From Macrostomum lignano (Eukaryota): DNA of 64,000 bases. The position numbers and the translations under genes were made by a program. Every line of letters starts with the position of its first letter. Positions within the stretch are counted from its first letter, which is position 1. The notes under the pieces are model-generated. The model ran no database searches. It was not told the DNA's origin and worked only from the letters and a program-made list of their open reading frames with translations. Of the stretch, positions 1-64,000 are shown piece after piece. The stretch covers positions 1 through 64,000 of the forward strand of contig NIVC01000075.1 in assembly GCA_002269645.1 (NCBI GenBank), written 5' to 3'.

Positions 1-1354
1 CTAAAAATAGACTAATAGGTCTCGAGGGAAATACCGGTGCTTATTTAAGGCAACTCTCGAGAATTTAAGATGGCTATATTCTCAAGAATACCAAAATGGC
101 CTAGCCTTGTTTCATTTGAGCAAAATGAGTTCTGTGTTGCATTATCGCTCAGGGATGGACGACTATTCGTATTAAAATCTGCTACTAATAACCTAACTAA
201 AGATGACTACTACTAGCATTCAACCTACTATTGAAGCTATTGAAGCTTTTGTTAAGGTAATGTTAAGACTAGATCACTGGACAATAGACACGGACCTGCG
301 TTAGGTTAGCTAACCAAGTAACCTTGGCTAACCTAACTGCGTTGCATTAAGTTAGAGTTCACGAAAGTGGATTTCTTTCTTCAATTTTTCAACTGTCTCC
401 CATTTGTGTGCTAATAGGTACTGTTCAGGCTGAGGAACTGAGGAAGGGTGCACACAGGGCCCCTGCCTCTAATTACTCTAAAAAAGCACTTTGAAATCGT
501 CTCGCAGCAAAGCACAAAATGCTATTGGAAGTACATGAGCTGAGAGTAGCAGCGGAGATTTTATACCTAGGTTTAAAATGCAGGTGTAAAATCAGGTTTC
601 ATTTCGTGTGCATTAGCTATACTGTAGATGGATATTGCTAGGCTGTAGAAAAAAGGAGCCTAATTGATAGGCTTTATCAAAGCAGATTTTTAAATCCTGT
701 CTTCTCTGATAGAAGTGGATATGCAGGCTTTTTGCCTGCTAGAGTAATGCTCTTTTGTTGAAAAAAGGAATCATGTAAACCAACTGCAAGCCTCATTCAT
801 AAAACAGTTGGTGGTTCTTATACAGGAGATAGAAAGGCCTATGGATGAATGAGTATGGATGTGGATAGATAGATGGATAAGATATTTTAGGCTCGTGAAG
901 CTTGGTTGTGCAGAGTCTTCTATACCTCAGAAATATTGGGCTATATATTTTTCTGTGTAAGCTACAAATACATGAATTTGAACTCCCAGCTTCTAAAAGA
1001 CTGCTTGTGCTCTTTGTTATTCAAGACTGCTCAGAATTTTTTTTTTTTTTTGTTCAGCAGAGTCTCAGCTTAAACTCAAAATTCCATATGCTTTTTTATA
1101 ATTTGCTTGCCGCTAAAATTAAGCGAAAAATCCTGCAGATGTATTTGACCTTCAGGCAGACAGATGTAGCTCGGTAAAGTACATTTAGCATTGCACTGGA
1201 ATTTAAATTCCGCACTTGTTCATTCTAATTAAAGGAGCCACATGGTCAGCTGTAATTTCTTTCTAATCACATCCGTATCCTTCAAAACCACCTGTAGTGG
1301 ATGCATTTCAAGTCGCCAGTGGACCAGCTATTTAATTCCCGTATGTTCTCCTCA

Positions 1355-2097
1355 TTAAAGACGGACGTAAAACGGTCCAAAAATAGAATTTGTGATCGCC
1401 ATTGGCACGGCAGCAAAGCTGAACAGGTGGCACAGGCTCTGTTGCTGTGTATAGATGAAGGCCTGGCAGCTGGAGTTGCATTTAAGTGCGCAGTTCAGTT
1501 CGTCTCCGGCACTGGCGGTCCAGTAAGTCGGATTTGAGTAGCTCGATGTCGTCTGCAGGAACTGTCTCGGCGACTCACGGAATCGGTGGCAGAGGCCTGA
1601 GAAGTGAACGAAATAAATAATGTGACGAAATTGTAGCTCTTTCTTTGGATATTTAGGCGAACGTATTTATAATTACCTGTACGAGCATAAGTCAGTGAGT
1701 ACACAGAGTTTTTGCTGAAACCGCCACATATTTGAGACGAGTTTCCGGAGCATTTGCTTTTGCACTCAGACGCGGTGCCATGGCGTCCGTAGCTGGTGCC
1801 GCAGTAGCAGCCAACGCCACTCTGTAGTCCGCAGTACGGGAATCCGCCCAGCGAGCAGATTCTGCTGCACAGCTCGATTGTCATTCCCGAGCTGCCTGGC
1901 ACGGCGTATCCATAGCTAGACTGCACTTTGAAAATTCCAAGTTGGCTGATGCCAACCAGGGAGTTGAGATCGCGACTCGCTGAGCTGTCAAAATAGCAGC
2001 CAAGATAGGCTAAGCTGGCGATTCTTGCATTGACAGATGACATCAGAAGCAAGATTGACAGGACCAGGAAACTGTTCTTGCTCTGATTGACAGTCAT
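1355..2097 (-). CDS. Secreted WSC-domain + PAN/apple-like domain protein (2 exons, about 220 aa)
   Basis: Exon 1 (2097-1677) encodes a signal peptide (SFLVLSILLLMSSVNA) and a WSC domain (YLGCYFD...MTIELCSRIC...YCGLQSGVGCYCG...CKSKCSGNSSQICGG). The 80-bp intron 1676-1597 runs GTAATT...TTCTCAG, phase 1. Exon 2 (1596-1355) translates to GLCHRFRE...ELNCALKCNSSCQAFIYTQQQSLCHLF...FYVRL*, whose Cys spacing is PAN/apple-like. Confidence 0.85.
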
Positions 2098-3437
2098 GGC
2101 TCGCCAGAAAAGTGCAGATTAGTTTGCTGGTATAGTTTGATAAGAGAGCGTTTGATTTTTGGCACGAACTGAACTTGAAGATCAATTGTATACTTCACTG
2201 AGAGACTTTCTCGGGTCTTCCCAATCTTCCGGATGTATGAAGTATCTATCGCCCGTACTGCCTAGGACTCGTAGTGAGGTGTGACAATAGAATTAATTGC
2301 CTTGTTTTTTAGTTTTGTGCTCTAGCTTTTAGTATATTCATGCCTGGTTGGCATGCTGAATAAGGGAATTCGACAGATCCGGTCTTCTGAAGCACAGAAG
2401 CCAGTTTTGGGGGCCTTGTGATACCTAACTGAAAGCAGATTCCACAGCCCCGTTTCGATCGCTGATTGGCCTCATCTTCCTATGCGTGTCGCAGCTGTCA
2501 CTAACCCTAACAGCCAATAATTTTTTTAAATCTCGCCATGGTAACTTGTATTGAAGTACAGTCATGATTACAAGGCTTGCTGGGCTTTAGGCTTCTAACT
2601 CTTGTAGCTTAAACTCGAGCTGGCTAACTTCTGTTCCTTGCTAAAAAAACTACTGGTTTGGCATAATGTTATGCGATAACTAGTTTTAACAGTACCCTGC
2701 GAGCACTCGTTGCAGAGGCTGAAAAACTTGACTGAAAGTCCAAAATTTGTCAAAAAGTCTCTACACTGAAAATCTTACGAGTGTGCTTAAGCTTTGAGAA
2801 GTGAGTGTCCTGAAACAGGGCATCACCAGTTTTTGATTTACGGTAATGGAATAAGTCTGGGAGTGTTAAGTGGTAACTCACCCACTCATACGCCAAATTC
2901 CTCAGGTTCCATTCCCCACGTCCAACTGTTGATCGAAAGTCCCAGGTTTAATTCCCCACTCGGCCACATTAATTTCGGAATCGTTCATGACAATCGTGCG
3001 ATTCACGCAGAAAGGTGTACACTGACTGACGATGAGAAAATCAGGGCCCGCTGTACATTCCTGTGAGGGCGTGCGCATCTTTATGCGTCTGTGTTCTCAG
3101 GGGTCAGCGGAATGGGCATGACCTCCTGCCTCATCGCTGGCTGCGGGTCGGCTGTCCAAACCCCCCCCCCCAATTTGCTGTCGGTGCATATTTTCTGAAA
3201 GCATGCGAAACAGATTGTCATCACTGATTTGGCTGGTCAGTGTCTTTCGAAGGCTATATAATGTGCCAAGCCTTGACTTGACTCAGCTGCAGGGGCATCT
3301 GGGCACCCGGATACATCGGAGGCGTTGACGCCTATTCCGTTAACCCTAGCGACCACGGGTAGCTGGTGCTGCGGTGTCGCGCAAGGAGATCCGGTGGTTC
3401 CGGTGTCTCCGCGAGAGTCCAGGAGGTGGATGGTCGC

Positions 3438-3790
3438 TCACCCGGTAGCCCTTAGGTAGCGGACGAGCTGGCAGAGATTCTCTAAATGAAAAATTTAGGT
3501 CCGTTTTTGGGCCGAGGTAGGTGAGCCTGTCCTGAGTAAAGACGGGAATTCACAGATGAAGTGCTCCGGATACTCCACACTGGAGAGGCAGAATGGGCAT
3601 TTTTTACTGCGGATCTTTCCCTGGAGTTAGCGATGCATGTCAAAACAGCCATGACTCGAGATGACCATGGTTGCCGTCCTGATGTCCCCCTGTGTAGGGC
3701 GAGGGAAGGTACGAAGCCACTATGCGTCATTACGCAGCCTATTCTTAGTGTGATCGCCCAAAATTGTCCCGATAATGTGATGGCAGTTGT
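3438..3790 (-). mobile_element. Degenerate 3' end of a non-LTR retrotransposon ORF2 (C-terminal CCHC zinc-knuckle region)
   Basis: Manual translation across stops and frameshifts gives DIRTATMVISSHGCFDMHR*LQGKIRSKKCPFCLSSVEYPEHFICEFP...DRLTYLG...LCQLVRYLRATG*. This matches the CX2CX8HX4C end typical of I/Loa/R1-group LINEs, with the last Cys changed to Phe. Confidence 0.55.
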
Positions 3791-4789
3791 TTAAACGTTT
3801 ATTTTACGATTCAGTTCGTCCGGGGTTTGCTACAGGCTTTTCGAAGGACACCGTAAAATGAACCGAACCGAAAAGCAAAGTGCAAACTGGCTTATGAATG
3901 CTTCATCCTGTCGGGTCTGGGAGGTGTGCATTTATACGATAGCAGCTTAGGCACATCAGATGATGTCTGAAAATTTTATTCTACGATTCCATTTGCACAT
4001 GCTAATTCTCAGGTATTAGCCTGTGAATCTACCATGCTAATGAGTCAACATACACTCGTAGGCAGGTGCATGATGGTACGTTTTTCGGCAATTATTATTG
4101 ACAATTAGCAGCATCTGACTAAACCGTTGTATACATACTTTTACTCAGAAGCAATAGCAATTTTAGCCATTATTTTTAGTATATAGGATTCCACAGTTGC
4201 TCCTCATCTACGCATTTCATGGCATGACTGCTTTCCCCACCTTTATGTCTGTTTACCTTTCTTGTATCTGTGCATTAGCGTGAAAAAGGTGTGGAATAAT
4301 GACATCTGTGCTGGGCTATATAATGCATTTTAATTCGTAGCTTTTTAAACAATAGTCAGACACACGCGTACTTAACAGTCTACCTGTACTATTGTCACTA
4401 TAATAATAGAAATGTTACATTTTTATTCCAGTGTCTATAGTCGTCTATCTTTTCACCACGAAGTTTGCTGGCAGAGAGAGAGACAAATGCCCATTTGAAT
4501 GTACACACATACATGTAGTACTTTTGTGTACAAACGTATGCAACATGTAGCATTAATGTAAACTGCACTTGTCAATCCAGTTTTGCACAAAGAAGTTCGT
4601 ACTTTTGCAGCCTACCTAGAAGCAGAAATATGAAAGCGGAAAGCTAGAAACAAATATGAGTGCCTGACAGCGGAACTGAATTTGAGTTTTTTGCTGACAA
4701 ATTTGGTTGTCTGCTTTGGTTTGGTGATGCACTGCAACTAAGGGCGTTGCCTCTCCATCATTTCCTTTCAGGGGCTTTTTTAGAGGCGC

Positions 4790-4830
4790 CAACCACCAGC
4801 GGCTTTAGCACCAGCGGCTTTAGCACCAGG
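4790..4830. repeat. Short (about 3 copies) 15-bp repeat, inverted relative to the array at 6416-6745
   Basis: The unit ACCAG(C/G)GGCTTTAGC is the reverse complement of GCTAAAGCC(G/C)CTGGT. Confidence 0.8.
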
Positions 4831-5353
4831 GGCTTTAGACTGAACTAAACGAAAATTGAATGATTGTAGCGCTTCAAAGTGAAGATTTAGGATGCGAAAT
4901 TCGCAGTCAAGCGCAGGCATTAAGAGTGATCATTTCTGTTACATTGCGGTGCGTTTAGAAAAAATTGTTTAATCCTGGTTGCTGCTCAGAGACGATATGT
5001 TCTGCTGATAATATATGCGAGTGCGTTTATATTTATATTTGAAAGAAAAATGTACACAATGATTATTTAAGCAGAAACGGCTTAATACAATATTGATGGA
5101 TGCTGAATAGTTACTAATGAAGAGTAGTAGTATAAGCATCTAAATTGCAATAAAATCTAATGAGAATAATAAATATCGGGTTCAATAATTAATTAACATG
5201 CCTATCATAGCAAACACATGTTAATTTAGACATAGAAAGCAATTAAAGCGAAACTTTTAATATCAATTAGCAGTTTTACAGATAGGCAATGCACGCAATG
5301 CATGCACACTGACAAGATGCCAAGTTCAAAACTACGCTAGTATCAAAACAGCA

Positions 5354-5725
<372 letters not shown>

Positions 5726-5830
5726 CCTCAGCATAAAGTCACCCTCCCTTGCCTGGTCTTAGAAAAGTCCACGATAAAGTCCGTGAAGTCCTCAGTAAAG
5801 TCTCATGCGCAATAGAACTCTCATTCAGGC

Positions 5831-7918
5831 TCACAATGAAGCCAAAGCTTTCGGATCCTCAACGAAAGCCTTGGCCATCTCGATCAGCTGACCCTCGAAC
5901 AGGTCGATTAGGCGCTGGCGCTCTTCAGTAGCCAGCCGCTTAGCCAGCCGAGAGAGTTTCTTGGCTCCACTGACCCCGTTCTCGCATTGAATCTGCGGCT
6001 TGCCGAGAACCGGGTAGCTCACCAGCCCCGATTCGGCTGCAACCAGAGCCACTCGCTTCTCGGCAAAGTCGCCCTCCAGGCCCAGTCGCAGACAGACTCT
6101 CTCGCAAGTGACGGAAATTTTAGCGGGCGGCAACGCGACGCAGCCGGCGCAACAGCCGGCACCAATTTCGGAATCTGCGCCAAAACTGGCAGCCAAAGGG
6201 CCGGCGTTGAACTTGAAGCGGGCCTTGAAAGTGCTGCCGTCCACCGTTACCTGAGCAGAGTTGGAGGTAGGATGGAATGGGGCACGAGTCCAATTATTGG
6301 ATCATGGCTGCGTAGAAAAATAAAGGCCAAAAAGATGATTTAAAGAATTACGAATAAAGGGGGACTTTCAGAAGGCTTGACTAACAAGCGAACTGGCAAC
6401 GGTTTAAGGGCTGGTTCTCTGGTGCTAAAGCCCTGGTGCTAAAGCCCCTGGTGCTAAAGCCCCTGGTGCTAAAGCCCCTGGTGCTAAAGCCCCTGGTGCT
6501 AAAGCCCCTGGTGCTAAAGCCCCTGGTGCTAAAGCCCCTGGTGCTAAAGCCCCTGGTGCTAAAGCCCCTGGTGCTAAAGCCCCTGGTGCTAAAGCCCCTG
6601 GTGCTAAAGCCCCTGGTGCTAAAGCCCCTGGTGCTAAAGCCCCTGGTGCTAAAGCCCCTGGTGCTAAAGCCACTGGTGCTAAAGCCACTGGTGCTAAAGC
6701 CCCTGGTGCTAAAGCCCCTGGTGCTAAAGCCACTGGTGCTAAAGCCCATTATGCTGGCAGTATTAGCTGGCATGAACACATAACTACACAAAAATACTTA
6801 CGTTCGATGCGCAAATTAGAAAATACTCGAAATCGAAGTATTCGAAATCAAATCGAACCTAGGACTATGCAACAGTTGATTGTAACAGAATCAAAAAAAC
6901 GGGGTGCTTTCACAAGGTCGAAATTTCACAACGTCGAAAAGTAAATTATTTCACAAGGTCGAAACTTCACAAGGTCGAAATTTCACAACATCGAAAACTT
7001 TAGCAAGAGACTTCATAAGGTCGAAATTTCATAAGGTCGAAATTTCACAAGGTCGAAAACTCAAATAGCAGCCACTTTCACAAGGTCGAAACTTCACAAG
7101 GTCGAAATTTCACAACATCGAAAAATCTAGCAAGAGATTTCATACTCGTAAGGTCGAAATTTCATAAGGTCGAAATTTCATAACATCGAAAACTCAAGTG
7201 CAGCCACTTTCACAAGGTCGAAACTTCATAAGCTCGAAATTTCACAAAGTCGAAAATTTTATATATCAAGAACCATACAGTAGTTTTCTACATTGTGAAA
7301 TTTCGACCTTATGAAATTTCGACCTTATGAAGTCTCTTGCTAAAGTTTTCGATGTTGTGAAATTTCGACCTTGTGAAATTTCTACCTTATGAAAGTGGCT
7401 GCTTTTCGAGTTTTCGATGTTGTGAAATTTCGACCTTGTGAATTTTCGACCTTATGAAGTCCTTTGCTAAAGTTTTCGATGTTGTGAAATTTCGACCTTG
7501 TGAAGTTTCGACCTTGTGAAAGTGGCTGCTATTTGAGTTTTCGATGTTATGAAATTTCGACGTTGTGAAATTTCGAGTTTGTGAAACCCCCCCCCCAAAA
7601 AACATGTAGATTCGCGGAAAGCTTGCCTCTGTATCGTCCTCAACGCTAGCGAGACTTGCCAGCCAGTAGCTTGGCAGTCCCTCAGCTTAGCGCTGGCTGT
7701 CAAGCCGCAACACGAGGGCAGAAGCCGCAGAACAGCGGCACAGCGAATTCCACTGTTCGATCATCTGGACCCTTGAAGGGGTCTAGGCCGGACGAACGAA
7801 CGTGCTCATTAAGTCGAGTTACAAGCCGTTGGGCCAAAGCGGCCACGCGGTCCTGCGTCAGTTGGCCGGCCATTTGGCCAGCAGCTTTGGTGGCAGCCTG
7901 CACTGCCGCCTCCTTCAT
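5831..7918 (-). CDS. Uncharacterised protein of about 240 aa, possibly TULIP (Der p 7/JHBP/BPI-like) lipid-binding fold; 2 exons, two 1-bp gaps in exon 1
   Basis: Exon 1 runs from about 7918 to 7627 (MKEAAVQ...SSGLDPFKGPDDRTVEF...) and needs two +1C corrections to read CPPCCGLTASAKLRDCQATGLASLASVEDDTE. The donor is GAG|GCAAGC (GC-AG, phase 0) and the acceptor is CTCTGCTCAG| at 6251. Exon 2 (6250-5831) reads VTVDGSTFKARFKF...DLFEGQLIEMAKAFVEDPKALASL*. The fold call rests on pattern only. Confidence 0.6.
6416..6745. repeat. 15-bp minisatellite (GGTGCTAAAGCCCCT)n, about 22 copies, intronic
   Basis: Near-perfect tandem array. Confidence 0.97.
6901..7596. mobile_element. Foldback/Mutator-like non-autonomous element with long inverted arms built of 16-bp subrepeats
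   Basis: The left arm (6901-about 7260) consists of TTTCACAAGGTCGAAA-type units; the right arm (about 7290-7596) is the reverse complement. About 6965-7050 pairs with about 7292-7378. Both termini start with G-rich sequence followed by TTTCACAA..CGAAATTTCACAACGTCGAAA. The flanks CAAAAAAAC and CAAAAAAC are a possible 8-9 bp TSD. Confidence 0.75.
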
Positions 7919-9092
7919 TGCGGAAAAGTTGCTCAGCTGATTCTGTGGATTTGCGTTTTTTTCGGAGTTTTTTTCGCAATTGTGTTTCATCGAAACGTTC
8001 TTTTGACGTTGCTTTAGCACAGCAGGCACGCACTCATACACACGCTCCACACAGCGGCCCTGAACTTCTAATCGCCAGGCATCAACACTCTAAAAGCCTG
8101 GGGGGTTTGGCCCTCGTGAGTGTGAATTGCACCACAACCACAGGCCAGCGCGAAAGTCAGACGCGTTTACCACTGGGCTGCTCTGCACCATCAGGAAGGC
8201 TTTCAGGACTGAGAAGTTTTGTATGTGTTAGATAGCTCGTAAATGCTGTACTATTAAGTACACTCTTAAATGAAGTTTTTTTACTTCGTAAAAGTATGAA
8301 TGAGTGCAAAATTCTTACCAAGTTATCCATTTAAACTCGACCTTTGGTGCACAATTAGTTAAATTCTGAAGAAGATATCGCTGCTTTAGTATCTTCCCTG
8401 CACTGTACTAAGAAGCGGGGTTGACTTCATATTTTGGGCAGAATAGAAATGCAAAAATGCAACAAGCTGCAAGCATGAGTGTGCGCTTCAAGCAGCACGT
8501 ACGTCTCCGAACCCGATAGAGCCGAACGAAATTCCAATTCCCTCGTCCTGGCATTTCCTCCCGGCTTCCCAGCTTAGCAGATCAATAACAGCTGGACAGA
8601 GGGGGATACGGGGATAGCTAGCAGTGCGCGATGCGCGTCTCCGTTGGATGGCCTGCGCTTTCATGAGCCGATTTCTGGTGCAACAAGGACATGTCGTTTT
8701 TTTCTGTACAAAACTGTACAACGAATCTTTAATTTCGGATTACATATGCTTTCCGCTTTGACACGATTTTACATTCGACATAGGCAGTGCGCATGGCTTC
8801 TATGTACGATTAAATAGACCAAAAAATATATGGCCCATTCTGGGTTTTTTAAAAGTCCTTTTCATGCATCGATCGGCTAGTGTATGACCGTATGACTCCA
8901 GTGTGTCAATTTGCTCCTATTTGCTTTTCATGAATGAGTAGTCCACAACGTGGCAATTCAATGGCTCAAAATTAGAGCTACATGCTTGGATTTAGAAATT
9001 TGCCACAAAACGGCGATCTAGCTACGGTCAAAGTAACTTACCATTCAAATCGACATTTGTTACAGTTGTAATCTATGCATTTTTGTGTTTAA

Positions 9093-9305
9093 GGGGTTTG
9101 TAGCCTAGTGGTCAGAGCGTCGGACTCACGACTGAAAGGTCGTCGGACTCGTCGTCCTTGAGCAAGACTTAACTTTACATTGCTTCAATTCACCCAGCTG
9201 TCCTTGGACTGAACAGCTGTGCGCGGCCTTCAGAATAGCTGCGGCTGAGTTGTCGGTTGCACATCTGCCCATTGGGGCAGTTGTAGTCAGTTATTATTAT
9301 TTATT
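9093..9305 (+). mobile_element. tRNA-derived CORE-type SINE (internally deleted copy)
   Basis: A-box TAGCCTAGTGG, tRNA-like GGACTCACGACTGAAAGG, CORE-like CCTTGAGCAAGAC-TTAAC...TTCACCCAGCTGT and a (TTA)n tail. It is homologous to 44667-44966. Confidence 0.85.
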
Positions 9306-10251
9306 AATATGCTCATGTAAGTCAAGGAATTTTTTCAACTTCAGTATCAAAGCCTGTGCCATATTGCTAATAAATTGATTTGTTTAACTGCATCAGTGGA
9401 AACAGAAGCTACAACAATACACATCGGTACTGCAGCAATTTTGCTCTGCCAACATTTTCTAAGAATTGTGGCGCCAGTAAGCATGGCAACGAGCGGATTC
9501 CTGTTCAGTCAAGAACGCTAAACTAAAACGGTCTAGAGCCTAGTCCAACAGCTGAAACCTTTTGTATCGGCGCGGATGATATGACCTGACAGTTAGAAGT
9601 TGTCGCTCACTGAATCACCTAAAGGCCATTGCAGTGTGCGTCAACTTGTTGTACGAGAAAGTCTGTCACAAAGTCTGTCAGCTCCTAAAGTAGTTCTAAA
9701 AGATTCTGAATCTATTTTTTAAACTACGGTAAAATGCAAATGGCAGAGGCTGAGAAGATAATGATTCTCACAGCAATTTTAAGCTTTCATAATAACCCAA
9801 CCCAAGCTCCTAAATAGAACCGTTTCTTGCAATCTAAGCGTCAAATTTTTGAAACGCTCGCGTGCGAAGAGGATGGTTCGCAAAACTTTCTTGCCACAAT
9901 GCCCTTCTTTAACTCAAAAAGTGCATCAGATAAACTTGTAGACGGCTAAAAAGGTTAAGAGGCAGTTTTGTGTAAACTTTTATTGGAATACTTAATCGTG
10001 GGAAATTGTTCCGCACAATTCACATCGAATACTGGGCACAGGGTGCCAAAAAACGGTTGAGCTTGCTAAATAACAATGAAAAGTTCCAACGGAAACGCCC
10101 AAGTTTCACATGCCTAAGAAAGGCGATAGCTTCTGACAAAACATGAAAAGTTTGCCTAAAAGGTTGAATAACAGAATTTGAAGTTGCAACCGAACACTTC
10201 GTGGCTTAACCAAAACATCAGAAATCTAAACAAAAAAGCTCTGCTAAACAC

Positions 10252-13200
10252 ATGTCAAAGAAAGCGCTACCATCGATCAGCAGCAAGTACTGCCTTTGGG
10301 TCTGTATGCTGCTACTGTACATGACGCAAACAATACAGGGCTCTACAACAGTAAATACAGAACCTGTTACAGCAACAGTAAAAACCGAACTATCGACTAC
10401 AGAAGGAGACTTAACTGCGTCGGAAGACACAACTCAGAATCCATCGATGTCTGCAGAACCACCGACTGATAAAACAATGAACTTCTCTCCTTCTGCTGAG
10501 ACACCAACTGATTCGACGATGGACCCATCTCCTTCTGCAGGGCCATTAACTGACTCGACAATGGACCCATCTCCTTCTGCAGAGCCATTAACTGACTCGA
10601 CAATGGACCCATCTCCTTCTGCTGAGACACCAACTGATTCGACGATGGACCCATCTCCTTCTGCAGAGCCATTAACTGACTCGACAATGGACCCATCTCC
10701 TTCTGCTGAGACACCAACTGACTCGACAATGGACCCATCTCCTTCTGCTGAGACACCAACTGACTCGACAATGGACCCATCTCCTTCTGCAGAGCCATCA
10801 ACTGATTCGACGATGGACCCATCTCCTTCTGCAGAGCCATTAACTGACACGACAATGGACCCATCTCCTTCTGCAGAGCCATCAACTAACTCGACAATGG
10901 ACCCATCTCCTTCTGCAGAGCCATCAACTAACTCGACAATGGACCCATCTCCTGCAGAGCCATCAACTGACTCGACAATGGACCCATCTCCTGCAGGGCC
11001 ATCAACTGACTCGACAATGGACCCATTTCCTTCTGCAGAGCCATTAACTGACTCGACAATGGACCCATCTCCTTATGCAGAGCCATTAACTGACTCGACA
11101 ATGGACCCATCTCCTGCAGGGCCATCAACTGACTCGACAATGGACCCATCTCCTTCTGCAGAGCCATCAACTGACTCGACAATGGACCCATCTCCTTCTG
11201 CAGAGCCATCAACTGACTCGACAATGGACCCATCTCCTGCAGAGCCAATAACTGATTCGACAATGGACCTATCTCCTTCTGCAGAGACATCAGCGGATAC
11301 ATCTACGAACTCATCGATTGCTACTGAATCAATTACTATTTCATCGACTAATTCTCCTTCACCATCGACTGAAACAACTCTTCATCCATTAACCACAGGA
11401 CCTCCACCGCAGACTGACACAACTATCAATACTTTAACCACAGGTCCTTCACCACCAACTGACACGACTGTCAATCCTTTAACCACAGGTCCTTCAACAC
11501 CAACTGACACAACTGTCAATCCAACAACTGGACCTCCATCACCGGCTGAAACGACTGTCGATCCAACAACTGGACCTCCACCACCGTCTGACACAACTGT
11601 CAATCCTTTAACCACAGGTCCTTCAACACCAACTGACACGACTGTCAATCCAACAACTGGACCTCCATCACCGGCTGAAACGACTGTCAATCCAACAACT
11701 GGACCTCCATCACCGGCTGAAACGACTGTCGATCCAACAACTGGACCTCCATCACCGGCTGAAACGACTGTCAATCCAACAACTGGACCTCCATCACCGG
11801 CTGAAACGACTGTCGATCCAACAACTGGACCTCCATCACCGGCTGAAACGACTGTCGATCCAACAACTGGACCTCCATCACCGGCTGAAACGACTGTCGA
11901 TCCAACAACTGGACCTCCATCACCGGCTGAAACGACTGTCAATCCAACAACTGGACCTCCATCACCGGCTAAAACGACTGTCAATCCAACAACTGGACCT
12001 CCATCACCGGCTGAAACGACTGTCGATCCAACAACTGGACCTCCATCACCGGCTGACACAACTGTCAATCCTTTAACCACAGGTCCTTCAACACCAACTG
12101 ACACGACTGTCAATCCAACAACTGGACCTCCATCACCGGCTGACACAACTGTCAATCCTTTAACCACAGGTCCTTCAACACCAACTGACACGACTGTCAA
12201 TCCAACAACTGGACCTCCATCACCGGCTGAAACGACTGTCGATCCAACAACTGGACCTCCATCACCGGCTGAAACGACTGTCGATCCAACAACTGGACCT
12301 CCATCACCGGCTGAAACGACTGTCAATCCAACAACTGGACCTCCATCACCGGCTGAAACGACTGTCAATCCAACAACTGGACCTCCATCACCGGCTGAAA
12401 CGACTGTCGATCCAACAACTGGACCTCCATCACCGGCTGACACAACTGTCAATCCTTTAACCACAGGTCCTTCAACACCAACTGACACGACTGTCAATCC
12501 AACAACTGGACCTCCATCACCGGCTGACACAACTGTCAATCCTTTAACCACAGGTCCTTCAACACCAACTGACACGACTGTCAATCCAACAACTGGACCT
12601 CCATCACCGGCTGAAACGACTGTCGATCCAACAACTGGACCTCCATCACCGGCTGAAACGACTGTCGATCCAACAACTGGACCTCCATCACCGGCTGAAA
12701 CGACTGTCGATCCAACAACTGGACCTCCATCACCGGCTGAAACGACTGTCAATCAACAACTGGACCTCCATCACCGGCTGAAACGACTGTCAATCCAACA
12801 ACTGGACCTCCACCACCGTCTGACACAACTGTCAATCCTTTAACACAGGTCCTTCAACACCAACTGACACGACTGTCAATCCAACAACTGGACCTCCATC
12901 ACCGGCTGAAACGACTGTCGATCCAACAACTGGACCTCCAACACCGGCTGAAACGACTGTCGATCCAACAACTGGACCTCCATCACCGGCTGAAACGACT
13001 GTCAATCCAACAACTGGACCTCCATCACCGGCTGAAACGACTGTCAATCCAACAACTGGACCTCCATCACCGGCTGAAACGACTGTCGATCCAACAACTG
13101 GACCTCCATCACCGGCTGAAACGACTGTCAATCCAACAACTGGACCTCCATCACCGGCTGAAACGACTGTCGATCCAACAACTGGACCTCCATCACCGGC

Positions 13201-16200
13201 TGAAACGACTGTCAATCCAACAACTGGACCTCCATCACCGGCTGAAACGACTGTCGATCCAACAACTGGACCTCCATCACCGGCTGAAACGACTGTCGAT
13301 CCAACAACTGGACCTCCATCACCGGCTGAAACGACTGTCGATCCAACAACTGGACCTCCATCACCGGCTGAAACGACTGTCAATCCAACAACTGGACCTC
13401 CATCACCGGCTGAAACGACTGTCGATCCAACAACTGGACCTCCATCACCGGCTGAAACGACTGTCGATCCAACAACTGGACCTCCATCACCGGCTGACAC
13501 AACTGTCAATCCTTTAACCACAGGTCCTTCAACACCAACTGACACGACTGTCAATCCAACAACTGGACCTCCATCACCGGCTGACACAACTGTCAATCCT
13601 TTAACCACAGGTCCTTCAACACCAACTGACACGACTGTCAATCCAACAACTGGACCTCCATCACCGGCTGAAACGACTGTCGATCCAACAACTGGACCTC
13701 CATCACCGGCTGAAACGACTGTCGATCCAACAACTGGACCTCCATCACCGGCTGAAACGACTGTCGATCCAACAACTGGACCTCCATCACCGGCTGAAAC
13801 GACTGTCAATCAAACAACTGGACCTCCATCACCGGCTGAAACGACTGTCAATCCAACAACTGGACCTCCACCACCGTCTGACACAACTGTCAATCCTTTA
13901 ACCACAGGTCCTTCAACACCAACTGACACGACTGTCAATCCAACAACTGGACCTCCATCACCGGCTGAAACGACTGTCGATCCAACAACTGGACCTCCAA
14001 CACCGGCTGAAACGACTGTCGATCCAACAACTGGACCTCCATCACCGGCTGAAACGACTGTCAATCCAACAACTGGACCTCCATCACTGGCTGAAACGAC
14101 TGTCAATCCAACAACTGGACCTCCATCACCGGCTGAAACGACTGTCGATCCAACAACTGGACCTCCATCACCGGCTGAAACGACTGTCAATCCAACAACT
14201 GGACCTCCATCACCGGCTGAAACGACTGTCGATCCAACAACTGGACCTCCATCACCGGCTGAAACGACTGTCAATCCAACAACTGGACCTCCATCACCGG
14301 CTGAAACGACTGTCGATCCAACAACTGGACCTCCATCACCGGCTGAAACGACTGTCGATCCAACAACTGGACCTCCATCACCGGCTGAAACGACTGTCAA
14401 TCCAACAACTGGACCTCCATCACCGGCTGAAACGACTGTCAATCCAACAACTGGACCTCCATCACCGGCTGAAACGACTGTCGATCCAACAACTGGACCT
14501 CCATCACCGGCTGAAACGACTGTCGATCCAACAACTGGACCTCCATCACCGGCTGAAACGACTGTCGATCCAACAACTGGACCTCCATCACCGGCTGAAA
14601 CGACTGTCAATCCTTTAACCACAGGTCCTTCAACACCAACTGACACGACTGTCAATCCAACAACTGGACCTCCATCACCGGCTGAAACAACTGTCGATCC
14701 AACAACTGGACCTCCATCACCGGCTGAAACGACTGTCGATCCAACAACTGGACCTCCATCACCGGCTGAAACGACTGTCAATCCAACAACTGGACCTCCA
14801 TCACCGGCTGAAACGACTGTCAATCCAACAACTGGACCTCCATCACCGGCTGAAACGACTGTCGATCCAACAACTGGACCTCCATCACCGGCTGAAACGA
14901 CTGTCGATCCAACAACTGGACCTCCATCACCGGCTGAAACGACTGTCAATCCAACAACTGGACCTCCATCACCGGCTGAAACGACTGTCAATCCAACAAC
15001 TGGACCTCCATCACCGGCTGAAACGACTGTCGATCCAACAACTGGACCTCCATCACCGGCTGAAACGACTGTCAATCCAACAACTGGACCTCCATCACCG
15101 GCTGAAACGACTGTCGATCCAACAACTGGACCTCCATCACCGGCTGAAACGACTGTCGATCCAACAACTGGACCTCCATCACCGGCTGAAACGACTGTCA
15201 ATCCAACAACTGGACCTCCATCACCGGCTGAAACGACTGTCAATCCAACAACTGGACCTCCATCACTGGCTGAAACGACTGTCGATCCAACAACTGGACC
15301 TCCATCACCGGCTGAAACGACTGTCGATCCAACAACTGGACCTCCATCACCGGCTGAAACGACTGTCGATCCAACAACTGGACCTCCATCACCGGCTGAA
15401 ACGACTGTCAATCCAACAACTGGACCTCCATCACCGGCTGAAACGACTGTCAATCCAACAACTGGACCTCCATCACCGGCTGAAACGACTGTCAATCCAA
15501 CAACTGGACCTCCATCACCGGCTGAAACGACTGTCGATCCAACAACTGGACCTCCATCACCGGCTGAAACGACTGTCGATCCAACAACTGGACCTCCACC
15601 ACCGTCTGACACAACTGTCAATCCTTTAACCACAGGTCCTTCAACACCGACTGACACGACTGTCAATCCAACAACTGGACCTCCATCACCGGCTGAAACG
15701 ACTGTCGATCCAACAACTGGACCTCCATCACCGGCTGAAACGACTGTCGATCCAACAACTGGACCTCCATCACCGGCTGAAACGACTGTCAATCCAACAA
15801 CTGGACCTTCATCACCGGCTGACACGACTGTCAATCCATTAACCACAGGTCCTTTACCACCGACTGACACAACTGTCAATCCATTAACCACAGGTCCTTC
15901 ACCAACGACTGACACGACTGTCAATCCAACAACTGGACCACCGCAGACTGAAACGACTGTCAATCCATTAGTTACAGGACTGACTCCATTGACCGAATCA
16001 ACTGTTAGTGTAACTTCAACAGCGTTGAATTTTTTATCTACTGGATTGTCATCATCTGATACAAGTGTTCCAAGTTTTCAAGCGACTGACACGACTATGT
16101 CAGTCACAAATTCACCAAGTGCTTTAAGTGGCGTGACACCGACAGACACTGTTTTAGCGAGTGCTCAAACAAGTGGCGTGCTAACGACGGACACAACCGT

Positions 16201-17164
16201 TCCGAGTTCTCAAGCGACAGGATTGACTACAGCCAGTGCTCCAGCAAGTGGCTTGCCAACGACGGATACAACTGTTCCGAGTTCTCAAGCGACAGGATTG
16301 ACTACAGCCAGTGCTCAAGCGACTGGATTGACTACGACGGATACAACTGTCTTGAGTTCTCAAGCTGCAGGATTGACTACAGCCAGTGCTTCAGCAAGTG
16401 GCTTGCCAACGACGGATACAACTGTTCCGAGTTCTCAAGCGACAGGATTGACTACAGCCAGTGCTCCAGCAAGTGGCTTGCCAACGACGGATACAACTGT
16501 TCCGAGTTCTCAAGCGACAGGATTGACTACGAGTCCTCCAGCAAGTGGATTATCAACCGCAGCAAGCGCAGCCAGTGCAGCATCTAGTGAATTTACCGGC
16601 ACAGGATCAACACTTTCTGTCGCTACAGCATCAGATTCAGTCGCAAGTGCAACAACAATCAGCATCAGCGATGCAACCTCGGCGCAAATCACTGATTGTG
16701 GCCCTTTCCGTAGTGGTACAGGTTGTGAAGGATGTAAGCAACAGTCAAAATGTTTAGTGTGAAGGTTATGGAACACTAACCTAGTGTAGGGACAGAAGTA
16801 GATATACTTTCAATTGGACAATGATTTAGATCAATGCTTATGTTGAGGCTATGCTATGTTGAATGTTTTGCCTGTTCAGCGAGAATTTCTATGATGGAAT
16901 TATTGCGACAAATTCTATTCTAAAACATATAAAAGTGAAATGCCACATGAAAGACATTTTCTTGCCGGATCTATCTGTAATAAAACTATTTTTTCATTTT
17001 CAATACTTTTAACAGACACCCCGCTCGCAATTGGTCTGATGAGCCTACTAGGCACAGCGTCAGTAGCGGCTGCCGTCGTTATAGCGGTGAAACTGTCTAT
17101 GGGATCAGCTGGATGCACACAAGGATCGGCGCTGCTGCAGAGAGTGCGACCGCTGTCCGACTGA
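10252..17164 (+). CDS. Large type-I transmembrane mucin-like protein (about 2,210 aa after correcting two 1-bp gaps)
   Basis: An N-terminal signal peptide is followed by S/T/P-rich repeats: STMDPSPSAEPxTD (42/39 bp), TTV(D/N)PTTGPPSPAE (42 bp) mixed with TTVNPLTTGPSTPTD (45 bp), and a 25-aa TTDTTVPSSQATGLTTASAPASGLP unit. Missing C at about 12754 and 12844 shift the frame into that of ORF 15989-16762. Donor T|GTAAGC at 16734 and acceptor TTTTAACAG| at 17015 are both phase 1. Exon 2 (17016-17164) encodes TM PLAIGLMSLLGTASVAAAVVIAV and a short tail ending QRVRPLSD*. Confidence 0.85.
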
Positions 17165-18289
17165 ACAGGTTGGCCTAAAAGCACTGGGAATTCTATTGCA
17201 TAGTCAAAGCGAAATCTCAGTTTTAATTGGTTTTGAGTATTTGCCTGCGGCCGAAAACATAAAAATCTGACGTCTTCCCATTGCAAAATCTGGCAGTTAT
17301 TTGCACTTCATATGCCCAAAAGAAAGTAGTTTAAACAGGAACTTTTCTTCGCACTGGCTCATCTAGAATTCATAATAATGTGATTCTTGCACGGTTTTCA
17401 GTTCCGGTGCTGTCGTCATGCTACCCGTGTGCAAAGGTTCTTATAAAATAGACTGTCATTGATTAGCAGATTTTTATTGCTTTAACTGGCTTTATAAACC
17501 CTTGTATCTAAAAGCAAATTCCCTGATTATTCAGGCCAGTCGTCTGAACCTAAGTCTCAAATACTCCAAAAAACAATAACTTCCCTATGTGTACTAAAAG
17601 ATGCGCCTAATGTAATGTAAATCCTCTTTCCTTTGTTATTTTGCAAATTTCTCCAAGTGACAGGCCATTTATAATAAAATATGAATATAATAACATTATA
17701 CTGCAAAAAATACAACAAAACCAAAACAAACGAAATATATATTTCTAAATGCGCTTTAAAAAAGTTACTTAGTATATTATATATACATAATAGTTAATAC
17801 CCTAATTTTTTATTACGCAAATTTTATTTTGTAAATTCAACAGTCGCTGCGTTGCAGAGAAAAACTTACATCCTGTAAAGCTATACAGGTGGTGAGCAGT
17901 AAAGATTATAAAAATAAAAAGCAGTAAAAACGCGCGCCAACTACTAACAGCATAAAAATTCACATAGCCACTGCGAACTGCTTGAATCAAAAGGCGCAGA
18001 TCAGAAACCTTGTAATAAAAAGTTATTTTAGCACTCCATTTTAGCAAAATTAGCAATTCAAAGCCATTCAAAAAAGTTTGCATAACAACAAAATGAGCAT
18101 GCGCTTGGCGACAGTGCACTGCAACAAAGTACGAGCGTATTTGGAACATTAATGCTAAAGCTTTAGGCTGTGAAGCCTAAAATTGCAAATTTTCATATGA
18201 AACCGCATTGATGATGCTTTTCCAATTCTTTTTAGCATAACATAAAACTGGCGTCTTGGCACAGCGTGCACAATCTTGGCAGGGAAACC

Positions 18290-18326
18290 GATACACAGGC
18301 AGACAGAGAGAGACAGACAGACACAT

Positions 18327-18399
<73 letters not shown>

Positions 18400-18770
18400 G
18401 ACAAGGCAGACAGACAGACACATACAGACAGACACACAGACAGACAGACAGACAGAGACAAGGCAGACAGACAGACATACAGACAGACAGACACACAGAC
18501 AGACAGACAGAGACAAGGCAGACAGACAGACACATACAGACAGACACACAGACAGACAGACAGAGACAAGGCAGACAGACAGACATACAGACAGACAGAC
18601 AGACACACAGACAGACAGACAGACAGACAGAGACAAGGCAGACAGACAGACGGACAGACAGGCAGGCAGACAACCAGATACTAAGACACTAAGACACACA
18701 GACAGAGAGACAGACAGACAGGCAGAAAGACAGACGGACAGACAGACAGACGGTCACAGACACACATACA
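18290..18770. repeat. Compound (GACA)n microsatellite with GAGACAAGGCA and CACA variants
   Basis: Directly visible. Confidence 0.95.
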
Positions 18771-19205
18771 GCCAATTTTACAAAAAAGTAAAAAGCAATA
18801 AAGAAAGACAATATACAAAGAACATGGCAAACAGAATAAAAAACAATTAGTTGGCTATAAAAGACTAAATAATAAAAATAGAAGAGCGAAAATATAGTTT
18901 ACCTGCAGCAAATAAGTAAAAACCTATAAAAATTGGAGAAGTCAAACTGAAAAGTAAAATTTCACACTGACAATTTACAGATAAGTACCCGAATTCTGTC
19001 ATTAAAAAGCCATTAATAACGATGCACTCAAAGTTTGAATTAACCGACAAAGCTTAAAGTACACAAAGGGCTATATAATGCACATCAGATAAGCATTTTT
19101 ACCAGCAATAATTACCTATATAATTAGGGCTGATAGTAGCAATACCAGTTTGTCTCGGTCTATCTATACAGGAAGTTGAAAATTGATCTTAGCTTCTAAT
19201 TGGTT

Positions 19206-19970
19206 CTATACTACTAGTACACAGCTAGATACTATACTACTAGTACACAGCTAGATACTATACTACTAGTACACAGCTAGATACTATACTACTAGTACAC
19301 AGCAAGATACTATACTACTAGTACACAGCTAGATACTATACTACTAGTACACAGCTAGATACTATACTACTAGTACACAGCTAGATACTATACTACTAGT
19401 ACACAGCTAGATACTATACTACTAGTACACAGCTAGATACTATACTACTAGTACACAGCTAGATACTATACTACTAGTACACAGCTAGATACTATACTAC
19501 TAGTACACAGCTAGATACTATACTACTAGTACACAGCTAGATACTATACTACTAGTACACAGCTAGATACTATACTACTAGTACACAGCTAGATACTATA
19601 CTACTAGTACACAGCTAGATACTATACTACTAGTACACAGCTAGATACTATACTACTAGTACACAGCAAGATACTATACTACTAGTACACAGCTAGATAC
19701 TATACTACTAGTACACAGCTAGATACTATACTACTAGTACACAGCAAGATACTATACTACTAGTACACAGCTAGATACTATACTACTAGTTCACAGCTAG
19801 ATACTATACTACTAGTACACAGCAAGATACTATACTACTAGTACACAGCTAGATACTATACTACTAGTACACAGCTAGATACTATACTACTAGTACACAG
19901 CTAGATACTATACTACTAGTACACAGCTAGATACTATACTACTAGTACACAGCTAGATACTATACTACTA
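19206..19970. repeat. 26-bp minisatellite (CTATACTACTAGTACACAGCTAGATA)n, about 29 copies
   Basis: Period of 26 measured between successive units; highly homogeneous. Confidence 0.97.
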
Positions 19971-20345
19971 TGCAGCAGATGGAATTGCATATTAATGAGG
20001 CAATCTATTCAGTTGTCAGGCCAAAGCAACTCAGGCAAATATGTGCTCTAGAAAATAGGACTGAGAAAATAAAGATATCGAGAGAGTTTTTAGCGCAATA
20101 ATTTCCACAATTGTAGGCAAAGAAACATGCGGCTAACATTCACTAATAATAGAACAGGAAAGAGATTCATTTTTCAACAGTAGATTATACAATTAATAAG
20201 CACAATTATGATACAAAAATTAACAATTCTTTCCTATTAACATGAGCAATAGTCGAAGAATACATAAGATTAAAGATTCTGCAAGAGTTCCATCGACAAT
20301 CCGAACAGATTTGTCGAATTTTAACTGATCGTTTTTGAGTTACAA

Positions 20346-20667
20346 CAAGGGGTCGGCAAAGTTATTTGCCTCAATGGCCAGATAATTAATCTTGCTCATG
20401 GCTTGCAAGCCGAATGAAAGGAGAGGGAATGGAGTAGAGAGAAAAGTAAAGAGGAGATGAGAGATGAGAGAAGAGGGGAGAGAGGAGAGAAGGGGGGAGA
20501 GAGAAAAGAAAAGGGGAGAGGTGACTGAGAGCAGAGGGGAAGGGAGAGAGCAGAGGGGAAGAGCTTGCAATGCTGAAAAGAGAAGCCTCGAGAGGGCCGG
20601 ATTGCTATGGTGAAGTTTCAAAGTACCCAAGGGCCGGATAGAGGCTTCGCGGGGGGCCGGACCCCTG
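20346..20667. mobile_element. hAT (Charlie-like) MITE
   Basis: Ends are (C)AAGGGGTCGGCAAA and GCCGGACCCCTG, close to the hAT TIR CAGGGGTCGGC. There are internal GGGCCGGAT subterminal motifs, and the right flank CTCTAGAC resembles the Charlie target preference. No matching left TSD. Confidence 0.6.
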
Positions 20668-20737
20668 CTCTAGACTTTGTAATCTGAAGATGAAAGCCAT
20701 CACCCTAGCCAAAAAAACCCCAAGCTTGCACTGCACC

Positions 20738-21550
20738 TCAGCTGGAATTGGCATCAGCCCCGCTGTCGCTAGCGGAACAGCTGCTCAACCCAAAAGTTGA
20801 GCTGGGACAGCCAGTAGCAGCAGCCGCAGCAGCAGCTCCAGCAGATGCCCTAGCGGCAGCCGACTCAAGCACAGTGTAAAACAGTCTCAAAGGTCCTTTC
20901 CTACGCCAAGCGTACACGTAGGCAATATCCATAATAGAGAAGTCGGCGTGCAAACAGTCCTCAGTGTAGAATATTGCAATAGACTGAGTCGGTCGTAGGT
21001 CCAGTTTCAATCGGAGAAATTTTTGCAACTGTTGCACAGTAAGACAGGCGGGCGCTAGCAGGTAGCAAGCCCGAGTCTGATCAACGCAATCAGTTCTGAG
21101 CAGTCGGCCATTACGGATTCGCTTAGTGTCGGCCAGTTCAAGCGACAAGGACACCCGTTCGTCGTCCTGGACTAGGCTAGCAGTCTCTGGTGCTAATAAA
21201 TCGCCGCGTTTCTCCGGACTCAAAGCTCGGTCAGACCCAGCCGAAGGATGCTCAACGTAGAACTGACGGCGACGAGTCATCTCAGATTTGAATAGGCCGG
21301 GCACGAGTTTGTACACGAGCGATTGCAGCGCCCGGTCTAGGCGGATGGCGCGGTATGGATCGCCTTTGTGCAGCTGGATATCGCATACTGGACAGGCGTG
21401 CTGCTGAGTCAGATGGGTCAATAGGCACGAGCGACAGAAGGCGTGCAAGCATTCTACTATGGTAGTAGCGTCAATCAGGTAGCCCTGGCATAGGCGACAG
21501 GTGATGTGCTCGTTTAATTGATTGATTGGCAGGTGTACTAGCTTGTGCAT
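20738..21550 (-). CDS. bmi1: Polycomb group RING finger protein, Bmi1/PCGF4 (Psc)-like; intronless, 270 aa
   Basis: C3HC4 RING (CRLCQGYLIDATTIVECLHAFCRSC...CPVC), the conserved LVYKLVPGLFKSEMTRRRQFY segment, and a RAWUL-like domain (LTVQQLQKFLRLKL...IMDIAYVYAWRRKGPLRLFY). Confidence 0.93.
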   Translation of the reverse strand: MHKLVHLPINQLNEHITCRLCQGYLIDATTIVECLHAFCRSCLLTHLTQQHACPVCDIQLHKGDPYRAIRLDRALQSLVYKLVPGLFKSEMTRRRQFYVEHPSAGSDRALSPEKRGDLLAPETASLVQDDERVSLSLELADTKRIRNGRLLRTDCVDQTRACYLLAPACLTVQQLQKFLRLKLDLRPTQSIAIFYTEDCLHADFSIMDIAYVYAWRRKGPLRLFYTVLESAAARASAGAAAAAAATGCPSSTFGLSSCSASDSGADANSS

Positions 21551-21689
21551 GGTATTTTTGCAACTGAAATTTTAATTGTATAGTTATGGGTTTTAGTGCA
21601 GCTAAGTGAAGTTAACTAGATAACTTATTAATTAATTACCACACTCAGTAACAATGCTAGTTACGTAAAATTTAGCTCTACGTCAAAAA

Positions 21690-22060
21690 TGACTTTCAAT
21701 AGTCTATGGCTTTAGGTAGAGAATGAACTTCAGTAATCTATGGCTTTAGGTGGAGAATGACTTGCAATAGTCTATGGCTTTAGGTAGAGAATGACTTGCA
21801 ATAGTCTATGGCTTTAGGTAGAGGATGACTTGCAGTAGTCTATGGCTTTAGGTGGAGTATGACTTGCAATAGTCTATGGCTTTAGGTAGACAATGACTTG
21901 CAGTAGTCTATGGCTTTAGGTGGAGTATGACTTGCAGTAGTCTATCGCTTCAAGTAGAGGATGACTTGCAGTAGTCTATGGCTTTAGGTATATGATGACT
22001 TGCAGTAGTCTATGGCTTTAGGTGGAGAATGACTTGCAATAGGCTTTAGGTAGAGAATAA
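21690..22060. repeat. 34-bp minisatellite (GACTTGCAATAGTCTATGGCTTTAGGTGGAGAAT)n, about 11 copies
   Basis: Period of 34 (21759 to 21793). Confidence 0.92.
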
Positions 22061-22392
22061 ACATAGACTGAATTAGATAAGATGTTATCCTCTTGAATTA
22101 AAAATTTCTATTGCTTATGTTTTTAAATAATAATCCGTGTCAAGCTTGGCAGTAAAAAATCTTACAGATGTTGTCTCTCGGTTCATACTGAGTGTGTTTT
22201 GTTGTAAAGTATAGTTTGTGACTAATATTGAATCACCCATTTTAGTGACATCGTGTCCTTTTTAAAAGACAAAAAAGCAACAAACAAAAGTACTAAAGGG
22301 ATTAACCATTAGAATTGCTACTAAGAATATGCAATGCAATGTGGACTAGAAGGTAAAACGAATTGCAACATAGAATAGGAAGGACAGACAGG

Positions 22393-22394
<2 letters not shown>

Positions 22395-22450
<56 letters not shown>
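22395..22450. repeat. (GA)n microsatellite
   Basis: Directly visible. Confidence 0.97.
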
Positions 22451-22454
<4 letters not shown>

Positions 22455-24754
22455 GCGCACAAATAGAATTAATTCGGAACGTTGGCAAAAAGGCTAAGAC
22501 AGACGGAGAATTCGGATGTTTTATATGCACGCAGGGCAAGTAGATTCTATATATAGAAGCCGGAATGCAAAAAGTACGCAGACCTAACTGGCCAAGCAGT
22601 CTCCAACCCATCTTTCTCATCATCAGCTATTGATTCAGTCCACTATAGTTGCTGCATCTAATATGCCTGCAGGCAAAAAATAAACTCAATAATGTAATAT
22701 TAACGTAAGATAATAAAACTGTCTGCTGCGCTACTGAAAAATTGTCTATAACAGTCAGGTAAGCACTATGGGCAGTACGCGGAAAGCTCTGTTTAGGGTT
22801 TATTTGAGCACCGATTCCCCAAACCAAAATCAGCTGTAATTTGTAGATTTTTCATTTTTTTCTCTATAGCAATTTGTGATTGACAATTTCCCAATGGATT
22901 TAGCTAAGGCTTGCTTGCAGAATACAGATTAGCTCTTTTTTTCTGACTAAAACATAAGAGAGGACATTGAGAAGCTAGTGCACGAACAAGATAAGGAAGA
23001 TGCACGGGGGACAGGCCGGCTGCGATAGATGATTAACCGGCAGAGCAGAGTAGAGCACAGCAGAAGATCAATATGGATTAGACCGGACCCAAGGGAACTC
23101 TAACAAAAAACCAGCTTTGTTTTATTGAGCGGCCGGCTTTTTCGTTTGGGTAAAATTCTGCTACATTCTCTCCTTGTGTACTCAGCTCTAGTCAAGCAAA
23201 CTGGTCAAATGCAACGTACAAGGCGTGAAGCGCGTCCATCTGGACTTTTGAATTGCAAATAAAGATGAAATGTGTCGAATGTTGACTTAAAAAAATTATA
23301 TGAAGCTCTTTATTTCTTTCATGAGATGTTTACCGAAAAAAATTGTGATAGACAATACGAAACCGTATATTCTTGAGTGCTTGCCACTTGTCACTCTCCA
23401 ATAATACTCACTCGCCACTGTCACTCTTAGAAAATCTCCATCTCCAAGATCTCCAGGACTTCTAATTCATAGTTTTTTGTAATTCAGTTTTTATGCAAGT
23501 GTTGAGTGTACATATCTGACGATTAGAAACTCAGGGCCGCAGTACATTCTATGTGAGTGCCAGCCCACTAGTCTTATAATGCTACCAGCCAGCATCATTT
23601 TGCTATCCCGGCGCAGTTTATGCAAATAGAAGGAAGCACTCTGTGTGTGTGTGGAAAGCTATTGACTGTCTGCAACTCTGTCCTATACGCTGTGGAAGTT
23701 TAGCAATGGAATATGGAACCACTTCATTGTAGAACTAACGCCAGAAGAAAGAAGAAGTCAAGAGTCGAAAAGTCTTTCACTATACACAATAGCAGCGGCT
23801 TTGACCCAACACAATACAGTATTAGTGAGGGAGTGGTTGACAAAGGTGCAAGAAACTGACGCGGCAGAATTAGCATAGCTACTTAGCGGAGACGCCCGAG
23901 AATCTAAACTCATATAGGATTAACAAAGCGGAGTACGAAAAGCAAAGAGCGCTGATGGTACAGGAAGTCGACAGCACAGCACAAAAGCTTTACTTGAAAA
24001 TTGACTGCAGGAACTTTAAGCCAAGGAAGAGATTTTTTAGAGTACATTGACTCCTCTATAATACGCGGTCACTTACGAAAGTCGCAGTTACGACTATATG
24101 AATTCTATTAGTCTGAATGTTGGAATACAATGTAATAATGCGTCTCTGCCAGGTAAGGTATCATAAATAATAAATCGATGGGTTATAATTACTTCAACGT
24201 TAATAACTGGTACAGTAGCACTTGACCAGTGTGGACATTGGTGGATACGGGATGACTAACTACTAATGAATAGGCCAAAAAAACGCACACTATGATCCCT
24301 AATTTAAAGCTCTACAGAAAAGACTGGGAAGGCAGAGTGCTGACATGGTATTGGTAAATATCGATTTTATATAAAACTAATATAGAACTACCAGTGCACT
24401 TTTTCAATGAGTGCAGGTTTCCTGCGAAAAAATTGTTCTCGTCAAAAACCTGACACAATAATTGCTTCAATTTTCTCCTGGGAAACAGACCAGCAATTCG
24501 TAGATTTTTAACGGATCTGAACTTGCGGGGAGGGTGATAAAATCAGGGAAACGGGAAATTAGCACAGCTTTGGGGGCGATTTTTAACGAGTTGAAAAACT
24601 TTTCTACATTGAAACTAAAAAAGTAAATGGGGAAGAGAATGAGGCAAGCGAAAATTATGATCAGCAATGCATGCTGCGTTTGTGCTCAAGTAGGGAAACT
24701 TGCGAATAGAGACGGGGAAACGGAGAATGCGAAAGGCAACTTAGGGAGCGGAAG

Positions 24755-25300
24755 GGATCTAAATGTAAAGTGGTGGGCCATAGAGGAATCCAAATGTAAA
24801 TTGGTGGGCCATAGCGGAATCTAAATGTAAATTGGTGGGCCATTGCGGAATCTAAATGTAAATTGGTGGGCCATAGCGGAATCCAAATGTAAATTGGTGG
24901 GCCATAGAGGAATCCAAATGTAAATTGGTGGGCCATAGAGGAATCCAAATGTAAATTGGTGGGCCATAGCGGAATCTAAATGTAAATTGGTGGGCCATTG
25001 CGGAATCTAAATGTAAATTGGTGGGCCATTGTGGAATCTAAATGTAAATTGGTGGGCCATAGCGGAATCTAAATGTAAATTGGTGGGCCATTGCGGAATC
25101 TAAATGTAAATTGGTGGGCCATTGTGGAATCTAAATGTAAATTGGTGGGCCATAGCGGAATCTAAATGTAAATTGGTGGGCCATTGTGGGATCTAAATGA
25201 AAATTGGTGGGCCATAGTGGGATCTAAATGTAAATTGGTGGGCCATTGCGGAATCTAAATGTAAATCGGGGGTCATGGTATGATCTACATGGAAATGGGG
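24755..25300. repeat. 31-bp minisatellite (AATCTAAATGTAAATTGGTGGGCCATAGCGG)n, about 17 copies
   Basis: Period of 31 (24787 to 24818). Confidence 0.95.
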
Positions 25301-26654
25301 GTCATGTTAGGATCTACATGCATATGGGGGTCATATTCGGATATAAAACACGGATTGTAATGGAAATGTCAGAATAAGGATACTAATAAGCGCTATAGCC
25401 ACTAAAATGTGTAGAATAAAATGAAACAAGCAAAGCCTTTATTACTTAACATAACGCCACTATATATTAAGTCCATCTGTATTTGTATTGACCTGCTGCA
25501 AAGGTAACATCATCAGTCAGTACTCAAACTATCGAGTTAATAATCTAGATTCTGTCGCAAATTGCACTAATAGACAGTAGAGCCAAAGGTAAGTGGAAAA
25601 ACGCAAAAAAAGAAACACAAAAGTTAAAAATAGAAAAGAAATTACTGACAATAAGTGAGAAAAGTTGAGATAAAAAACTGAAATTAGTTTCTACAACAAT
25701 AAAAAGGAGAAAGATAAACTATTGGATTGGCATTTTTGCAATTTTATTTTTTTATTTTAACAGTACCAAAAGAATTGTGTTGGGTATATACTTAATATGC
25801 TAATAGAAAATCTGACAATGACTTAAAAAACAAATATAAATATATTAGAACAATGACCATAATTAAAGTATTATCAAAGTTAAAAGTGCAGCAGTGAATA
25901 GGAGAGACGCAGACGAACATGCTCAAATATGCGTGGCAGTTAACTCTATTGAGTATCTGTATTAATAAGTACACAATGCATATTTATAAGCGGACAAAAC
26001 AGTTAAAAAACGGGCAAGACAAATATAAGCTAAAGAGTATATAAAGTACTTATTGCACTTTCATTTGCAGTATAAACGCCACAAAAAAATTTTCTTAGAT
26101 CTTTTTTTGTAGAAAAATACATCCACGTACTGTGTACAAAATCTGTTCACGAATGTACAGCAGACTAATAATTAATACTAATAATAAATAGTAAGCCATA
26201 AAAAATCATTGGGAAAATTCATCGGCCGTCAACAAAGCTCGTATGAAGAGGATGCGTGTGTACACAACGAATTAAAGAAATATAATCTCCATAGTTACAA
26301 GCAAGTGCATAACAGTTATAACAACAGAGATTGCTTCCGAGCGATAACTACCAAGTGAGTAGCAAACTGGGTCAAGTTTGTACTCAAAAATATTTAGCAC
26401 GAAGTCACTACAGTTTACGGAGATTCAGCAATGAATTATTGAGTGCATATTCACTTCGCGATTCCCTGTGGAGGTGACTTAAAAAGATTGGTGCTCAAAA
26501 TATTATTCAAATTAAAAAAACAAGTTTACACTCAGAATGAAAGATAATAGAGCTGAATTCGATTGCGAATTAAACACTGCTGTAAGTGATCAACAAGTTA
26601 GGGGGCGTTGCACTTTAGGGAAGCGAATGAATAATAAAGGGGACAGTAGCGGTA

Positions 26655-26779
26655 AGACAGACAGACAGGAAGAGACAGACAGGCAGACACTAGACAGACA
26701 GAAAGTCAGACACCCACACACACAGACAGACAGACAGACAGACAGTCAGGCAGGCACTAAAGCAGACAGATAGACAATC

Positions 26780-26856
<77 letters not shown>

Positions 26857-26875
26857 GGTACTAAGACAGACAATC

Positions 26876-26920
<45 letters not shown>

Positions 26921-26947
26921 CTAAGACAGACACGAAGACAGACACTA

Positions 26948-27008
<61 letters not shown>

Positions 27009-27055
27009 GGTACTAAGACAGACAATCAGACAGACAGACAGAAAGACAGACACTA

Positions 27056-27100
<45 letters not shown>

Positions 27101-27178
27101 CTAAGACAGACAATCAGACAGACAGATCGACAGACAGACAGACACTAAGACAGACAATTAGACAGACAGACAGACAGG
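26655..27178. repeat. (GACA)n microsatellite with CTAAGACA interruptions
   Basis: Directly visible; same interruption motif as 5354-5725, on the opposite strand. Confidence 0.96.
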
Positions 27179-27967
27179 ACTTACAGGCTGACACAATACA
27201 GCAGTGAAGCAATAAAAAGGCGCAGTGAGAAAATCCAAATTAACATTGCACCATCGCTCTGCAAAAAGCAGCTGAGAGAAGAACCAGTTGAAGCTCAAGT
27301 AACAGGATAAGAAGCGACTAGATAAAATTCGAATTGGTTAATCGAAAAGCAGCTGGCATGCAATCGTGGGGCGGGCTCCGATAGCTTCAGCTTTCTGCTT
27401 TCATGCTTAGGACTGACTAGATGCAGGTTAAAAAAGAAGAAATTTAATATTTCTGTATGCAAATACCAATCTGCTGCTGTTCCAATTTCAGAGAGTGCTA
27501 TTTTTTCTTAGGGAGGAGAAAGAGAGGGAGAGAAGGGGTAGAGGCAAAATACAAGTGAATATTTAGGGTTTAAAGGGAGAGAGTAACTATAAATTAGCCA
27601 TATTAATGAAAAGCCTCGTCATCTAATTAGTTTTGAGGCCATGATTATAAACTAGTATCGACTTACAGGTGTAGATATGGTTTTAATAAGTAACATTTCG
27701 TGCATATAATAATTTTCTATTTCCATTAAAGTAATGTTGAAGTTTGCGATGGGTGAACGGCGCGAGTAGCTATTCTTTTGTTAGGATAATGCGAGGCCTC
27801 GAAATCTAATGAGTATTATATTAGTTATAGAACTAACTCTAAAAAATCGCATAGTCATTCTTTTGACTTTATTTTATAAAGTAAATAAACGGCAGGAGCA
27901 ACAATGCATTAAAAAATCAAGCTTTAATGCCTCGTCAGCTAATTAGCCGGTAAATTAAAAAGAAATT

Positions 27968-30900
27968 TCAAACAAAATTTGGCGCCAAAGACGAGAACCT
28001 GGCGTGCAGACTGGCCGGGCTAAGCCGTTTACCAACGCTAGCTGGTGTCCAACACTCGGCCAGAGTTTCAGAAATAAATGGCAGCGCCGGATGATTCTGC
28101 ACCGGCAGTGTCAGAGAGGCCGACAGAGGATTAGCAGTAGACAAATAGTCTAGGCCGGGCCTGAGCAGAGCTGCTCTAGCCTGAGAAACTGTTAGAGTTC
28201 GTTGAGCAGACGAATCGGCCGATGAGGCAGACGAACTGCGAACTTTTAGCCGGTCAGAGAATACGGGAGCATAGGACGGCGGCGATTCCGATTTATCGTA
28301 AAATGCAGAGCACCTGCGCAATGCGAGTTAAGGTAGTGTGAACTAAATTCTAAATATGAATGTAGTTAATTATGGCAGTAAATAATCCAGCTACAAGTGT
28401 CAATGATTTCGTTTCAAATGATTGAGGGAATATTAAAGTTTATTTATTATCACTTTGATTAATAAAATCATTTTCTGAAATCATTCAGAAAAGTTGTATT
28501 GAATAGTCAAATATAAGCTCTGCAATGACAGGTATAAACGGTCTTTAGGTATCAACAACGAGTATCGATTGATTGATAACGTCTCAGTAATTATCGATCA
28601 GAGAAATGAGGGTCAATGACGTCATTAAGTATAAATGCGGGTCGATGACGTCAGCAAATATCAGGTGGTCAATAACGCTATTAGGTATAAATGCGGGTTG
28701 ATGACGTCATTAGGTTATCCATACGGGTTGATGACGTCATTAAGTATCAATATGGGTCGATGAAGCCAGAAAGCATCAATGAGAGTTGATGATGTGAGTA
28801 AGTATTAATGAGGGTCGATGACGTCAGCAAATATCAGGTGGTCAATAACGCTATTAGGTATAAATGCGGGTCGATGACGTCATTAGGTTATCCATATGGG
28901 TTGATGACGTCATTAAGTATCAATATGGGTCGATGAAGCCAGAAAGCATCAATGAGAGTTGATGATGTGAGTAAGTATTAATGAGGGTCGATGACGTCAG
29001 TAAGTATCAATGACGTCATAACCATATCAAAGTATCCCATAGAAGACTACACTGTGATTGGACTTACCGGATAGCGACCTCCCACAGTATGAGGCCTAGC
29101 GAATAAGAATCAGCCGCCATCAGCTGTTCCAGATTGAACGATCCCTGACCCTGCTGATGCAATTTGCCATTCCGTTTCTGATTATGATGCTGCGGAGTCT
29201 GCTGGGAAGCTGCTAACAGCTCTGGTGCAGCGTAGCGCAGGTGACTACCAACGGTGGAACAGAAGCCGGACAGGCCCACTAGCAGTGGTGCCAGCGGCCC
29301 TCTGAGCACAAAGCTGGCAGTCTCTAATCGGCAATGAGCCCGACCGATGCTGTGCAACTGGGCCACGGCGGCGCAGAGGGCGCAGGCTAAACGACAGAAA
29401 TCTGACCAGCTGTAGCACCTGGATTGGTTGAATTTTATCAGTTGAAAGTGAGTAACAGATGGGGGCTTGAGTTCACTTGAGCAGCTGGATAAATTTATTG
29501 GGATTTTTAGTGTCACCCAAAGTTAACTATGTACCCAAATAAATATCTTGCTGTTCACCTAAAAAAGAAGGGCACTTTTTTGACATCTGGTATATGACTG
29601 GGTATTTATCCGGGTATTCGGCTGGGTATTTATCTGGGTATACAGCTGGGTATTTGTCTGATCGTACGGCTGGTATTTATCCGGTTATACGACTGGGTAT
29701 TTATCTGGGTATACGGAAGGGTACTTATTTGGGTATATGACTGGGTATTTATCTGGGTATACGGCTGGGTATTTATCTGGGTATATGGATGGGTACTTAT
29801 TTGGGTATATGACTGGGTATTTATCTGGGTATACGACTGGGTATTTTTCTGGTTATACGGCTGGGTACTTATTTGGTATTTATATGGGTATATGACTGCC
29901 CTTCAAGACTCATGCATGACTATAAAATACGTGCCAACCCCTTCTACCTAGCTTCGTCTAGTTTCAACACTCATCACCAGTGCAAAGTGCATATAAAAGC
30001 ATAGATATAACTTATAAAGGTAATAATGCTAATTAGCTGAACTGTGGTAGGCATCTCTGCAAAGCAATGCTGTATACGAGCGTATTAATAATTATGATTA
30101 TCAGGCTTACAAATCCATAGCCAAGACCTACGCTGCATATACGCATATTGTACGTAACAGTTGTACAGAATAAAAGCTAAGTATATCCGATAGCAAATCT
30201 CTCTCACGCCCTTGCTAATGCTTATATAAATATAGACAATATAGATCTAGCTAATCTAAATCTAGATAATAATTGGAAGGCCAATAAAACGGTTATGTCA
30301 TTTCAAATTTGAACATGTCGCGCCAAGAGTACTATGACACAAGAAACTCGTTAAAGTGCTTTTAGTCACAATACTCCTGGAGTTTTATCAATATCTAAAA
30401 GTACAGCAAGAACTAAGTGATAGATAAAGAATTCACCTATCGGCCAACTGGTCGGATAAGCAGCCACCGGTGGCCAGTTCCAGCAGCAGACATGGCCTCT
30501 GTCCGGTGTACATTGTGCAACCAAACAGCCTGGGGAAGAATGTCACAGCGTTGGCTCGCTCCAGCTTGCGATAAGAAGACAGCTCAGACCGGTACTGGGC
30601 TAAAGAGCTCGACGATTCCGGATAAAATAGCTTGGCAACACACGATCGACTCCCGCTGCTGTCACCGGCTGAGGACTGATTGAGGCATGATGGGAAGGTT
30701 GATAAGGGATCGCCGTTCTGAGACCCAAGTATGGATGGGTCGAATCAGAATTCAGTAGCTTATGGGACTGATTATTGAGGCTGGACAAGGGGGTTATCAA
30801 ATCTCAAATGGGGATCAGAGAATCTACAATGGGGATTATACTATCTACAATGAGGATTAGAGAATCTAAAATGGAGATCAGAGAATCTAAAATGGGGATC

Positions 30901-31718
30901 AGAGAATCTAAAATGGCGATTAGAGAATCTAAAATGGGGATCAGAAAATCCAAAATGGACATTAGAGAATCTAAAATGGGGATCAGAGAATCTACAATGG
31001 TGATTAGAGAATTTAAAATGAGGATTAAATAATGCTAGATGGAGATTAGACAATCTATAAAATGGCGATTAGAGAATCTAAAATGGGGATCAGAAAATCC
31101 AAAATGGGGGTTAGAGAATCTAAAATGAGGATTAAAGAATCTAAAATCGGGATTAGATAATCTAAAATAAGGATTAAAGAATCCAAAATGAGGATTAACG
31201 AATATAAAATGAGGATTAGATCATCTAAATAAGGGATTATAGAATCTAAATAAGGGATTATGGAATCTAAATAAGGGATTATGGAATCTCACATCTAGCA
31301 CAGCCTCGTAGATGATGGCGGCTTTTCCCGAACAAGGCAGCTGCCTGACCAACCGAACGCTGCAGTCATCCATCGACGGAGTCCCGCCAGCTGACGAAGA
31401 GCTGCAGCCGGTGCCTCTCGCAAGCAGCCAGTCGTGATTGGTGCCAAAATTGTGACCACCGTTGCCCATAGCGGCCGACGACGAGGACACAGCCGCCGAC
31501 GAGGCGCCGGCGCGTAATCGGCGCCGATTTAAGCGCCTCCGACGGCGCCAAACGATACCTATACAGGCTAATAATAGGCATCCTAAACCGGCGTACAAAC
31601 CAATTGAAGCGGCTAAAAATATAGCGAATCTCTGACGGCCCCATTGTTCGGCGTCCATTGGCGAGTGTGACACTGGCGTCAGGGCCATTGTGACATTGAT
31701 ATCCACTAGAGCTGGCAT
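27968..31718 (-). CDS. TGF-beta type II receptor (BMPR2/wit-like) kinase-fold protein, predicted pseudokinase, single TM, no visible ectodomain (4 exons, 467 aa)
   Basis: Exons 31718-31293 (phase 0), 30717-30437 (phase 2), 29418-29068 (phase 2) and 28313-27968 have canonical GT-AG sites and compatible phases. TM FAIFLAASIGLYAGLGCLLLACIGIVW is followed by RRRRR. Kinase landmarks: CVAKLFYP, YRSEL, LLLELATGGCLSDQL, WSDFCRLA, LRYAAPELL, ADSYSLGLILWEVAIRC, ISETLAECW...KRLS. HRD is replaced by HCR and DFG is absent. Confidence 0.88.
28605..29020. repeat. About 29-bp diverged minisatellite with 173-bp higher-order duplication, containing nine TGACGTCA sites
   Basis: TGACGTCA at about 28617, 28646, 28702, 28732, 28819, 28875, 28905, 28992 and 29011. 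Spacing of 173 recurs (28646/28819/28992; 28702/28875; 28732/28905). Confidence 0.9.
29590..29900. repeat. 24-bp (2x12) minisatellite GACTGGGTATTTATCTGGGTATAC, intronic
   Basis: Period of 24 (29739 to 29763). Confidence 0.9.
30800..31290. repeat. 21-bp minisatellite AAATGGGGATCAGAGAATCTA, intronic
   Basis: Period of 21 (30861 to 30882); the array abuts the exon-1 donor of the pseudokinase gene. Confidence 0.92.
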
Positions 31719-33468
31719 GCTGCGTCAGCCTCACAATCCTTTGCTCTTTCTCTCTATCGAGTCGAAGCCGACTTTGCCCTCGTCGAATCACCTTTCTCTC
31801 TCTCTCTTTCTCTCACTGTTAATGATATGGCTATTATTGTTAACTATTTCGCACCGTGAGAGCCTGGAAAAAGCGAAAATAAATTATGAATCAAGAAAGC
31901 AGAGTTTTAATCTTTTATAGTAAAATTATATTAATACATACTTTATAGCAATACAAAACTTGTGGGAAGCTTGGTTGAATGTAACGATTAGCCAAAGATT
32001 GGGGGTCTGAAAATATGGGCATATATAGACAGTGTAGACACAGAGACAGAGAGAAACTATGGACTATGAGACAGAACTGTAATATAGGCAAAATAACGCT
32101 TTGATGTTTGGATATATCGAAGAAGTCAGCTCTCCTATTGGATGAGCACTATTGAGCACGTTTTCATTCCTTCCCAAATTCTCCTCAAATCGGCCGGGAC
32201 CTGCCCCCTTCCCTCACTAGCTCTCTGGCTTCCCTCCTGCAGGATGCCTCGAGGGAAGCGAATGCCCCATCAGTTTTTTCATCAAAGCACACAGACTGCC
32301 TGCCTGACTAACTGACTGAAAGAGCCAATGCCCCTCTGCGCACAGATCTTTTTCCCATTGCGCTACACTCTTTCCTACCTCACTACACTGCCCCCTGCTC
32401 AATCCGATCTTTTCCTTCCCTTGCCTGAAACTTCTATCTTTCAGGGAATGCCTCACTGTTCTGATGGGATTGGGAGCAGCAAGCCGAGGGATTAAAGTTA
32501 GAACTAAAAATACAATTTAAAAGGGGCAGTCAGGCGAACAATCTAACCAAATTAATCCCGTTAATTTTTTGCTGCAGCTACACTTGAGCAAATACTACTT
32601 TATTCTGGGGAATGATTTTTTAAAGCATCAAAAGTGTTACTACGGATGCAATTTCTTGTGATTCACCAGTATAGTCTGGAATGTATTCTTAAAATTTGGG
32701 ATTTTCGACAACTGTAAATTCTGGGATTTACAATAGCAACTTTTTAAATGACAGCAATTCATGCAATTCCAAATTTCATATTTTACTACCGACAGACAGT
32801 TGACCCACCAATACTAACCCACAATGTCAGCTAATCATGAGGCGAGGCATGGTCTGTGATATGGTTGTGACCATAGATCTAGATCTAGTAGATCTAGTTC
32901 CTACAATGTGAATAAGAGTAAGATGCTTTCTTTTCAACAAAAAATTGAAGGCTAAAACTATCATCACAGCCTATGATTACATTTGAATGCTAATTAAATC
33001 TTTATCAAGGTCTGTCTAGGAGGACTAAAATTACTTTGGGCTGGGAATTACTTTGATTTACGAGTATAATCCTGGGATTTTGGGATTTCCTAATCTGATG
33101 ATTGAAAAGTGGTAGGATTTGGAAATCCCTACTTACCAATATGAGCTATTATTTCAACAATCACTATTTAGAGGCGATACCAGCATGCTATAAGAGTTTA
33201 AATGTGATTTGAACTACCAATCTCATTCATATTGATAATAATCTATATTTATCAACTATTCCTTAAGTAGGCTATTCTACATATTTTAATTTTTTCTGTG
33301 TGTTTAGTAAGGCAACTATCATTATAAAAACAATTAGCATCAATTCATTCAAAAAAGTTTGGTATAAAAAAGATCTACAAAAGTTTAGCTAGCAAATTCC
33401 TGGGGCTTTAAAATACATTATTACAATAGTATTTTCCAGATACCAATAATGCAGGCAAAACCATATAT

Positions 33469-33597
33469 GCGCAACTTTGGGAATCACTCAGCTCTTTCTA
33501 TTGGCAACACACACATTAGTGACTACTATTCTATCCAATAGCAACTTACATGTGTGTGTTGCCAAAAGAAATGGCCAGGTGAATCCCTAGGTTGCGC
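33469..33597. mobile_element. Hairpin-like MITE of about 130 bp; related termini at about 36809 and 37535-37553
   Basis: GCGCAACTTTGGGAATCAC pairs with GTGAATCCCTAGGTTGCGC, and TTTCTATTGGCAACACACACAT pairs with ATGTGTGTGTTGCCAAAAGAAA. A similar left end (GCACAACCTAGGGAATCAC) lies at 36809 and a similar right end at 37535. Confidence 0.65.
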
Positions 33598-35063
33598 CCA
33601 AGCATGGACAAAACATAAAAAACATATTAACTATGTTGTATTATTTTGCAAAATTATAAATGCAAATTATAGTTAAGTTTTTATATATAGCAAAAAACAA
33701 TTGGTAGTCATCATATGCTTTTACAAATTTGATTTTCTAAATGTTTTAATCTTACAACTCAGCTTCTTCTCTCCTAATCATTCAGTTTCAATCCTAATAT
33801 CTTAAAAAAATTATTGTGCACATTAAAATACATTCTATTTTATTCACTAAATTTTCAGTCTACTTTATGTTCTTATATAGCTATATGCATATGAAACAAA
33901 ACTAGAAATCCTTTAAGAAGATAGCATTTTAGAAAAGACTTGAAATATACCAAATGAAAAAATTGATGTCCTTATGCATAGATATATGATAGAAGAATGA
34001 CTTAGCCAATCTAGCTATATAAAGAGGCTACTAGCCAAGTTCTACCCAAGAAAATAAAAATTCAAAAACAACAAAAACAACAAGACAAGAAAAATAAAAG
34101 AAATGAAAGAAAAGAAAAACAAAAGAAAAGAAAAAGAAAAATGAAATTGCAACTTGATTACTAGCGCAAACTACATTGACCTAGAAAAAACAATATGTTA
34201 ATTGAATTAACCTTTAAAGGACTTTAAAGGATTACTATGGTAAAGTTGCGCATCTGATGAAAAGGGTCTTAAAATTTAGTTACAATTATATTTGTTTATT
34301 TACTTATAATTGCTAAATTATAATGCTATCATCTAATTGCTAAATAAAAGTAAATAAACAAATAAATTGTAACTAAATATCAGGAGCCTAACGATGCCTG
34401 ATGCAAAGCAAAACATGTCACATAACAAAAAATGATAGCACTCGCATTCTTAATTTTGCTTTTAAAGGATTCAGTTTTTAAAAAAGAACAATTAAATATT
34501 TCTCTATTGCAAGTTTAAATTATATATTGCTGCTAGGCATTTAATATTGATTAAATTACTTGTAACTAATGAATAAAAATGCTATTATCTTCAAGGTAGG
34601 ACGATGGATTTATAACTAAGACCTATATATTTAGCCTAAATAAGAACTAAGAAGCCATATTTAGTTATAATTCCTTAACTCATACCTCTACCTCCCCTCA
34701 ACTTTGCTGTTGGCTTGCCACCCTCCATACTCCTGGCTTTTGAAAGGCTAGTAGGGGGGGGGGCTTGCCACCTCTATACACTTGGCTTTTATATGCTAGT
34801 AGAGATTGTTGTTGCAACCAGACACAATATTCTTGCTTATATGTATCAAAAAATATTTTTTCAGTAGCTAGCTCGTATAATTGCTATTGCCATAGAGATT
34901 AAGGGTTATTTTTTTCCATAAAAAAATTTTGATTGCTAAAATACTTTAAACTTAACTTATCTACTAAGTTATTACTTATCACTTGCTTCTGAGAAAGGCC
35001 TACAGGACATGCATTTTATATCAATGATTGCCTTTAGTAGCCATTTCTATAATTTTGTGCTAC

Positions 35064-36042
35064 AGGAGTGCTACAGGGTGACACTCTGGCGCCCTTTCTC
35101 TTTGTGCTGGTGATGGACTGGGTGCTCAGGACCGGCCTGCTGACATCAGAGGATGGCTTTCTGCTGCAAAGGCGCACCAGTAGATGGCACCCGGAGAAGA
35201 AACTGTCTGTTCTTGGCTACGCAGATGACCTCGCCCTGCTGTCTTCCATGGCCGAAGGCGCCCAACGGCTGCTGGACGGCCTGACTGTGGTGGCGGCGAG
35301 GGTCGGTCTCGTCATCAATGCCAGGAAGACCAAGGTGCTGATGGTGCCGCATGATCTACCCGCCAAGATTCGACTTCGAGACGGCGATGGCCCCGGGACG
35401 GCGCTCCTGAAGTGCCTTCAGTTTGTCTACCTTGGCGAACTGGTGCCAGATGTCGGTGACAACCTAATGAGATGGCGCGGCAAGGCCTGGGCTGCCTTCC
35501 GATCTGTGCGGGCGGTGCTGCTCTCCGAGGCCCTGTCCGACGGCGCCAGGTCCCAGCTGTTCCAGGCGGTTGTTGAGACCACCCTGCTGTACAATGCTGA
35601 GACGTGGACGCTGACCGGGGCGCTTGAGGCGCAGCTCAATGCATCACATGCGGCCCTAGTCTGCGCCACTTTCGGCGCCCGCCGCGGCCCTGGCAGCGAG
35701 ACAACTGAGTCCCTGTACAAGCACACAGGCCTGACGCGGCCTTCGGCCCTGCTGAGTCAGCGGCGCCTGCAGCTTGCCAGACATGTCATCTGGGCCGAAG
35801 CCTGCTGCCCAGAGCCACTGCAAGACGTCCTGCTGTGGACCCCGCAGGGACCATGCAGGTGTGGCCAGGGACGATCAGCCCACTATGTCGACCGCCTTTT
35901 TGAAGATGTGTGAGCACCCAGCCAGACGGCCAGTGTGAAGCACATTAGAGACCTAGCTCTGAAACGCGCGATTTGACGCTCCCATCTCTTGGCCACTCCC
36001 GTGGCTAGCATGGGGCGTAACTATTATTATTATTATTATTTT
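35064..36042 (+). mobile_element. 5'-truncated RTE-like LINE: C-terminal half of reverse transcriptase, 3' UTR and (TTA)n tail
   Basis: GVLQGDTLAPFLFVLVMDWVLR...YADDLALLS...GLVINARKTKVL...FVYLG...LLYNAETWTL, followed by a (TTA)n tail at about 36021-36040. The sequence starts abruptly at the QGD motif. Confidence 0.9.
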
Positions 36043-37927
36043 AGTTGCTTTTTCATATATTTCTGCTTATTGTATTGCAAAAGTTCTACCTACAAACATG
36101 AGTCATATGTTGTTATAGAGATAACATCAAGGTGCATTTTGCAGCATTCATATAATACATTTTAATACTATATTAACAAATTTTACTGCATACTGTTTTG
36201 TTTGCAACTGCACAATATGTCTTTTATTGTTGAAGCACAAAGTAAAGTTGCATAATTTTTTAATTTTGGCATATATGACTATCATATTTCCAATTTTTTG
36301 GTATACTTGGCATATGTAGAGACCTTTTCCCGAATTTATTAAAAATCATTGCAATTCCTTTGCAATGAAAAACAAAGTATAAAAAATTTTTAATACTTTC
36401 ATTTTTATAGTATACCAAGAAATCATGGCAACTAGCATCTATGATATATGGGCAATCTTCCAGTTTGTTTCACAATATTATTTGCTTGTTTATTTAGTTT
36501 AAAATGGTGTGTCAATGTAGTGAAACATCAGAAAATGATACCTATGGCCAAAAGGGATCTGAAATAGAAGCAGACAAGTAATAGTTAAAGGGGAGGGGGC
36601 AAAAAACAGAGCAGAAAACTATAGAGGATCTGGTTACAGAGGATAATAATATGACACTCAATATAGCACAGCACCAAATGCTATGCCAGGGTATAGGCAG
36701 TGCCATAGAAATTCCTCAAATAGCCAGTGAAATCAGAATGTCTTTAATAGTGCTATTTTGCATCCCTTTTGGCCATGACATCATTTTCTAACATATCATT
36801 ACATGCATGCACAACCTAGGGAATCACCCGGCTGTTTCTATTAGCAACACATGTAAGTCGCTATTGGCTGAGAGCAGTCATGTGACTACTATTCTGTCCA
36901 ATAGAAATGGCCAAGTGAACATGCATACACAACTGCTGGCTGACCTGGCCAATCTGGCCACTATAAATTGTGGTGGACCAGGGGTAAGTCACAAAAAATG
37001 CCCATCCCAAAGAATACAGACATAGTACTAATTAGATGACGAGGCATTTAGCCCTTATAAGACAGTCATAGTTACTCCTGCTATTTACCCAAAAGTTTTT
37101 AGGTAATGTTGCTCTAGGGTTTCTTTCATAGGTAAGTCACCTGGGTTTTTTTAGGCCATACGATAGCCACCAGCAACCCAAAAAAGCCATTGGCAACTGG
37201 ATTTGTGGCATCAGAGGCCAATCTGGCAACCAACTTGAACCAAGGCAGTTGCCAATGATAAAACAGTCTGTCACATTTTATTACTGCTAAGATTGACTTG
37301 GCTGAAAACCAGAAGCCTAAGCTGATTTGAGCATATTATTTTTTTCATCAATGCATGAAAATTGTTGCAAAAACAACTTTATAAAGTAGGTCAGTTGCCA
37401 GTTGGCAACTGAGGATAGTAATTGGCAACTAGATTTTGAGCTCTAGTTGCCATTTGGCAACTAGATTTTGGATGAAAAAAAACCTAGTAAATCACATGGC
37501 CAGTGTAAAACAGGGGGGTTACGCATGTATGCGAGTGAATCCCAAGGTTGCACTCAAGCATGTGTCATTGTGTTGCAGCACCAATTCAAACTTGAGAATA
37601 ATATCGCAAAACAAACTGGAAGATTGCTGATACATGTTCTGTTGCTTTCCAAACTATGGCCTAAGTAGGCCCCTATACTATGGGACTGTAGCACTAGGCC
37701 TAAGCCTAGCACTAGGTATAGTATAGGTAGGCCTATATTTTTGATATATTTTATATGTATTTTAGTCAAGATTACATATAGATATATATTAATATATACC
37801 TAAGCCTAGTGCCATTGCTGTGCCTAGGCCCTAGCTAGTATTTTGTATCTTAATACAATTACAATACAATTTAAAATGAAAAACTTTGGCAATCTTTTAC
37901 TTTACTGCCTTTAATTAATTTTGGCAG

Positions 37928-38185
37928 ATGGCAGGCCTACAATGGCTTGCAGAACCACGCTGTTGTGAATCATTGACTCAATTTTGTCTACCCTAATGAC
38001 CCATGCCATAGATCTACACAAACACCATCGAGGGGTTGTGGGCCCATGTCAAGGCAAAGTTCTGGGCAATGTATGGCACTTCTGAAGCTCTGTTTGAAAC
38101 CCATCTCAATGAGTATCTCTGGTGCTGGCTCTTTCCTAGAAAGGAGTTTAGCAACTTCCTGTACTGGGTGGCTCATTACTACTGA
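37928..38185 (+). pseudogene. Merlin (ISXO2/IS1016-like) DDE transposase C-terminal relic
   Basis: After acceptor-like TTTTGGCAG the sequence reads WQAYNGLQNHAVVNH*LNFVYPNDP-(frameshift)-YTNTIEGLWAHVKAKF...ETHLNEYLW...FLYWVAHYY*. This matches the ISXO2 pattern W.AY...VNHS..FV....HTN.IEG.W...K and carries a stop and a frameshift. Confidence 0.75.
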
Positions 38186-39886
38186 CTAATTGACTTACCT
38201 AACACTTAAAGACACTCACCTTTAATCCTCCTACCATCTTTATGTTCTGAAATAAAAAACGGTTAAATTAATTAAACGCAGTAACGTAAAAGATTGCCAA
38301 AGCTTCTGCCACAATAAATTCTACATGGATTATTGATTATATGGATTTTAGTCAAAGTTACAGAGAAATGGAGCTTAAATTTAAAATACCCTAAATACCC
38401 CATAAAAATCACGGGACCTGGCTATGAAGTATGGTTACAGGTGACAAAATTTATGATTTGATAAAATTGTAAAGTTTTATTTAATAAATATAAATCATAT
38501 AGGCCTACCCAAAATTCAAAAATTTCTGATTATACGAGTATGATATTACAATACAAAAACACTACATCAAAAAGAACAAAATTTTATTGTCTTCATCATT
38601 CACGACTAACCGAACAACGACACGACTTCTCACTGCATGGGCATGCGCGCAAAAGTCCGCATCACGCAACAAGAAAGAAAAAAGAAAATATGAGTGACCA
38701 ATAAATCGGCCCACTTATGTACAACTTAAATTTCGGCTGAAACAACGGACTAAAATTAAAAAAATATATAACTAAATTTTGAACTTTTGAAATACAATCA
38801 GAAGGTATTGTGAAACAAATAATATTTTCTTTTGTTTTAATTTAAAAAAAAACCGTTAATGTGCAAACAATTTAACAGCTATTATATTGCAGATAATCTT
38901 TTTTCATTTCATCAAACGCAACATGCATTTTAAGCCACGCTTGTATTCGATTTCGCTTGGGTAACTTACGCAGCCTTGTGTGGCTTTATTTTTATGCATA
39001 GCTACATTAAACTGCGATTGCACAGAAGCATTTGTTTTGAATAATCTTAGCCGCTGTCGAGCATGACGTGCATGGACATGCACACACACATGTAACCATT
39101 TATTTGGGAATTATCAATCTGAAGAGATGACTAATATTACTATAGACTTTTGCTCAAAACTTATCCAACTGTATCTGGATTTCTCATTGTTGTTAAAATC
39201 TAGCTAGCTATAGTGTGTCAATTACATTTATTCCCCGATATGCAGTACATAAAAATTTGACTACATGTACTCGTACACATACAAAATGTGCTGTACCTGC
39301 ACCTGAACAAGAAGGCCTGTATGCGTGAAATTAAATCAAACAAATTAAACTTTTCGGAAGCTATTTAACATATTTCGCTATACACTTGCTGGCAGATGTT
39401 GACAAATAATTAAAAGATTGTGTGCACGCATTAGAAGAGAAGTTTCAAAAGTACGCACGTACACCTGTAAGAAATTGAGTCACAGAATCTCTCGAAGACC
39501 TTTAGCACTGCACTTCAGCAAAGTGTATCTTTAACAAAATATTCAGCTGACAATTCACAAACAGTCCTCGCCTCAAGTGGGCATTAACCAATGCAAGCAT
39601 TTTGTTTATCAAGAAGGTCGTACAATAAATACGCGTGCAACCGAGATTCAAAACAGAAAATGTAGTCGGTCATTTTAATCAGTTTCCAAAACCAACAGAA
39701 ATGGCTGATTCATTTACAATATAAATTGAAAGTACGTAGTATTAATTACCGATTTTCTCGCCCCAATAATTAAGTTACATGTACTTATCCTATTTAGTTA
39801 AAATTAAGTTTGGTTTTTTGTTACATGTAAAAGCACAAAGTAAGTTACTACGAGTAATGTGTTCAACGCAGTTAATAGAATCAAAA

Positions 39887-40487
39887 TCAAAGCTCGGTCT
39901 TCGTATTCTTGTCCTCCTCTGCCTCTTCTTCCGGCGGATCGGGAGTGCCGTTGAATCCGTAGCCTCTCAGCAGATCCTTGATCTCGTCGGAAGACTTGTC
40001 CAGCACATCAATCCGGTGCGCGTACTTCTTCTCCTGGGTGAATATGTAAAGCGTTGGCTTGGCGTCCTGCCCGTTCTTCCAGTAGACGTTTGGCCAGTAT
40101 TCTTCCTGCAGGATCGACTTGACAAATTCTTTAATGTTAGTCAGGTTGGAGCCGCACTGCAGGTGGGCGTGCAGCATAGCATAGGACGGCCGCATGTCGT
40201 CGTCCTTTCTGGTGCGATTCCATTCTACATTGTCCCTGATGATAACCTCCTTGAATCGAGTTTCATTGTACTTGGGCCGTTTGGCCTTCTGGGCCGATTG
40301 CGAGTCGCCTTCATTGGACGCAGCGGTGATCACGGAGGCCAGGTAGAGAATGCAGCAGATCGCAGCGACGGCAGCGACGCTCCTGGTCCTGAGAGTTGCC
40401 TGCACATAAATAAATCGAATTGGTAAATTTTGTGCACTCATATTAGAAAATGAACGTATTTCAAAACAGAATAATGAAACTCACCAT
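39887..40487 (-). CDS. Sep15/SelM-family thioredoxin-like ER protein, non-selenoprotein (171 aa; first coding exon is ATG only)
   Basis: ATG|GTGAGT at 40487-40485, an 85-bp intron, then acceptor GTGCAG| at 40400. Exon 2 (40399-39887) gives a signal peptide (SVAAVAAICCILYLASVITAA), LQCGSNLTNIKEF...KPTLYIF...RIDVLDKSSDEIKDLLRGYGF, an acidic tail and C-terminal KTEL (KDEL-like). Confidence 0.75.
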
Positions 40488-41546
40488 TGAACCGTTTTGT
40501 TACTCTGCGTACGTGAGAAAACCGACAATAAAAGTAGCAAGGCAATGATTTCAATAGGAGTTGGCATTTAAGTAGATCTCAACAAGAAGCCCGAGCTCCG
40601 CGCGTCCGCCAATGAGAAGCTGACAGAAAAGGATGACCAAGTCTGACTGAGCACAGTCCACGTCAGTTCCGGTCCACGTTGCATTCCCAACCACTTTTTT
40701 CTTCTCGAATTGGCCTGCAAGCTCGTAAAAAATAAACTGAAATTTGTTAGAATTTCCTGTCTAAAATGGCAGTGTTGAATTCAAAAGCTTAGATCGATTT
40801 TTCTTATAAAATCGTTTTCAAGGGGAAGTATGCAGCCAGGGTGCTTTAAAATTAGCGATCTAGACTACATGGAATTGGAACTGACACAGTAAGCCAAATA
40901 TAATTTACTAACAAGGCTCGCAGAAACTATTTCAATAACACTATATAGAGGTGGGACACCTGGCTTTTTGGCCTCCCTATCTTTTAAAGCGTGAAAATAT
41001 GGAAGCTACAGTCAGTTTCCTTTCCAGAAACTTTATCTAGAACTGTATGATTCTTCAGTCAACAACCTTACTATATGTGGGGCAATAAATTGTTATGGCA
41101 GCTAAGCTGCTAACTTAAATAGTTGATGCATTTTATCGATTTGCATGTAATAAAAAAAAAAAATTGGAAAAGGAAACCCGGTACGATTAATTGATTAAGA
41201 AAACACTACCGTGTTATTAGATACTCGTATTCACTCTGTTTAGTATTACACGCCATTCTATCTGATGTTGTATATTTAGTATCTGTATAATATAGGCCCA
41301 ACATTTCTATGGCATCAAACGCTGAAAATAGGGTGTGGCCAAACAGTCTGCAACTTGTAAATACTCGTACAAGTACATACTGTAGATATTAAAGATATAA
41401 ATTATAAGGAACTAATTTAGAGCCAATATTTCATTGCAAAGACGTTAACGTCTTTTTTAGGTTTGCATGCGCTTGAAAGATAAGAGTGCTATGTAGAAAA
41501 TAAAAGGGCGTTTGAGTGGGAGGATGCTGGAAAGTTTGTAGGATGC

Positions 41547-41875
41547 TGTTGAGTTCGGAGGGTGCTGTTGAGTGTTTGAGTTTGGAGGGTGCTGTTGAGT
41601 GTTTGAGTTCGGAGGGCGCTGTTGAGTTTGGAGGGCGCTGTTGAGTTCGGAGGGTGCTGTTGAGTTCGGAGGGTGCTGCTTCTGAGTTCGGAGGGTGCTG
41701 CTTCTGAGTTCGGAGGGTGCTGTTGAGTGTTTGAGTTTGGAGGGCGCTGTTGAGTTCGGAGGGTGCTGCTTCTGAGTTCCGAGGGCGCTGTTCAGTGTTT
41801 GAGTTCGGAGGGCGCTGTTGAGTTCGGAGGGCGCTGTTGAGTTCGGAGGGTGCTGTTGAGTTCGGAGGGTGCTGA
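41547..41875. repeat. 19-bp minisatellite GAGTTCGGAGGGTGCTGTT with 9-bp insert variants
   Basis: Period of 19 (41642 to 41661). Confidence 0.9.
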
Positions 41876-43264
41876 TTAAAGCAGAGAACTGATTATGAGG
41901 TTTGGAGGCAGCTAGATAAACTGAAGACACGACATACATGACTATAGAAAGTTATTAATAAAGAATTTGAGCAAAAATTACCAAAACCAGCTTTTAGGAG
42001 TCAGTTTCGTTCGCAGAATTTCGACATCATTCTGATAGCACAGATTATAATGTAGTGCGGATATTAAATCCAATCCCATTTATTATTCACTGTGAAAAAG
42101 CAAAAATTAATTACAGCTTGAATTCAGGGTAGGAAACATCTACTCTTATATATTTAAATAAGGAAAATGACACAGTAGAATTAGGAAAGCAAATAATAAA
42201 CAAAAACGGTGCATAGACTAACTATATTTATAGAATAGTATATATTATTTTGACATTATACAGATACAAATATTTGAAGCAATGTAATATTTATCCCGAT
42301 GAAAACGGCACCTAGACCAAGAAGCGTCCCAGAGTGGTTTCAGAGTCGTTGCAGGTTGCACAGGTAAAATAGGAAAGAAGTGACTCTAGACGATTCTAAA
42401 CTGATGAGATGTCAAGGTACAAGTCGCCAAACAGTTTTCAACGGGTATGGTTTATACTCGTAGATGATCTAACTTATAAAATGAAGGATGATTAGAGATT
42501 CGATTTAAAAAACAAATCAATTATAATAAATTCAGAGTTCGGCACCTGAATATTTATGAAAAAAACATAAAAATGAAGATTAGTTGGTGCAGAATAATAA
42601 ATTACAATAGACTGAACCGAACAACAGGAAATAATAAAATTCTGAAAGTCGTAACTACGCTAGTATTGATTGCGGTGCACTATGTAACTGTAATTACAGC
42701 ATTATGATTGCTCTTTAATTTTTATAAAACCTGGGCGTGATTAATTTAGAGAAAAGAAGCGATTAAACCAGATTAGGAATTTCGGTTGAACGAAGCAAAC
42801 AATTTAGTAGCGAACATTACTCGGCTAATGGCAAAAGCGGGTAGCAAATTAACCCAAAAAATTTTAATGTGCATATTGCAACAACAAAATGAAAAGGGGG
42901 CCAATCAAGCATAGGTAAAACTTAACGAGCGTATCTGACATGTTCATTAAGGGAGAAACAGTCAACAGAGCAGACACACACTATCACAAACTAACAGAGT
43001 TGGAGCTATGCCCAATTATTGGCATGCTGAATAATTTACATACAATAGAAGAGCTCATGCATGCCGTACTACGTAGCACGGACAGTTAGCAAAACTGATT
43101 ACAAAAATAGAAAGAAAGAAATATTAGTTAACAAGAAGATGCAAAAATTCTGTTTCAAGAACATTTCATGGGCGTCATTTAAACTGAACATTTACTTAAC
43201 AACACTACACTTCAAAGATGTGGCCGTAAATAACCCGAATTAATAAACTATACCTTGTATAAAT

Positions 43265-43975
43265 TCAAGCCATTTTATAGCACGCCCACCTCACTCCTTT
43301 CAGGTTACCCATCTCAGCCTGGCTAGAACACCCACCTCACTCCTTTTAGGTTACCCATCTCAGCCTGGCTAGAACACCCACCTCACTCCTTTTAGGTTAC
43401 CCATCTCAGCCTGGCTAGAACACCCACCTCACTCCTTTTAGGTTACCCATCTCAGTCTGGCTAGAACACCCACCTCACTCCTTTTAGGTTACCCATCTCA
43501 GCCTGGCTAGAACACCCACCTCACTCCTTTCAGGTTAGCCATCTGAGTCTGGCTAGAACACCCACCTCACTCCTTTCAGGTTAGCCATCTGAGTCTGGCT
43601 AGAACACCCACCTCATTCCTTTCAGGTTAGCCATCTGAGTCTGGCTAGAACACCCACCTCACTCCTTTCAGGTTAGCCATCTGAGTCTGGATAGAACACC
43701 CACCTCATTCCTTTTTGATTACCCATCTCAGCTTGGCTAGAACACCCACCTCACTCCTTTTAGGTTACCCATCTCAGCCTGGCTAGAACACCCACCTCAT
43801 TCCTTTTTGATTACCCATCTCAGCCTGGCTAGAACACTCACCTCACTCCTTTTTGATTACCCATCTCAGTCTGGCTAGAACACTCACCTCATTCATTTTT
43901 GATTACCCATCTCAGTCTGGCTAGAACACCCACCCACTCCTTTTTGATTACCCATCTCAGTCTGGCTAGAACACA
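43265..43975. repeat. 46-bp minisatellite, about 15 copies, just 3' of ARIH2
   Basis: Unit ACACCCACCTCACTCCTTTTAGGTTACCCATCTCAGCCTGGCTAGA, period 46 (43325 to 43371). It decays into AGGACACCCA-type units up to about 44145. Confidence 0.95.
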
Positions 43976-44235
43976 CATCCCCACCCCATCTAAAACACCC
44001 AACTGACTCCGCCTAAGACACCCGTTTCACCCCACATAGGACACCTATCTCACCCCGACTAGGACACCCAAATACGAGTAAATCTGCATAGGACACCCAC
44101 CTAAATCTACATAGGACACTCACCTCTATCCACCTAGGATACCCATCTCACTCTGGGAATTTCCGATCTATTACGCATGAACAATTTGAACAAATTGAAA
44201 ACAACGCAAAGTAAAAAAGTCGTTGCGTGAATGAG

Positions 44236-47200
44236 TCAGTGAAACTCCTTAACAAGGAATTCGCGCATCTTCTCGCAGTGGAACATCTGGTTTTCAACCT
44301 GGCCCCGATGGGACCGATCCGACAGATCGGCCCGCTCGATAAGGAAGGACAGATCTTCGACAGCTTTCTCCAGCATAGCCTGTTGAACACAGAAATGGTT
44401 AGAGTCAAACGCCTTTGCCCTTAACACTACTGTTAGTAGTGTATATATTATGCTAAAAAATGCTACAAAAACTGTCTCCCAACAAGACTCTACGCGACTC
44501 ATTCAACTTTTTTAAAAAATTCAAACGACTCTTATACTAATCTAATACGTCCTTGTGCTATTGCTAGACATTCTACGTTTCCGTTCTCCATATTAAACTT
44601 TATTCTCTTCAATCGTCTTGCTATCAAGTGTAAAATTGATAAGCCAGGGTTTTTTAAGCATCACATATAATAATAATAATAACTGATTACACCTATAATG
44701 GGCAGATGTGCAACCGACAGCTCAGCCGCAGCTATTGCGCGGCGCATCTGAAGGCTGCGTACGGCTGTTCAGTCCAAGGACTGGGGGGGGGTCGCCTCAC
44801 AGCCTCAATTACCCCAGCTAATGCTGGCACCCATTTTACAGCTGGGTGAACTGAAGCAATGCAGAGTTAAGTGCCTTGCTCAAGGACCCAAATTGTCCCG
44901 AGTGGACCGAGAATCGAACCTCCGACTTTTCAGTCGTGAGTCCAACGCTCTAGCCACTAGGCATCGCAATTGTAGTGCCAAATTGAAAACCAGGATGCCA
45001 GCTAGTCAAACAATTCTGCAGACTCCATATTTACAGATTACTCAAATTTTAATTTGGCATTCTGGGTCCAACTTCAGGATGGCAACAAGTAAAGTTGAAA
45101 AGCATTGGCAACATGACTTCCATGGTACCTAGGCCAAAAAGGTCCCTTGCCTCGGCCCAAAGTCGTTTCAGTCGTTGCAGGTAACTCAGGAAACTCAGGT
45201 AAAATAGAAAAGAAGTGACTCTAGAAGACTCTAAAACTACGAGATGTCACGGTACAGGTCGCCATAAAGTCGTCAAAGAGTCACCTAAGAGTCACTTTAA
45301 AGCGTTTTATTGTCTGCGACTCTGAAACCACTCTAGTCACAAAGTTGTGCTTGAGGCGCATTTGCGTTGCTTGATGAAATTAGAGTCACATCCCCGGTGA
45401 AAGTTAAGCGCCAACACAGAGATTCTTGGACGAATCTACCGTGACTCTTTTACGATTCTGCGACTCTACGATTCAGCCTCTCTGTCGCATTTGACGCGTT
45501 TTGAGTCGTTACAGTCACAAGAGTCGCTAGAATCACAAGAGAGTTGCTTGCAGGCACTCCCCAGCTATTATTGTCTCGGTATCGTCTTTAATGGGCAGTA
45601 CAGAAAACGTTTAACTTAAACTCACCTGCTGATACTCAAACAGTTCCTTGCGCACGTGACCCTTAGGCAGAAAATAGGCGTACGGGTAGGTGTACTGCAG
45701 GGTGTAGCGGCACCGGCGCAGCATCTCAGCCGCCACAATCAGGTACTGCCAATCAATCCAGGTGCCCTCGCTCAGCATGACGCGCTCTTCAATTCGGTCG
45801 CGAATCTTTTTCAAAGCGTCGGCCTCCAATCGCAGAGACTTGCCGTGATTGTCCCAGCGGGTGAAATAGTGCAGATATTTGCGCAACGCCTCGCGAGCCT
45901 GGGCGCCTGCGGCGGCCTCACTAAGCATCGACGGATTCTCTTTGTACTTGCTGCACTCGTAGAAATCTTTGCCGTGCTGACGCCAGTCGCCGAGGCAAAC
46001 CCAGCAGAAATCGAATCTGCACTTGAAGCACTGCATATGATTGCAGCCGCCGTTCTTTTCGATGCAAACTCCGCATTTTGGACAGTCCTGGATTGGGAGG
46101 TTCGAGTGTTCGTTTTGGTGCTAACTAGGATGACAGCATTTACAGACTTTCAAAAACTGCGTTTCGACAGTATTCAAACTGGCTTTTGTGATCTGGTTAT
46201 CTGTCTGTCTGAAGTTGTCTGCTGTCGTCTGGACCTGCCAATCTTTTTTGTCTGGGCCTGTTTGTCTTTCATGTCTGGACCTGGTTGTTGGTATTTCCTT
46301 ACCTGTCTGTCTAAAGTTGCATTTTCTATTGTCTGGACCTGCTGTCTTCTATGTGTGGACTGTGTGGACTACCATAGAAGGTCTGTCTGTTATATCTGAA
46401 CCTGTCTTTTTTGTACATATCTAGCTGGCCAACTGAACCTATCTTGTCTGACCGCCTGTCTCTTTGTTTTAAGTATCTGTCTGACTGTCTGTAGTATCTT
46501 TCTTTCTGCAGTGTCTGCTGTTGCAGTCTGTCTGCTTTTGCAGTGTCTGTCTGCTATTGCAGTGTCTGTCTGCTTTTGCAGTGTCTGTCTGCTGTTGTAG
46601 TGTCTGTCTGCTATTGCAGTGTCTGTCTGCTGTTGCAGTGTCTGTCTGCTGTTGCAGTCTCTGTCTGCTGTTGTAGTGTCTGTCTGCTATTGCAGTGTCT
46701 GTCTGCTGTTGCAGTGTCTGTCTGCTGTTGCAGTCTCTGTCTGCTGTTGTAGTGTCTGTCTGCTGTTGTAGTGTCTGTCTGCTGTTGCAGTGTCTGTCTG
46801 CTGTTGCAGTGTCTGTCTGCTGTTGCAGTGTCTGTCTGCCGTTGCAGTGTCTGTCTGCCGTTGCAGTGTCTGTCTGCAGTGTCTGCTGTTGCAGTCTTTG
46901 TCTGCTGTTGTAGTGTCTGTCTGCTGTTGCAGTGTCTGTCTGCTGTTGCAGTGTCTGTCTGCTGTTGTAGTGTGTGTCTGCTATTGCAGTGTCTGTCTGC
47001 TGTTGCAGTGTCTGTCTGCTGTTGCAGTCTCTGTCTGCTGTTGTAGTGTCTGTCTGCTATTTCAGTGTCTGTCTGCTGTTGCAGTGTCTGTCTGCTGTTG
47101 TAGTGTCTGTCTGCTGTTGCAGTGTCTGTCTGCCGTTGCAGTGTCTGTCTGCAGTGTCTGCTGTTGCAGTGTCTGCTGTTGCAGTGTCTGCTGTTGCAGT

Positions 47201-49688
47201 GTCTGTCTGCTGTTGCAGTGTCTGTCTGCTGTTGCAGTGTCTGTCTGCTGTTGCAGTGTCTGTCTGCCGTTGCAGTGTCTGTCTGCAGTGTCTGCTGTTG
47301 CAGTGTCTGCTGTTGCAGTCTTTGTCTGCTGTTGTAGTGTCTGTCTGCTATTGCAGTGTCTGTCTGCTGTTGCAGTGTCTGTCTGCTGTTGCAGTGTCTG
47401 TCTGCTATTGCAGTGTCTGTCTGCTGTTGCAGTGTCTGTCTGCTGTTGCAGTGTCTGTCTGCTGTTGCAGTGTCTGTCTGCTATTGCAGTGTCTGTCTGC
47501 TGTTGCAGTGTCTGTCTGTCCGCCTGTCAGCAAGTCTCACCTTAGTATGCGCGCTTATATAATTAGCAGTCTCCGAATCGTCTCTGCACTTCAACAGCCA
47601 CCGTTTAATCAGAGCGCAATCAGTCGGAGCATGGTAATCCAAGCCGCAGGCGAAGCAGAACGCCGACTTGCACTGGGCGCACACAACCAGCCTGGCGTCC
47701 CGCTGTTTAGCCCTCAGCACGCCGGTGCAATCCGACCGAGTGCAGAAGGCCAGCTGAGGATGCGAACTAATCTGGGCTCGGAATGAAACCTCGTGAAATC
47801 TTCGCCTTACAGCCGGATCGGTCAGGCAGGCTAGAACTAGATCGTCAGTGGCCAGCAGTGCGCAGTCCCGCTCCATGCACTGTACATCGGCTTTGCTAGC
47901 CTGCAGCTGGGTGGCTACGTAGGCCTGCCAGCAGTCTGTGCAGAAAACGTGACCGCAGGCTAAGCCTTTGACTGTCACGTTTGGGCTGGTTGGTAGGCAG
48001 CAGATTTGGCAGGCTATTCCTGGCTGCATTACCTGCATTAAGAAGCGAATTTGGCATTTGGGTATGTAGCTGTTTACTAACGTAATTAATTCATTAATTT
48101 TACATCAAGACTATATAAAGCTGTCTATCACAGCATTAAGAGTAAGAGCCTGTCCTGTCTATGCCTTTTAAGCTTCTCTATTTACCATAATTATTACTGT
48201 CTACCATAGCCATATATATTTATAGTTACCAATAAGAATACCTACTATATCCACCTAGAGCAATACCTACTGTATCTACCAATAGCAATACCTTACTTTA
48301 TCTACCCATAGCAATACCTACTATATCTATCCATAGCAATACCTACTATATCTATCCATAGCAATACCTACTGTATCTACCCATAGCAATACCTACTTTT
48401 ATCTACCTATAGCAATACCTACTGTATCTACCTATAGCAATACCTACTGTATCTACCCATAGCAATACCTATTGTATCAACCCATAGCAATATCTACTGT
48501 ATATACCCATAGCAATACCTACTGTATCTACCCATAGCAATACCTACTGTATCTACCTATAGCAATACCTACTGTATCTACCCATAGCAATACCTACTGT
48601 ATCTACCCATAGCAATACCTACTGTATCTACCTATAGCAATACCTACTGTATCTACCCATAGCAATACCTACTGTATCTAACTATAGCAATACCTACTTT
48701 TATCTACCTATAGCAATACCTACTGTATCTACCCATAGCAATACCTACTGTATCTAACTATAGCAATACCTACTGTATCTACCCATAGCAATACCTACTG
48801 TATCTAACTATAGCAATACCTATTGTATCTACCCATAGCAATACCTACTGTATCTACCCATAGCAATACCTACTGTATCTACCTATAGCAATACCTACTG
48901 TATCTACCCATAGCAATACCTACTTTTATCTACCTATAGCAATACCTACTGTATCTACCATGCCATTCTTGATTTAATGATTTTCGTAAATGGCATCACG
49001 GCTAACGATTAGAAGGTCAGGGCCGCTGCAAATCCTGTGTAATTCTGCGTACAGTATTGACGGGCTTGTATGTGCTCAGAAGTCAGCAGAATGGGCAGAC
49101 CTGCTTCAGCGCTGGTGTTGCTGGACGAAGTCACCGAAAGCATTGCGCATCAGGGTGCACTACAGCCCCTGTAAATTTTTATGATTACACCCCCCAACGC
49201 GCACAATGTAATCGATATTAGTCTACCTGTGGCTTAGGCATCGGCGCCCCTAGCGGCGGACGCTGAGCACCGGACACGCAGGGATCTGGCGGCAAAATCC
49301 GCGCCTTCTGCATCACCGCGCGCCGATCCCGACGCCATTCGGTTTCCAAAGCGGCCAAATTCCAATTATAGGCAATTAATAATCGCCTGGCTGTGGCAGG
49401 ACGAAGCTCCAGAGCTGAGCAGGCGGCTTCAACGGCTTCGTTGAGCAGCTGCTCAACCTGCGGCACAGACAGAGTCTCATATTCCTGATGCTGAGGTTGC
49501 GAGCGACAGTCGGCGCTGGCTCCATCTAGCATATCCTCGTCCGTGTTGTCATAATAAGACGGATCAAAGTCCAGACTGTCCTCATCGTCGCCATTCGAGC
49601 TGGCGTCGTCCTCGTCGCTGCTGGCAATGCGAGCGGCGGCGGCGGCCGCAGCTTCGCGTTGTCTACTGTGAGACGCTTGATCAGACAT
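44236..49688 (-). CDS. ARIH2: Ariadne-2 / TRIAD1 RBR E3 ubiquitin ligase (4 exons, 519 aa)
   Basis: Exons 49688-49227, 48032-47541, 46087-45626 and 44379-44236 are all phase 0 with GT-AG sites. Acidic N-terminus; RING1 (CQIC...[10 protein letters not shown]...CMERDC); IBR (FCTRSDC...CAQC...FCFAC...HAPTDC); RING2 ([27 protein letters not shown]). The Ariadne domain ends [19 protein letters not shown]...GQVENQM...LVKEFH, which is ARIH2-like. Confidence 0.93.
44667..44966 (-). mobile_element. tRNA-derived CORE-type SINE (more complete copy), in ARIH2 intron 3
   Basis: The minus strand reads TGCCTAGTGG (A box), GGTTCGATTC (B box), CCTTGAGCAAGGCACTTAAC...TTCAGTTCACCCAGCTGTAAAATGGGT (MIR/CORE-like) and a (TTA)n tail. 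Confidence 0.88.
45165..45545. repeat. GACTC/GAGTC-rich dispersed repeat with an inverted segment; related copy at about 42330-42430
   Basis: 45170-45270 aligns with 42335-42430 (GTCGTTGCAGG...AAGAAGTGACTCTAGA...GAGATGTCA.GGTACA.GTCGCC). CGACTCTGAAACCACTCT (about 45317) is the reverse complement of AGAGTGGTTTCAGAGTCG (42331). Confidence 0.7.
46505..47518. repeat. 19-bp minisatellite GTGTCTGTCTGCTGTTGCA (about 1 kb), ARIH2 intron 2
   Basis: Period of 19; it produces the spurious [12 protein letters not shown] ORFs. Confidence 0.96.
48235..48960. repeat. 25-bp minisatellite ATAGCAATACCTACTGTATCTACCC, ARIH2 intron 1
   Basis: Period of 25 (48483 to 48508). Confidence 0.96.
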
Positions 49689-50174
49689 GCAATAAGTCCA
49701 TTGTTTTGTAAGCGATTTGAAACTGGGTTAAAACTATTCGTCAAATGCTGGTAAATTTTTAATGCTAGTTACTAGTAGAGTATTTGGCCCCATTTTACAG
49801 TCTCTGAGGACCGAAACAGGGTAGCGAAACCCAATCCAATATACTAAAAATGAAAATCTTGCTTGTTACAGTACAGTACATCAAACAAAGGAGAGACAGA
49901 CTCATGATAAATCCTCAAAATGATGTCCATTAGCTTGAAACAAAGTTTCAAGTCTTTAATTTTCAAGCTTAAAGTCAACAAACAGCTTACTATTTGAAGA
50001 AACTGATAGCATATACTGTATGTATGCCATTAATATAACAATATACATGTATGTTGGAATATTAATAAAACAAATTTAAAAAATGCTTTTATTCAACATT
50101 TATGCATGCCACCAAAAATGCAAGCCTAGGTTATAAAACAATATATCAGTCAGAAATCTTTAAAGTTACAATAT

Positions 50175-50345
50175 CTCAGATAGCAAGCATCCCACAGATA
50201 GCAAGCATCCCACAGATAGCAAGCATCCCCCAGATAGCAAGCATCCCCGAGATTGCAAGCACCCCCCAGATAGCAAGCATCCCCGAGATATCAAACAGCC
50301 CCCCCTCCCAGATAGCAAGCATCCCTAAATAGCAAGCATCCACCA
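50175..50345. repeat. 18-bp minisatellite CAGATAGCAAGCATCCC(A/C)
   Basis: Visible tandem units. Confidence 0.88.
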
Positions 50346-50790
50346 GAAAGCAAGTAGCTAATGCAACAATTTCCTCAGCTAATGCAATAATAGCTCTCAG
50401 GTAGTGCAATAATCTATGTATCAGCCAGTGCAATATGAGCTTGGCTAAAAGCTTGACAAGGGTGGCTATCCTTTTCAACCAGTGCAATAATCCATCTCAG
50501 CTAATGCAATAATTATTTTTTAAGCTAGTGCAATAATCCTTTTCTTAGCTAGTGCAATATTCCATATCTCAGCTAGTGCAAAAAATCCTTTTTAGCTATT
50601 TAATAATTATTTAATGAATCCTTTAGTAAAAGCTTTGGATAAAAAATTTAACTACAAAGATTTGAACCTAGGTTATTGCATTGGCAGTGCAGTCTGTTTA
50701 TATCCAGGTAGCTCTGGTTGATTTTATAAAATTAATTTTTAGCACTTTAATACTCATACTAAGTCAGTACAAATAAATAAAAAGCTTAGT

Positions 50791-51062
50791 GTGATACAAT
50801 CTATTTCAGAATCAGAATTCAATCAGTCAGTTTTTTTTAGCATTTTTACAATGCATTTCAAGTCAAAAGAGCTGTTTGACCTTTGCAAAAAGCATGTTTT
50901 TTATATTTAATCCCTACAGCATTGGGCAATTTCTTAGCCACAATGCATATATTGTCATAGGAAAATTTCTAATTGAATGGTGCAACTTTCAAGAAAACTG
51001 GTTAAACAGTTTTTTCTTCAAATTAGTTACACACATATACAAAGCATTTTTAGTATATGGAC
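50791..51062 (-). mobile_element. Old, CpG-depleted copy of a non-autonomous Helitron/Helentron-like element
   Basis: Its reverse complement aligns over about 270 bp with 60085-60385, including the terminal ATATACTAAAAATG. Confidence 0.7.
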
Positions 51063-51589
51063 TAGCCATTTAGACCCCCCGCTGGGGAGCCTTGAAAATG
51101 ACACCAATTGGTTTTCTTTGGCACAAGAGCAACCTTACTATAATAATTTTCCAAAAGGTTGATTTCCATTAATCAAAAATTACCTTTTCTCGTTTTGGCA
51201 AAAAAATTGCCATGAATCAGAACTTTCATTAGCAAAAAAAGTTTCCTTCATCAGCTCAAAACCCTTTCTCAATCAGCAAATAGTGCTTATCCTTTCAAGC
51301 ATAAACTCTTTGTGAATATCGTCACTGGCCGGGGCATATTCTGATTCGCAGCAGGAGCTCAATATGCAAATCTCTGACGGCATTTGACCCTCTCTCTTTA
51401 TTAGCCTAAATCAAAGAATCAAACCTTTAATAAATGCGCTGCTTGGATTTCCTATTAGCAGAAATCAGCATCACTTGTGTGTACTACTTCATTATCTGAA
51501 TTACATGAGCTACTTCAGCCGTACTACCTGACTATCTGACAATCGCCCAATAACCTAGTAACCCCCCCCCCAACAATTCAGCCATCGTC

Positions 51590-52200
51590 CATGAGCCTTG
51601 ACATCTCAGCATTCCCCCAGTGAGCCTTGACATCTCAGCAAATCCCCCAGTAAGCCTTGAGATCTCACAAATTCCCCCAGTAAGCTTTGAGATCTCAGTA
51701 ATCCCCCAGTAAGCCTTAACATCTCAGCAATTCCCCCAGTAAGCCTTGACATCTCAGCATTCCCCTAGTAAGCCTTGAGATCTCACAAATTATGACAGTA
51801 AGCCTTAAGATCTCAGCAACTCCCCGAGTAAGCCTTGACATCTCAGCAATTCCCCCAGTAAGCCTTGAGATCTCCGAAGTTCTCCCAGTAAGCCTTGAGA
51901 TCTCAGAAATTCCCCCAGTAAGCCTTGACATCTCAGTAATTCTCCCAGTAAGCCTTGACATCACAGCATTCCCCCAGTAAGCCTTAACATCTCAGCATTC
52001 CCCCAGTAAGCCTTAACATCTCAGCATTCCCCCAGTAAGCCTTAACATCTCAGCATTCCCCCAGTAAGCCTTAACATCTCAGCATTCCCCCCAGTAAGCC
52101 TTAACATCTCAGCATTCCCCCAGTAAGCCTTGAGATCTCAGCAATACCCCTAGTAAGCCTTCACATCTTTGCAATGCTTCCAATAAGCCATGAAATCTCA
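51590..52200. repeat. 29-30-bp minisatellite CCCCAGTAAGCCTT(G/A)ACATCTCAGCA(A)TTC; degenerate copies continue to about 52770
   Basis: Visible tandem units; period 29-30. Confidence 0.93.
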
Positions 52201-53249
52201 GCATTCTCCCAGTGCAGTAAGCTTTGACATCCCAACAACCCAACTCCCCTCTCCCAAGAATTCAGCAATCCTCTTATGAGCCTTGATAACTTAGCAATTT
52301 CTTTGTGAGCCTTGTCAACTCAGCAATTCCCCAATGAGTTTGATATCTTAGCAAGTCTTTAATTGATGTTTGACAGCGGTTAATCTTTGATTGAACCAAA
52401 ACTCACCTAAGCCCCTAACCCTAAACCATAAGTGAGTCTTGGCATGTTAGCAATTTCGACCATGAGCCTTGAGCCTCAGCATTACGCGCTTGTAAAGTAA
52501 CTTCCTCATAAGCTTTGTAGTTAAGTAGTTTAAGTAGCTTAAGTAGCTTAAGTACGAGCTAGTTATCTCTACGAGCGTATAGGCCTTGACAGCAAAGCAT
52601 TTTTAATGAGCCTTGATACCCTAGCAATTTCACAAATGAACCTTGAAATCAAAGCAATTCTCCCCAGAATGACATAATTATAGCAATTCCCCTTGAGTCT
52701 TGAGATCTTATAAATTCTCCCATGAGTCTTGATATCACAGCAATTTCCCATACCAGCATTGTGCTTGTAGCAATAGTCTTAGCAGTCTTAGCAGTCTTCA
52801 CAATTCCCAATGAGATTTTTACATTTGACAGAGCGCTTCTTTTATGATTGACATGATGATTCTTGTTCGCATTTTCTTGCGTTGCGTTTTATTCTTTTTA
52901 AAAGAAGTTTTTATTAAAATATTACAATATTTCTCCATAGCTTTCTGCAGTTTAGCAACAGTTCACCAGCATTTCAGGAATGGTTCACCAGTATTTCAGG
53001 AATGGTTCACCAGCATTTCAGGAATGGTTCACCAGCAGTTTAGCAATGGCTCACTAACTTGAAGTTTGAAGTTAACCCTCTCCCCCCTGGCAGAGCCATT
53101 GCACAGTTAAGTAAATCTCTCAATTTCAATACTTTAAAATGCACTGGCTGATTTCTCTCTTCCTCCAGAGTGCCTGCGCAATGCTTGGCACACTGCCTCC
53201 TGCTGAAAAGCTCAGAGTCAGTTTATAGCGAGACTATGCAGTATGCAGT

Positions 53250-53880
53250 TGTGGCGCAATCATTTAGAATTGGAATTCAGCCAGTCAATAATTCAACGTT
53301 GCTTGGCCTTCCATTAAAAAACATTTAGAAAAACTTGTTTTTCGAATATTTAATACCTTTAGCATTGAAGCAGATTAAAGAAATTTTAATTGTCTTCTTT
53401 CCAGATAATTACAAATCTTTTAGCGAAAACGCGATCAAAATTGGTCAAGAATTGCAGTCTGTAAAGCGTTTTACATGGACATAAATTAGAGGTTTAGAAT
53501 AAGCCCAGCATTCAGAGTAATTTTTTTACCCCTGGTATGGTTGCGCAATTTAAATAGAGTAATTATCTGAGCAGTGGGGCCAAGTGAGTTTTCTTATCAG
53601 TTGGCTCTGGCGCAATCATTAAAATTGGCTGTGAAGTTTTTCGCTGATAAAATTTTGCATTGAAAAAGCCCATTTGAAACAGTTTTTCGAATATTTAATC
53701 CCTTTAGCATTGAAGCAGATACAAGAAATTTTAACCATACAATCCCAGGCTGATTACAAATCTTTTGGCGAAAATGCGATCAAAATCGGTGAAGAATTGC
53801 AATCTGTAGAGCGTTATGGACATTCAAGCATACAAACAAACAAATATTAGAGATTTAGTATATTTAGATATACTAGAATA
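53250..53880 (-). mobile_element. Two tandem, related non-autonomous Helitron-like segments
   Basis: About 53250-53490 and 53605-53870 share GGCGCAATCATT...TTTTTCGAATATTTAAT.CC.TTAGCATTGAAGCAGAT...GATTACAAATCTTTT.GCGAAAA.GCGATCAAAAT.GGT.AAGAATTGCA.TCTGTA. The second ends CATACAAACAAACAAATATTAGAGATTTAGTATATTTAGAT. Both share the TCGAATATTTAAT..TTTAGCAT motif with the 50.9-kb and 60.2-kb copies. Confidence 0.6.
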
Positions 53881-55049
53881 ACTAGATAGGCCACTTAGCA
53901 CATTTGCATTCAAACAACTTTCAGTTCAATAGTAAGTTAAACTGAATTATTTTAGTGTATTTATAAAGACAAGGCTTATTTATGAGTATTGGTTTGAATC
54001 TCAAAGCTTAAACCCTCTAATTCTACATTATATAGAAGCTTTATTCCTATGCTATTACCTAATTTTATTAGTCCTACCTTTAGTTGTTCAACCTTAAATC
54101 TGCTTTGTACAGTGGCTAATATTATATTATGTCTAAACCAAATTATCAAGCTGTTTGAATTTGCAAGATTAGCTTCTAAACTTATCAATTTTTTTTAACT
54201 ATCTTTATTCTTGTATAATAGCTTAGGCCTATATATTCTTTATTGCTACTAAACTAAAAATAAAAAGCTATTTTGCTAAGTATATATACTTAAGTGGCTA
54301 ATCTAGCCATTCTGATATAATATGTGGTTTATAGCTAACGCTTTGATATATCTATCCTAGCAGGATTAGCTAGGTTATAGATAGCTATACATTATAACAT
54401 AGGTTTGATTTATATTTTAGACTTGTACAATTTATTAACAATAGGCCTTACAAGTATTTTCCTTTCTTTAGACAAAATAAAGCATTCTAGGATCCTAATC
54501 AAATTGTTATTACCCTCAGGTCAATTTGTCAACTAGCTAATTGGTGACCTTTAAATTGTCAATTGGGTAATTTCATATGGCATATAACTTGGACAATGGT
54601 CATTAATTTTTTTGTATTTTTAGTCAATATAAGGTGACTCTTTTGCCCTAGGACATATTAAAAGGCCTACCAAGTCCAAGATTTATTTGCCAAGATTTTC
54701 CTACTAAGCCTTATCTACCAAGATTTTTCTGAAGTGTAATTACCCCATGAGTAAATTTTCTACAAAAAAATCGCCAACCAAGCTTTTTTGACATTCTTCT
54801 TGATATCAGCATGTTTCTTTTAGTTAGCTTGAAAGTGTTATATAGCAAGTTTGGATTTATAATAAATGATAGTGCTGCCAGCCAAGCAGCCTCTTAGGCC
54901 TAGCATAGTATTGATAGACCTAGACCAAGAACTTAGTAGTAAGAACATAAGTCTAAATGCTTATACTTCCTTTCCCTTTAACCAACTTATCCCTGTGGGC
55001 CATAGACACTTTCAAGCATTAGTGTCATATCAGACAATGAGTATAACTT

Positions 55050-55990
55050 TAGCCGTCAACTTTTTTGTCAACTTTTCTATTAACTTTTCTGTCATCTTTT
55101 CTGTTAACTACTTTTCCATCAAGTATTCCATCAACTTTTCCGTTAAGTATTCTGTCAACTTTTCCATCAAGTATTTCACCAACTTTTTTAGGGGAGGGGC
55201 AGAATTCTAGCAACCCATATGTTCAATTTAAAAAATTACTGTGTTGCACTTTAAATGAGTTCATTAAAGTACAATTTATTGCTCTAAAAAAACATGTGAC
55301 TTTCTCAAATAGGAACATTATGCTAGTAGCTCTTTGATCATTTATTGTATTTGCATGCTTAATATGCTTATTATTAATGAAAAAACAAGTCTGTATTAGT
55401 AACAATTTGCATCTTTTCCATTTTCTCTAGTATCAGCACTTTATTTCACAAAGATAAATCGATGAACAAGTGCAGATGTTGTAGTTTAGGTAGTGCAGCA
55501 ATACCAATCAAATTCTGTAACATGTCATGCTAGAAATTTTTGCATGTGTTTTTTATTTACAATTTATAATACATGTATATGTATACTCAACAAATTTAAA
55601 GCATATATAAAAATTGCAAAGGAAACTGTACTTGCACAAAAAATTATCACTTTCCATTCGGAGTAGGGGCCTACACAAAAAATTTGATAGAATATTCAAT
55701 ATTGTATGGACTTACATAAATGTTGATGAAATAGTTAACAAAAAAGTGATGAGATATTTGGCAGAAAAGTTGATAGAATACTTGACAGAATAAATAATGA
55801 AAAAATTGATGGAATACCTGATAGAAAAGTTAATGGAAAAGTTGACGGAATAGTTGACAGAAAAGTTGACGGATAAAGTTATTTATTCTAGCCTACTTAC
55901 ACGAAAAGTTGACGGAATAGTTGATGGCATAGTTGATAGAAAAGTTAGGCCTAATGGAAAAGTTGACGGAAAAGTTGATAGCCAAAGTTA
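55050..55990. repeat. Inverted pair of 12-bp subrepeat arrays
   Basis: The left array (about 55050-55190) has (C/T)GTCAACTTTT(C/T) / CATCAAGTATTC units. The right array (about 55735-55990) has AAAAGTTGACGG / GAATACTTGACA units, the reverse complements. Confidence 0.75.
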
Positions 55991-56404
55991 TACTCGTGTG
56001 TAGGAATTGTTTTAGGGGGGGGCCTAAATAAAGGAATTGTTAGGAATCATAAGAAATTGCTATGAATTGTTAGGGATTGCTAGAAATCATTAGGAATTGC
56101 TAGAAATTGAAAAAAAATGCAAAAAACAAAGTTGTTAATTTTATTGTTTTAATTAAATTAATAGCTTGGGGAATGTAGGAACAAAAACATGTTAAGATCA
56201 ACTTTTTAGATGGAACAAGTGCAAAAAACATTGAAAGCAATTGTACTAGTGCTATGCCTTTATCATAGTATACTCGAATGTTCTTTCAATGTAATAACTG
56301 TATATTCGAATCTTTCTTAGAAACTGAATCTACGCGAACGCCAAATAATAGTTTGTTTTAATGCGCGAAATAAATTGGAGAATTATTTTTTTGTTTTAAT
56401 CGTA

Positions 56405-56997
56405 TGTGGGGGAAATCACTATATATAGGAGTGGTTTCGCGACAAATATACTCCAACTGTCTTTTACTCGTGAGCAAATAATTGCGAACAGAATAAGCAG
56501 TTCAATCTAAACCATTTCAAAGTCTTTGAGCTAAATAGCGACTTATTTATTTGCAAAACCTGTGAAACGATTCTAAGAAATTTGCTAAGAGAAGGGAATT
56601 GGGACTAATTCTTGGAGATATACCAAGAGAGGCGCCGTGACCCTCTAGTCTCGGTGAACGCCCGATTAGGACTATACACTAATACATATACCAGTACTAG
56701 ACCGCTCAGGCCATAAGCTACTAGAACGCTACCAGAAAGCAAGCCATAAGCTACCAGAAACGCTACTAAGAACGCTACTAAGAACGCTACCCAGAAATAT
56801 TTAAATGAAATTCTAAGAAATAGTTAGGGAGTAAAAGCAAGTATAATCAGGATAACTGTAGTTGGCAAATCGGTGGGATTAAAATTGATAAAGTAAGAGG
56901 TGAAAGGCCTGTAACAACTTTGGTGGCAGCTCGTAGGATATTTAATAAACACTAATAGTTAGAAGTTTAGAAAGACAGAGCCAAAAGGCCTGTCACA
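56405..56997 (+). mobile_element. 5' LTR of a Gypsy/Ty3 retrotransposon
   Basis: It begins TGTGGGGG at 56405 (5' limit inferred, because there is no 3' LTR to compare) and ends ...TGTCACA, 2 nt before a PBS. It contains internal AACGCTAC repeats and AATAAA at about 56944. Confidence 0.65.
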
Positions 56998-56999
56998 GC

Positions 57000-57018
57000 T
57001 GGTGGCAGCGGTGGGATT
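57000..57018 (+). promoter_or_regulatory. Primer-binding site complementary to the tRNA-Leu 3' end
   Basis: TGGTGGCAGCGGTGGGATT is the reverse complement of AATCCCACCGCTGCCACCA, the 3' end of metazoan tRNA-Leu as I recall it. Confidence 0.85.
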
Positions 57019-57097
57019 AGAGAAACGGCGCGAACTCTCAAAACTAGATTCAGAAGAATTCCGAAGAATAATTTGAAAAGTTTTTCATAGAGAGAAG

Positions 57098-58102
57098 ATG
57101 AATCAGAATCAGGCTAATGATGCCATCGCCATGCTGGCAGAAGAATTGCGAAACCGACTAGAGATAGGGCCGATGAGACACGTTAAGATTCAGAAATTCA
57201 CACCTACGCAAGACATTCGGATCTGGCTAACAGCCTTCGATCAGCGCTGTGAAGTAGAAGGGATAGATGAGGAACATAGGAAGCAGGAATTGCTAGCTAA
57301 TCTGGACCTGTCCACTGCATTCGCAGCGGTACAGCGCCTAAATCTGCCCGAGGATCTTGAATACGAAGAGTTCAAAGAGCGACTGATTGAGCGATTCGGA
57401 AGAATCGGTAGTTCCGCAGAATTCAGAGAGGAGTTTCGTGGAAGAATGCAAGGCAGAAATGAGCCTGTAGAGACTTTCGCAGACTGTTTGATCGAGCTGG
57501 CATCGCGTGCATTTCCGAATATGACGGTTGAGCAAAGGGAAGAAGAAATTGTTGAGCAATTCATCAAGGGAATCAGAATTCCGTCAGAGACCCGTGAGAA
57601 GCTTATCTTTGCGCAGCCAGGCAATTTACAAGAGGCTAGAAGAATGCTAAGAAGGATGGAGGCTGCGTGGAACATGTCTCACAAGAATGTCAACATGAGA
57701 ATGGCCAAAGGCGAAGGCGAGAGTGAGCAGAAGGCAGATCAGGAAAAGCTTGAGGACATCATCAAGAAGCAGAGAGCAGAGTTAGAGCAACAGAAGAAGG
57801 CGATTGAGGAGCTGATGGAAGAGAAGAGAGCTAGCCGTCAGCAGTATCATCCGCAGAATCAATATCAAACGTACGCTCAGGTCGCTGGACCGCCGCAGCA
57901 GCCGAGATATCGGCCGCAGCAGCAGCAGCAGCAGCAGCCAGTATGGCGCGGTCAGCCTCAGTTCAACAGGCAGCCACAGCAACAGCAGCAGCCTCGAGCC
58001 TGCTACAATTGCGGGAAGCTTGGCCACATGGCGAGGAATTGCCAGAGCGCTAGGCCAAACGGTCAGCGAGTGATGGACTACCAGAAGCAGCAGGGAAACT
58101 GA
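57098..58102 (+). CDS. gag: Gypsy gag (capsid-like domain, Q-rich linker, CCHC zinc knuckle)
   Basis: 334-aa ORF with a retrotransposon-gag region (FREEFRGRMQGRNEPVETFADCLIELASRAFP) and CYNCGKLGHMARNC. Confidence 0.92.
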   Translation: MNQNQANDAIAMLAEELRNRLEIGPMRHVKIQKFTPTQDIRIWLTAFDQRCEVEGIDEEHRKQELLANLDLSTAFAAVQRLNLPEDLEYEEFKERLIERFGRIGSSAEFREEFRGRMQGRNEPVETFADCLIELASRAFPNMTVEQREEEIVEQFIKGIRIPSETREKLIFAQPGNLQEARRMLRRMEAAWNMSHKNVNMRMAKGEGESEQKADQEKLEDIIKKQRAELEQQKKAIEELMEEKRASRQQYHPQNQYQTYAQVAGPPQQPRYRPQQQQQQQPVWRGQPQFNRQPQQQQQPRACYNCGKLGHMARNCQSARPNGQRVMDYQKQQGN

Positions 58103-60096
58103 GTAGCGAGGGCCGCTTTGCGAGGCCACGTCCCTCTAGCAACAATTATCGCGAATTTCAGGCCTCTGAATTTGTAAATAATGCGTATCGAAGTAATGCC
58201 AGACAGTATAGTAACAGCAGAACGCATGCCGAATTCAATAAATTTCACAGAAAACCAAATAAAAATTTTGCACCTCGTGTACATATGCCGCTTGCACCTA
58301 GTCATGCGTCTGCTAGCCACAGTAGGCCGAATAATAAAGTACAAAGTACAGTAATTCCGAATGAGCATTCGAAGAGAGAATTCGAAGAAGATACGGAGAG
58401 AAAAGGACGAGAAGCAGTCGTCAATGGAATGCTAAGAAACCGAAAGGTCTACTTCCTGCTAGACACAGGAGCTGGACATAATTTCCTAAGCAAGAGTACT
58501 TGGAAAAAGATGTTCAGAAGTGATGAAATTGAGTTGACTACTAGAAGAGTGACTACGTTTGACGGATCAAGTGTGCGAATTGAAGGAGAAGTCAGAACGA
58601 AAATACGATTCGGAGAGATAGAGATTGAGACAGAGTTCCTGCTGTGCAATCACGAGTGTGACGACATACTCGGGATGGAGTTCTTCATGAACTTCTGCGA
58701 CAGCATCAGCCTTTCTAGAGGAATGCTTGTATTAAAAGAAGGGACCTGCATCCCAATTAAGTTTACAAAATTACCCGTACGGGTTTGCCGAATTTACAGC
58801 CATAACAGCGTGACTATACCAGCGAATAGCGCTCTTCGAATTCCAATTAGAATGACTAAAGGATCAGAAGCTAACTATGGAACGCCAATGGTCATTGACA
58901 CCATTGGAGGCCAAGTGACTACGAAGAGAAATTCCTTAGAGATGATTCCTACTCTAGTGACCATGAACGATGGAACAGGAGTAGTGGAAATAATCAATCG
59001 ACAGAATGACGATATCAGACTGACAAGATCTACGCTGATTGGAGTGGCCAAACCCTTGAAGCCAGGAGGCCTGGCCTACTCTATTAACAGCAAAGGTCAA
59101 GCCAGTTCAGATGATGCAATTAGGACAGTGAAGAGTGAAGAGAGTGAGTACAGCTGGATAAACGAGATCGATTTAGGAGAAGAGCTAACATCAGAACAGA
59201 AAGGACTAGTGATCGATTTGCTAAAGAAGAACAAGGAAGCATTTTCGCAGACCAACCAAGACATGGGTCTCACCCATCTTGTGACTCATGAAATATCTCT
59301 AAAAGATACCACACCGGTCAGGATTCCAACACGCAGAATTCCACCACATCTGCAAAAGCAAGTAGATGAGCAACTTGACGACATGCTTGCTAAGAACCTG
59401 ATCCGACCATGCTATAGTACTTATTCAACGCCGCTAGTGATAGTTCCTAAGAAGGATGGATCCATAAGAATCGTCAGTGACTTCAGGGTCCTGAACTCGA
59501 GAGTGAACTATTACCCATATCCATTGCCGAACATACAAGAGACTTTCGCTCAGTTATCTGGAAGCAAGTACTTCAGTAGTCTAGATTTAAACTCTGGATA
59601 CTGGCAGGTACCTATCAAAGAAGAGCACAAATTTATGACAGCCTTTTCCACCCTTACCAGAGGCCAGTTCGAATATCAGGTCATGGCACAGGGCTTGTCT
59701 AACGCTCCTGGTACATTCCAGAGACTCATGAATTTGGTGCTGATGGGAATACAGCACAAATTCGCAATGTCGTACATAGATGATATTGTGACATACTCAG
59801 AGAAATTCGAAGATCATCTCGGTCATCTGCAAGAAGTATTTCAAAGACTAATCTCAGCAGGACTAAAATTAAGACCAAAAAAGTGCAACTTGTTTCAGAA
59901 AGAGCTAAAGTACTTAGGGCATATCGTAGGAAGAGAAGGGATTAGAACAGACCCAGCTAAGATCGAAGCGATACAGTCATGGCCTACGCCGAAAGAGGTC
60001 AAAGAACTGCGAAGCTTCTTGGGGTTGTGTAACTACTACTGCAGATTTGTAAAGAATTACGCAGAGGCAGCGCATCCGCTATTTCCTATATACTAA
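58093..60096 (+). CDS. pol: Gypsy pol (aspartic protease + reverse transcriptase), entered by -1 frameshift, truncated before RNase H/integrase
   Basis: The frame is open from 58093 to 60096, -1 relative to gag. Motifs: FLLDTGAGHNF (protease), YSTPLVIVPKKDGSIRIVSDFR, FSSLDLNSGYWQV, YIDDIV, YLGHIV and ELRSFLGLCNYY. Gypsy homology stops at about 60084. Confidence 0.92.
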   Translation, partial: GKLSSEGRFARPRPSSNNYREFQASEFVNNAYRSNARQYSNSRTHAEFNKFHRKPNKNFAPRVHMPLAPSHASASHSRPNNKVQSTVIPNEHSKREFEEDTERKGREAVVNGMLRNRKVYFLLDTGAGHNFLSKSTWKKMFRSDEIELTTRRVTTFDGSSVRIEGEVRTKIRFGEIEIETEFLLCNHECDDILGMEFFMNFCDSISLSRGMLVLKEGTCIPIKFTKLPVRVCRIYSHNSVTIPANSALRIPIRMTKGSEANYGTPMVIDTIGGQVTTKRNSLEMIPTLVTMNDGTGVVEIINRQNDDIRLTRSTLIGVAKPLKPGGLAYSINSKGQASSDDAIRTVKSEESEYSWINEIDLGEELTSEQKGLVIDLLKKNKEAFSQTNQDMGLTHLVTHEISLKDTTPVRIPTRRIPPHLQKQVDEQLDDMLAKNLIRPCYSTYSTPLVIVPKKDGSIRIVSDFRVLNSRVNYYPYPLPNIQETFAQLSGSKYFSSLDLNSGYWQVPIKEEHKFMTAFSTLTRGQFEYQVMAQGLSNAPGTFQRLMNLVLMGIQHKFAMSYIDDIVTYSEKFEDHLGHLQEVFQRLISAGLKLRPKKCNLFQKELKYLGHIVGREGIRTDPAKIEAIQSWPTPKEVKELRSFLGLCNYYCRFVKNYAEAAHPLFPIY

Positions 60097-60385
60097 AAAT
60101 GGTCTGTCTGTGTCTATCTATCTATCTATCTATCTATCTATGTGATCGATTAGAGAAAAAATGGCTTAACCGATTTTCATGAGACTTGCACTGTTCGATC
60201 AGAAATTTTCCCGTGACGGTACATGCATCGTGGCTAAGAAATTGCTCGATGCTAAAGGCATTAAATATTCGAAAAACATGCTCTTTGCAAAGGTCAAGCA
60301 AACTTTTCAACTTGAAATGCATTGTAAGAATGCTAGAGAAAAAATTGACTGGTTGATTCTGATACTGAAATAGATTGCATCATAA
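60085..60385 (+). mobile_element. Non-autonomous Helitron/Helentron-like element at the pol breakpoint
   Basis: It starts CCTATATACTAAAAATGGTCTGTCTG, then (TCTA)n, then AACCGATTTTCATGAGACTT. This is the typical layout of DINE-1/Lep1-type non-autonomous elements, and it is homologous to 50791-51062. Confidence 0.7.
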
Positions 60386-60597
60386 CTGAATTGTAACTCC
60401 AACTTGAATTGCGTCACAGTATTGAAAATGCAGTGTGGAAGCGTAGCACCAGACTTGATTTAGATTGTGTAACCATATTGTCAACTTTAATTGAGACTGA
60501 TACTGACTTGCCTGGGAAATTGATTATGTCATAACTGCTTCGTGAGTGAGTGTTGAATTATATAAGTGCTACAATTTCACTTATAAATTCGATAAGA

Positions 60598-60655
60598 TCT
60601 AGCCTAGAAGTTAACAGACTGGACTGCTAATGCAGCGACCTGGGTTCGAATCTTA
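60598..60655 (+). other. Degenerate tRNA-like fragment (probable SINE head or tRNA pseudogene)
   Basis: A-box-like TAGCCTAGAAG, an anticodon-arm-like CTGGA-CTGCTAA-TGCAG with one mismatch, and B box GGTTCGAATC. There is no acceptor stem. Confidence 0.45.
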
Positions 60656-60714
60656 GTAGTAAATTTTTTTATTAAAAGCTTTTATTAAAAAAAAAAATAA
60701 ATTAAAGGACTAAA

Positions 60715-63700
60715 GGCGTCATGTAAAAAATCATAGAATAGTCATGCAAAAAATCATAGAAGCGTCATGTAAACAATCATAGAAGCGTCATGTAAAAAAT
60801 CATAGAAGCGTCATGTAAACAATCATAGAAGCGTCATGTAAAAAATCATAGAAGCGTCATGTAAAAAATCATAGAAGCGTCATGTAAACAATCATTGAAG
60901 CGTCATGTAAAAATCATTGAAGCGTCATGTAAAAATCATGGAAGCGTCATAAAAAATCATAGAAGCGTCAAGTAAAAAATCATAGAAGCGTCATGTAAAC
61001 AATCATAGAAGCGTCACGTAAAAAATCATAGAAGCGTGATGTAAAAAATCATAGAAGCGTCATGTAAACAATCATAGAAGTGTCATGTAAAATCATAGAT
61101 GCGTCATGTAAACAATCATAGAAGCGTCATGTAAAAAATCATAGAAGCGTCATGTAAAAAATCATAGAAGCGTCATGTAAACAATCATTGAAGCGTCATG
61201 TAAAAATCATTGAAGCGTCATAAAAAATCATAGAAGCGTCATGTAAAAAATCATAGAAGCGTCATGTAAACAATCATAGAAGTGTCATGTAAAAAATCGT
61301 AGAAGCGTCATGAAAAAATCATAGAAGCGTCATGTAAACAATCATAGAAGTGTCATGTAAAATCATAGATGCGTCATGTAAACAATCATAGAAGCGTCAT
61401 GTAAAAATCATAGAAGCGTCATGTAAAAAATCATAGAAGCGTCATGTAAACAATCATTGAAGCGTCATGTAAACAATCATAGAAGCGTCATAAAAAATCA
61501 TAGAAGCGTCATGTAAAAAATCATAGAAGCGTCATGTAAACAATCATAGAAGCGTCATGTAAAAAATCGTAGAAGCGTCATGAAAAAATCATAGAAGCGT
61601 CATGTAAACAATCATAGAAGCGTCATGTAAAAAATCATAGAAGCGTCATGTAAAAAATCATAGAAGCGTAATGTAAACAATCATAGACGTGTCATGTAAA
61701 AATCATAGAAGCGTCATGTAAAAATCATAGAAGCGTCATGTAAACAATCATAGAAGCGTCATGTAAAAAATCATAGAAGCGTCATGTAAACAATCATAGA
61801 AGCGTCATGTAAAAAATCATAGAAGCGTCATGTAAAAAATCATAGAAGCGTCATGTAAACAATCATTGAAGCGTCATGTAAAAATCATTGAAGCGTCATG
61901 TAAAAATCATGGAAGCGTCATAAAAAATCATAGAAGCGTCAAGTAAAAAATCATAGAAGCGTCATGTAAACAATCATAGAAGCGTCACGTAAAAAATCAT
62001 AGAAGCGTGATGTAAAAAATCTTAGAAGCGTCATGTAAACAATCATAGAAGTGTCATGTAAAATCATAGATGCGTCATGTAAACAATCATAGAAGCGTCA
62101 TGTAAAAAATCATAGAAGCGTCATGTAAAAAATCATAGAAGCGTCATGTAAACAATCATTGAAGCGTCATGTAAAAATCATTGAAGCGTCATAAAAAATC
62201 ATAGAAGCTTCATGTAAAAAATCATAGAAGCGTCATGTAAACAATCATAGAAGTGTCATGTAAAAAATCGTAGAAGCGTCATGAAAAAATCATAGAAGCG
62301 TCATGTAAACAATCATAGAAGTGTCATGTAAAATCATAGATGCGTCATGTAAACAATCATAGAAGCGTCATGTAAAAATCATAGAAGCGTCATGTAAAAA
62401 ATCATAGAAGCGTCATGTAAACAATCATTGAAGCGTCATGTAAACAATCATAGAAGCGTCATAAAAAATCATAGAAGCGTCATGTAAAAAATCATAGAAG
62501 CGTCATGTAAACAATCATAGAAGCGTCATGTAAAAAATCGTAGAAGCGTCATGAAAAAATCATAGAAGCGTCATGTAAACAATCATAGAAGCGTCATGTA
62601 AAAAATCATAGAAGCGTCATGTAAAAAATCATAGAAGCGTAATGTAAACAATCATAGACGTGTCATGTAAAAATCATAGAAGCGTCATGTAAAAATCATA
62701 GAAGCGTCATGTAAACAATCATAGAAGCGTCATGTAAAAATCATAGAAGCGTCATGTAAACAATCATTGAAGCGTCATGTAAAAATCATTTAAGCGTCAT
62801 GTAAAAATCATAGAAGCGTCATGTAAACAATCATAGAAGCGTAATGTAAAAGCAAAGAAGCGTCATGTAAAGATCATAGAAGCGTCATGTAAAAAAATCA
62901 TAGAAGCGTCATGTAAAAAATCATAGAAGCGTCATGTAAAAAATCATAGAAGCGTCATGTAAAAATCATGAAGCGTCATGAAAAAATCATAGAAGCGTAA
63001 TGTAAAAAATCATAGAAGCGTCATGTAAAAAATCATAGAAGCGTCATGTAAAAAATCATAGAAGCGTGATGTAAAAAATCATAGAAGCGTCATGTAAACA
63101 ATCATAGAAGTGTCATGTAAAATCATAGATGCGTCATGTAAACAATCATAGAAGCGTCATGTAAAAATCATAGAAGCGTCATGTAAAAAATCATAGAAGC
63201 GTCATGTAAACAATCATTGAAGCGTCATGTAAAAATCATTGAAGCGTCATAAAAAATCATAGAAGCGTCATGTAAAAAATCATAGAAGCGTCATGTAAAC
63301 AATCATAGAAGTGTCATGTAAAAAATCGTAGAAGCGTCATGAAAAAATCATAGATGCGTCATGTAAACAATCATAGAAGCGTCATGTAAAAAATCATAGA
63401 AGCGTCATGTAAAAAATCATAGAAGCGTCATGTAAACAATCATTGAAGCGTCATGTAAACAATCATAGAAGCGTCATAAAAAATCATAGAAGCGTCATGT
63501 AAAAAATCATAGAAGCGTCATGTAAACAATCATAGAAGCGTCATGTAAAAAATCGTAGAAGCGTCATGAAAAAATCATAGAAGCGTCATGTAAACAATCA
63601 TAGAAGCGTCATGTAAAAAATCATAGAAGCGTCATGTAAGAAATCATAGAAGCGTCATGTAAACAATCATAGAAGTGTCATGTAAAAATCATAGAAGCGT

Positions 63701-64000
63701 CATGTAAAAATCATAGAAGCGTCATGTAAACAATCATTGAAGCGTCATGTAAAAATCATAGAAGCGTCATGTAAACAATCATTGAAGCGTCATGTAAAAA
63801 TCATTTAAGCGTCATGTAAAAATCATAGAAGCGTCATGTAAACAATCATAGAAGCGTAATGTAAAAGCAAAGAAGCGTCATGTAAAGATCATAGAAGCGT
63901 CATGTAAAAAAATCATAGAAGCGTCATGTAAAAAATCATAGAAGCGTCATGTAAAAAATCATAGAAGCGTCATGTAAAAATCATGGAAGCGTCATGAAAA
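60715..64000. repeat. 23-bp satellite (AGAAGCGTCATGTAAAAAATCAT)n, more than 3.2 kb, with about 1-kb higher-order repeats; runs off the window
   Basis: Period of 23 (60781 to 60804). Diagnostic variants recur at a 971-bp offset (GCGTCAAG 60965/61936; GCGTCACG 61011/61982; GCGTGATG 61034/62005). Confidence 0.97.

Follow-up and report, generated by a model that had tools for sequence, protein, structure and literature searches.

Can a receptor that appears to have lost both its ligand-binding ectodomain and its catalytic residues still serve TGF-beta/BMP signalling? Among the factors that tune this signalling are many extracellular antagonists and a single classic pseudoreceptor, BAMBI; the latter combines a type I-like ectodomain, a transmembrane (TM) segment and a short non-kinase tail, and cannot signal because one functional half is missing. 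To our knowledge, regulation of TGF-beta signalling by an intracellular, ligand-blind, dead type II domain is undescribed in animals. We examined Macrostomum lignano contig NIVC01000075.1:1-64000 (the window, 64 kb), in which an earlier note, made from the DNA alone, had proposed a membrane-anchored, type II receptor-like pseudokinase without a ligand-binding ectodomain.

The range in question, 27968-31718 on the minus strand, is precisely the annotated gene range of BOX15_Mlig003883g1. Its product, PAA91733.1, is already in the annotation as a hypothetical protein of 453 aa, encoded by four minus-strand exons in an RNA-seq-derived model (Table 1). The earlier note had spliced four exons into one 467-aa frame. 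The exons, GT-AG splicing and single open frame stood, but the length did not agree with the annotated RNA-seq-based model, in which the exon-2 acceptor lies 42 nt downstream; the two forms are otherwise identical. The annotated form scored 25.2 bits against Pfam PF07714, above the gathering cut-off of 23.1, versus 21.9 bits for the 467-aa form. Two differences among the three copies of the gene fall within the extra 42 nt, and both would be amino-acid-changing. Motif numbering follows the 453-aa form throughout. The TM segment and the start of the kinase domain share one unbroken ORF in exon 1. Neighbouring genes (PCGF-like RING, Sep15/SelM-like and Ariadne) are uninformative on function.

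Table 1. Coordinates of features at the BOX15_Mlig003883g1 locus, as positions on contig NIVC01000075.1.
Feature	Position	Strand	Remarks
In-frame TGA, three codons 5' of ATG	31725..31727	-	Second TGA at -15
Exon 1	31293..31718	-	ATG, 30-aa N-terminal stub, TM helix, poly-Arg, Ser-rich juxtamembrane, kinase beta1-beta2
N-glycosylation sequon N8-V-T	31689..31697	-	The protein's only sequon; lies in the predicted extracellular stub
TM helix, residues 31-57 (FAIFLAASIGLYAGLGCLLLACIGIVW)	31548..31628	-	Kyte-Doolittle, AF2
Poly-Arg stop-transfer RRRRRLNRRRLR	31512..31547	-	Directly after TM helix
Degenerate Gly loop LPCSGKAA	31317-31340	-	Exon 1
Intron 1 minisatellite	30800..31289	.	21-nt unit, 23 copies
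Alternative exon-2 acceptor	30717	-	Adds 14 aa (NGDPLSTFPSCLNQ), giving the 467-aa form
Exon 2, annotated acceptor	30437..30675	-	beta3, alphaC, hinge
beta3 with VAK Lys157	30625-30642	-	Exon 2
alphaC Glu	30574-30594	-	Exon 2
Intron 2 array	29585-29876	.	24/72 nt
Exon 3	29068..29418	-	alphaE, catalytic loop, DFG position, shortened activation segment, alphaF
Degenerate catalytic loop HCRLETAS	29313-29336	-	Exon 3
VGLSG, DFG position	29265-29279	-	Exon 3
RYAAPE	29220-29237	-	Exon 3
Gln/His-rich insert	29139-29204	-	Exon 3
alphaF, type II-like motif D-x-YSLGLILWE		-	Exon 3
Intron 3 array	28605-29013	.	29/173 nt
Exon 4	27968..28313	-	Remaining C-lobe; Ser-rich low-confidence loop
ETLAECW	28049-28075	-	Exon 4
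KRLSPASLHARFSSL	27986-28030	-	Exon 4
Stop codon	27968-27970	-	Exon 4; no BMPR2-type C-terminal tail

PAA91733.1 has a single TM helix N-terminal to its kinase domain, with the kinase fold spanning residues 120-448 in the AF2 model. The TM residues gave a Kyte-Doolittle mean of 2.19, the sole window above 1.6, and lie at pLDDT 93-97 within an AF2 helix spanning residues 23-72. Charge is strongly asymmetric around this helix, with two Lys/Arg in the 30 residues N-terminal to it and nine, all Arg, just C-terminal. Both the membrane anchor and the poly-Arg stop-transfer proposed in the earlier note were thereby borne out, and, by the positive-inside rule, the poly-Arg stretch would place the kinase-like domain in the cytoplasm. 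No signal peptide was detected in PAA91733.1, and only about 30 residues precede the TM helix, as had also been claimed. Hence, the protein is predicted to insert in type III orientation (N-out, C-in), leaving the stub outside the cell.

The AF2 model (pLDDT 76, pTM 0.70) contains a well-packed kinase fold, with target-length-normalised TM-scores of 0.75-0.78 against receptor kinase domains. The four positions reported as kept were all recovered, namely the VAK Lys (Lys157), the alphaC Glu (in YRSELSS), APE (286-288) and the subdomain IX Asp (Asp325, in alphaF). In a multiple alignment, HCRLETAS aligned to HRDLKxxN and V-G270-L-S-G to the DFG position, such that HRD is replaced by HCR, the catalytic Asn by Ser and the DFG Asp by Gly, in agreement with the proposal of a dead catalytic centre. 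A pairwise phmmer alignment to TGFBR2 instead set LRG at HRD and TVG at DFG; this register was rejected, as the multiple-alignment register has canonical spacing (His to DFG, 20; LH to His, 6) and matches the AF2 strand pattern. Whichever register is used, residues 243-288 (LHS...APE, alphaE to APE) contain no Asp, Asn or Lys. The activation loop is ~20 residues short, with only ~13 residues from the DFG position to APE, and the type II-specific insert between alphaE and HRD is missing, while the Ser-rich and Gln/His-rich inserts are novel and of low pLDDT. PAA91733.1 is thus a pseudokinase, having a kinase fold and the Lys while lacking both the HRD Asp and the DFG Asp, and is predicted to be incapable of phosphate transfer by the canonical mechanism.

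Sequence and predicted fold support type II TGF-beta-family receptors, mostly BMPR2/wishful thinking (wit), as the closest relatives of PAA91733.1, consistent with the resemblance first noted. In a phmmer search of the PDB, only type II receptors fell below E = 1e-3 (TGFBR2, 4e-8; ACVR2A, 8e-6; BMPR2, 1.5e-4; ACVR2B, 9e-4), with type I receptors at 0.14 and other kinases at 0.01 or above; kinase-domain sequences of these four receptors made up the top seven distinct PDB sequence matches. An exhaustive phmmer search of 1.84 billion representative proteins returned 64 distant matches, ~39 of which were type II receptors. Many of the latter carry the CCxxxxCN box, and those that are named are BMPR2 or wishful thinking. 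The top seven Foldseek matches were to TGFBR2, BMPR2 and ACVR2A, although this fold match leans toward type II because the AF2 alignment was itself dominated by type II receptors. Searched alone up to an E value of 10, the C-lobe matched TGF-beta-family receptors only, with type II ranking above type I, whereas the N-lobe is generically kinase-like, its best matches being CaMK and other kinases. As judged from sequence comparison, family-specific resemblance does not extend beyond the C-lobe (alphaF to alphaI).

Like BMPR2 and wishful thinking, which are receptor Ser/Thr kinases of the TKL group, PAA91733.1 crosses the membrane once, has its kinase fold directly behind a short juxtamembrane segment on the predicted cytoplasmic side, and has no GS box; the protein gave no PF08515 match, and no SGSGSG motif was found in the juxtamembrane sequence. 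Two C-lobe motifs are also common to them, NL-x-E/D...D-x-Y-S/A-L-G-L-x-LWE-x-A-x-RC and ET-x-E-x-CW...RL. Unlike BMPR2/wit, PAA91733.1 lacks the three-finger ectodomain, Cys box, signal peptide, alphaE-HRD insert and long C-terminal tail, in addition to the shorter activation loop. Considered jointly, derivation from a BMPR2/wit-type receptor and catalytic death are, in our judgement, likely.

What such a protein might do is a less certain matter. We give an even chance to a reading in which PAA91733.1, known to date from M. lignano alone, is a lineage-restricted paralogue of BMPR2/wit-type type II receptors, has lost function at both receptor ends and serves as a docking partner in signalling. 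The C-lobe would be the retained protein-docking surface, and PAA91733.1, tethered to the membrane and needing neither ligand nor catalysis, would then pair most likely with type I receptor cytoplasmic domains or with other type II-binding proteins. In so doing, it would dampen or scaffold BMP/activin-type signalling. The role of scaffold or dominant inhibitor of BMP/activin receptor complexes suggested in the earlier note is plausible, while action specifically on TGF-beta-family receptor complexes is, in our view, less likely than not. The narrower 'inverse BAMBI' design, whereby a selectively maintained dead type II domain docks type I cytoplasmic domains and sets BMP/activin gain intracellularly, we consider unlikely.

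A type II-derived protein could also have left the pathway, with the dead kinase domain neofunctionalised as a scaffold that organises some other lineage-specific process and has no TGF-beta/BMP role. The very low identity to any receptor (about 25%), the lost insert and activation loop, the novel low-confidence inserts, the failure to find orthologues elsewhere among the 1.84 billion proteins and the constraint among copies described below would all suit this reading. However, the C-lobe typical of TGF-beta receptors stays recognisable, which a retained family-specific partner explains more easily, and nothing positive points to another pathway, rendering neofunctionalisation outside it rather unlikely. 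Were there no role in the TGF-beta/BMP pathway, the gene would be an ordinary lineage-specific orphan pseudokinase.

Three syntenic copies, 1-2% diverged, are present in the genome of M. lignano, a species of recent, hidden polyploidy in which many genes are redundant. The exhaustive phmmer search detected no orthologue outside M. lignano, a word-indexed homologue search returned only the protein's own cluster, and the sole close phmmer match (P0005) was set aside as a frameshifted older-annotation model of the same gene. Literature and supplements searched for Mlig003883, Mlig016454 and Mlig028532 yielded nothing, and the neoblast and germline lists searched did not include the gene. The missing orthologues, the absence from these lists and the redundancy of the polyploid genome, together with the loss of catalytic residues and ectodomain, the low-complexity inserts and the few mutations that such young copies offer for testing, would fit a transcribed but functionless duplicate becoming a pseudogene, its frame open only through the youth of the copies. 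The changes among the copies argue otherwise. From 17 substitutions in all, 11 were synonymous and 6 non-synonymous (dN/dS 0.09-0.23), versus a neutral expectation of 69-75% non-synonymous (binomial P = 0.005 when the flank transition/transversion ratio is taken into account and 7e-4 when it is not), and no gap opened in the 1362-nt coding sequence of the three copies, versus 4.7 per kb in the flanks, which would predict ~6. Both observations argue for constraint. Splice sites are intact in every copy, the hydrophobic core is still folded at high confidence in the AF2 model, and the frame remains intact even though divergence from active receptors is far older than the copies. A decaying duplicate is therefore improbable, in keeping with the earlier note and with the RNA-based gene model, and the gene is a genuine, transcribed one that selection appears to have maintained among the copies.

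A third reading would disconnect PAA91733.1 from receptors altogether, as a generic TKL pseudokinase joined to a TM segment whose C-lobe likeness is convergent or a statistical accident. The N-lobe matches and the missing type II insert fit this reading, as do two classification results. In a neighbor-joining (NJ) tree of 327 columns, PAA91733.1 joined eight generic TKLs outside the type II clade, a placement that we treated as uninformative since it probably reflects long-branch attraction. A profile of the non-receptor matches scored 101.9 bits versus 86.8 for the type II profile, but its members had been chosen for their likeness to the query, and this comparison was dropped for classification. 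The check by profile search and phylogeny called for in the earlier note came out divided, with the type II kinase profile (77-87 bits) and the PDB ranking in favour of the family and the NJ tree against. Against a non-receptor origin, all four paralogous human type II genes outranked every other PDB kinase, the C-lobe matched TGF-beta receptors exclusively, and type II receptors, a tiny fraction of kinases, supplied ~60% of the phmmer matches. The architecture (TM, short juxtamembrane segment, kinase domain, no GS box) also fits a receptor, and we consider descent from another kinase highly improbable.

The in-frame TGA three codons before the ATG (-9) was confirmed, and a second was found at -15, so that upstream coding exons cannot enter the frame unless spliced inside exon 1, where the AG dinucleotides are poor acceptors owing to purine-rich sequence just upstream. 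RNA-seq-guided models at all three loci begin at the same ATG. Pfam placed no three-finger ligand-binding domain (PF01064 or PF08917) on PAA91733.1, and a profile built from 21 type II ectodomains had no match in the six frames of the window (best E 0.5); upstream of the gene on its own minus strand (31.7-39.9 kb), no E fell below 24. This agrees with the earlier note, in which no Cys-box exon was found upstream. A Cys-rich ORF with CCHLKSC ~1 kb upstream (32813-32643) was rejected as a Cys-box exon, being unscored by this profile even at E 100; translated in six frames, the window contains 15 chance occurrences of CC-x4-C. The next features upstream are a reverse-transcriptase fragment and an unrelated gene, and conservation among the three copies was uninformative as an exon detector, the flanks being 96-99% identical throughout. 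Although flatworm TGF-beta receptor genes have often been mis-modelled at the 5' end and the receptors often lack canonical signal peptides (PMC10073696), and an ectodomain as divergent as the kinase could escape a profile, these results leave an incomplete gene model, with ectodomain or signal-peptide exons farther upstream or unrecognisable and spliced into exon 1 past the stops, as the least probable reading. PAA91733.1 is predicted to be unable to bind ligand as type II receptors do.

Ectodomain-less relatives of receptor kinases have a functional analogy in plants. Membrane-associated receptor-like cytoplasmic kinases (RLCKs) and pseudokinases of plants include receptor-kinase paralogues without an ectodomain, some of them catalytically dead, that act as partners of full receptors; they belong to the IRAK/Pelle-like family in a different kingdom, and the analogy is functional only. 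With BAMBI, PAA91733.1 shares the lack of one functional half of a TGF-beta receptor, but its architecture is the opposite of that pseudoreceptor, in that a 30-aa stub lies outside and a dead kinase domain of type II-like sequence lies inside, and the two have no sequence relationship. BAMBI, a naturally truncated protein of TGF-beta receptor type, is also cited in PMC10073696. EmTRL, from Echinococcus, is a weakly expressed type II-like receptor with a pseudokinase, and forms a clade of flatworm type II-like receptors with Smp_124450 and Smed_74605 (PMC10073696). According to its published description (PMC10073696), EmTRL keeps a typical Cys-box ectodomain, of which PAA91733.1 has none, and retains one of six invariant kinase residues, whereas PAA91733.1 keeps the beta3 Lys, alphaC Glu and alphaF Asp.

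PAA91733.1 would be a second flatworm case, after EmTRL, of type II receptors becoming pseudokinases. If it is kept under constraint, the cytoplasmic kinase fold alone would be reusable as a regulator or scaffold. Transgenesis and RNAi are feasible in M. lignano, and its patterning and regeneration are BMP-dependent, making the docking-partner idea directly testable. In UniProt, an annotation rule labels a fragment copy of the protein 'Receptor protein serine/threonine kinase'.

The pseudokinase gene is already present in the GenBank annotation, where BOX15_Mlig003883g1 (PAA91733.1) carries the function-less label "hypothetical protein", and it is unstudied so far. Its annotated range on NIVC01000075.1 (Macrostomum lignano assembly GCA_002269645.1), a contig whose first 64 kb make up the window, is 27968-31718. 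This has the same coordinates as the gene described in the earlier note, whose overall observation was confirmed almost to the residue. The four exons and their splicing into a single 467-aa frame stood; the annotated form begins exon 2 at 30675, 42 nt downstream, to give 453 aa, and is otherwise identical. The M. lignano annotation derives from a genome-guided RNA-seq transcriptome (StringTie/TACO), with gene boundaries drawn from trans-splicing and poly(A) evidence and novel transcripts retained only at RPKM ≥0.5 or when backed by de novo assembly (PMC5730564). Hence, the locus is transcribed, and the RNA-supported splice form is that of 453 aa. All three genomic copies preserve both exon-2 acceptors, 30675 and 30717. 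The extra 42 nt carry two substitutions among the copies, both of which would be amino-acid-changing, and PF07714 scored the 453-aa form at 25.2 bits versus 21.9 for the longer form (cut-off 23.1). We treat the 453-aa form as the principal product and number residues accordingly. All three introns house one minisatellite array set each, with units of 29, 24, and 21 nt; array lengths vary across the three gene copies, and the 29-nt unit includes a CRE-like palindrome, TGACGTCA.

Features of the pseudokinase gene and of the rest of the window
Feature	Position	Strand	Remarks
WSC-domain ORF	1498-2097	-	near window start
Coding-looking tandem array	10486-15967		42-nt (14-aa) unit, about 126 copies, about 90% identity
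PCGF-like Polycomb RING-finger gene	20741-21550	-	RING + RAWUL; single-exon
Pseudokinase exon 4	28313-27968	-	GT-AG splicing
Minisatellite in pseudokinase intron	28605-29013		unit 29/173 nt
Pseudokinase exon 3	29418-29068	-	GT-AG splicing
Minisatellite in pseudokinase intron	29585-29876		unit 24/72 nt
Pseudokinase exon 2, 467-aa form	30717-30437	-	GT-AG splicing
Minisatellite in pseudokinase intron	30800-31289		unit 21 nt
Pseudokinase exon 1	31718-31293	-	GT-AG splicing
Reverse-transcriptase fragment	35068-35910	+	between pseudokinase and upstream neighbour
Sep15/SelM-like ORF, 184 aa	39890-40441	-	weak redox-domain match, E 7e-4, below Pfam cut-off
Ariadne-domain (RBR E3 ligase) exon	45614-46000	-	upstream of Sep15-like gene
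LTR-retroelement gag (zinc knuckle) and pol (aspartyl protease + reverse transcriptase)	57098-60093	+	open ORFs
Satellite	60716-64000		23-nt unit, 270-nt higher-order period, about 145 copies; runs past window end

The claim of membrane anchoring without a signal peptide was borne out. No signal peptide was found in residues 1 to 30, which hold the sole N-x-S/T sequon (N8), and strong hydrophobicity is confined to residues 31 to 57 (Kyte-Doolittle 2.19), which are followed by RRRRRLNRRRLR. Two K/R residues precede the helix and nine follow it; by the positive-inside rule, this asymmetry predicts an N-out, C-in signal-anchor, oriented as in receptor kinases. Since the helix shares one uninterrupted exon with kinase strands 1 and 2 and their Gly loop (LPCSGKAA), the link between anchor and kinase is independent of any inferred splice. 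AlphaFold2, given an alignment of distant matches, confidently predicted a kinase fold (mean pLDDT 76, pTM 0.70; 210 residues with pLDDT ≥90) with a long helix across the transmembrane segment and disordered Ser-rich and Gln/His-rich inserts.

Motif register was set in a multiple alignment that included 64 distant relatives. Conserved columns held the beta3 Lys (K157, CVAKLF), alphaC Glu, APE, and alphaF Asp (D325), all previously reported as retained. In the catalytic loop, HCRLETAS stands in place of HRDLKxxN; G-L-S, inside VGLSG, occupies the DFG position; and the activation loop is short by about 20 residues. This register, identical to that of the earlier note, gives canonical spacings of 6 (LH to His) and 20 (His to DFG) and agrees with the strands in the AlphaFold2 model. 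Pairwise phmmer against TGFBR2 gave an alternative shifted by nine residues (LRG as HRD, TVG as DFG), which we think reflects a TGFBR2 family-specific insert before HRD that is missing from the pseudokinase; the multiple-alignment register was preferred. As Asp, Asn, and Lys are all missing from the 46-residue stretch LHS to APE, the protein is predicted to be incapable of canonical phosphotransfer whichever register is used. Loss of canonical motifs may be recurrent among type II receptors, given the degenerate motifs in distant type II-like matches: HRQ at HRD in P0020, HRN and AGFDF in the jellyfish protein P0031, and HCG or HCD plus DFQ in the house-dust mite proteins P0036 and P0043. All four nevertheless preserve a much larger part of the catalytic core than the pseudokinase does.

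When searched alone, the C-lobe (alphaF to C-terminus, 140 aa) matched only TGF-beta-family receptors up to E=10, with type II scoring ahead of type I, while the N-lobe and catalytic core gave generic matches (CaMK 0.0035, TGFBR2 0.04). Family-specific conservation lies in the C-lobe, where the protein has probably retained a docking surface from a type II receptor ancestor. The pseudokinase could serve as a decoy or scaffold that needs no ligand and performs no catalysis, partnering the cytoplasmic domains of type I receptors or other proteins that bind type II receptors. Such a function is a reasonable hypothesis, and we propose this mechanism tentatively; that the protein was instead neofunctionalised as a scaffold in another pathway appears unlikely. 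The closest flatworm precedent is EmTRL, the type II-like receptor pseudokinase of Echinococcus multilocularis. The comparison with BAMBI as a mirror image was upheld for architecture; the two have no sequence in common.

Three syntenic copies of the pseudokinase occur in the genome (NIVC01000075.1, NIVC01000076.1, and NIVC01001852.1), in keeping with the partial polyploidy known for this line (PMC5730564). Across the three coding sequences, 11 of 17 substitution events were synonymous and six non-synonymous, whereas the flank transition/transversion ratio predicts 69% non-synonymous under neutrality (P = 0.005 for six or fewer; 7e-4 with unweighted sites). Pairwise dN/dS was 0.09 to 0.23, and dS, about 0.026, was near the flank mismatch rate of 1.8 to 2.5%. 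No indels were found in the 1362-nt coding sequence of any copy, against about six predicted from 4.7 gap openings per kb in the flanks, and all splice sites were intact. Although the numbers are small, these counts, together with a frame intact after divergence far older than the copies, argue for purifying selection and sustain the earlier case against simple decay. A functionless duplicate is quite unlikely. The pseudokinase was seen in a single species: among 1.84 billion representative proteins, a set that may not include other Macrostomum species, no orthologue in any other organism was found, which counts against long-term importance.

The proposed BMPR2/wit-like, type II receptor-like identity gained support from several searches. 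Against all PDB sequences, phmmer at E<1e-3 retrieved only the kinase domains of TGFBR2 (4e-8), ACVR2A (8e-6), BMPR2 (1.5e-4), and ACVR2B (9e-4), with type I receptors at best 0.14 and other kinases at best 0.01. An exhaustive phmmer search of the 1.84 billion proteins gave 66 matches at E≤1e-3, two of which come from this gene: the pseudokinase and an older, frameshifted model. About 39 of the remaining 64 were type II receptors, called by the Q-x-D-V-Y-S/A-L-G-L-x-L-W-E motif plus a CCxxxxCN Cys box or Pfam ectodomain matches; those with names were "bone morphogenetic protein receptor type-2" or "wishful thinking" proteins from insects, a tick, octopus, and a ray. Foldseek ranked TGFBR2, BMPR2, and ACVR2A highest, with a model whose input alignment is rich in those proteins. 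The profile and phylogeny check proposed earlier was divided: a type II kinase-domain profile scored the pseudokinase at 77 to 87 bits, but a neighbor-joining tree placed it beside generic TKLs, an expected outcome when a branch is very long, and a profile of non-receptor matches outscored the type II profile, as expected of a query-selected comparison set. Phylogenetic membership in type II receptors is therefore not proven, although non-receptor ancestry is very unlikely. Unlike BMPR2/wit, its closest family, the pseudokinase has neither ectodomain nor catalytic competence, and since these are defining features we classed it as a pseudokinase derived from a type II receptor, not as a type II receptor.

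That the gene model missed an ectodomain is highly improbable. The in-frame TGA three codons upstream of the ATG was confirmed (-9), and a second lies at -15, so any upstream coding exon must splice inside exon 1, where the preceding sequence is rich in purines and poor in acceptors; RNA-based models at all three loci begin at the same ATG. A profile built on 21 type II ectodomains found no match among all stop-free six-frame segments of the window (best E 0.5, opposite strand, 49.8 kb; best E 24 on the gene's strand up to the next upstream gene), in line with the earlier failure to find a Cys-box exon, although a very divergent ectodomain may go unseen. A Cys-rich ORF with CCHLKSC about 1 kb upstream was rejected as a Cys-box exon, having no profile score; the window has 15 chance occurrences of CC-x4-C.

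Upstream of the pseudokinase lie the reverse-transcriptase fragment, on the opposite strand, the Sep15/SelM-like gene, ending at 39890, and the Ariadne-type gene. The Sep15/SelM-like gene is annotated as 171 aa at both paralogous loci (L002 and L003) and is absent from the NIVC01000075.1 annotation. The PCGF-like gene lies 6.4 kb downstream on the same strand, a synteny kept in L002. Elsewhere, the 42-nt array has a pronounced GC skew (-0.3 to -0.38) and falls within long ORFs, such as one of 863 aa (10252-12843, + strand) that had no Pfam match; it resembles a gene for a repeat protein of the mucin or adhesive type.
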